A stretch of DNA of 64,000 nucleotides from Eutreptiella sp. 'Long Island Sound 2002'. Lineage: Eukaryota > Protista > Euglenida. A model generated the notes under the pieces. The model saw only the letters and a list, made by a program, of their open reading frames with translations, did no database searches and was not told the origin of the DNA. This document shows positions 1 through 64,000 of this stretch, piece after piece (positions within the stretch are counted from its first letter, which is position 1; every line of letters begins with the position of its first letter). Where the stretch lies: positions 194,618,001-194,682,000 of the forward strand of contig OZ038378.1 in assembly GCA_964036045.1 (NCBI GenBank), read 5' to 3'. Made by a program: the position numbers and the translations under genes.

Positions 1-585
<585 letters not shown>

Positions 586-1407
586 ACGAACCGAGCAACT
601 CTGAGCATGAAACAAGGAAGTTTTGGGCAGGTGTGAACCCTTGTCACAAAATTTCTAGGCAGGTGGTAGCTCCATGCATGCACAGGATTTAAGTTTACAC
701 CTCAGGCATTCTGTCCTTGGCGTTGTTTTCCATCTCCAAGGACCCTGGGGGGTTGCACCATGCGCTGTGCGCGTGCTGTGCCCGCGCTGTGCAAAAAGAA
801 GGCTAATTTCGACCTGTTTTCCCCAATGGCCACGGTGACTGTGGTAACTACTGGGTTCCTGTACACAGGACTGCGCTCAGATTCTTACTCAGTCCCAAAA
901 CTCAGATAATGAGTTAAACCAACCTATATTTCACACTGAAAATGCCAGATTGCTGTCTGAATTTGCTGTTCTCGCCCTGTGGACGAAGCTCCTCCGGTGG
1001 TGGGTGGTTTTCAGGGTGGAACACAGGAAAGCTAATTTACTATTGGGCGCTGTGCCCGCGCTGTGCAGAAGCGCCCACCAGAAGCCTAGACTCCAAATTG
1101 CTTCCAATGAACGCTTCCAATTTTTTCTATCCCTCGGCATCCAGCAAGCGCGGGCTCCCAAAAGCTACATAATCAATGCCGACCCCGCCTTCAAGACCAG
1201 GCCTGCCCTCCCGCGTTTGTCTAAGGTCCCTCCTTTTCCAGCTGGGGCTGGAATCCGCACAACACACAGCACAAGGAGCATGCGAGGCCAGCGGTTTTGT
1301 GACCGCCGTCTCCTGCTCCCTAACCGCTTCCCCAACCGTCGCCAACCGTGCCCTGTGGCCCCCCTCCCCTTCAAGCGCAGGCGTTAGAGGAGGTGTTCAT
1401 TCAGGAC

Positions 1408-2307
1408 CTGCACTGAGCCCCCAGCGCGCGCGCTCCTCCTCGCTGGCCCCGGTGAGCATCTGGTAGAAGGCGTGGTACGTCCGCTCGCCGGAGGAGTGCG
1501 TCACGACGCGGGACTTCTCCAGCAGGTACGGGGTGATCTCCGCCCCGGTGAACAGCCCATAGGAGTCGAACTTGACAGCCAGGAACTTCCCGAAGCGCGA
1601 GGAGTTGTCGTTGAGCCGCGTGCAGGCGTTCCCGAACGCCTCCAGGATCGGGGACGTGGCCTCGACGCGGTCGGCGATCTGCTGCACCTCTAGCCGCCCC
1701 GCCCCCGCCTGCGTCGACGAGCAGGTCGCGAGGTACCGCAGCAGCATCTTGACGGTCTCGGTCTTGCCCGCCCCGCTCTCGCCGCTAACGAGGATGGACT
1801 GGTTGCGCCGCTCGGTGCGCATCTCCCAGTAGGCGTCGTGGGCGATGGACCAGCTGTGGGGCAGCTGGGTGCTGCCCCCGTGCCTCGTGCTGCACCCCTC
1901 TTGGATGTAGCGCTGCAAGGAGAGCGGCGGGAGGAGGTCCAGAAAGTTCGAAGGCTCAGCGTTGCAGGGAAAATGGTGCCTCCTGTTGGACTGCTGATTG
2001 CCGCCGCCGCTGGATCCGCTGTCGCCTCCCTCCCACTCATTGGTGCATTTTGGGCTCGTGGATTGTGGGATCACCCAGCTTTCCCGGTAAAAATTGTGGT
2101 TTGTGACGAAGTTAGTCGTTGCACACACCAACATCATCGCTTGTTCTCCCAGTACAAATTGCCCCCTATCCCGCCTTAATGCGTGTTGGTGTGGGTGGGT
2201 GTGTGGGTGTGGGTTTGTATGTGTGTGTGTGTGTATGTGCATGTGTGGGTGGGTGGGTTGTTGTGTCTGTGTCTTTTGTCTGTCTGTGTCTTTTGTCTGT
2301 CTGTGTC

Positions 2308-2358
<51 letters not shown>

Positions 2359-5300
2359 ACCCCATTTTCTTTTCAGTCCCTCTCCCCCTGTTCTCTGCCC
2401 ATCTCTTCCGATTCCCCTCCCTCTGTCTCCTTCATGCCGCCCGCCCCGATGTGCTCCCAAAGAAATCTCCGCCCCCCCAGGCCAACCAATGTGAAACCCG
2501 CATGAAGAGAGTCAGAAACATGACATTGAATAAAAGGAACGATTTGCCGTACCTTTTCAAAGTGAAGGAGCAGCACAGTGCCCATGTGGGTGGTCAACTG
2601 TACTGTCAAAAGAGAGCAGAATGACAGCAGGGCAAAAGCGTTCTCGAATCGCAGGGGCTGAGTCTCGTCAGAGTCTCTACTCCCAGCTGCACTCGGCCTG
2701 TGCAAACGACGTCTGGGACCTCTGGCCCAGCTCTCTGCTGCCTACGCTCCACTGTTCCTGTACTTCAAATTTGCAGCGGGGGGCAATTGTAATGTTTGGG
2801 GCCATACACACACGGCATGAGGAGATCAAGCCCCCCCCCCCCCACACACACGGACACGATAAACGTGACAACCAGGCAGCAGTCAAGACAACCTGAGAGC
2901 ACGGATTCTCCACACACACACACACGATGTAACCGCAAACAAGAACAAAGCAAGAAAAGGGGTGGAAAGAAAACTCCTCAGGGACAGCAGCGCTGTCCTA
3001 GACGTCTTTCAGCTGTACGGGGAAATGAGGGCAGCGTAGCATGGCGGGGCAGCGTGCAATCCAGCAGGTCAGCCCGCGGCCCTGTGGAGCGAAGCAAATT
3101 ACTGGCACCACCCCTGCAGCAGTTCTGCACCCTGGGCCCCGGTCAGCGCAAGTTATCTACAGGAGTTCCGTGTTCATGCCAACCAACAAAGCAAAGCAGG
3201 GGAAGGGAACTGAAGTCAGCCGTATCGGGTGCCACCCCCCAATCACACACACACAACCCCCCAATCACACACACACAGGCCCCAGTGGTGCTGGGCTGAA
3301 GGAAAGCTGCAGGAGCGTGGCAAAAGCAGGGGACCACGGGGCTGTGTATGCTTCAGGTCTGACGTGGGGTGGGATCTCCTCGTCTGTGTACCGGCGCATA
3401 TCCCAGCAGCGTGGGCTCGCAGCCAGCGGGCCACTTTTTGAACCACAAGGTGTCTCGGTGCTGGCATGTGGTGGCTTACCGCAAAAACCGCGCGCATAGT
3501 ATTTTCGGAACACCAAGGGACGCGGAGAATACACTGCACGCCGATTTGTGCATTGCCCGTAATGCCGTGTGTCGGGGGTACCTGCATTGCAGGGCCAGCT
3601 GCACCCAGTCCAAGGCACTCAAGATCTGGGAACCCCATGTGACACACTAGGGCAGCCCAGCTGTGAGTGCGCCGGAGAAAATGCACGATAGGTAGGTACG
3701 TTCTGAGGCTTTGGGTGATTTCAAAGGGGGGCCGTACCTCAAGGACCAATCCTGTTTCAGAGCACAGGGGTGCACTGCAGCCATGCCAGAACCCCCTCCC
3801 ACCACCAGGGTAAACCCCAGTGCCCGAATTTCAGAGCTCAAGCATGCTCCGCTACAAGTTGGGGTCTCTTCGTTGATACAGCCGCACAGAACTTCAAGCT
3901 GCCAAATATGGGAGAGGAGTGAGGAGATGTCTTGTACCAGGGTTGTGTGGGTGTCCGGGCTGAGGCTCCATGCAATCAAAACATTGTTCCGAAACTGTGC
4001 CAAAGAAAACCAATGTCGTCCACGCACCCACACGGGAAACCCTTCATCCGAAATTGTCAAACTCCCCAGGTCCCTCATCTTCTTTCCCTGTGTCTCCGAA
4101 ATTGTCAAACTCCCCAGGTCCCTCATCTTCTTTCCCTGTGTCTTTACTCCCCAGAGGGTGTGCAAGTCAGCACTTTGTGCACCGAATGGGCCCCCCATTG
4201 GGATACTTCCCAGCCGTTGCCACAAGGAACCACCTGCTAGGAGGAAGTTGTTTTCATGCAATTCAAAATGGAGCATTTTACTGAGGAGGTCATGCGGCAG
4301 ATGCCAAAACCGGTGGCTCACGGCCTCCCCCGCCCTATCGAGTTTCGCGTTGTCCCGGCTTATTGACCATACCACCTCTGTCTGTCGCCACCGCCGTTTT
4401 TTGTACAGCCAATCAACGGCATCAGTGAACGCTGTGGTAACGTTATCCGGCTTGATGGTATCAAATTGTTTCTTGCAGTCTATTTCACACAGGGACTGGG
4501 CACCCTTTCGGGCAACAAACTGAAACCACGCAAAAATGGTACGGATCTCGGTATGCTGAAAATTCTGGGGGATCTCAGCCTGAAGTAGGCGCAAGAATGT
4601 GGTGAGCACACGAGCCCCTAAACGCAATTGTTGTTTGTCCAGGACTGGGGACGGGGATGCATATATTCCTCTCCAAACCCACTTTCCCGTTGCCAGAGAC
4701 TTGGCCTTAGAAAGCAGGTACAGCACACACAAACACCCCTATTGATTGCGCCGAAGGTGCATTCTCGATATTGCCTGGGAAATACGCCGTTCCCAGCTCT
4801 GAGGGGTGGAGCGGACTCGTTGAAAATTTTCTTCACGCATGAACTGCTAAACCTGATCCCAGACCCATGCCGGACATAATCCCCAAATTTCCCGTGCCCC
4901 CTTGTCCACTATGCGTATGTACTGGTACTCGGCCAAATGCTTAGCCAAGTTTTGTAGCTGTTTTAGGAGTGTGCCTGAATGTGTAAAAAGGGACGCCGGC
5001 AAGAAATGGTCCAGGTCGGGCACGGCGACGGCGAGTTTAGTACAAAATGCACGGATCCCCTGGCAGACTTTTTGTTGGGCCAGCTTCCCACTCACAGGCA
5101 CCGGGTCATTGGGACACCTCCGGCAACGTTTAGGCTTAGTGGAACCAGTGGCACATGGCCATCTATGTCCCTCGGGGTGCCAAACTGTGCAGCCACACAG
5201 CGGAACGTGGAGCACTAGCACATGAGTCGTGTGGTGGACCGCAAATGCCGCATAGCTGCAGCTTGGAGCACACAACGCACAGAGTGTGGGCTGGACCGGA

Positions 5301-5869
5301 CGATGCGCATCGTATGCTTTAGGGCTTGCTGGACTTAATAATGCGACACACAACATTTGTGATGGTCGTTTGCTGCAGGGATGTGAGGTTTGGAACCACA
5401 ATGACATTGGATAGATGCAGAGGCAGGCACACAGACTCACCAGCTTCACGGAGCATTGACTCTAGCGCTTTGACTTGTGCAAAATCTTTCAGTTTTTTGG
5501 CCACTTGGATTTCCTTTAGGGCTCAAAGAATGCAGTGGGACAGGTATGACCAAACCTTGTTGCTTGTGTCAGTCTCAGAAATACCTCTCAGAAATACCTG
5601 GGGGTACATCGTTGACAGCCCACTTTTTTAGTTCAGACCACCACGTGCGCCCAGCCAGCCCTGTCTGAAAGAGCGTTTCGGTGTATTGAACGGGGATGGT
5701 GACCCAATCAGCAAACTCGGTCAAAAGAATAAGTGAATGAAAGGTAGCACTGTCAGTGCGGGCGTGTGCATCTGTGTAGTATTTACACAGGCGCTATACT
5801 AGGGTTTGTGTAGTCTGACCCACGTAAACTGCTCCCGTGCGCAGATTGATGCAGACATAAATTACGAAG

Positions 5870-5910
<41 letters not shown>

Positions 5911-6609
5911 CTGAGAGAGACGAGAGAGAGCTGAAGAAAGAGAGAGCAAAAGAGAGAAAGGGGGGGGAGTGATTGAACGAAAGGGAGACAGAGAGTTTGG
6001 GCGGGGGGCATCCTGGAGACACAGATACACCAAGGCACCGACACACCGACACAGCAAACAGACATAGGCACGGATGCAAAGATATACAGACAGAGACACA
6101 CAGACCGACACAACGACACCAGAAAAAAACCCAGACACACAACAGCCATACACACAAAGACACAGAAGAGGGAGGGACAGAGATAGGGAGCCTGAAAGGG
6201 GGGGAGAGCACACCTGCATCATCTCCGGGCGGTAGTGGGGGATGTCATAAGTGAAAGGATTGAGCGCCAGGAGGATGGGGCCGATGTTGGTGTAGATGTG
6301 ATTGTCAAAATACCGCTGGCGCACGTGATACAGCATTGCAGAGCCATGGAGGTATGGCAAATGCAGCAGGTCGCGGACCTCCTCTTCAGAGCCATTCACC
6401 ATAGGGGCCATGTGGTCCGAAGCGATGGTGAGCCTGCCTACGTCCGCGTAGCGGGCCTCGGAGCAGCTGACCTCGTACTTGCACTCGCTGAGCTCGCGCT
6501 CCACAACCCCCAAGAGCCACGAGTGCTCAGGGTGCATGAAGAAGCATGCTTTGCCCACGTGAAATGTCTCACCAGGGGCGATGGGCATGTTCGGCATGTA
6601 AGAAGTCAT
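1408..6609 (-). CDS. Myosin heavy chain, N-terminal SH3-like region and motor domain, first two coding exons; gene continues left of the window
   Basis: Exon 1 is 6609-6214 (MTSYMPNMP...DLLHLPYLHGSAMLYHVRQRYFDNHIYTNIGPILLALNPF...EMMQ, donor CAG|GTGTGC). Exon 2 is 1912-~1408 (acceptor TGCAG|; RYIQE...PHSWSIAHDAY...NQSILVSGESGAGKTET = P-loop; LEAFGNACTRLNDNSSRFGKF = switch I; LLEKSRVV...ERTYHAFYQML). The exon 2 donor is probably CAG|GTCCTG at 1407 but is uncertain. Confidence 0.93.
2179..2357. repeat. (TG)n and (TGTC)n microsatellite cluster in myosin intron 1
   Basis: GT-rich degenerate repeats followed by a run of TGTC units at ~2312-2357. Confidence 0.9.
3280..5870 (-). mobile_element. Decayed Penelope-like retroelement with N-terminal GIY-YIG endonuclease, CxC linker and RT (Chlamys/Naiad-type domain order)
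   Basis: Minus-strand reading in order: VIYVCINLRTGAVYVGQTTQTL (GIY-YIG, 5865-5800), LCGCTVWH (CxC, 5197-5189), YIRIVDKGAREIWGLCP (~4920-4870), CKKQFDTIKPDNV (RT motif A region), LWQRLGSIPMGGPFGAQSADLH (motif B), LAQFRNNVLIA (motif C position, ~4000-3970). Stops and frameshifts are present. It is flanked by CA-rich repeats at 5870-5886 and 3235-3277. Confidence 0.82.
5870..5955. repeat. (CA)n-(GA)n compound microsatellite
   Basis: CA run 5870-5886 followed by GA runs. It abuts the 5' end of the Penelope-like element. Confidence 0.9.
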
Positions 6610-6729
6610 GACACGAACTGTGATTCAAAGTCATGGGTTCGCGCGGGGGTCCAGCACCCTCCAATTCATCCCTTTCTACACCACGTCCGAAGAGCCACTT
6701 GGGCTGGTGGAGGATTGTAGGCTGGTGCA

Positions 6730-7065
6730 GTGCAGCAACCAGCAGCCTCAACAGCCCATTCCAACTATGAACAACCGCTAACGCCCCCCCCCTCCCAGCC
6801 CCCAACAGCCCTGCCAATCCCCAAAAAACCGCGACAACGACCCCCCAAAATCCTCCACAGTACTTGTCAACTCCAATCAACCCTTGCAAAATCACAATAT
6901 CATTCAACAACCCTAAGAAACCATTCACAGCTCTCACAGGTGGTTACCAGCATTCAGCAGCGCTCAAAACCCCCTATCAATCTTCAACATCCTTCGGCAA
7001 CCCTCAATAACTGCCGCAAAGCCCCCCAAAACCCCCCAAAACCTCACAAAACCTCACCCACCCAC
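6730..7065. repeat. C/A-rich degenerate CAACCC/AACC low-complexity repeat; related tracts at ~26110-26800 (mainly opposite strand) and ~40870-40930
   Basis: Recurrent caacc/aaccct/aaaccc words with strong strand asymmetry and no credible protein. Confidence 0.6.
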
Positions 7066-9645
7066 GAACTCTCGAGGTGAAGAATGAGGAATACCCAAGA
7101 TGGCAAGCTAACTGCAATGATGGACACCCCTTTGTTCAGGCCCGGGGAGAGCATCCCTTTCCCCAACCATACACTTGGAGTGTGGGCCGCGAGGTCTATG
7201 CCAAATTGGGATAAATTGGGAGGAGCGTATCTTGTGGCTCCCATGGATGGTCTAGGCTACATATGGTTCACATCGAGGAGTTTATCAACAGGGGCAAAGT
7301 CAACCATGAGCCCCATGGTCCATGGTCCATGGGGTAATTCCCCAAAGCAGATCTTTCGGATGGAACCCTTCGACTTAGGTAGGGGCTGAAGCCCAATGAC
7401 ATGGATATTGACTCGTCAGCATCCGACCCTGACTCCGGCTTTACCTCCCACTCCAGCTCTGGATGTGGGTCTGCATAGCATTCAGAAATTTGCTCCGTGA
7501 ATAACCATTTAGCTGGCGTCTTCCCCACTAAAGAAATCAAAAAGAATGGTTATGTGCAATGTTGCCTTGAAACTGGCGGGAAGCTTGCCGTCTTGGGGCA
7601 AAGTGAAATGGCTACATAACCCTTGCTATATCAAGAAACTGAAATAGCTACGTGAAGTAGAATGGTGGCATAACCCCTACAATCCTGGGGAGAAAAGAAA
7701 TGGCTGTGCAATTGCTGCTAGCTCGTGGAAAATGAAATGGATGCATGAGATGGATGCAAATGAATGGAGCAATGAGCGGCTGAATTATGAAAAGAGCAAA
7801 CGCTTGTTGTTGTTGTTGTTGTATAGCGATACACTAAGTAAGCAAAATATCTGAAGTGTAACAATGTACAACACAGAGCATCGGCTTGCATAGTAAAGGT
7901 TTTCGAGCAAAAACGGTTGTTAGAGGAAAAGAAGCAACCTTCATTAGTCTTCAAGCACTACTTTTCGGATTGAACTTGGGGAAAGTATTTGAAAGCAGCT
8001 TTGCATTTTACCACTCAAAAGATAACAACCCTCAATTTTGCAAAAAGTAACCAGGCCTCGTGCTATATTTTACACTAAACGAGGCAAAACACAGCAGGCT
8101 TTTTGGGGGATGATAGCAAGCTGCATATCATTGCACACAATGCACCAGAACAATACCTGGGTTTAAAGATATTCCTCTGAGGGTCCCCAGCCAGTATCTC
8201 TCATTTGTGGGACTTTAAATGCATAAGATAACCTGACTTTAACGCTTTGGTATTTCCCATATGGGACCGCCCAGTTTTATCTCAAACTCCGCAAAAAAGC
8301 CTCTCAGGTTTTCAGCCAATCCATGCAACCTTCCTGATTCCTGACTAATTTCCCCTGAGGCAAGCCAAACAGGGGTACCAGCAATAGGACCCTGGAAACC
8401 CTGCCAACGGTTAAGGGTGGCCGAACAAAAAAGACCAGCACCTGGATCGACACATAGCCGCAATACACCAAGGGAATTCCCCCTCCCCTTACCAATGGGG
8501 CACCAGTGCTGGGGTTCTCCAACCGAAAACTCAATGGGGGATACTTGTGCCCCCCCCCCCCAACCATAAAAAGAAACGATTTTACAATCCAACTAGCTCC
8601 TTGGGCTATGGTTTGTGTAGAAACTCAGAAATAGGGACATGCCGTATATCCCATGCATGTGCCTGGTTTTGAGTACACAACCTGTGCAAAGGAATTCGTG
8701 GGCAAAAAGGGGGCTGTTGATTTTTGACCCCCATGCCCCCCCCCAAAAAAGGCACCTGAGTTTGGGTTGGGACAGGCCAGCATTGAAGAGAGGGGGAGGG
8801 GGTACGGCATAAAGGCTGAAGGAGTATGCCGGTTGGTACTGGAAGAGCGGGGATAGGGGGGGCAGACATTCTTGCCTCATGGCTGAATGATTGTATGATA
8901 ACACAATCCCTCGCGGTATGCGATGCCAATATCCCGAAAAATGGGGGTTTCTGCGTGCCCTTGATCCAACAACATGTTTGGCGATTTCAGTATTGCTCAA
9001 ACGATGCGAACTTCTTTGCCTGCTTTCAGTGTGCCGCCCATCGGCACATCAACCTAGTCCGGTGGTAACCATACTGGTGCTTGCGGATCAGCTCGAGCCA
9101 AACCAAGGTGAACCAACCCCTTTAGCAAACAGGTTCTTGCAGCAGCAAGGGCACAAGATCATCACACTGGGAGGAATTTTGGTATGTACGACGATCCTTC
9201 TTAGGAAATTCACGCTGCAAACAAGATCGAGAAATCTCATATTACAAATGGGGTCGAAATGCAAGCCTTGCCTGCAAATGCTAGTGGTAAGAACTCATCA
9301 CTTTGATCAGGTGGGGCCCTCTCTGGAGGCACGAAGCCTTTCACCCCCTTTTGAAGAAACACAACCTGCTGGTATGTGTTACCAGTGCGGAATGTGTGGT
9401 TATCCCTGCTTGTCACAGATTTGTTATTGGAGTTGAGGATGTCCAAAAACTGGCATCACCAAGGTTCAGGTGGCATGTAGGCCCCAGGGATTGGAGATTG
9501 GGGATCTGGGGCAATCGAAGACCAACAAACCCAGGTGGTAATAGTAAACCCAGGTAATAATCGTAATAGTCTGCTGTGCTGCAATGGTTAGTGCTATGCG
9601 GCATGGTGGCTCAAATCCCCTCGTCGGAAACGCATCATTCAAGGA

Positions 9646-12600
9646 TTAGTATGGCGTATATCTCTGCATCTGCCCGTTACGATTTGCGGCATCCTTCCCC
9701 TCCTCCTCCGTGTGGGAGAACTTGCAATCTGTCCTTGTGCACTTGCCGCGCACGAAATCTCGGCAAACACCCGGAGGTATGAGGCCGGTCTCGGAGGCTG
9801 CAGCTTTTGAGGCGTTGGGGTCCTCATGGACGAACTTGCAGCCGGGGCGCTCACATTTCCCTGAGATAACGGACAACGGAGTCGCGACAGGTGGACGGCG
9901 GCCTGGTCTGCAGGGGCCTCCTGGTGCCATGACCGGCGGCGGCCGGCGGGCGTGATGGCACGGGTTGGGAGCGGGCCGTCGGTGAGAGGGGGCGGGGGGG
10001 CGTGCGTCCAGCCCCGGCGTGGTGGCTGGGGGGCAATGCATTTCTCCCACATCCCGGCCTTCAGCTGATTAAATTCGGGACGTGCGAGGCCAAGCAGCTT
10101 CGTTTCGGACAGATCCGGCTCGTGAAGTACCGGTTGGGCCGTTGTCGGTGCTGTTCTGGCGGCGCAACAAAAAGAGCCGTGCGGTCATCACATACCGTTG
10201 CGTAATTCAGCCCCTGTCTTGAAATCTTTGTTCATGGGGTGTGAAGGCATGTTTATCCATCCTTTACTCCGTAGGCAGCATATGAATTGTTGCTGAGTTC
10301 TGAGTTGCACTCAGCGATGCAACATTGGAACTGGCATGGCATATGGCTTGGGTCAGAATCGAGCGGGTCGAACACATCCCGTTTTGTTTTCATGGGTCGC
10401 AACGACAATCATCACCATCTTGTAGATCTCATCCACATAACCGGGAAGATAACCGGGAAGATAACCACCAACGTTTTATTTTCACTGGCAGTACATAAAC
10501 CACTAGTGTCAGGCACCAGCAGAAAGGAATCGCATCTGGCTCTTCTTTGCCTCACTTTCCACCGTGCCCATCTCTTGTATTAGCTTCTTCCCCCGGTGAG
10601 CCAGAGAGAGAGAGAGAGAGAGAGATTGAGAGAGCCGAGGGAGAAGATGTGGATCTGGTGGTATGCATTGCCTGCCGGCCCTCCTGCACTGGGGAAACAT
10701 TCACATTTCGGGGTCTGGGTGACGGGTCCATTTCGTTGGGGAAGAGTCCAGTCAGGGGGCTCCTCCCCTCCCCTCCCCTCCCCCGGCACCCTGTGGTTTG
10801 GGGGTCAGTTCGAGAGATCAAAGCTGATCCTTTTTTAATTTACATGCACGCTATCGAAAAACGTATGCTGACAATAGGATTGGCAGGTGGGCTTTGTGCT
10901 AGTGCGTGCGACGGTTGCTAGGATCAGGCACACGCTCCCCCGCGGAGTTTTGTGATTTCGGGGAATCAAACGGCCTTCCACTTTGCAAAATACTGTTTTT
11001 TTCCACAAATTTTTTTTGTGAAAAGTTCTTTTTGGGTGTCACTTCCACACTGCCCAATAGTATTTTTTCCACTAATGTTGGTGGAACAGCACAGATAAAT
11101 TAACTATTTGATGAAATCTCATTGCAATTCATTGCCACCCCTGGGGTCACATCTCTAGGAAACATACATTGTAAGGAAAGATTGATTGCAAGAGGGTAGG
11201 AAATATCGAGGCTATGGATGGTGTATCATCCGAGTCCCTCCATATCACATGCTCTTTGTCCGTGACATGTGCTAACATTCATCATAATTGTGATAGTCAC
11301 GAACTGAAGAACCTAAGTATATGTGCATAAGTGATGTTCCTGGTACGTGACACTCACAGTACGACGAAGTGTTGGATGGTCGAAACACGGCATGTGTGAA
11401 CGTCGTACAGTGTCAGGCACTTAAGCACAATTGTGAGGGAGTGCAAACATTCTGCACAGTGCAGCTCGTATGGTCAAGTTGGCCTCCCCTTAGCACGTGA
11501 ATCGTCATCATCGTATTCCAATGGGGTTCAAACCACCGTCATTGAATTGTCGTGTGTGAGCGCGCGTGCGTTTCAACGGGGCATCGTGGTTACCCGCTGG
11601 GGGAGTGTCACACAATGATCTACGCCTTTACACACGTGGCCATGGCAGGAACCACCCCTGAAGGCACCAACCAAATTCATATCACTATTGACATCTTCTT
11701 CTTCTTTTTCTCCTTCTCAAAATCATCCTCATCCTCCTCTTCATCATCATCATCATCATCGTCACCATCAACATCGTCTTCATCATCGTTTTTGGTTTTG
11801 CTTTGATTCGTGTGGATTTGTGGCATAATATTCACTCCACCCTAGTGCCCTTGCACACCAATAAAGCCTTTGACAAGAACTAATATCATGTTTGGAGCGC
11901 TGAGCCTGCAACATGATTATCCAACAACCATCAAACATATTTTGCGCAAAGATGGCAAACTTACTTTGGCTGTGGTGTACTCTTCTCGTGCATTTTGTCT
12001 TTTTATTCTATTGAACTCCTGCGGACTTGCCCAAGTTGGGGTATAATGAATGAATGCATGGCCTGGTGTCACTGGGAGGAGTAAAAAAAAAAGGCATGAA
12101 GCAACGCGTTCCTTAAACGGGCGGCTGAATATGCATTTCACCACTGGTGGCCATAAGGATAGCGCCCCACAAGACCGCCGCATTCCAGTGGATTGTTGGG
12201 GGGGAGAGGGATAGAACAGATTGCTTCTTACGCACACCGGTAAGTTCAGCGCACATCGACATGATCCGATGCCATGCCTGGTGGGGCAGTCTGCTTCGGG
12301 TTCAGAAATTCGCCCAGTTCTCCAAGAAACCGCGAACAAAGCTCCCAAAAGATGCCAGTCAAACGTGACGAGGGCCACCGTGTGGCTGTTGTTCTGGGGC
12401 CCACCTGCGATTTGCTTGCGCATGATGGGTGATATGCCGGCTGTTTTGTGTACTGGTCAGTTCTCCTGTATTCCACGATTACGACACAACCGCGGATGGT
12501 GCGCACGAGTGACAAGGAACCGGTGCAGCATCCGCGAGGGGTCGCCAAACCCCTAGCGAGGTCCGCGAAAGTATCCGGCAGAGCCCCGTAGCCTGTGTTT

Positions 12601-13898
12601 CCGAAGGTACAAGGACTGCCGCACGGCTTGCCGGGTTGACAGACGAAGTCTGGTGCAATTGGAAATCGTCCTTGTAACGTCCCCCTAGGGTCCCGTATGT
12701 GGCTGCGTGTGATCGCGGTGTCCTACACTGAACTCCCCCCAAACTAAATCGCAGCAACGGGGTCTTTACTTTCGTTTGCACTGTGTTTCCAAAGAGCAGA
12801 CCCTATACAAATTCATTGGTGAATATGGTCCCCAAGCTCACACGAATGCTGGAATAAGACCTAGGACAACAACGACCATGACGACGACCAACACAAGGAA
12901 CACTGCAGTAAGTCAGACACTGTACCGGAGAAACCTGCATCCCTGTGTTGGGGGTTCAGGTGGGTCACTGCTACATACCTCGAACGAAATCTCGGCAAAG
13001 GTGGTTTGGAATTATATTGGTCACATTGGTCATGGCTCCAGACGAAGGGGGCATACGTGGAGCATACATGGATGGCCCAAGCAATCTGAGGAAGTGGTAG
13101 AGGGCAATAACAGTTTGCAGCACTGCATGCGACGGCGGCTCAGCTGTTCAAGGACATACGTCAAATGCTGGTAGAATTGATGGGCATTCAAGACTGCTTG
13201 TTGGCATTGCCATTGCTCCTGGGTACCGTGATAAAACTTGCAGGTTTCTCTGGTGCATTTCCCGGCCAGATTATCCTGAAGGAAGCCGAAAGAACGAGTA
13301 CATGGGAGCTCGGCTTGATGGCCTCCTGCCCAACCAACCTTCCAACCACACCGGTCTACGATCCACAGGGTTGCGTAAGAAACGAAATACTTCAGGACAC
13401 TGGGTTTCGGGTCACAGTGGCACGCTTGTCAGGACCTTGCAGAAATCGAGCTGCTCCAAAGACAAGTTGGTGTGCAGGAAGCGGCAGCTCTCGCGGGCGC
13501 ACTTGCCATGTACCCAGTCTCTGCACCGATCAAGCTTGGGCATTCCAGGAATGCCAGGGAAAGCTGGGTAGCTTGCAGGTGGGAAATTGGGGTGATTTGC
13601 TGCCATTTGTTCGTGTGTGAATCTGCATGTGTCACCTACAAATACAAACAAGCTGAGCAAGAAGCAGATACTTGGCAACCGTTTGGCGTCCTAGCACCTC
13701 TGTTGCTAACGCAACCCAGAAACGACAAAGCTCCATGTTGCAAACGACTGTTCGTTGAAATACGAATTCAATTCGAAACAATAAGGCTGCATCTGTGTTG
13801 AGGCAAACACTAGGGATACCTCGGGTGCATTTGCCGTGCAAGTTATCCTTGCAAACTTCTGCACGGCCAGTCGTGCAAGTGTAAGGATACCCAAACAT
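9646..13898 (-). CDS. Tandem CCCH zinc-finger RNA-binding protein (5 fingers, muscleblind/ZC3H-like), 5 exons, 238 aa
   Basis: Exons 13898-13820, 13635-13436, 13275-13160, 13085-12979 and 9860-9646 total 717 nt, with all introns GT-AG and phases consistent. Fingers: CKDNLHGKCTRGDTCRFTH, CRDWVHGKCARESCRFLH, CKDNLAGKCTRETCKFYH, CRDFVRGKCERPGCKFVH, CRDFVRGKCTRTDCKFSH. Three fingers are completed only across splice junctions. Confidence 0.92.
11693..11790. repeat. (TCA/TCT/TCC)n trinucleotide tract in the 3.1-kb intron of the CCCH gene
   Basis: Degenerate TCA/TCC repeats that read as a D/E-rich tract on the minus strand. Confidence 0.75.
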
Positions 13899-15400
13899 TT
13901 AAGCAATAAAGCTACAAGTGACAAAGCAGTAGACGGCGCCAAGGGCAAGAAAGGCAGCAGCACTGCGACCACAGATGTCAGCGATCTGGAACTCCACAAA
14001 TGATATGCAGTTGGGGGTTTCGATTGTGGGTCCAACTTTCTGAGAATGGTGAACCATTCGTTCCCAGCCCCCTGCTATCTGTAACCGTCGTTGAAGCTTT
14101 CCTCCCTGTCCAACAGGCTGCCAAAAAACAAGCAAAAATGTCTGTTTTCCCAGTGTCCTTGCTGGCAACGGCGAGCACACTGGACTTGTCGTACAGAATG
14201 AGAGGTGGAAAGGCTAGAAGGGTGGTAAATGCCAACGTGAAATTATGAAATATCATCCCGTGAAATTATCACATCGCAGGTGATTACTGGTGTGTGAAAA
14301 TTGTGCCGAAATTCTAAATTTGCAAACGCGACCCCATCCGTTTTGCTCCCAAATCCCAATCAAGTCCCAATCGATCCCTTAACCCGTTGTCATGCAGGGA
14401 AACAGTCAGGATGCATACTCGATCATGTCGATTACATAGGATGGATTAATCACAAAGCTCAACTCAGATGCGCAGATACTCTGATTAGACACATACGGAG
14501 AGGGAAACAGCAACAGTCGCCAGCTACGGCGTACGACTATTGCTATAGTGTTGCATGCGGTCGGTTTGCTTCCACGCGTGTCATCAGACGCGCAAAACAA
14601 AAATGCACACCCAAAGTACGACCAAGCTTACCTCTGCGTCGCCGAGACCAAGGGGCCACGGAAGAGGCGAATTTTTGTCGTCCAATTCCGCTGGTCTTTC
14701 CAGCCGGATTGTGCTCTGTGGGTTGACGACTTTCGATACAGACACGCTCTGCTCATTCGTCACCGATGGGCGACACCCGTCTCTGTTGGTCGACTCGGCA
14801 TGCCCCCCCCCCATAGATTGGTGGAGCGAAGTTGCAAGAGTTGCTGCACAGCGCGCTGAGCACGGCAGATTCTTGTGGGGAGGGGCAGGGTGCACGAGTT
14901 TGCGCTCCAACAGCCTGCAGCGATATCGCAGTGATTGTTTCCTTTTCTGGGCAGTCAATGTGTTCATCTTCGTTAGCTGAGTGGTGTGCAGCTATCACTG
15001 TGGGCACTTGAGTTTGAAGTGCTCTGGTGAACTTTCTTGGTCACTGTGCCAGACACATTCAGAGGGTCACAAGGTCCTGTGAACAGTTGATGTGCACGAA
15101 TCCGACGCAGCACGGCAGGCCCTGTGCTGCGTACTATGCATGTGCTGCGTACATGGTGAAGATAAGTTGGAGGTCTTGGATTTTGTGTGGGCTCGTAGTC
15201 ATTTTCAGTTTGGTTGTGTACAAACAGCCGACAAATCCCATCTGGCAAGTGGAGTTCCTGATTACAGCCAACATGGCGGGCCACTCCCATGAGTGTTCAA
15301 CAAGAGCTGGGCATTCACGTCACCTTTCCCCTCCCTGCTGCGATTTCGTGGGCGCGAGTTTTTTCGCCCCTTGACTTTGATAGGTGTTGGTCTCATCCCA

Positions 15401-18400
15401 ATGTCTGCCCGCAAGGCTGTACCTCTTTCCAAGCGCATACTGCTTTCCCTTGCGCCAAGTGTCGTCAATCAAAAGAGTGGACCTTCTCTCAGCAGGTATG
15501 TTGCGACGCATGAGACCAAAAACCAGCAACCCGCGAAGTCAACACAGTGCACCCTAACTACTACGATGGTACAGCGATACGATTCGCATCACCAATTTTT
15601 CACATATGACCACTTTTGAGGCTTTGAGATAGCTCCCTGCACTGGAAGGACACCAAGATCGTTTCAGTTTTCACGGGTCGAGCGCCGCTGCCAAAGTTTT
15701 CAACAGACAAATGAAACGGGTGGACATGCGTTTACACCAACTGGCATGGTGGACACCCTTCGTTCCACTAGGGTTGGAGCAATAGTTGAGCAGATTTCCA
15801 AAGCCATCAAAGACCAAAAGAAGGAGGCCATCATCGTTGCAGCCAAAGGACCGACACCCGCGCTGTACCCAAGCTTATTTGAGCAGGTGATTTCCGCTAC
15901 AATTAGATACCCGCTGGCTTTCAACTCTTGCTTCCCGGATTCCGTCCTGAATCATTCGCCTTTTTGTATTCAGTATGGTGTGCAATGCACGCCCGTCCAA
16001 TCCACAAGTGCAAGTGATGTCAAGGCTGAGATTCAAACCCTGTTGTCGCAAGGACAGGTGCCCTTGGTCACAAAGGTATGCTTGCACCAACGAGGAAGCT
16101 CGCCGCTTTTCCGAAAAATGTCTGCAGTCAGCAGCTTTGGTTATATCAAATCCCTAGTTGCCACGAGCACGAACAAGTACATCAGTACTGACGTGCTCTT
16201 TTCCTTTTGGAAAACAGGCGGTTTTCTGTGTTGTTGTCCAAAAGCAGCGCACGCAGAGCTGTGTCGGGCATTCGCAATGCAAGCTCCCAGCAGTATGGGC
16301 TTTTGTTTTGTCCAGTTGTTCGTCTCGAGCCTCTTTCCCCTGAAATTGCCCTGTGGAGGGTCGCCCATGCAGGTTAGGACATCGGGATGCACAAAAGTTG
16401 ACAAAGACACTCAAGTACGTGAAGCGGCCGGAGGTTCGGGTTGGGAGCTATCGGAAGTAAACAAAATTAGGAAGTATAAGTCAACAGCATTACCAATCAC
16501 CCTGCAGGTTGTGAAACATGCAAGAACTCCACCGTCCATAATCCCTCAGCCCACCAGAGCCGGATGGGTGGACGCAGCCGGCTCCGACAGACATCGTTCA
16601 TCCCGCCTCTCAGGACCGGTGCCAGGGTGGGTATGCAAGCTCTAGACAGCCGACCCGGGCGAGAGTGGGATCGAACGGCCCCCGGTCGGTGGTAACTCCC
16701 AACCAAAGAAGGTGAAGTGAACGACGGCTGGTGCACGAACTTATGTTCTTGGCACTTGGGTATCTATTTCAAATAAATTGAGATTGTGTTTTGGTTTGTG
16801 GTTTGGTTGGCTTTTCGCCTGTTTGGCTAAAATCAAGTGTAACAATATCTGTTCGTATCAGTTACACTTGATCTGAGCCAAAAAGGCGAAACCAACCAAA
16901 CCACACTCCAAACCACCTTCTCAATCTGGTTGAAAAAGAAAATGCCTCAGTGCCAAGAACATGAGTTTGTGTACCAGCCGTCTTTCATTCACGTCAGCGT
17001 GCACGTGCAGCGGAGGCTACCAGAGTATTGAGGCTTTAGGGTTGTGAGGACTCTTTCGAGCAGGGAGGCTGCTCACCTATCAAAAGGCGCCAACAAAATT
17101 TTTGATGCCCGATTCAGTTGGATTGCGTCACCCAGACAGCAAAATAACAAGGCACAAGGCCGCGTCAAACCCAGTAAAACAACATTTCAGCTTGACACTG
17201 CACATGATGGGCCAAAAGCCACCTTTCTTTCCCACACGACATGTCACCAGTCTCTCACAATTTGAGGGGAAAACAACACGCACGCCGAGTACCGTGTCAA
17301 GGCACGACGGATGTACTACAAAAACACTGGCCGGCGACCCTGGGATTACTCTAAAAGAGAGGGCTGGACCCTTCAACCCTCATCTATCGGACAGTTGAAC
17401 TGAACTGGGTTGGAATCCCAGTCTGAAAAGGCCCTGTCCAGGACGACAAGGCTGGTGTACGAGGGAAACCTCACTCACAGGCTGTGCAGTCGTCGCCTCG
17501 CGTAGCTTTGTTAAACGCAGATGTACCATATCGTTGGTTGAGGCCATTATATAGTCTGCAACACTCCTACTGGAAGTTAATGGTGCATTGTCCCAAGTTC
17601 CCGAACTGGATGGGGGTTGAGTCCCATTTCAATACCATTGGGGTGACAAATCAACAACAGTGCGGAACCACCTGCACATTTTGCTGCAGTGCTTCGGCAG
17701 GTGTTTTTGGACAGACTCCTCAACAATTCCCAGCCTCCAGGCGCCATGGGGACCCGAACGAGCAACATCTCGGTCGCACACGCACACGGAAATCCACAAT
17801 GCACTGGACACCTGGAATGCAAGCTGCAACCTCGAGCGAAACTCTCAGGTGCAGGTTCTGACGCACCCCATTGGCAGGTCTGCGCTTGAGCATGGAGGGG
17901 GGGGGGTACCCCACAACCGTCAGTTACGCTCCAATCGTATCTTTCCAAAGTCAACTGCGGCTGCGACGGTTGCGTAACCGCCGCCTCCTGCTCCGGCCCT
18001 CGCCAACCAGTTTTAGCAGCGCTTGTGGCACTACCCTGTGGCCTCCCTTTTTCAAGCGCAAGCCTGCCCACCGCATGTCGACAGGATTCTGACGCCGACG
18101 CGGCCCAGATCGCTGCCGATGCCTCGGCTGATCTTTTGGTGATGCTGTCCAATATTGAGGGAGTATTCAGTGACGCTCCGGGTAAAAAGGGGGCTCAGCT
18201 CATGAATTCCCTGTCCCCGTCGGAGGTATGTGCAGCAAATCAAGCTGTTGCATGTCATCGCTCACTGAGCCTACTGCCCTCGCAGCCTGGGCAATTTTCG
18301 CCGCAGAGGCGCGACGGGATGATTTGGATTCTGTCTGCCTGCTACGTGACAACGCCGCAGGCTGAGTGTGTCACTATCCAACAATTTTGCTGGTTTCTGC

Positions 18401-21400
18401 GCCCAAGGTGCTTTCCGAAGGAGAGGGGCCTCCCCCAAGGATCCCCTCCTCCCCCTGAGACAGCCGACCCCGGAGTAGTCAAACAGGACAAGTCAGCCAG
18501 GGGCTCCGTTGACACAACCAAAACACGTTCGGACCCACAGAGAGTCGGAATGTGCAGTGGCGAGAGGCCAATAGGCGCCGCCAAAGGTAAACAAACCAAA
18601 ACCATGGCCTCGTGCCAAAACCCCCCTCCCTCCTGTCACCCAGGGCCTTTGAAATTTGGTTTTGCCCTTTAGCGTCGCAGACTGAGTGTCCACAGCAAAA
18701 GGGTGCTGGGTTCCGCGCCACGCCCTGCTTGGCTCTTCACCCACCACCTCCTGCGTCGCCCCTCCGCACTCCACCGTCCAGACAGTGCAGTTCGGCAGCG
18801 GTGGAATGGAGGAGAAGGTGAAGGCCGCCCGGCAGGCCAACGGGCAGCAAATCAACGCCATCATCGCCGACGGGTCCCAGCAGGAGGTATGTGCCCCCGG
18901 ATCGCCCTTGTGCTCCCATCTGGTGGCCTGTGTGGACCGGGTGACATGGGGTGCAACAACACGCTGAAGTATCGTTGCACTAGAGTCCACCGATGTGAAA
19001 CCAGGCCAACACAAGGCAACACAGATGACATCAAGGCCGTCAAACAAGATCAACATCAGCCACAAGGAACACCGGTCGCAGCGACCGGCAGAACGCAGCG
19101 ACCCGACGCAGCACGCGAAGGGAAGAACGGGTGACTTACCAGGGCCCCGTAAAGAAACCGCAACCCGACGACATGTCGCACGGGGGGGGGGGGGGCGGTG
19201 GGTGCTGGGTTGAGGGCCGGGCTTCTGTTCCGATTCAAACCCGTTTCGCAGTGCCCAGACAACGGCGAGCACTCCACTGCCTGGCAGTTCTGCAGCGCCG
19301 CACCCCCGATGGAAGCAGGCTCGCTCTTTTCATTCCTCCCACGTCACGCACGTGAGAGCGTCGAGGGCCATTTTCTTTTCAACTCACCGCTTTGGGGTTT
19401 GAGGGTGCCTAGTGGGACACAGAAACACACGCAATTGGGGCGGTGTCAGGGTGTTTATTGGGACCTCAGTCACCTGCTGCGCCTCTTGTTGGGACACATA
19501 AACATTGAGGCCGCATGCCCTGCAACAACTGCCACTTAGTACGCACTACCTGAACCCCCTCCCCTCCTCCTCCCCCAGCGCCTCCGGCCAGAAGCCCCCG
19601 CCCCCCCGTTGCACACTCCAGACTGATCCAGGAGTGCACGGCGTGCATCCATTCCTCCAGACGTCCCAACGCACCGAGTCAAACCATCGCCCTCGTCCGA
19701 CTGGAATCCCAGTCGCCACAGGGCTGTCATGCGTCGGTGCTTGCTCGACGGGGCCTTTGGAAACTTTCTCTTGAGCTTGAGGAGGGCTGAGACTTGTAGA
19801 ATCGCGGGCCGGGCTCGACGCCCCCACATTGTGCGCCATGTGACGTGGTGTGGGGAGTTCTCAAACCGGCGCGGAGACGCCGGTGGCCGGGGACAGTCCG
19901 TGCGCCCAATGCATCGTGGCTCATGCGGGACTATGTGGTGGGGCATGCCGTGCGCGTCGGGCAGAGGAAGTGGGGGATTTGCCCGTGTCCTCGACCCCCT
20001 CTCCCCCTCGCGCACACACGGCCCAAGTCTGGCAAAGCAGTGTCAGACAGGCGTCCCGTGCCTGGACAGGGCCGTGTTGACCTCGATCTTCTCTGGGGGG
20101 TTTGGTCCCCTTCCGGCAACAACTCCTGGAGCCATCAGGAACACCCAACCGAAGGGGGTCGCAGGTTCAAGCACAGAGGGGGTGATGAGCACCACCAGCT
20201 CGTCGCAGGCATGACCCAGTCCCTCTTTCCCGCTTCCACCGGCTCACGAGACATCAATTGAGGGCTCAAAACTCACAGGGACTCTGCACAAGCGATGTCC
20301 AGTCTCATCACGTTTGTTTTCCGTTTGTTCGGAGGTAGAGGCTCGTCTGTGTGGGGCCGCATGTGGGGGTTTTCAATGTCAATGCCCGGAGAGCAGAATA
20401 TGGTGCCGGCTATGCTTGCCAACTGCGCTTGGTATCATCATTCACCCGGGGCATGTGTTAAGTGTAACACACACGATGGCACGGTCGCATGCTCGAGCGT
20501 CTCCTCGTGTCACGGGCCTCACGCATTCTGATGGCTCTGATGGGCTGCAGGTGGTGAGCCGCATCCTGAAGGGCGAGAACGTGGGCACCGTCGTCCAATT
20601 CGAGGAGGACACCACCGTCGGTCCGCTGCAGATCTGCCAGCAAGCGCGGCGAGGGCTGCGCGAACTCAAGGACTTGAGCGGAGAGAAGCGCAGTGAGCTG
20701 CTGCGCCGCGTTTCAAAGGTTCGCCTTGTCGGCAGATTTCAGGTGAGGTTTGGGTGCGGGGGCTTAGGCGGTGCCCACCACGCCACGCCACGCCACGCCA
20801 CGCCACACATCCCGATCACAACCCATCACACCACACCACAGTAGCCCAGGCACACTACGCGGCACAACACGCCGTCGGCAGTCGACTGGTGGTCTGGTCG
20901 AATAAGAGGAGGATGGGATTGGAAGAGCCGCGCGCTCGCAAGTTTCTTTAGCCTGCTTTTTGTGGTCTGCTGTGCGGTGGAAGGGGTATGCAGTCCCAGG
21001 TCTTGCATTTGTCTCTGTGCGGCGCTCGGGATCTCGACGTTTCCTGGGCTTGACCACAGGTGCTCTTGGACAAGGCGGACGTCATCTTGGAGGCCAATGA
21101 GAAGGATTTGGAATACGCCAAACAGACCAACCTCGATCCACACATGTTGGCCCGACTGAAGCTCTCAAAGGCCAAGCTGGAGACCCTGTCCAAAGGCATC
21201 AACGACATTTCAAACCAGCCCGACCCAATCGGTTCTCCCGTTTTCCCCGTCGCATCGCAAACGGTCGGTGGAAAGGATCTTCGAAGGGGGATCGGCACGG
21301 ACGTCCCCGCTTGGGACCAGTTCTGTGTGACTCGTGAACTATTGTTCCCCGTGCAGCGACCCAGCCGGTGCACTGGCGGTGCACCCGCGCCAACCACCCG

Positions 21401-24400
21401 GAAAGGCCCGGCGGTTTGCGCTGATGAAAGGGGGGGGGCTAATTATGGTGAGCTAAGCGAAGGGGGCGCGGATGAACTGGGGCGGGGGTGCCATCGAGAC
21501 GAGGTATCTGTGCCGGTTGGCACTTCCGGATGTTCGCAGTGGTTCAAGTTTTGGAGAGAAAACTGTCTCCACTGTTTGTGCCCGGGCGGTGAGACGTTTG
21601 GTGGCCAATGACTGGGACCGTTGTCCCTCTGCCCACAAGTGCTGCTTCTGGGGACGGGCCGATGTAAGTTTCCACGGATTTTGTCACGGGTGCCCACGTC
21701 AACGCACGTTGACGTGCGTCACGTGCGGCGCCACGAACATCACTGCGCTATTCTCGCGGGCACAAGATTGCTGTCGCAACACCCGTCAAGCAAGAATCGA
21801 CCGCCTCCCAAAGGGTCGGCAGAGGCGGTGCACCGCGTCGTCGCAAGTCGTCGCATGTGCGCCTGTTGTGTAGGCCAAGTGGTCGCTGCCCGGGAGATCA
21901 CTGAGGGGTTGGTGCTGCGGCAGGAGACCGTGCCACTGGGAGTGCTGATGGTGATCTTCGAGTCCCGCCCAGACGCCCTGCCTCAGGTTTGTGATGGATT
22001 GCGGGTCTCTAGTGGAGCCGCGTGAAGGGGGATTGGCCTATTTGGGGCAGCGGGAGTGCCGGGGTGCGCAGGCGTCATTGGGCTGCCGTGAGTGGTCGCA
22101 TTGGCATTGAGCATGAGCTGGGGCTGTGGGCACTGGGACGGGGGTCGTGGGCACTGGGGCTGGCGCTGTGGGCACTGGGACTCGGAGTTTGGGCACTGGG
22201 GCTGGGGTGGTGGGCATTGGGACCGGGCACTGGGGTTGTGGCTGCCCTCGCTGCGCCACGCACACGTTGGTCGCGTCTGAGCCCTACGTTCCCGCCAGAT
22301 TCCCTGCGCCCATCGGTGCGGCAATCCCCCGCGCCGGCGATTGGGCGGTTCAGTTTTGCGAAAAAAATCATGAATAGGACCGCAGCAACTGCCGTCTATG
22401 ATCACTGCTGAAGATTGGTGGTGGTTGCCTCTTGCCTTGTTTTGGGTGACCTAGATGAGTCGCGTGGCCGACATGCGCCACATGATCCAGGTTGTCGCGC
22501 TGGGGTTGCGATCCGGCAATCCGCTGATTCTCAAGGGTGGAAAGGAGGCCGCTCACACAAATGCGTGCCTTTTGGGATTGATCCATGAGGTATGTCATTG
22601 GTGAGCACATAAAGGGCTGCATTGTTGTGAGCGTATTCACGGCATCACGTTGTGCAAATGCGGTGCGGCACATTGAGTGCAATGTGAAGGTGTTGCCAGC
22701 CAGTGTTGCCAGCCAGATCCTGCGAATGGAATTCTGGAATATGGGAATGGGCAAGCAAGCGCATCGAGTTGTGCAGAAGGTCTCTTTCGGGTCACAACAT
22801 ATTGTGTGCGTGAGCAATGGCCACAAAGATTCCAGGGGGACGTAAACCCTTTTATTTTCCAGCGCCAAAATGATATCAAGCATGCCAACGTGTGGTGCTG
22901 TGGAATGCTTCAGGGCGAGAGGCTTGTTCTGATGCACTCTGAGCACCCCCAAAGGGCAGATCCACACACTTTCATGTCCCATCGAGTACACATTCCGCCC
23001 GAAATGCAAAACACCTGGTCAAAAATTAATACCAAGCCCTTGACAATGTAGGGGAGGGGGGTTTAAGCAAACCAGTTTGTATCAGCATGGATGAGCAATG
23101 TGCTTTTCTCCAACAGCACAGCATGGTGCAGCACAGTATGGCTAGAACACTCCAGTGGATCCATTTCTCACAAGCCCCCTCCCCCAGCCGCTATTGGGGA
23201 GGGAGGTTTCCACCCCCACCAGTATGGGGTCTGCCTGGACGCACCTGGCCAATGGCAAGGGCCGTCCTTCCTCTGTGTGGACCCGACCCAGTGCAGTGAA
23301 ACCGGGACAGTCTGGGCTCTATTGACACAACCCGACAAGGGAAAGGAAGGGTGTTGATAGGCTAGACCGGTAGATCAAGGGCATTGGTTGCTGAGAGGTC
23401 GAGGGGCACCGCCGCGTGCGGAGAAAACGGGGTCCAAGAAAGGACAAGGGTTGGTGCTGAGAGGCCAATAAGCGCCGCCAGGCATCACACCAACCCTGCT
23501 CCCCCCATAGCACAGCAGAGCACATGATTCACCCCAGAAACCTGAGCATCACATTTGAAATCAACACCCCAACTCATTCAGGAAACGCCATGGTTTTCTA
23601 AGCCGCAAGCACGACGCGTGACTCCCAACCCATCAACCAAAACCCCAAAGGGGGGGCGGAAGCCTCCAAAGCACAGGAAGGGAGCCAGGACACGACCCCC
23701 AGCACAACAGGTACAGCAAAAAGTAAAAGGAATTGGTGCCAGACCCATGTCTCATGCCACAAAAATGGAAGCCATTCGATTGCTGAGCACATTGCCCACA
23801 GGGATTGAGGAGCCGTGCCGCCTTCCACAACCCTACTTGGGACACACACCAGAGCACCTAGCCCTGCCTGCACACGTCAGTGAGGACCTTTCACACTTCC
23901 TGGAAGAAAGGAGATGCCTGGCCAACACTTTTCTGTGAGACTGACACTACCACGGGTGCGTTCATTGCAATTTTCTCATACTGATCAAGCGCCAGAGTTG
24001 CAGATACCCCAACCACAGAAAACAGAAGCGCCATATGCTACCTACATGGGTCAAAGGCCCCATGTCAAAACAACTCACACGATGGCGCGCGCGAGGGAAA
24101 CAAATGCTCCGACAACAAGGGCTATGGTTAGCAAGGCATGCTAAGCTGCTGGAGGGGGCGTATAACCATACCAAAACAGTTGCATCTAGGGCATACACCG
24201 CAAGACAGTTCCAAACCTGGCATCAAAAGGAGCAACACCGGGTCCAGGTCCATTGGGAATACAAGCAGGACCTGTTCCAATTTTTTCATAGACAAACTCA
24301 ACCTGCAACGCGCGGCCAAACGCTCCGGGAATCCCGACTCACTTCTGCACCACCCCAGCAAACGAGCACGACATTGAGTGGGTGGGCATGACACTAGCCC

Positions 24401-27400
24401 ATATCAGTTTGACTCAGGATCGTCATCCCTCACAGTTCTGGCAAGTAGTTTTTCCCTTATCCTCATATCTCCCAGAAGTGTAGTTTGTGGATCACCAACA
24501 AGGCATGGCAGTCGCGTCCCGCTGCATCCGCTGGTGACAGTGAAAAAGTCTCAAGTATACATCCCACCATCCTAGACTGCATGTGAACCCTCCACATGGG
24601 ATAATATATGTTGTACTTTACTTGCCACACAGAACGGGTCTGTCTGACTCAGCACTTGCGAGGCACAAGTAAGTCTGAGCAAAAAAGAAGGAAATCAACA
24701 CCCCAGCTCATTTTTTTCCAGCTCCCCTATTTCCAACAAAACCACATGAACAAGGGGGGGGGGATCTTTGCCTGGGACTGTTCACGTTTCAAATCGGCCG
24801 TGAAGTTTCCCACATTTTTAATCCCCTGTTCTTGCGGTAGGCAGGTGGTGTCGGCAGCCGGTCTGTCCGTCATGGCGCACTGCGTTGACGCTGGCACCGG
24901 ACGCTGATCCTGGCAGAATGTGGCACATGCGTGTCCCCTGCATCGTGAGTGGCGCTGGAGGCTGAGGCCTGCGTCCGCCAAGCCGCTACATTTCTGGGGG
25001 GGGCAGGGTCCGCGAAATTTCCACGGGGGTTTTTTGGCAGCCTCTGCACATTTTCACACCAGGCAGTCTCTCTCCGCAAAGTAGTGAGGCACAAAGCCCA
25101 CCTCCCCCTCCCAGCTGCGTTCCAACCGCTTTTAACCCTGGGCAAAGCATCCATCTACGCTTCTTGCAGGTGATCGCGCCTGAGGTCGGGGCATACACGT
25201 ATCAGCTGGTGGCAAGTCGTGAGGACGTCGCCAGTCTCATGGGAATGAACAACTACATTGATCTAGTCATCCCCAGGTAGCTCCTACAGGGCCAGACACG
25301 CACGGAAATTTTGCGGTTCGGCAAACAAACCGCTGTGACCCGTTAGTGCAGGTTTGGGGTCCGGGGAAGTGGGGGTCTGGGCCTACACTAGAAACGCCCT
25401 GCCCCCCCTGTGGGGGTGGAGGGTCAGGCAGGGTGGTGCTCCAGAGCAATCTTGGAACCCCCGCCCTATTGCGTTTGATGTGGGTGGGATGGGGGGGGGA
25501 TTGCACACACAGGCACACCGGGTTGGGGCCTCTACAAGGGTGGGGGTTGAGGTGGGATTTCCAGGGAAAGAGCTCTTTGGACCCCCCCTTCCTCTGGCCT
25601 TCAAAGTTTCAACTGTGGGACGTTGGTGATTACCCAGCAGCGGTTTTCGCTGAAGGTGGGTTACACTGAAGTGGGGGGGTAATGGGGGGGACCTCTACTG
25701 TTTGACGAATTGAAGCCTCATTGTCTGATGCCTGGCAGATTCTGCTGCTTTGCGGCGACCAGCTATTAGGCCATAAGGTGTTAGGTGTAGTGTGCAGCTG
25801 CGCTTCATCTGCACTCTTGTTTGCCACAGCGAAAGGCACCTATGACACGTCACCGAAGAGCTTTTCTCTTGGACTTTTGCTTTGCACTCCTGCTTTGTGC
25901 CAGATGGTACCGGTTTGCACACGCATCTGTAACCCATAGCGGGGGGGGGGGAATTGGGGGGCTGTGGGCGGTGGGTTCGGTTGCTTCTGGCCAACAGGTC
26001 GCAAAATGTCCTGGTGTAGCTTTCCGCATAGTGACCGGCCCAATGCATCCACCAAAAGTTTGGCAGCCTATGGAGTGGCTTTGGCTGAGTGCCTCTGAAG
26101 GACGCGCGTTGAGGGGTGCCAAGGGTTGTTCAGGGTTTTCATGGTTGTTGAAGGTTGTCAAGGGTTTTTGACAGTTGTTGGGGCTGCCAGGGGTTGACAA
26201 GGTGGTTGAGGGTTGCCAAGGGCTGGTCGTCAAGTGTTGTCATTAGTCCCTCATCCACCCGACGATCAACAACGCTCAATAACCCTTGCCAAGCTTCACA
26301 ACCCCCAATACCCTCAATACCCTCAATACTGGTGAGGGTTGCGAATGGCTGCTGAGTTGGTGAGGGTTGTTGACGTTTGGCGAGGGTTGTTGAGGTTTGT
26401 GAACCGGTGAGGCCTGAGGGTTGCCAAAGGCTGATGCCGTTGGTGACGATTAGTAAGGGTGTTAAGGTTTGATGAGGGCCGGCAAGGGTGGCTTGGGGCT
26501 GGCAGCAGTTTTTGAGGATTGTTGAGGGGGGGCGGTGTGTGTGGCCTGCTGGGGGTTGGCACGGGTGGTTGAGGGTGACAGGTGACAGGGTTGTTGGGGG
26601 TGGGCAAGGGTTTGACAACCGTCGTGTTTGTGGATGGGGGTGGGCACTCGATGCTTGAGTGTTGAGGGACGTTGAAGGCCGTGGACGCTGGCTAACGATC
26701 GGCGGACCCTCGTCGACCTGCAGTGCCCCAGGGATTGCAACAGAACAACACAGCGGCGCCAGCCACTTTGATGGTGAATTTGTGGCAAGCATGACAACAT
26801 GGGCATGATTGTTTGGAAGGGATTTCACCATTTTGGTACAGAAGGGCGTTTTGGCGTTGGTGGACCCCGCGCCCTGGTCTCCCGTTGACTATTGTTTACT
26901 TTCAAGCCGCGAGTGATGATGACTCAGCCGCGGTGTCATCTAGTTCCTATTTGTTATCCCCGTTTGCTCTGATGCCAAGTAGGCGCAGCAACAAGATTTT
27001 ATGATCCTTTCGAAGTGTGGGTGAAGGTTGGTTTTTGGTGGGTGTGTGGGTGGTGGGCCCCCTACCCCAGTCACCAAGCAATACGGGTGGTCAGACGGAC
27101 AAAAGCAGGTGCAGTGCGGAAGGAAGTGGTGAAAGTTTGTCCCGACTGACAGGGCAGAACTGGCCTCCACTGGCCACGGTGAATGACCCGGTCTGTAGAT
27201 GTTGGAACCGGGGGCAATGACGGCCTTTCTCGCGGTGGAGGCCAAGCTTGGGGCCGGTGTTGGAGCCACACGGTCCCTCCGCACCCACTGCGCAGGGGCT
27301 CCAATCAGATGGTGCAGTCCATCCAAAACTCGACCAAAATCCCTGTCATGGGCCACGCGGACGGCATCTGCCATGTGTACGTTGACAAGCTGGCGGATTT

Positions 27401-30400
27401 GGACAAGGCAAAGGAGGCATGTTTCCCGGCATCTCTGTGTGCCCTTGTCTCATGGGCATGGTGTGCCATCGGACCCTCAGAAGCAAGGCCTGACGCTTTC
27501 TGATGCCGCTCCCACAGCCCTCCCCCCGCTGCCCATAGATGGGGGCTTTTTTTATAGGGGGCTTTTTGCCCCCCCCCCCCCTTTTCCCTTTGTATGCCCC
27601 TTTGGCTCCCTCGTTCATATCCTTTTGAGTGTTCTCATTTGATGTTTGCCACACACACATGGTCGTTTCTCGCCTGCGTGAGTGTCGTCCAGGGCTGGTA
27701 AGTGTCATCCATTGAGGGCCAAGCACGTCTGATCTGGAGAATAAGATGCCTTCGTATCAGACGGTGGAGTGTAGTGCCTCCATGTGCATTAGTTGTCTAC
27801 AAACAGAATAGGCCAGATTTGCGCTCAGGCTGTAAATCAATAGAAATGGGTGCCAACAAAACCCAAAGCATAGCTTTGAGAACAGAGGGGGGGGAGGGGC
27901 TGCAACCTATTTCTCTTGGGAAGATGATTGAAAGAAAGAAAGACAAACAGTGGCCATGTCCATTTTGGGCGTATTTCTGGCTACCTGTCTAAGCTACACC
28001 CGTTGTAGGGACCTTGTTTTATTAACGGGGGGGTGGGGGTGCAAACAATACAAGCCGGAGCATTTCTTAGCCTGAGTCATTTGTGTGAAGCCCGAACCAA
28101 GTTGTGGGCTGAGTGCTCGTAGTTTGGATGGTTCCCAGTGCGCCATTTTGATGGGCATCAGCCCTGCCGTCTCCCTGGAGGAGAGAGATCTCATCATGCC
28201 TCATCATCACACTTTTTCCAAACATCACCTTGACCATGGATGAGCGCATGTCCCCTTTGATATTTGTGCTGCGTCATCTTGTCTTTTTCCCTCTTACTCC
28301 CTTTCATACTTGACCCTAGTCTCCGGCAAGAATTTTGGCCACCTCCAGCAGCCTCCGGCAGAAACATGAGGTTACATCCTCAGGCAGAAGTTTGGTCCAC
28401 ATCCAGCACGCTCCGGCAGGGCACAGCACCACTCTCCCAGAAGCGTAAATAAAAGTTTCTGGGAGGGCAGCGGGGCACACCTGGAGACTGTCGCCGCTGA
28501 CGAAGATTGGTGTGGAGTTGTGAGCGCGCCACACAATCAATTAAAACCCAACCGCACAACAACACTCACATCTGGCAGCCTCTGGCGCAGGAATAGGCCA
28601 CATCCGGCCGCCTCCGGCAAGAGGTTGCCTTCACATCTGGCGGCCATTGGCATGCCGGAGACTAGGGTCAAGTATGCTCCCTTTCATGGTGTTGACGCAC
28701 ACGCACACGCACACGCACTACACACTACTGAGCTGTGGTTTATGAAGTGACGCATGCAGTCTGCAGTCTTGATTGTGGCGGATTTCCCCTTGTATTTAGT
28801 GCCGGGCGACCTGAAAATTGCACCAAGGGGGGGGGGGGAGAAATGGGCTTCCGTGCTGGGCCCTTTGTTTGTGTAACAATGGATGTTGGCGCCAAAGGCG
28901 CCGGAACACAAATTTTGGCCCCAAAAAGTTTTTTCCACTAAAACCCCACATATATGTACTCAAAATGATCGGCGCGAAGGGGGGATCATTTTGAGCCATA
29001 TATGTTGGGGTTGACACCCCCCCCCCTGAGAACCCCACTGTTCCCCAGCCCTCCGAACGCTTCTGCGAGCGTGGGCGATGGATTTGCAAGGGGAAAGTGT
29101 TGTCAAGTGTGCCCTTTCGTGGTACATAGCGTCTACACCCTAAGATCCCTTCCCCTGTCGGCCCCACCCCGTTGGGTCAGTCGGGGCGTTTTGCTGGATA
29201 CCCATCCCATGGATATGTGAGAACAGAATATCCATTTGTTGGTGCTGACGTGACCCGCGGGGCTGGTGAAAATTTGACTTGGGGGCGGGCGGGGCCCTTG
29301 GAGCGCCCCCAAACTTGAGCGGGGGGGTTGCGAAAAGGGGCTCCAAGGGCCACAAGCTTATTTCCTCACTAGAAATGTCTGAAAGTTTTGGCTCCAACTT
29401 GCTTATGGGGGGGGCCCACGTACTCCACAAGGGCGGGTGCTGTGGCCGGCGCGCCGGGAGGTGCTCGCCATGGGGGTGGCAACAGGGCCGTGACCAGCCA
29501 ACTGCGCACGGGACAGTCCACGTCGTACGGAGATGTGAAATCCTTGTACGGGGGGGCAGGCAGGTGGGACAGGAGGGGGTGCGCGACAGGGGCACCCAGG
29601 AGCGCCAACAGACATGGGGAGGAGCCTCACAGACACACAGAACGCCGGAGCCACACCAGGAGGAACAAGGGTGAGCATAGCAGACAAGGAGGAGGGGCAC
29701 AGCAAGGCAGGAGAGGCAACCAGAACAGTGGGAACAGGGAACCAGAATGGAGGGGATGGGAGAGCGTGTGCATGGGAGGCAGCGACAACAAAGGGGATGG
29801 CCTGGCCAGCCAGCCCCGTCGCTACCGGGTGCCAGGGCAACCCCTGCTCAACCGGCATCAGGTGGGGGGGTGTCTCCCGCAGCCCAGATGGGCTGTTTGC
29901 GCAACAGGAGCGGGAGCCCACCAGCCGTGAGGGGGAAAAGGACATATGGTGGATGGCCGGGACAGCGCATGGAGGAACAGGGCACCTGGGCCTCACAGAA
30001 ACACAGCGAGGCAGGCTATAGACGGCCTGTGGACAGAGGGGTGTGGACAGCAAAAACAGTCAACGACCCCGGCAACAACCAGCACATCCTCAATAAGCCA
30101 ACTATTGGGCGCCGCTGATGTGCAAACGGCACACCATGCCACATTCAGCACAGCCCCAACACACCAACTACTGGGCTCTGCGAATGCGGAAACGACACCA
30201 GCAAGAGCACCGGCCGCAGCTGCCGGCAGAAAGCTGCAACCCGACGCAACATGCGAAGGGAAGAACGGGTGACTGTCCAGGGCCCCGTAAAGGAACAACA
30301 ACCAGACAGAATGTCACACAGGGGGCAGGGATGTATTAGAACGGCTGACAACCATAGGGGATCCCCGCCCCCCCCCCCCCCTGGAGTGACACAGTGACAG

Positions 30401-33400
30401 TGACAGTGACAGTGACAGACTATGACAGTGCCAGTAGTTTTGTCATGGAATATTCATGAAAAACATGGCCCTTGGAGCCCCCCTCCAGGGGGGGTGGGTT
30501 TGGGAAATGGGCTCCAAGGGCCACCCACCCCCCCAAATACCTTTATGCCTGACTGTGGAGTGCATTACCTCTGGTTTGCATTTGTCTGTTTTTTAATTAG
30601 GTCACACCCCCCCAAATACATTTTTCGGGAGCCCAAAGTGTGGGGGGGGGGACACCCCTGTTGTGCGCCCTTTCAGATTGTTGTGGATTCGAAGACGGAC
30701 TACCCCGCTGCATGCAATGCGATGGAGACCCTTCTGATTCATGAAGTATGGATGGCGCAGTGGTGAGGGGTCAGGCAGTGTCGTCCAAGTCATGCTTGCC
30801 CCCCCCCCCCCTTCAGGCCCCATGAGTGACGGGGCTCCAGATGCGCGTTGCACCTCCTCACACTTGCTCCTGCTGAAAGAAAAGAAGGTCCGGAGGAGCC
30901 AAGCAATGACCCTGTGTGCAGTACCCAAAGAGGCAAACGCCGGGGGCATTGACCGTTTGGAATCAGAAACAATTGTGCTGAGTCTTAAAATGCCTCGTCA
31001 TGCTAAAGGTACCCGCGTTTGATACCCCAGCCTGTCTCCATTGCAGGGGGCATTCTCTTACTCTTCATACCTTTTTTGTGAACTTTAAAGGGGTCCCCTA
31101 CAGGCCATGAAGATGTGTGTGAAGATATGGATTAAGTCTATCATGATACATGAAAGCACAACTATTGATAAAGTAGAATGTGAAGCACTGAAGCATTTAG
31201 TGGGAAGCTTCAAATTTGCTTCAAAACGATGCAAGTACTGCGTACAGTGGAAGGATTGCACAAGATTGGAAGCGCTTTCATTGCTTAAGAGGGTTTTTCT
31301 AGCCGAAAAGGATGCAGATTCGGATAAGCTTAATAATGTCCATAAATTGCCATCACAACCATGGGGTCCTATAGGGACTGTTTACTTCAGGTAGCCGTGC
31401 AAAATCAACAGGTTGTGGTGGTGGTTGTAGTGTAGGTCAACGTCAGAATCCACTTTTGTTGCTTCTTCTGCAGTCCTTTTCTCCCCTCGGGGGCGTTGTG
31501 TAGCCTTTTTCCCTTGTTCTCTCGTGGGATCCGCCCTTTGTGCGTGCCCCTCCCCTAGGCCCAGAACACATCACCACAAAGGATGGGCACGCACAGGCTA
31601 TGCAGCGTGGGATGCTGCACCTGCACGTTCTGTGCAGGATCTGCTCAGCTCAGGCAAGGCCTCCGAACTTGTGAAGGCCGCGCAGGCCTCCAACGTGAAG
31701 TTCTATGCAGGCCCTCGTGCTCAGAAGGATTTGAGCGAGTTGGGACTCGAGGTGTGTGCGTACCCGGCTGCCTGTGGGGGGGGCTACCGGCCACCGGCAT
31801 GTGGGCCCTCCATATATCGCATGAAGTCGCCCCCCCCACACCTTGGAGGTGTGGGGGGTGTGGGGGGGTGTGGGGGGGGGGTAGGAGGTGTGGTTGGGTT
31901 GTGTGTGGTGTGTGGGGGGGGGATGTGTGGTGGCAGGGGTGGGGGGGGGGCAGGGACTTGCTTTAATTTTCATTCCGGCAGGGGGGGGGGGCATGGGGGG
32001 GCCGTCTCCTCGGTTCGGGTACGCGACCCCCCCCCCCCCCTCCCTGCCCTCCGGGCCCACTTAGTTACCAAGGGTCAATGGCTATAGGCCATACACAGGG
32101 TTGCGCCAAAGGCGCCCGAAAATTTTGTCCCCTTTGCTGGGAACCCCGAGAATGCAGGGGTTGGGTAGCATTTCCGCCCACTTGCGGGCCCCCAAGAAGG
32201 CAGGGGTGAGGTAGCCAATTTTGATTTTGAGGTAGCCACTTTTGATCAGAGCTTTTGAGCGCCAGATATCACAAGACGAGGCGCTATACAAATGTCGTTT
32301 GTTGCGAGGTGCTTTCCAGCAAAGACCAGCAAGACGGGCCGTTATACAAATGGCGTTTGTTGTGCAGTGAAGATCCTGCATTCGGAGCAAAACCCCGGCC
32401 CGAGTGCAGCGCCAAATTCTTTCCGGGTCGAACGCGTTCTTTCTTTCTTTCTTGTTTCTCTTTCCCATGCTTTGTTGCGTGGCCCCTCGAGTTGGGTTTA
32501 GGGACTCACAATCCACGCTTTGTTGCGTGGCCCCTTGAGTTGGGGTTAGGGACTCTCAATCCACGCTTCAGTGTGGCCCCTTGAGTTGGAGTTGGGGACT
32601 CGCAATCCACACTTTGTTGCGTGGCCCCTTGAGTTGGGGTTAGGGAGTCGCAATCCACGCTTCGGTGTGGCCCCTTGAGTTGGGGTTAGGGACTCACAAT
32701 CCACGCTTTGTTGCGTGGCCCCTTGAGTTGGGGTTAGGGACTCACAATCCACACTTCGGTGTGGCCCCTTGAGTTGGGGTTAGGGACTCACAATCCACGC
32801 TTCGGTGTGGCCCCTTGAGTTGGGGTTAGGGACTCTCAATCCACGCTTTGTTGCGTGGCCCCTTGAGTTGGGGTTAGGGACTCACAATCCACGCTTCGGT
32901 GTGGCCCCTTGAGTTGGGGTTAGGGACTCTCAATCCACGCTTTGTTGCGTGGCCCCTTGAGTTGGGGTTAGGGACTCACAATCCACGCTTCGGTGTGGCC
33001 CCTTGAGTTGGGGTTAGGGACTCGCAATAAGCGACATTTTTCCGCGTTTTTTAGGTAAGTGCGGCAAAGGGCGGTTCCCCGTGTCATAAAACGCCCGCCC
33101 AGCACCGTGCCCAAACCCAAACCCGTGTGTGTGTCGAAACCTAAACCAATACCAATGCACTCGCCGCAGAGCGATGGGAGTAGGCACCCGGAAAAGCATT
33201 CGCCGCAGAGCGACGGGAGTAGGCACTGTCTGGGTGGCATGGTCATTAAGAGTCGCGAGTTGCAGAAACTGAGGCGCTTGGTGCAGCCCTTGTATGCACA
33301 GTTGTCTTTGTTTGATCGCTGCTTTGCTGCCATAAGATCAAACGATTTGCCCCGTCTTGCTCAAATTTTGAAGAAGACAATGGAGTGGGGGTGGGGATTG

Positions 33401-36400
33401 AAACGGATTGCCCCTCTTTTAGAGGATGCCGTGCATGCCAATCGCATGCACTGTGGGGCGAATGAAAGGCACCTTGCTGTGCTTTTGTACCGTGTTGCCG
33501 GCCCCACAGGTTTGCAAGCCATGCATGCAGAGAAGCTGCTACCGAGTGTGCGGTAGTGCACTCGAATTGCAAAACAGGTTACCATTGCGATCTCTAGCAC
33601 TTGTTCCGTGGAACCCCCTCATGCTGCATTTGGACCCCTCCCACGGGCTTCCATCGCTTGCCTCAAGGATGAGATCTCCATCACAAAACGGTTGGTGGCT
33701 GGTGTGAATACATTAGAAAATGTATGCCACTGTGCACCCCATCCCATCCCCTTCACGTCCCTTTCGGATTTGGCAATCCCTCTTGCAAAGCTGGAGAGTG
33801 GCGAATGGCACATAGCCAACTGTGCCAAGGTGACAGCCGTTGCGCGGCACTCACAGACTAACTACATGCCTGTAGTGGTTTCGTGCACAGCCTCATGCAA
33901 CCGTTTTACGGGTGATGATGAGGTTGAATCCATCTTAGAGTTTGAAAAGAAATGGGGCCAAGTGGCTGCCACCATTGGGCCGTGCGTCCAATATGCCAGT
34001 GATGGGGATAAGCGGCGTGCCGCTGCATTCCTTTCATCATCTTTCATAATTTTTCCGCCGAAGTGATTTCACTAGATGGTTTTCTTTTCTTGCAGGTTCG
34101 TCTGCTAAAGTCTGGTGCCACTGTTACAAAGGACATGTGCCACATTATAAAGCGATTCGTTCGCCGCTTGTTCAGCAAAAATGCTTTCCGTGTGCATGGC
34201 GTTACTATTGACGTTGATGTCTTGTGCACGTTGGCAAAAACCTTGGGGGTTGCGCGCCGTCTAGCCAATGCTATCAAAGAAGTTGACCGGATGCTTTTTA
34301 GTCTGGTGGGGTGCTTTGTCAAAAAACTTTGCCCAAAGCGGTCCTCTGGGCAGAGAAAATTTACCGACGCTTTTGCAAGTTAGGGTGGTCCGCTACCTGG
34401 GTGTCATATTCACACCCAGTGAGCTGCCAACCACTGGCACCGTCTCAAGCACTAGGGGGAGGCCTTGCCGGAGCCTAAGGCGGGGCTTAAATGCGGAGGC
34501 AAGGCCCCCCCCTCCGGTTGCAATGGCGCTGTTCCCGTTCGGCAGTGACAATTGGAGTGCGGAAATATGAGGCAATCTTTCTGAATCCTAAAATGAGCCT
34601 GTTGGCATCATGTCGGTTCCAAATGCACTCATAATCATTGATCGCATAACGGAGATTGCTGTGGCGGACCACACCGACCTTGACCCCTTGCACCACGCCC
34701 AAGCTAGGGCAGTTCAGAGGGAGAGCTTTTTAAGTGAGCCGTGGGGGAAGTGGAAAAAAAAGGGACGGAACGAGCTGTATTTGTGTATATGGCGAAGGAA
34801 AAAAAAACCTACTACCGTAGAGCAGTACTTGTGTGTACGGCGAATGAAGAAAAACCTATTGCCATGAAGCAGTACTTGTGTGTACGGCGAAGGAAAAAAA
34901 AATTAATCGGGTGCCTCGTAGGCCTGGGCAACCTGCCAGGCACCCAGCTGCTCTCCGGTGTGACGGGCCGTGTCGAAGAGAACAGCATATATATACGGCC
35001 CTTCCTAGGCACTGGTGAGGAGGTAGAGTGGAGGCCTCCGTTGTTGTGGAGTAACCCCTTAGGCCACCGCGTCTCTGCCAGACTGGACTAGACCTCTGCT
35101 AACCCTCTCCCCTAGCCCCCCCCCCCCCACTAGCAACTAGCAGCGACTAGCTAGTCCCTTAGAGAAGCCCTCCTCAGCGGCTAGCCCCCCCCCTAGGGGC
35201 CTTCGGCCCACTTCTACGGGGGGGGGGGTCGCGTCTAAAAGCGAGGAGACGGCTCCCCCCATGGGGGGACCCCTCCCCCCGGGACCCCCTCCCCCCCTCC
35301 CCCCTCAGCTCAAGTGCACTCGAAAACCTGGGTTTTCGGAACATTTTTTAGTCATGGGAAAAAATTTTTCGGCGCCTTCGGCGCATGCTACACCTGTGTA
35401 CATATTGCTCCATGTGTGCTCCATCTCCCTTGTTTTCTAGACTACCATGCCCCACGCTCGTTGTTAGTGTGTTTCAGCTCCCCGGTCCCACCGTTGCCAC
35501 GCGCAAAACGTAATTTGCGCGCTGCTCTATTTTAGGTTTAAAGATAGGATCAGCGGTCATAAAAGACAAAAAGCCGAGGTACCCTCTGATCCACAGCCAG
35601 TGGATGATGAGGAGCTGCCTGATCATTTGTGTGATGTCTCCCATTTAGGCAGTGACTCAGGTTCGTCATCATCATCAGGTTCCAGTTCCAGTTTCCACTA
35701 CCCATGGGGTTCCAGTTCAGGCGAGTCTAATTCTGACTGACAAGAAAGATCACTGTCATTTGGCATGAGATGGTGAATGTCCCGCTTTGTTGTAGTTGTT
35801 TTGTATTGGTGAGATGTGGGAACCCTGAATTGACATTCAATGATGAATTTCTTTGTTTACAGCCGACAACATGGCATTTCCATGTGCTGAGTTGTTCATT
35901 CTCCAATAATTTTTCTGTAGTGGATTGGGTATGTTCCGGCAGGGGGGGGGGGGGGGGGCTCCCCCCTGGACCCCCTCCACGCTCAAGCAAGTCCCTTCGG
36001 GGGGGGGGGGGGTGGAGGTGTGGGTGGGTTGTGTGTGGTGGGGGGGGGGGGGGGGAAGTGGGCTAGCTCTCGTGGGTGGGATCTCCAACACGCAGCGAAC
36101 GAGATTTGTATAGCGCCTCGTCTTGCGGAATCTGGCGCTCATAGCATGGACCGGTTGAGGAACCACTATGCCCTTGCACAATGTGCAAAATGAGCCAAGA
36201 TGTGCAATGTGCGGGTGGGAAGGGTTGGCAGTGCATGCACAAGGCGTTGCACACACAAGGCGGTGCACGCACAAGGCAGTCTGTAGCCACCGCAGGAGTC
36301 TTGTTATTTAAGGGGGGTGCGGGGGCTGGCCCCTGCGATGAGCGAAGCGAGCCAAGGTGCCCGATGTGTGTGGTAAGGGTTAAGGGGGTATGAAGCGAGC

Positions 36401-38907
36401 AGAGATGTGGGGGGGGGGCGTGGGGGAGGAAGGTGTGGGGGGGAAAGGTGTGGGGGGGAGGTGTGGGGGGAAAGGTGGGGGGGGGGGGTGGGGGGGGGCA
36501 TGTGGGGGGGCGACTTCGTGCATACTATTGGTCCTCTAGTTGGTCACTCACAAGGCGGTGAGGATTTTGGGTGTGGTCGCGTTCCCGGCTGCCATGCTCC
36601 TGCAGGGGACTGTCTCTAAAGCCATGGGGTTGATGGAAAGAGAGCAGCATTTTTGATATTGTGACGACCCATGATGATCCAAAAAAACTCTTGAAGCCTG
36701 ATCTATGGCTGTTTTGTGTGTTTTGGCGGATTTGGCATCTTGCACCAGGGCGGGGGCTGGGGGGGAAGCGACCCCCGCAACAACCAGCACAACCTCAGCG
36801 CGCCAACTACTGGGCCCCGCTAGCGCGGAAACGACACCAGAAGGAACACCGGCCGCAGCGGCCGTCAGACAGCATTGACCCAACATTGCACGCGAAGGAA
36901 AGAACGGGTGACCGTCCAGGGAACCGTAGAGAAACTGCATCCCGACGAATGGTCGCACAGGGGCGGGGGGGAGGGACGCTGTGCAGCATGTCATGTTGTC
37001 CTCACAGCCGACCTCAAGCCTTGGGCATGAGTACGGCTCATTGGAGGCGATGGTGGAGGTGGTCAGCAACATGGAGGAGGCTGTGGATTGGATTACAAAG
37101 TACGGTAGTGCTCACACAGAGTCTATCGTGACTGAAGACAAGGAGGTGTGTTGCAGATGGAAGCATAGCGTGGCTGTCTGCAAAATTGTGCGCTGAAGTG
37201 CCGGATTCTGGGGGCAGGCAGCACTTACCGCTCAGTGTGCAGGCGAACGGCTACAGAGCCGGTGAAGGTGCGCCAGGGATTGGCTTTCGGGGTATCTCCT
37301 GCGAGCACGCCGACGGCTGACAGCAACGGGTTGCTGTGTTTGTGCTGCCGTCAAGTTGCCTCGCCACGGTCACAGGCTGCCGAGACGTTCTTGAAGCAGG
37401 TGGATTCCGCTGATGTCTTCCACAACAGCTCGACGCGCTTTGCTGACGGATATCGTTATGGTCTGGGGGCTGAGGTGTGGTTTCGTATTATGATGCACCT
37501 TCTCCCACCTGCTGGGGGGAATCGGGGGGCGACAGAGGTCACGGGGGAAGGTGTGACCTGCGGGGCCGGAGCCTCCCCACCCCCTCCGCACCCCTCAACC
37601 CATGCCACTGGGGGGCATTCTTTTCAATAGGCCTCTCTCTGGGCCAATGGCCCCGAGACCGCTGGGGTGATGTAGCCGCAATCCACCCGTTCGTGGTGTG
37701 GCCCCAGTATGGGGAACGGGTTTTTACCCCCCGATTTGGGGTTGTTCAAACCGCTAAGACTCAAACCGGAAACTTGAGATTGCTGCTCATCCCCCTTCCT
37801 CCCTCCCACGATCTTGCAATTTTTGAACCCCCCCCCCTTTTACCCCCCACCCAACAGGTGGATTCACCCACCACCACGAACCCACCCATCCACGAGTGGA
37901 GGATTCATGTACACACACTCGGAAGTACCAACCGGCATACCCACTCAGCCTTCATGGCACACACCCCGGGGGTTGGGCCAGCAAGGGAGTGGGCATTGCA
38001 GGGGTGTATGCTGCTGCGGTGACCAGTGGATTGACATTCTATTCCCACAAAATTGCGCTTTTCTTTGCCCAATTTCAATAGGCATAAACCCGTACCCAAT
38101 CTCCAGTGCCACACCTGAACTAAGCTGTGGCAGCTTGGACTGGAAAGACAGATATTTCTGAGACCCTCAGTGGGTGGTTCCGTGAAATGACCTTCTCCCC
38201 TCAGACAATCCGAGGGTTTGGGCAAAACTGCATGGTGGTGATAGGAGTTTGCTTTTTTTTTTCTTGAAGGGGGGGATTTAGGGGAATTTTCAAAACCAAA
38301 TTGAAAATGTTGTTAAATCTTCGAAAATTACCCATTTGAATGTGCAGTTGAAATGCTTAATGGGGAATTCAAATATGCTAGCAAACCGTTCCCCCCTCTG
38401 TGACCCTCCGACGCGTTGGGGCATTGGTGTCTAGAAGTAAAGTGAAGCACCTCCCATGAAAACTGATTTTTAGTTTCAGCAGCAGACCGCTGTCCCGCTT
38501 GCACATTCACCCCCACAGCGTCTCCCAGAATTTCCACATTTGGAGGGTTTAGCAAGACTGCCACTAGTTCCAGCCAGCCCCAAATGCCACGGCAGTGAAT
38601 TGCCCAATGGTCCAAACAGCAACTGCTGGAAAACGCGGTCAAGTCGCCATCGTTGGATTGTCTGCCCTCCTGCGGCGACGTTCCCACCTCCAGTCTGTCA
38701 TCCTCCTCAACCCGACGTGCGCACTGCCGCCGTGTCCAGGTGGGCATCTCGACCAGCCGCATCCATGCCCGTGGGCCCGTTGGAGTACAGGGGCTGCTGA
38801 CGACGAAGTGGGTCATGCGATCCCAGTCCAAGCACACCGTCGCCCAATTCAACAAGGGGTTGTGGGCGTACACCCACAAGCCGATGGCCGTGACTGAGTC
38901 CCAGTGA
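15401..38907 (+). CDS. P5CS: Delta-1-pyrroline-5-carboxylate synthase-like protein: degenerate glutamate-5-kinase-like domain fused to an intact gamma-glutamyl phosphate reductase; 16 exons, 641 aa
   Basis: Exons 15401-15495, 15772-15886, 15974-16075, 18085-18225, 18782-18886, 20551-20718, 21060-21231, 21874-21986, 22491-22589, 25170-25276, 27296-27416, 30677-30745, 31638-31751, 37008-37145, 37376-37474 and 38740-38907 total 1926 nt in frame. ProA motifs: [66 protein letters not shown] (catalytic Cys), [43 protein letters not shown]. Intron 11 is GC-AG. Confidence 0.93.
16712..16992. mobile_element. Foldback palindrome / MITE-like element in P5CS intron 3
   Basis: Arms 16712-16843 and 16861-16992 are imperfect reverse complements (e.g. 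GACGGCTGGT...ATGTTCTTGGCACT and ATCAAGTGTAAC/GTTACACTTGAT) around a 17-nt loop. Confidence 0.85.
19060..19181 (+). repeat. 3'-end fragment of dispersed repeat A
   Basis: Shares GCGAAGGGAAGAACGGGTGAC...CAGGGCCCCGTAAAG...ATGTCGCAC with 30230-30320 and 47500-47592, and ends at a 14-G run. Confidence 0.8.
22115..22240. repeat. Degenerate TGGGCACTGGG(G) minisatellite in P5CS intron 8
   Basis: About six recurring gggcactggg/gggcattggg cores. Confidence 0.7.
23557..24712 (+). mobile_element. Probable 5'-truncated retroelement insertion bounded by a 22-bp direct repeat (candidate TSD)
   Basis: GAAATCAACACCCCAACTCATT (23557-23578) and GAAATCAACACCCCAGCTCATT (24691-24712) match at 21/22. A short A-rich run precedes the second copy, and broken protein-like ORFs lie inside. 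Confidence 0.45.
28803..29040 (+). repeat. Dispersed repeat B (GGCGCCAAAGGCGCC hairpin family)
   Basis: Similar to 41995-42270. It contains GGCGCCAAAGGCGCC (28888-28902) and the palindrome CTCAAAATGATC...GATCATTTTGAG. Confidence 0.75.
29417..30320 (+). mobile_element. Dispersed repeat A, ~900-bp copy (probable non-autonomous retroposed element)
   Basis: Colinear and highly similar to 46697-47592 throughout, with small indels. It ends at a G run. Confidence 0.85.
32469..33027. repeat. Tandem array of 12 units of 48/46 bp (mostly alternating, a 94-bp higher-order repeat), most with GGGGTTAGGG
   Basis: Unit starts (GTGGCCCC) at 32479, 32527, 32573, 32621, 32667, 32715, 32761, 32807, 32855, 32901, 32949 and 32995. 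The core is GTGGCCCCTTGAGTTGGGGTTAGGGACTC(A/T/G)CAATCCAC, followed by linker GCTTTGTTGC or GCTTCGGT. Confidence 0.95.
33160..34400 (+). mobile_element. Decayed DDE DNA-transposase remnant (P-element/THAP9-like DxxH type; superfamily uncertain)
   Basis: Broken ORFs 33059-33556, 33608-34066 and 34063-34383 read [10 protein letters not shown]...[27 protein letters not shown], then [14 protein letters not shown], then [15 protein letters not shown]. The SDG followed by DxxHxxKRxxR order resembles P/THAP9-type transposases. Possible ~50-bp inverted termini at 32256-32306 and ~36090-36141. Confidence 0.6.
36769..36959 (+). repeat. Diverged 3'-end fragment of dispersed repeat A
   Basis: CCAACTACTGGG...GGAAACGACACCAG...GAAAGAACGGGTGACCGTCCAGG...GGTCGCACA followed by a G run. 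Confidence 0.75.
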
Positions 38908-41476
38908 ACGCCCACGCTGTAGTCTGGAGGACTCACGTGCGTGGATGACAGCATTGCTCTGTGTCGCCCACTTGAGAACGGGGCCAAAAGGGGTTTGAAA
39001 CCGAGAAACCGAGAACCCGCTTATTTGTAGGATGCTGTGTGGCCTGGTTCGTGTGATGAGCGGTGTATTGTGCTAATCGCTGACCATGGGAATATCCGGA
39101 CTGCACCGCAGCTTAAGTCGCTGCAAGGTCACCGCCGAGAATACCCTGGCACTGCATGGGGCACTGTACGGGCTTCTCTATTTGATATGTTATGCATCTT
39201 CGGGGGAAGAGACTGCTGAATATAAGTGGAATCATGGCCATGCAAATTCTGTCGAAGTACGTTCTGGGGGTGTCAGCACATGTGTTGCCGTTGTTGTTGT
39301 TGTTTGGGCAAAGGACCATTTTTCATTGGGCATTGAGAAGAGCGTGTGGGTGGGCGCAGGAGGATGGGGCTTCAGCGATCTGTTGGCCGCAATGAAGACG
39401 TGCAATGTTCCTGGGATCACGGAGAGGAGTGTGTTCATATTGTTGTGCAGTGGCCCGCAGACGTAATTGTTTGGTCTCACAGCCTGGGTGACCCCTCCTT
39501 AATCATTTTCTTTGGTTATATATTTGTAGTATACAGGGACAGTGTTGGAGGATACAGGTGTGCAAGATGGCGACGGGGCAGGTGCGCAGCACACACTTTG
39601 CACACGTGGACGTCTGCATGGCGTGGGTGTGCCAGACCAGCGGCTTTGTACACTTGTCAGGGACAGTGGTCTGCCACAATGCAGTGGTCAATGTCCTCGG
39701 GTTTGGCAAGTCAGTTCCGTGGGGGGTTTCAAAGTACGGGATGACCAGGCATTTTAGGTGTGCCTTTTGATTGGGCTTCGGCTTGAAAGATCCATGATTG
39801 CCAAGCCCATGGTGTACGGCATGAGTCATATATTGAACCCTGTGTTCGTCTTCGCGAGCCTTGGGTCAACCAGAGAACTGTGGGGTAACACAGGGTCTTG
39901 CACCCCTGGCCCGAAAGTGGCCTTACTTCGACCAATGAGGCGTGGGTTTGGCAGAGCAACACGCCCGTATTATGTGTACGCAGACATCCATGGATGCCCA
40001 AGAGTATGTGCTAGAAGAAATGGGCCACACCAATCGCGACTGGAACTGGTCAGCGAGCCAGCACACTCCACCTCCCTCCTATGCCTATGATGTTGACCCG
40101 CACCGATTGCTTTTTGGCACGTCCTTGGTGGTAACCAGTACGTACCCCTCTGCACGTCCGATGCTGGTGGTGTGATGACAAGATGTACGTGACAGCTGAC
40201 GTGCTGTGGTGCTGATCATTCGCTCGTTGGCTCCTGCTCTTTTCCATAAGGGATCTGGAAGCCAAAGATTGGTACCCAATTGGCCTAGCCTTAAAATCTG
40301 CGCTGCGCCATGAGGCCGCTTGAGGCGCTACAGAGTGTAGCGCAACCAATGCATCAATCAGTGAGTGGGTGTTGGGTGACCAGGATTCCATTATTCCGAT
40401 TCAGCCATATTGTGAGCCCGTTTGGGATTCATCAAAAGAAAATCCTGCAACATTTTGAGAGACAGTGCGATCGCAAAAATACATGTGCATCAACTCCAGC
40501 AATCCGGCGTTGGGGCATTGTGGCAACATCTTCCCTCATCAAAGTGGGTGCATCCACACTCGGCACAGGTGCGTGACACCTGCAAAAGAGAAAGCATGTA
40601 GCTTGGGATCTTTGCAATATTTAGCAGCACTCACCACAGTGGTTTGGTGAGGATTGTGCGGGGGTCTGTGAAGGGTTGGAGGCGGCTGGTCAGGCCTGCA
40701 ACAGGGTGGGAGACGGGTGGGTGAGAGAGAGAGAGAGAGCCAAGGCGAGGCATGGCTGGCATGGCATGGCACGGCAGGGTGTGCTTATCATCTGTGTCCC
40801 ATTTTGGAGGCCATTTACCCCAAAAATTGAACGAAATTGATGCGTCCAATTTTGTGTGCACATACGTGTTGTATGTTGGTAAAGGTTGAGGAAGGTTGCA
40901 AGAGGGTTAGGAGAGGCTAGAAGCTACCGGATTGGGCATTGTGGGGTGAACCTCAAAGGTGAAGAAATTTGTCGGTGAAAACATCTGTGTTCGTTCGCTT
41001 GTGTTATCTCTTTGTGTAGGAGCTGTCTGCTTTGCAGTTGCCTGAGGCTCAATTTTGTGGCATCGTGTCAAACTGCGCAACCTCTTGTCGCCCGCTTGCA
41101 CGCGCGTGCATTTATGCTTTGGTTTCTTTCTCTGCAGACCATGCACCGTTGTTTTATGTTTGCGTGGATCTTCAAGTTCGACCACAATTTGTGGTCCCTG
41201 CTCTAGATTGCAACTGGTATGCCATATGCTACCTGCTACCTGATGCCTTACTGCCGACAAAAAGTGAAGTTACTTGTGGCCGGGATGTAGTAGAACCCCC
41301 TAACAACATAGGAGGAGGGACCCCCCACAGGAGGAGGGGGGGGGGGTCAGGCCAGAACCCCCCATTGAAACCCCCTGCACTTCCTCTCTTCCCATTCATG
41401 TTTATGACTGTCTGAAGGCCTGACAAGAATTGAGCACTCAGCGCTTTTCTGAGTGTCTTTTTGTCACGTTTTACGC

Positions 41477-41525
41477 ATGTGTGTGTGTGTGTGTGTGTGT
41501 GTGCACGCGCGCGTGTGCGTGTGCA
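41477..41525. repeat. (TG)n/(CG)n microsatellite
   Basis: TG run with a short GCACGCGCGC interruption. Confidence 0.85.
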
Positions 41526-41994
41526 TTACATTGTGCGTGGGACACATGCAAGACCATGGGAGGGTGAATGCCTGTTGCACACACCTCATGAGGTGATGTC
41601 GGTGGCATACACCACCTGCGGGAGAGGCATGATCGTGCCTGCTGTTTCGGTTTGATTCGAGGCCTGTGCCAGGGCCTGGACTCGTTTTGAGGCAGGCGTG
41701 CAGGAGGGGCTTGTACATGCTGCAGGCCAGCGACGGTACCGCTCCCACAACCCTGCGCCCCTGTCAACCACGTGTGCACTTTCTATCCTTGTGCCCCTTT
41801 CGCAGTCTGCAGTGAGATATGGAAAACAACGGTGATCACGGCACACAAGATCATGTATGTTTTGTATTTGACGCAAGGTGAGGGTCGAAGGCCGGGGCAT
41901 GAGAGAGGGGAACGGAGATGTCAGGTGGGGGGGGGGGGGGGGGGGTTGTGTGGAAGAGGATCCAGGAGGGCCCACAGTAATACTGTGACTGGGC

Positions 41995-42270
41995 AACCTG
42001 AAAATTGCTCTGCGGGGGGGGGGGGGGGGGGACATGGACGCCCGCCGAAGGAGGGGGGGGGGGTTGGAGAAATGGGGTTCCGTGTCGGGCCCTTTGTTTT
42101 GTGTAAGAACGGATGTTGGCGCCAAAGGCACAGGAACACAAAATTTGGCCCGAAAAAGTTTTTTCCACCAATAATTTCCCCCCTCCACATTTGAGTAGTC
42201 AAAATGATCAGCGCGACGTGGGCATCATTTTGAGCCATAGATGTTGGGTTGACCCCCCCCCCCCCCGGCA
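41995..42270 (+). repeat. Dispersed repeat B, second copy
   Basis: GAAATGGGGTTCCGTGTCGGGCCCTTTG...GATGTTGGCGCCAAAGGC...CATTTTGAGCCATA...GTTGAC matches 28803-29040. Confidence 0.75.
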
Positions 42271-43136
42271 CGGCAGGTCGGGCGCCCCTGCCCTGAACCC
42301 CCCCCTCCCGTCATGGCGGCCAAGGAGGGAGGGGGGGGGGGGTTGGGAAAATGGGCTTCCGTGTCCCCCCCCCCCCCTCCGCAGAGCAATTTTCTTCCCG
42401 CCCTGCATGCACCAGCAGCCCACCCTCGACCCTGAGCTGTCTTCCGCAGCTGCGGCAACTTCCCACTCATCACATGGCCCATAGCCCCCGTTCTTGGCTG
42501 CTTTGGAGGTGGGCTTGGCATGGGCGCATGTTGGGGTTTTGGCACTGGGCGGTCTCTGAAGCATGCCCTTTGGACGCCCCAGAGGTTGGCTTCGCCCATC
42601 CACAGGCGCACAAAACGATCCCTGAGGTCGCCGGCCCCCACCGTTCCAAATCCTCGGCGTTTCCCCTTGGCAAGGCTTGCGCTTGAATGGGGGAAGGGAT
42701 GCCCAGCCCCCCCCCCCCCCCCACCTGCTTCTCTTCGGGGAGGCAATCAGTCCTGCCAACCGCTTCCGTCCGCCCCCACCGGCCCTTCAACCAGTCTGCC
42801 CCCGCCGGGAATCGGTTTTCCAACCGCTGGTAACCGCTTTGGAACAGGACATTTTCGCCGCAGCCAAGGCCATCCACCACCACCACCACCACCACCATCA
42901 CCACCCCCACCACCGTCACTCCCAATGGTTGCCACATTCAAGGCAACCGCCGACGAGGTACTCCCAACCCCTACGCCAAATTGCCTCCCCCGCCAAACAC
43001 GGCAACACCGCCACCGCCACCGCCACTGCTGTTACGCACCAACAAACAGCAGTACCCACAGTAGCACCAATGTGGAGTAAGACAACCCATAACCCCATCC
43101 CCCCTATGGCCCCCCTTGGGGCTATATGATTCAAGA

Positions 43137-45400
43137 TGAATGCCAGAGATGAGGGGGGCAAAGCAGTGCTGGTTCGTGGAATCGGTGGAAGAGGTGGCGC
43201 AACCGTTGCGGTTCGCAGCGCGAAAGGTGGCCACCCAACGGAGCACGGCGCGCACGGTCGACTTCACAATTTTGTACCCATGTTTTGACCAGAAGCTATT
43301 ATTGGAGAGAGTGAAGAAAGCAATCACGGAGGCATGGACCTCGGAGGAGCAGGAAGGGAGGGACAGGGGAGTACACGAAAGGGTACCCACAGAAACGGTG
43401 CGCCTCACAAACGAAGGACGGAAGCACGGGGGCCGCTCCTAGTCGGGACCCGACCCCAAAGGGGGGAGGGGGGGGCTCTACGGACCCCAAAATTGTCATA
43501 TGGAACAATGTGCTTTGTCGGCGCCAGGGGCGCCGGAGATTTTGTTTTAGGCATAGGGCAGGGGGAAATTTTTTTGTTTGACCCGATGTGTCTGTACTCA
43601 AAATACTCAGAATTTCGTGGAGAATTCAAAAATGGCTGAAAAGCACAAAAAAGGATTTTGACCCTGACCCGGCCTCTGGGTCGGACCTTGGCTGATGGGA
43701 GCCTTTTTGAGCGTTAGCCAGGGCGATCGTTATGGGACGTGATTTTTTTTTCGTTAAGGTCCCCCGCTTTGAAGTGGTGGGGACCCCCCAGGCGGCAGGG
43801 GTTATGTAGCCACCTTCGTCTGGGTGCCAGAACGGGCACGTTGCTTTGCGAAGGCACGTCCTCCCATACCAGCACCTTTGCTTCTGAGGCTTCTCACGGG
43901 CCCCTCGCCTGTTCTTTTGGAGTTCCACAACATCCGGTGAAACCACGCGCGCAGCTCCCCACGTCTCAATTCCCTAGCTGTCCACCATCGCACCAAGAAT
44001 TTCCCCCACACCCGGTCCATTTCACGAGTGCCATACCCCCGCTGTAGTGCCGCCAATGCAATCTTCCGTACCCTGGCTTTAAACTGTCTTATGGTAGAGC
44101 ACGTCCTTTGTGCTCTGATGAACTGCCCTGTGAGCACTCCCAACCATTGACCATCCGTGACCATGTTGTTCGTGTCGGGGTAATGCTGGATACGCACCGG
44201 GTAGTGCATGTCACGGAAACCCCGTAGAAAACCCTGTGTTCTCCCCCTTTGTTGCCCATTCAAGTTCCATCCCCAAGAAGACCATTTGCTCGCTTGTCCA
44301 CAGCAGTACGAGTCAATCTCGGGATCTAAGTACACTCTTAGAACATACCATAGCTTCTTCCCTTGTCAAGGACAGGGATCAAGGATGACAAAGAAGGAGC
44401 AACTTATATTCCTACCTTGAGTATACCTGCAGAGCGACCTGGGGTCGCCACGACTCATGTTTGGCCCTTGTCTTCTCACCTATGACAAGTTTTCTTTGCT
44501 CCAGGGACTTGCATGGGTGAGTCTGGTGATATTCTGATCCGCCCTGTTATCCTCCTAGTGGTACACGTCCGTTTGGCCCATGGCGGTGTGCAGGCCGTGT
44601 TTTGTGGTGCCTCCTCTCGCCGTTGCAAGCCCTTTTGTATTAGTGCGTGCCGTAGACCCAGGATATGATATGATAAATCCACCTCATGTAGCCACTCCCG
44701 GTATGTCTTTTCCATATAATGCAGCCATTTACCCACCCTCTTATACCAAATACCGTCATAGTGCCGGTCCCTTAGAACACTTTGGCACCCATTGTTGTAC
44801 ATGTCCTGTGCCTCCCGCATCATTCTAGTGGTTTGGTACTTAATCCTGGGTGCGGACAATTTCTCCATCACTTTTTGATGCCCTATAGTATCCTGGGTGA
44901 ACTCAAGGTATTTTAGTGCCTTCATGGCTTCCTGCTTTCATGGAAAACTTGGCTTCCACTGTGTAACATGCCAAGTTCGCCAACTGTGGGGCGCACGATA
45001 AGCTCATTCCAAACCCCCTTACTTGGCGCCGCAATCTGCCTCCACGCCTGATGTACCCGTTGGTGACTACAAACTCCACCAACTCCATCACTTGGTCCAG
45101 TGTCCATGCTCCGAGTAAGTCCGCTGCTGTGGCCTCTGCGTCAACCCACTTCCAACCACGGGGGGCGCCGCCAACCAATGTGTAACCTCGAGGGGTGTTC
45201 GACAGTTTGGGGGGCTGTAGGGGGGGGGACCCCCCCCCCCTTCGTTGACCCAAACCCAGCAGAGCGGGGAACAGAATCAGAGGTGGCCCACAAGTGGGCA
45301 AGGTGGCTACATAACCTCTGCCGCCTGGGGGATCCCCACCGCTTCAGAGCGGGGGGCAGAATCAGAGGTGGCCCCCAAGTGGGCAAGGTGGCTACAGAAG
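43137..45400. mobile_element. Second Penelope-like RT remnant with an internally inverted segment and a C-terminal CCCH finger
   Basis: Plus strand 43140-43440: CWFVESVEEVA...TARTVDFTILYPCFDQKLLLERVKKAITEAW (motif A). Minus strand ~45200-43630: GWKWVD...WTLDQVMELVEFVVTNGYIRRGGRLRRQVRGFGMSLSCAPQLANLACY (motif B), VFLGMELEW, GVLTGQFIRAQRTCST...RGYGTREMDRVWGKFL (thumb), and CWYGRTCLRKATCPFWH (43874-43824). Confidence 0.75.
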
Positions 45401-46696
45401 GGGGGACTCACGCAACGGAAACAGGTGGTTTTCAGCGCACAGTGCACACAGTGCAAGGACGCCCACAAGAACTAGGCGCCCTAGCAGGACGGCATGGTGG
45501 ATCACGGCGGGCAGAGGACAGGAGAGATTCACAACGAACGACTTACTGGCATGTAGGGGATTTGGGGAAGCGGTGGAGGAATGGGACTTGTGATCCCAAC
45601 AATTGGATGGCTCGCCAGCACATGACAGCACGCAGCACACAGTACAGCAGACCAAAGCAAAGTGGTGTACCACAACAACAGCGGTGGACAGCCACACCAC
45701 CCGCCGCGAGCACCAACACTAGCCCGCCCGACACCCAACACCCAGGGTAGGAGGGTGGGGCCAGACCCACCACATGGGCACTTCACCCAAACACAGCTAC
45801 TGCCGCCCACAAACAAGGCGGGCACGTGGAGCATCACCAAGGGCCCACGACCCCACACCCCAATGCCAACACGGCGCCCACCACACACACAACAACCAAG
45901 GCCACACTAACACCCAACATAGCAGGGGTGCTTCCCTGATGCACTCCCAGAAGCCATCACCATCCCAACCACACCGGGAGGAGAAGGCAACCCAAACCTA
46001 AGTAAGGGGGTCGCCCCTGCGGGTGGTTGGCAGCTGGCTACGCGGTTGTCCATTGGGCAGCGACCTGAAACATGTACTGCCCGTGAGTAGCTAAGTTCTG
46101 TCACCGGGGCCTAGTGCAGGGGCCTTGGGCACGCTTATGAGACACAACGTCCAAATCATTGGTGGTCACTGCACACGACCAACCAGGGGGTGGACTCACA
46201 CGAGTCCCTAGCTCCGGGGTGTGGACAGCCCGGAGTGAGAAGTTCTCAGAGCCCCTCAGTAGCCCAGGATGCAAAAGAGCAACAACGCATCACATTCACC
46301 CCCAACAACCCCAACAACCCCAAGAAACACCGGTAACAGGTCAGTTTGTAGATTTGGAGACATGTGCAAAAGTGCCTGGTGCCCCTAGTACCACCCAACT
46401 GAAAGTGGGACAACCCGACAGCCACAATGGGAGGCAAGGAGCGACATGCTGCCCCCCCCCCCCCCGGCGCCGCACACCAGCAACGGTGAGCGTGCCAGCA
46501 GAAGAAGAAAGAGCCCGAAATTGGGAGGAAGGCAAGCAGCAAAGCAACTGGGCACAGAGCCACACGGCAGTGAGACACAGGACACACAACAATACACAAG
46601 GGAACCATGAGGTGCGAGCACTGCAGCAACCACCAAATGCGGCCACGCTGAGCGAGCCATCAGCAAACCCCCCCCCCCCCTCCCCCTACAAGGTGC

Positions 46697-47592
46697 TCAC
46701 GCACTCCACAAGGGCGGGTGCTGCGGCCGGTGCGCCGGGAGGTGCCCGCCATGGGGGTGGCAATAGGGCCGTGACCAGCCAACTACGCACGGGACAGTCC
46801 AGGTCGTACGGAGATGTGAAATCCTTGTACGGGGGGGGGCAGGCGGGTGGGACAGGAGGGGGTGCGCGGCAGGGGCACCCAGGAGCGCCAACAGACAGGG
46901 GGTGGGAGGAGCCTCACAAACACACAGAACGCGGGAGCCACACTAGGAGGAACAAGGGCGAGCATAGCAGACAAGGAGGAGGGGCACAGCAAGGCAGGAG
47001 AGGCAACCAGAACAGTGGGAACAGGGAACCAGAATGGAGGGGATGGGAGAGCGTGCGCATGGGAGGCAGCGACAACAAAGGGGATGGCCTGGCTAGCAAC
47101 CCCTGCTCAACCGGCATCAGGTGGGGGGTGTCTCCCGCAGCCCAGATGGGCTGTTTGCGCAACAGGAGCGGGAGCCCACCAGCCGTGAGGGGGAAAAGGA
47201 CATATGGTGGACGGCCGGGACAGCGCGTGAAGGAACAGGGCACCTGGGCCTCACGCACACAGAAACACAGAAACACAGCGAGGCAGGCTATAGACGGCCT
47301 GTGGACAGAGAGGCGTGGACAGCAAAAACAGTCAACGACCCCGGCAACAACCAGCACATCCTCAATACGCCAACTATTGGGCGCCGCTGATGTGCAAACG
47401 GCACACCATGCCACATTCAGCACAGCCCCAACACACCAACTACTGAGGTCTGCGAACCCGGAAACAACACCAGCAAGAGCACCGGCCGCAGCGGCCGGCA
47501 GAAAGCTGCAACCCGACGCAACATGCGAAGGGAAGAACGGGTGACTGTCCAGGGCCCCGTAAAGGAACAACAACCAGACAGAATGTCGCACA
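46697..47592 (+). mobile_element. Dispersed repeat A, ~900-bp copy
   Basis: Highly similar to 29417-30320. Preceded by a poly-C tract (~46667-46686) and followed by G runs. Confidence 0.85.
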
Positions 47593-48193
47593 GGGGGCGG
47601 GGTTATAGGTGGGGGGGAGGTTGTAGGTCAGGGTTTTGTCCAATTTTGCCTTTGGCGCTTTGCGCCATCTGTTGTTTGCTGTTTGTTTAGTTTCCGCTTA
47701 TTTTTTCCCTCGTGGATATTGATTTAGATATGCCCCACGCCGCACAGCTCAGTCTTTGAAGTTTGGTGAGAAGGGGGGGCTACAGGTCCCTGGATGACTG
47801 CAAACAACGGAAGGTGGGGGTCAGAGGTGGGGGGGGGGGGTAACATTGGGGGGTTACAGCGCTGCATGACAACAGCCAAAGGGGCTCCCTGTGCATGCAG
47901 TGCCCACACAGCGCACAGCGTTTGTACCACCGGAAGTACTGGGACCCTATTTCAAGCCTCACTCTGCTCTGGGCATAGACCAGTATCATGGGGTATGGGC
48001 AGACAAGGATGCCTCGGAGAAGGTGATGACGATGATGAGTTGCGGTTTGGTGCATTTTTTGTACCTCAAGAGTTCAATGGTTGTCCTGCAACGAAGGTGC
48101 ACGCGGTGCCCCTACAGTGCGCAAGCCGTGCATCGTTTCCCCCCGCACAGCGGCCCCATCAGCGGACACAGGGCATTGGCCCCATTTTCACAG

Positions 48194-62880
<14,687 letters not shown>

Positions 62881-63740
62881 GTATTGCCTGCCTGAGTCAT
62901 TCATCATGTGTGCACTGTGTTGTGCGGTACTGTATTACACAGTGCTTGATAAGAAATACCATTTGGTCATCAATGATTCCACAGAAACACGCTTTTTAAT
63001 ACCCACACCTATTCGCTCAATGTGTTACCTGCATGTGCTAAGAGGGCATGCAAGAGCAAATATGTGATCCAAACTGCCTTTTTGAGCTTTTCGTGCTGCT
63101 GCTCTTTCGGGCTGCTACGGGTACTGCTATTGTTGCCACTTTATTCGACCCCGAGCACCACGCCACGAAGCTGCTGCAGAACAGCGACCACAGGCATCAG
63201 CTGTTCTTGCCATCTACCTTCCTGCTCTATGACAAAGCACCTGGGTGTGAGGCGGGGTGAAACACGTGGGCAAAAACTCTGGGTGTGAGCACAGCAGAAT
63301 GGGAAGATGAACAAACTGTTTTTCAAACGCAGTGTGGCTGATGCCGTGTTGCATCAGAATGGTAATGTCATGTACAAAGCAATTGTCGGGGTGAGACCTA
63401 ATTTCAAATGATTGAAGAGAGAAGAAGATGACAAATTGAGCAGCAAACTCGGCAAGGAAAGCAAACTAGGTATTGCCCTCCTCAACCTGCAATGAGTGCA
63501 ACTTTAGTCTCCAATACAGACGCTGATAGAACCCCAGTGGAACAATGGAACAGACATTCCACACCCAGGCAGATACAGACACACAAAGACAAATGCGCAC
63601 AGAGCAAATCAAACATATCAGGTCTGAGATGCGGGAGGCTGGGGTTCCACAGGTTCACCCTTCCCCCACCCACTCACCGAAAGCTGAGACCAGACCAGCC
63701 ACACTTGCAAAATACTTCTTATAAACAAGGTCGAGACAGT

Positions 63741-63822
63741 GCGGCGCCGGCGCCGGCGCCGGCGCAGTACCAGACTCGTGCAATACAGCACAGCACGGTA
63801 CGGTACGGTACGGTACGGTACT
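63741..63822. repeat. Short (GGCGCC)n and (ACGGT)n simple repeats
   Basis: GCGGCGCCGGCGCCGGCGCCGGCGC followed by ACGGTACGGTACGGTACGGTAC. Confidence 0.8.
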
Positions 63823-64000
63823 CCACAGTGCTGCACACTGCACAGTGCAAGCACCCCACCAAACATGTATGGTAGCATCACTTCCGTGGAGGTGGGACTG
63901 GGGATGTTGCATTTGATCCCCGGGAGAGCCCCCCCCCCCCCCCACCTCGGTCTGAGAGTCTTGGTGGGTAGGGTCAATTTTAGCTGGTGTGTGTAACCAA

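Follow-up and report, generated by a model that had tools for sequence, protein, structure and literature searches.

The 64,000-nucleotide window analysed here (positions 194,618,001 to 194,682,000 of contig OZ038378.1 of the marine alga Eutreptiella sp. 'Long Island Sound 2002') contains an expressed P5CS-type gene, the product of which is best read, from its sequence, as half of a P5CS that has been split, namely a reductase with a conserved pseudokinase module. The gene appears to be P5CS-derived and to represent, in Eutreptiella, a euglenophyte-wide set of orthologues in which the reductase is fused to a conserved dead glutamate-kinase domain. Of the amino-acid-kinase fold, this N-terminal domain would retain the lobe on the ATP side. 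Glutamyl phosphate would be supplied by a separate, P5CS-type paralogue consisting of a kinase only. In the simplest history, a bifunctional P5CS would have been duplicated, each copy losing a different function. Selection would keep the dead domain, with oligomerisation or docking for reductase assembly, possibly together with the active kinase paralogue, as its likeliest role. We give this combination of a conserved dead-kinase/reductase fusion, a separate kinase paralogue, a duplicated P5CS and an assembly module a probability of roughly 0.6.

Gene model and expression

The gene comprises 16 exons on the forward strand (15401-38907, stop codon at 38905-38907; Table 1) and encodes 641 amino acids in a reading frame that is open throughout, with no internal stop. 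The original prediction had confined it to 15401-20620, a span that covers the kinase-like half alone. Exons 1 to 7 are joined in RNA contigs from four runs of three studies (X1 and X2, estuary metatranscriptomes; X3 and X5, organism A), and the identical joints bear out the exon chain that had been proposed for this part. All six RNA-backed introns have GT..AG borders, and no mismatch was found between any RNA contig and the window. Beyond exon 7, a loose RNA end past 21232 resumes at 21875, in exon 8. At the 5' end, the X3 and X5 contigs begin at 15383, preceded by ATTTTTTTTC, which we take to be the 3' end of the euglenid spliced leader. As this tail lies about 18 nt upstream of the ATG, the ATG at 15401 is the first AUG. 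Expression of the gene, its exon chain and its trans-spliced 5' end are confirmed.

Intron 3 had been singled out beforehand as a place where an exon might have been missed. No RNA contig uses an exon within it, and a tblastn search with E. coli ProB as the query revealed no hidden kinase-like exon between 15 and 21 kb. The length of 641 amino acids is close to that of a published Eutreptiella gymnastica open reading frame of 648 codons, which belongs to the orthogroup of the Euglena gracilis protein EG_transcript_6612.

Table 1 Features of the P5CS-type gene, with positions in the window. Joints are given as last/first exon nucleotide; numbers after profile names are profile positions.
Feature	Position	Strand	Evidence
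AG acceptor for spliced-leader trans-splicing; mRNA body directly after, 17-18 nt before ATG	15382..15383	+	Contig starts (X3, X5)
Exon 1, aa 1-32; start codon, degenerate beta1, Ser16 at the place of the catalytic Lys	15401..15495	+	RNA joint 15495/15772; E. coli ProB alignment; E. gracilis conservation
Exon 2, aa 32-70; helix A, AAKGPTPA, internal deletion of ~30 aa	15772..15886	+	RNA joints 15495/15772, 15886/15974; alignments; no family match
Exon 3, aa 71-104; remaining N-lobe, ends VPLVTK at the place of NEND	15974..16075	+	RNA joint 16075/18085 (4/4 runs); alignments
Exon 4, aa 105-151; DSD (for DND), LSN (for L-S/T-D), best-kept kinase segment	18085..18225	+	Pfam AA_kinase 152-199, 28.7 bits; TIGR01092 168-210; Drosophila P5CS residues 232-274
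Exon 5, aa 152-186; GSGGMEEK, Lys163 = E. coli Lys217	18782..18886	+	TIGR01027 204-235; TIGR01092 226-257; RNA joints 18225/18782, 18886/20551
Exon 6, aa 187-242; end of kinase-like C-lobe (ENVGTVV), linker, reductase start	20551..20718	+	RNA joints 18886/20551, 20718/21060; TIGR01092 260-317
Exon 7, aa 243-300; reductase	21060..21231	+	RNA joint 20718/21060; proA and P5CS profile matches
Exon 8, aa 300-337; reductase	21874..21986	+	Loose-end match; TIGR01092 380-414
Exon 9, aa 338-370; reductase, NADPH-binding ILKGGKEA	22491..22589	+	TIGR01092 415-446; in-frame AG/GT borders
Exon 10, aa 371-406; reductase	25170..25276	+	TIGR01092 450-482
Exon 11, aa 406-446; reductase; next intron of GC-AG type, donor GCATGT	27296..27416	+	TIGR01092 484-522, 60.8 bits
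Exon 12, aa 447-469; catalytic Cys459	30677..30745	+	Alignment to Drosophila P5CS 588-608 including C598
Exon 13, aa 470-507; variable reductase part	31638..31751	+	In-frame AG/GT borders; colinear with E. gracilis orthologue; no profile match
Exon 14, aa 508-553; reductase	37008..37145	+	TIGR01092 585-629
Exon 15, aa 554-586; reductase	37376..37474	+	TIGR01092 631-662
Exon 16, aa 587-641; P5CS-type C-terminal tail, TGA stop	38740..38907	+	TIGR01092 663-711, 58.9 bits against 34 bits on proA

A P5CS-type reductase behind a degenerate kinase domain

Exons 4 to 16 map in order onto positions 168-711 of the P5CS profile TIGR01092, the reductase being colinear with positions 321-711, and the protein is thus colinear with the kinase-type-reductase fusion. 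Scanned one by one, the exons of the gene reach a summed score of about 410 bits, to which exons 1-3 and 13 contribute zero, while the cut-off of 796.75 bits applies to whole proteins. Like canonical P5CS (ALDH18A1, plant P5CS1-2 and Drosophila P5CS), the protein has a kinase-type domain followed by a reductase with the catalytic Cys and the C-terminal tail, and most exons score higher on P5CS than on proA. Compared with canonical P5CS, some 70 residues are missing from its kinase domain, among them NEND, the catalytic Lys has been replaced, and the SGA/AAVGQ pair is no longer intact. The missing part of the N-lobe (E. coli 55-84) overlaps, on an approximate numbering, with the filament-locking 'hook' of P5CS (Drosophila 105-128).

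Residues ~213-641 form a complete P5CS-type glutamyl-phosphate reductase that belongs to the ProA/ALDH18 family by full-length similarity and by a Cys within the xxCNAxETLL motif. It shares 35% identity with E. coli ProA over 401 amino acids (E=1e-84), and its identity to canonical P5CS (50.4%) exceeds that of the E. coli enzyme (36.9%). It keeps 80 of the 92 columns that show no variation across canonical P5CS and E. coli. Cys459 aligns with C598 of Drosophila P5CS, which is the catalytic residue of that enzyme (PMC8963878). The reductase half, which had been described as intact including its catalytic Cys, is predicted to be a working gamma-glutamyl-phosphate reductase.

Residues 1-212 represent a shortened amino-acid-kinase remnant. 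We compared its site residues with E. coli ProB by global alignment and in a multiple sequence alignment, considering K10, S50-G51-A52, AAVGQ, N134-D137, D148-N149-D150, T169-D170 and K217. Several of the originally noted changes recur in these alignments: K10 is replaced by S16, D148-N149-D150 by D105-S106-D107, and the NEND segment is deleted at the junction of exons 3 and 4 (N134-E135 correspond to T103-K104, and N136-D137 with about ten further residues are gone), while K217 is retained as K163 within GGMEEK. Two other claims stood in part. The first was that SGA had become AAKG and that AAVGQ had been deleted within one exon. In the global alignment, S50-G51-A52 correspond to K57-G58-P59 and about 30 residues around AAVGQ are gone within exon 2; alternatively, MAFFT and BLAST pair VAAKG with AAVGQ. 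In either alignment one motif is lost and the other mutated, and which of the two was deleted is ambiguous. The second was a change of TD to SN: T169-D170 indeed correspond to S126-N127, but canonical P5CS already has S-D at this position, so the change from Asp to Asn is the only real one.

Of the residues considered, D148, D150 and K217 alone are kept, which does not amount to a competent glutamate kinase site. Only 15 of 26 invariant kinase columns (defined as for the reductase) are retained, the losses comprising NENDA, N149, T169 (Ser, as also in canonical P5CS), D170, S207, L254 (Val) and F255. Identity of the kinase-like part to canonical P5CS is 30.5%, compared to 35.6% for E. coli ProB. 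The similarity is unevenly distributed. Exon 4 alone matches the amino acid kinase fold (PF00696; 28.7 bits, cut-off 24.9) and the C-lobe is similar to E. coli ProB (z=11), whereas exons 1-3 by themselves have no statistically detectable kinase similarity (z=1.7 against shuffled sequences; no Pfam or NCBIfam match) and are assigned to the kinase domain because they are colinear. Since the domain has neither the catalytic Lys nor the greater part of the lobe that binds glutamate, synthesis of glutamyl phosphate should be impossible, and we infer that the kinase half is catalytically dead.

Conservation of the apparently dead domain and its possible roles

The published E. gracilis protein EG_transcript_6612 is an orthologue, sharing an orthogroup with Eutreptiella CAMNT_0000704965; it was published as a list entry, and we came across no published remark about its kinase domain. 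An alignment of orthologues, which had been suggested as a check for conserved degeneration, is gapless over amino acids 1-212, including the first 22 residues, at ~59% identity (hand count). The E. gracilis protein has the same Ser, AKGPTPA, VT-x-D-x-D, LSN and GM-x-EK. The two genera belong to different orders of the Euglenophyceae (Euglenales and Eutreptiales), and the domain combines lost catalytic residues with conservation in a distant relative, as judged from one relative and a hand count. On this comparison of two species, the gapless alignment and the shared substitutions indicate that the dead domain is ancestral to phototrophic euglenids and constrained rather than decaying. As the kinase half is conserved in Euglena, it probably has a non-catalytic role. 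Conservation this strong shows that the domain has some function, of whatever kind.

A separate 'glutamate 5-kinase', EG_transcript_15413, is annotated in the E. gracilis mitochondrial proteome data set (KO K12657) and was seen there by mass spectrometry. Its E. gymnastica orthologue, CAMNT_0000669581, has an open reading frame of 292 codons with the stop after 291 amino acids. The first pathway step is probably carried out by this separate gene, the competence and P5CS origin of which rest on annotation. Such a division of labour has a precedent in the separate E. coli enzymes ProB and ProA, for which freely diffusing glutamyl phosphate suffices (PMC11573504). The dead site, the intact reductase, the conservation in E. 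gracilis and the annotated kinase together support the original prediction of a pseudokinase-reductase that needs a separate kinase; a reverse pathway, which had also been considered, received no support.

If phototrophic euglenids have a split P5CS, one copy reduced to the kinase and the other to the reductase with its dead kinase domain, that domain might act like a prozyme. It would use the former contact surface between kinase domains to pair with the active paralogue, which would restore a hetero-oligomeric P5CS and perhaps control the kinase; we consider this idea less probable than not. It is rather unlikely that the domain is an allosteric or nucleotide sensor, with the preserved C-lobe binding ATP/ADP (or proline/ornithine) and tuning the reductase without a kinase partner. 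D170 and N149 are replaced by Asn and Ser and the beta1 Gly-rich loop is altered, positions that we take to help hold the nucleotide phosphates in this enzyme family, and the proline/glutamate site sits in the largely deleted lobe. A sensor would nevertheless fit the observation that the nucleotide-contacting C-lobe motifs (ADLLV-x-LSN, GV-x-SD-x-P and G-x-GM-x-EK with Lys163) are the best kept and differ least between the two euglenids, and feedback control of canonical P5CS runs via the kinase domain (PMC6099280).

In-frame deletions and lost catalytic residues ahead of an essential domain are a pattern of relaxed selection, and complete loss of the domain is reported in Leishmania and green algae. 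The domain could accordingly be a functionless relic heading to complete loss, its frame staying open only because any stop or frameshift in it would also abolish the reductase behind it, but this is improbable, as gapless ~59% identity over 212 residues between Eutreptiales and Euglenales misfits neutral drift. Even less credible is a bifunctional P5CS in which the kinase works with an active site of unconventional design: although the domain is conserved and still has Lys163, the two Asp of D-x-D and the core of the fold, the beta1 Lys, to our knowledge conserved across the whole amino-acid-kinase family, is missing in both species, deletions have removed the NEND segment with Asp137 as well as one of the two motifs of the glutamate site, and a separate kinase is expressed. 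Finally, a gene-model artefact from missed or alternative exons might be suspected given introns of up to 5.3 kb, the non-conventional introns that euglenids have as well, and RNA support from assembled contigs, in which rare variants drop out, but it can practically be dismissed in view of identical joints in four runs, introns devoid of kinase-like open reading frames between 15 and 21 kb, a colinear and gapless cDNA-derived E. gracilis protein and the agreeing length of the published Eutreptiella open reading frame.

Relation to other P5CS arrangements

P5CS is the textbook kinase-reductase fusion and is thought to shield a very unstable intermediate. Elsewhere, the fusion is kept or the kinase domain is deleted, whereas euglenids appear to have disabled the kinase half and yet conserved it for a long time beside a separate kinase. 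Our literature search found no paper describing such an arrangement of dead kinase and intact reductase, in agreement with the earlier impression that it was undescribed. The euglenid genes may thus offer a natural experiment on non-catalytic roles of the P5CS kinase domain in assembly, filament formation and regulation, as well as on the need for active-site proximity, which work on E. coli ProB and ProA published in 2024 disputes. If the dead-kinase reading is correct, metabolic reconstructions should not treat euglenid genes annotated as 'P5CS' as encoding glutamate kinases.

Trypanosomatid prozymes, such as that of AdoMetDC, are dead paralogues that bind and activate a live enzyme. The Eutreptiella domain would resemble them in being a catalytically dead copy under selection in Euglenozoa beside an active paralogue; unlike them, it forms one protein with the enzyme that follows in the pathway. 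A second comparison is offered by the 'partial P5CS' of Leishmania, Leptomonas, Angomonas and several green algae, which consists of the reductase domain only (da Silva et al. 2024, PMC11061531). For Leishmaniinae and chlorophytes, that study, the sampling of which did not include euglenids, proposed that the kinase domain was lost through relaxed selection once another kinase was present. Both arrangements, if we read the euglenid one correctly, have a P5CS-derived reductase that depends on a glutamate kinase encoded elsewhere, but euglenophytes retain and conserve the degenerate domain where 'partial P5CS' has deleted it outright. The separate kinases differ as well: the euglenid one carries the P5CS KO (K12657), whereas trypanosomatid ProB grouped among bacterial sequences (PMC11061531).

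Transcript and exon chain

The gene lies in intron-rich nuclear DNA with a G+C content of 50-60%. To its 5' region (15251-21250) we aligned contigs from four RNA runs, two of them estuary metatranscriptomes, each from a different study, and the other two from 'organism A'. At the start of transcript contigs, position 15383 is directly preceded by ATTTTTTTTC, which we take to be the 3' end of the euglenid spliced leader. Six joints were the same in all four runs, all with GT..AG borders and without a mismatch to the window, in agreement with the exon chain of the original prediction. A missed exon in intron 3 had been considered there as well; no part of its 2009 nt is used by the RNA contigs, and no hidden kinase exon was found in the introns.

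Coordinates of exon joints supported by RNA contigs and of copies of a dispersed repeat (window positions)
Feature	Coordinates	Strand	Remark
Joints 1-3	15495/15772, 15886/15974, 16075/18085	+	RNA contigs
Joints 4-6	18225/18782, 18886/20551, 20718/21060	+	RNA contigs
Dispersed repeat copies	19052-19192, 30205-30325, 36837-36971, 47463-47602		three in the gene's introns, one downstream

Read confirmation extends from exon 1 through exon 7 and into the first part of exon 8, which is fixed by a loose end of the RNA contigs after exon 7 that resumes at 21875. One contig in X5, one of the 'organism A' runs, measures 3274 nt, which is sufficient for a full-length mRNA. Exons beyond the read-supported part were modelled from open frames, AG/GT borders and homology. 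The resulting model comprises 16 exons with a coding sequence of 1923 nt plus a TGA at 38905-38907 and a product of 641 amino acids. The later exons are backed by colinearity with positions 321-711 of TIGR01092, the NCBIfam P5CS profile, and with the Euglena gracilis protein. They are further supported by a Eutreptiella gymnastica ORF in a published table, which has the same length and orthogroup as the gene's product, its 648 codons corresponding to 641 plus six 5'-UTR codons and the stop. The E. gracilis protein is cDNA-derived and thus independently confirms that the junction of exons 3 and 4 misses no exon; an exact search for this junction in JGI metagenome contigs gave no match. We consider it unlikely that the short kinase domain is an artefact of the gene model.

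The model predicts a GC-AG intron after exon 11 (27417-30676, donor GCATGT), the only one of the gene; the remaining introns have GT donors.

The kinase-like and reductase halves

Profiles recognise only exons 4-6 of the kinase-like half (exon 4, AA_kinase with 28.7 bits; exons 4-6, TIGR01092 positions 168-317), and the similarity of exons 1-3 alone to ProB is not significant (z=1.7). Exon 4 begins at residue 105 yet at profile position 168, about 10 further profile positions are absent between exons 4 and 5, and the half is about 70 residues short in total.

Motif changes were read from a global alignment to E. coli ProB together with a multiple alignment. The replacement of the catalytic Lys by Ser proposed in the original prediction was recovered (K10 to S16), as were the loss of NEND (N134-E135 to T103-K104, with N136-D137 and about 10 residues after them absent), the changes of DND to DSD (D148-N149-D150 to D105-S106-D107) and of TD to SN (T169-D170 to S126-N127), and the retained GGMxxK (K217 as K163). 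The global alignment also places K57-G58-P59 opposite S50-G51-A52. For the glutamate site, a deleted AAVGQ and a mutated SGA had been proposed. In either alignment one of the two motifs is deleted and the other mutated; which one was lost is ambiguous, as the missing 30-residue block can be aligned as SGA-bearing or AAVGQ-bearing. By approximate numbering (E. coli 5-141 = Drosophila 57-211), this block would overlap the Drosophila 'hook' (105-128), which connects kinase tetramers in P5CS filaments (PMC8963878), and canonical filaments would then not be expected. Canonical P5CS and E. coli ProB share 26 invariant columns, of which 15 are kept here. An unconventional active kinase is unlikely.

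The reductase half contrasts with this. The alignment of residues 218-611 with E. coli ProA has small gaps only (35% identity, E=1e-84), the P5CS profile outscores the bacterial proA profile for most exons, and the last exon has a P5CS-type tail (58.9 versus 34.4 bits). Cys459 lines up with Cys598, the catalytic residue of Drosophila P5CS (PMC8963878), and of 92 columns that are invariant across 21 canonical P5CS fragments and E. coli, 80 are kept, the 12 changes being mostly conservative. The predicted intact reductase with its catalytic Cys is thus borne out. The aligned kinase part is less similar to canonical eukaryotic P5CS (30.5% identity) than E. coli ProB is (35.6%), and the pattern is reversed in the reductase (50.4%, versus 36.9% for E. 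coli), which indicates that the divergence is specific to the kinase-like domain. The observation of a P5CS with an apparently dead kinase domain is real and beyond chance.

Exon 1 was also considered as a mitochondrial presequence, as suggested by the absence of acidic residues before Glu38. It is not our main interpretation, since E. gracilis shares 14 of the first 22 residues.

Relatives, a separate kinase and the putative role of the dead domain

The E. gracilis orthologue EG_transcript_6612 is printed in the supplement of a mitochondrial proteome paper, where it forms one orthogroup with the 648-codon Eutreptiella gymnastica ORF CAMNT_0000704965 (PMC7403612). Compared by eye, with identities counted by hand, residues 1-212 align to it without a gap and with 125 identities (59%; N-lobe 57/104, C-lobe 68/108), and reductase residues 213-300 are about 75% identical. 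The Ser recurs in E. gracilis within KRVLLSLSPSVV, as does AKGPTPA; E. gracilis further has IPIVTQDGD in place of NEND...DND, LSN, and GM-Q-EK. Conserved degeneration, which had been proposed as a check, was therefore found in this one relative. Since Eutreptiales and Euglenales are separate orders of the Euglenophyceae, the gapless match indicates that the degeneration is old and that purifying selection acts on the degenerate domain; a functionless relic is unlikely.

Searched exhaustively with HMMER against 1.84 billion representatives, the exon 2-3 stretch matched solely P0001, the window's own genomic ORF. This was also the only match of the 341-aa ORF in a word-index search scored on exons 2-3 among proteins of 188-597 aa, a range that leaves out a 641-aa protein. 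A profile (A3) of this ORF aligned with an unrelated 393-aa carrier, an antisense ORF of database contig L004, gives the spliced protein 103 bits offline; among its best 8000 candidates only the control P0001 and the carrier match P0122 were listed. The spliced protein is thus probably absent from the searched database at 216-688 aa. An exon 16 scan matched canonical eukaryotic P5CS (L002) and bacterial proA loci, which served as comparison sequences, and no euglenid was among the matches. With the L002 reductase as query, 120 fragments of stramenopile-type P5CS were retrieved, every one of which carries the canonical kinase motifs. Seven entries (P0003, P0004, P0008, P0064, P0075, P0105, P0118), about 505-513 aa long and in part labelled 'type:complete', resemble reductase-only P5CS. 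They were rejected as such: each begins at the Met of the GGM motif in the kinase domain, so that they are canonical P5CS truncated in ORF calling and have not lost a domain.

Separately, metagenome contig L003 (Ga0160423_10090759, 23-2090) carries proC followed by a stand-alone P5CS-type reductase, 48% identical to that of Eutreptiella (up to 88% around exon 15) and with a P5CS-like C-terminal tail. It may inform the horizontal-transfer history of P5CS.

In the E. gracilis supplement, EG_transcript_6612 carries a reductase GO term only, whereas EG_transcript_15413 is annotated 'glutamate 5-kinase' (KO K12657), predicted to be mitochondrial, enriched about fourfold and represented by about 21 peptides; EG_transcript_18537 is a related entry. 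The Eutreptiella orthologue of the kinase, CAMNT_0000669581, is a 5'-partial ORF of 292 codons with a terminal stop (PMC7403612), and thus kinase-sized without a fused reductase. The catalytic competence of these separate kinases is taken from annotation. Most likely, the fused protein would act as a reductase only, with glutamyl phosphate supplied by a kinase-only paralogue. Two enzymes from separate genes can be enough, since the E. coli intermediate (half-life 320 ms) diffuses to ProA without channeling (PMC11573504). Within the reach of sequence and public data, the predicted pseudokinase-reductase in need of a separate kinase is upheld.

Leishmaniinae and several green algae have the reductase part of P5CS only, beside a separate kinase; the authors, whose sampling did not include euglenids, raised the question of whether the kinase domain of some algal P5CS is non-functional (PMC11061531). 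In contrast to these lineages, Eutreptiella has kept the dead domain, which did not simply drift; that it is conserved speaks for a non-catalytic role. As kinase domains form the tetramer core in P5CS (PMC8963878), we favour assembly or docking, possibly by pairing with an active kinase paralogue. The main rival is a nucleotide- or effector-sensing module, for which the ATP-side lobe, the best-kept part, speaks. No published description of such an arrangement was found in the literature searched, relative to which it is not yet described; the tables of Butenko et al. 2020 have no proA/proB columns. The protein may interest enzymologists and those studying pseudoenzymes.

Repeats and open frames in and around the gene

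The dispersed repeat is about 130-140 bp long, with copies 81-83% identical and adjoining poly-G runs. Over the copy at 19.05-19.25 kb the summed RNA contig depth reaches about 1000, a pile-up indicating that the family is abundant in transcripts. Very high summed depth was also observed in intron 4 (18468-18633) in all four runs; these contigs are 90-95% identical with many variant positions, and the segment, single-copy within the window, is probably another expressed repeat family. Intron 3 contains an imperfect palindrome of 281 bp (16712-16992, 78% self-complementary), probably a MITE-like insertion. A plant miRNA-precursor model matches it below threshold (47.6 bits, gathering score 180), which is due to the hairpin and nothing more. 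Several plus-strand open frames of 120-170 aa without obvious low complexity at 33059-34380, in the 5.3-kb intron 13, may be what is left of the gene of a mobile element. Downstream, 50201-51430 holds a 410-aa open frame of tandem PPTAIGY heptads, opposite which the other strand is open for 431 aa.
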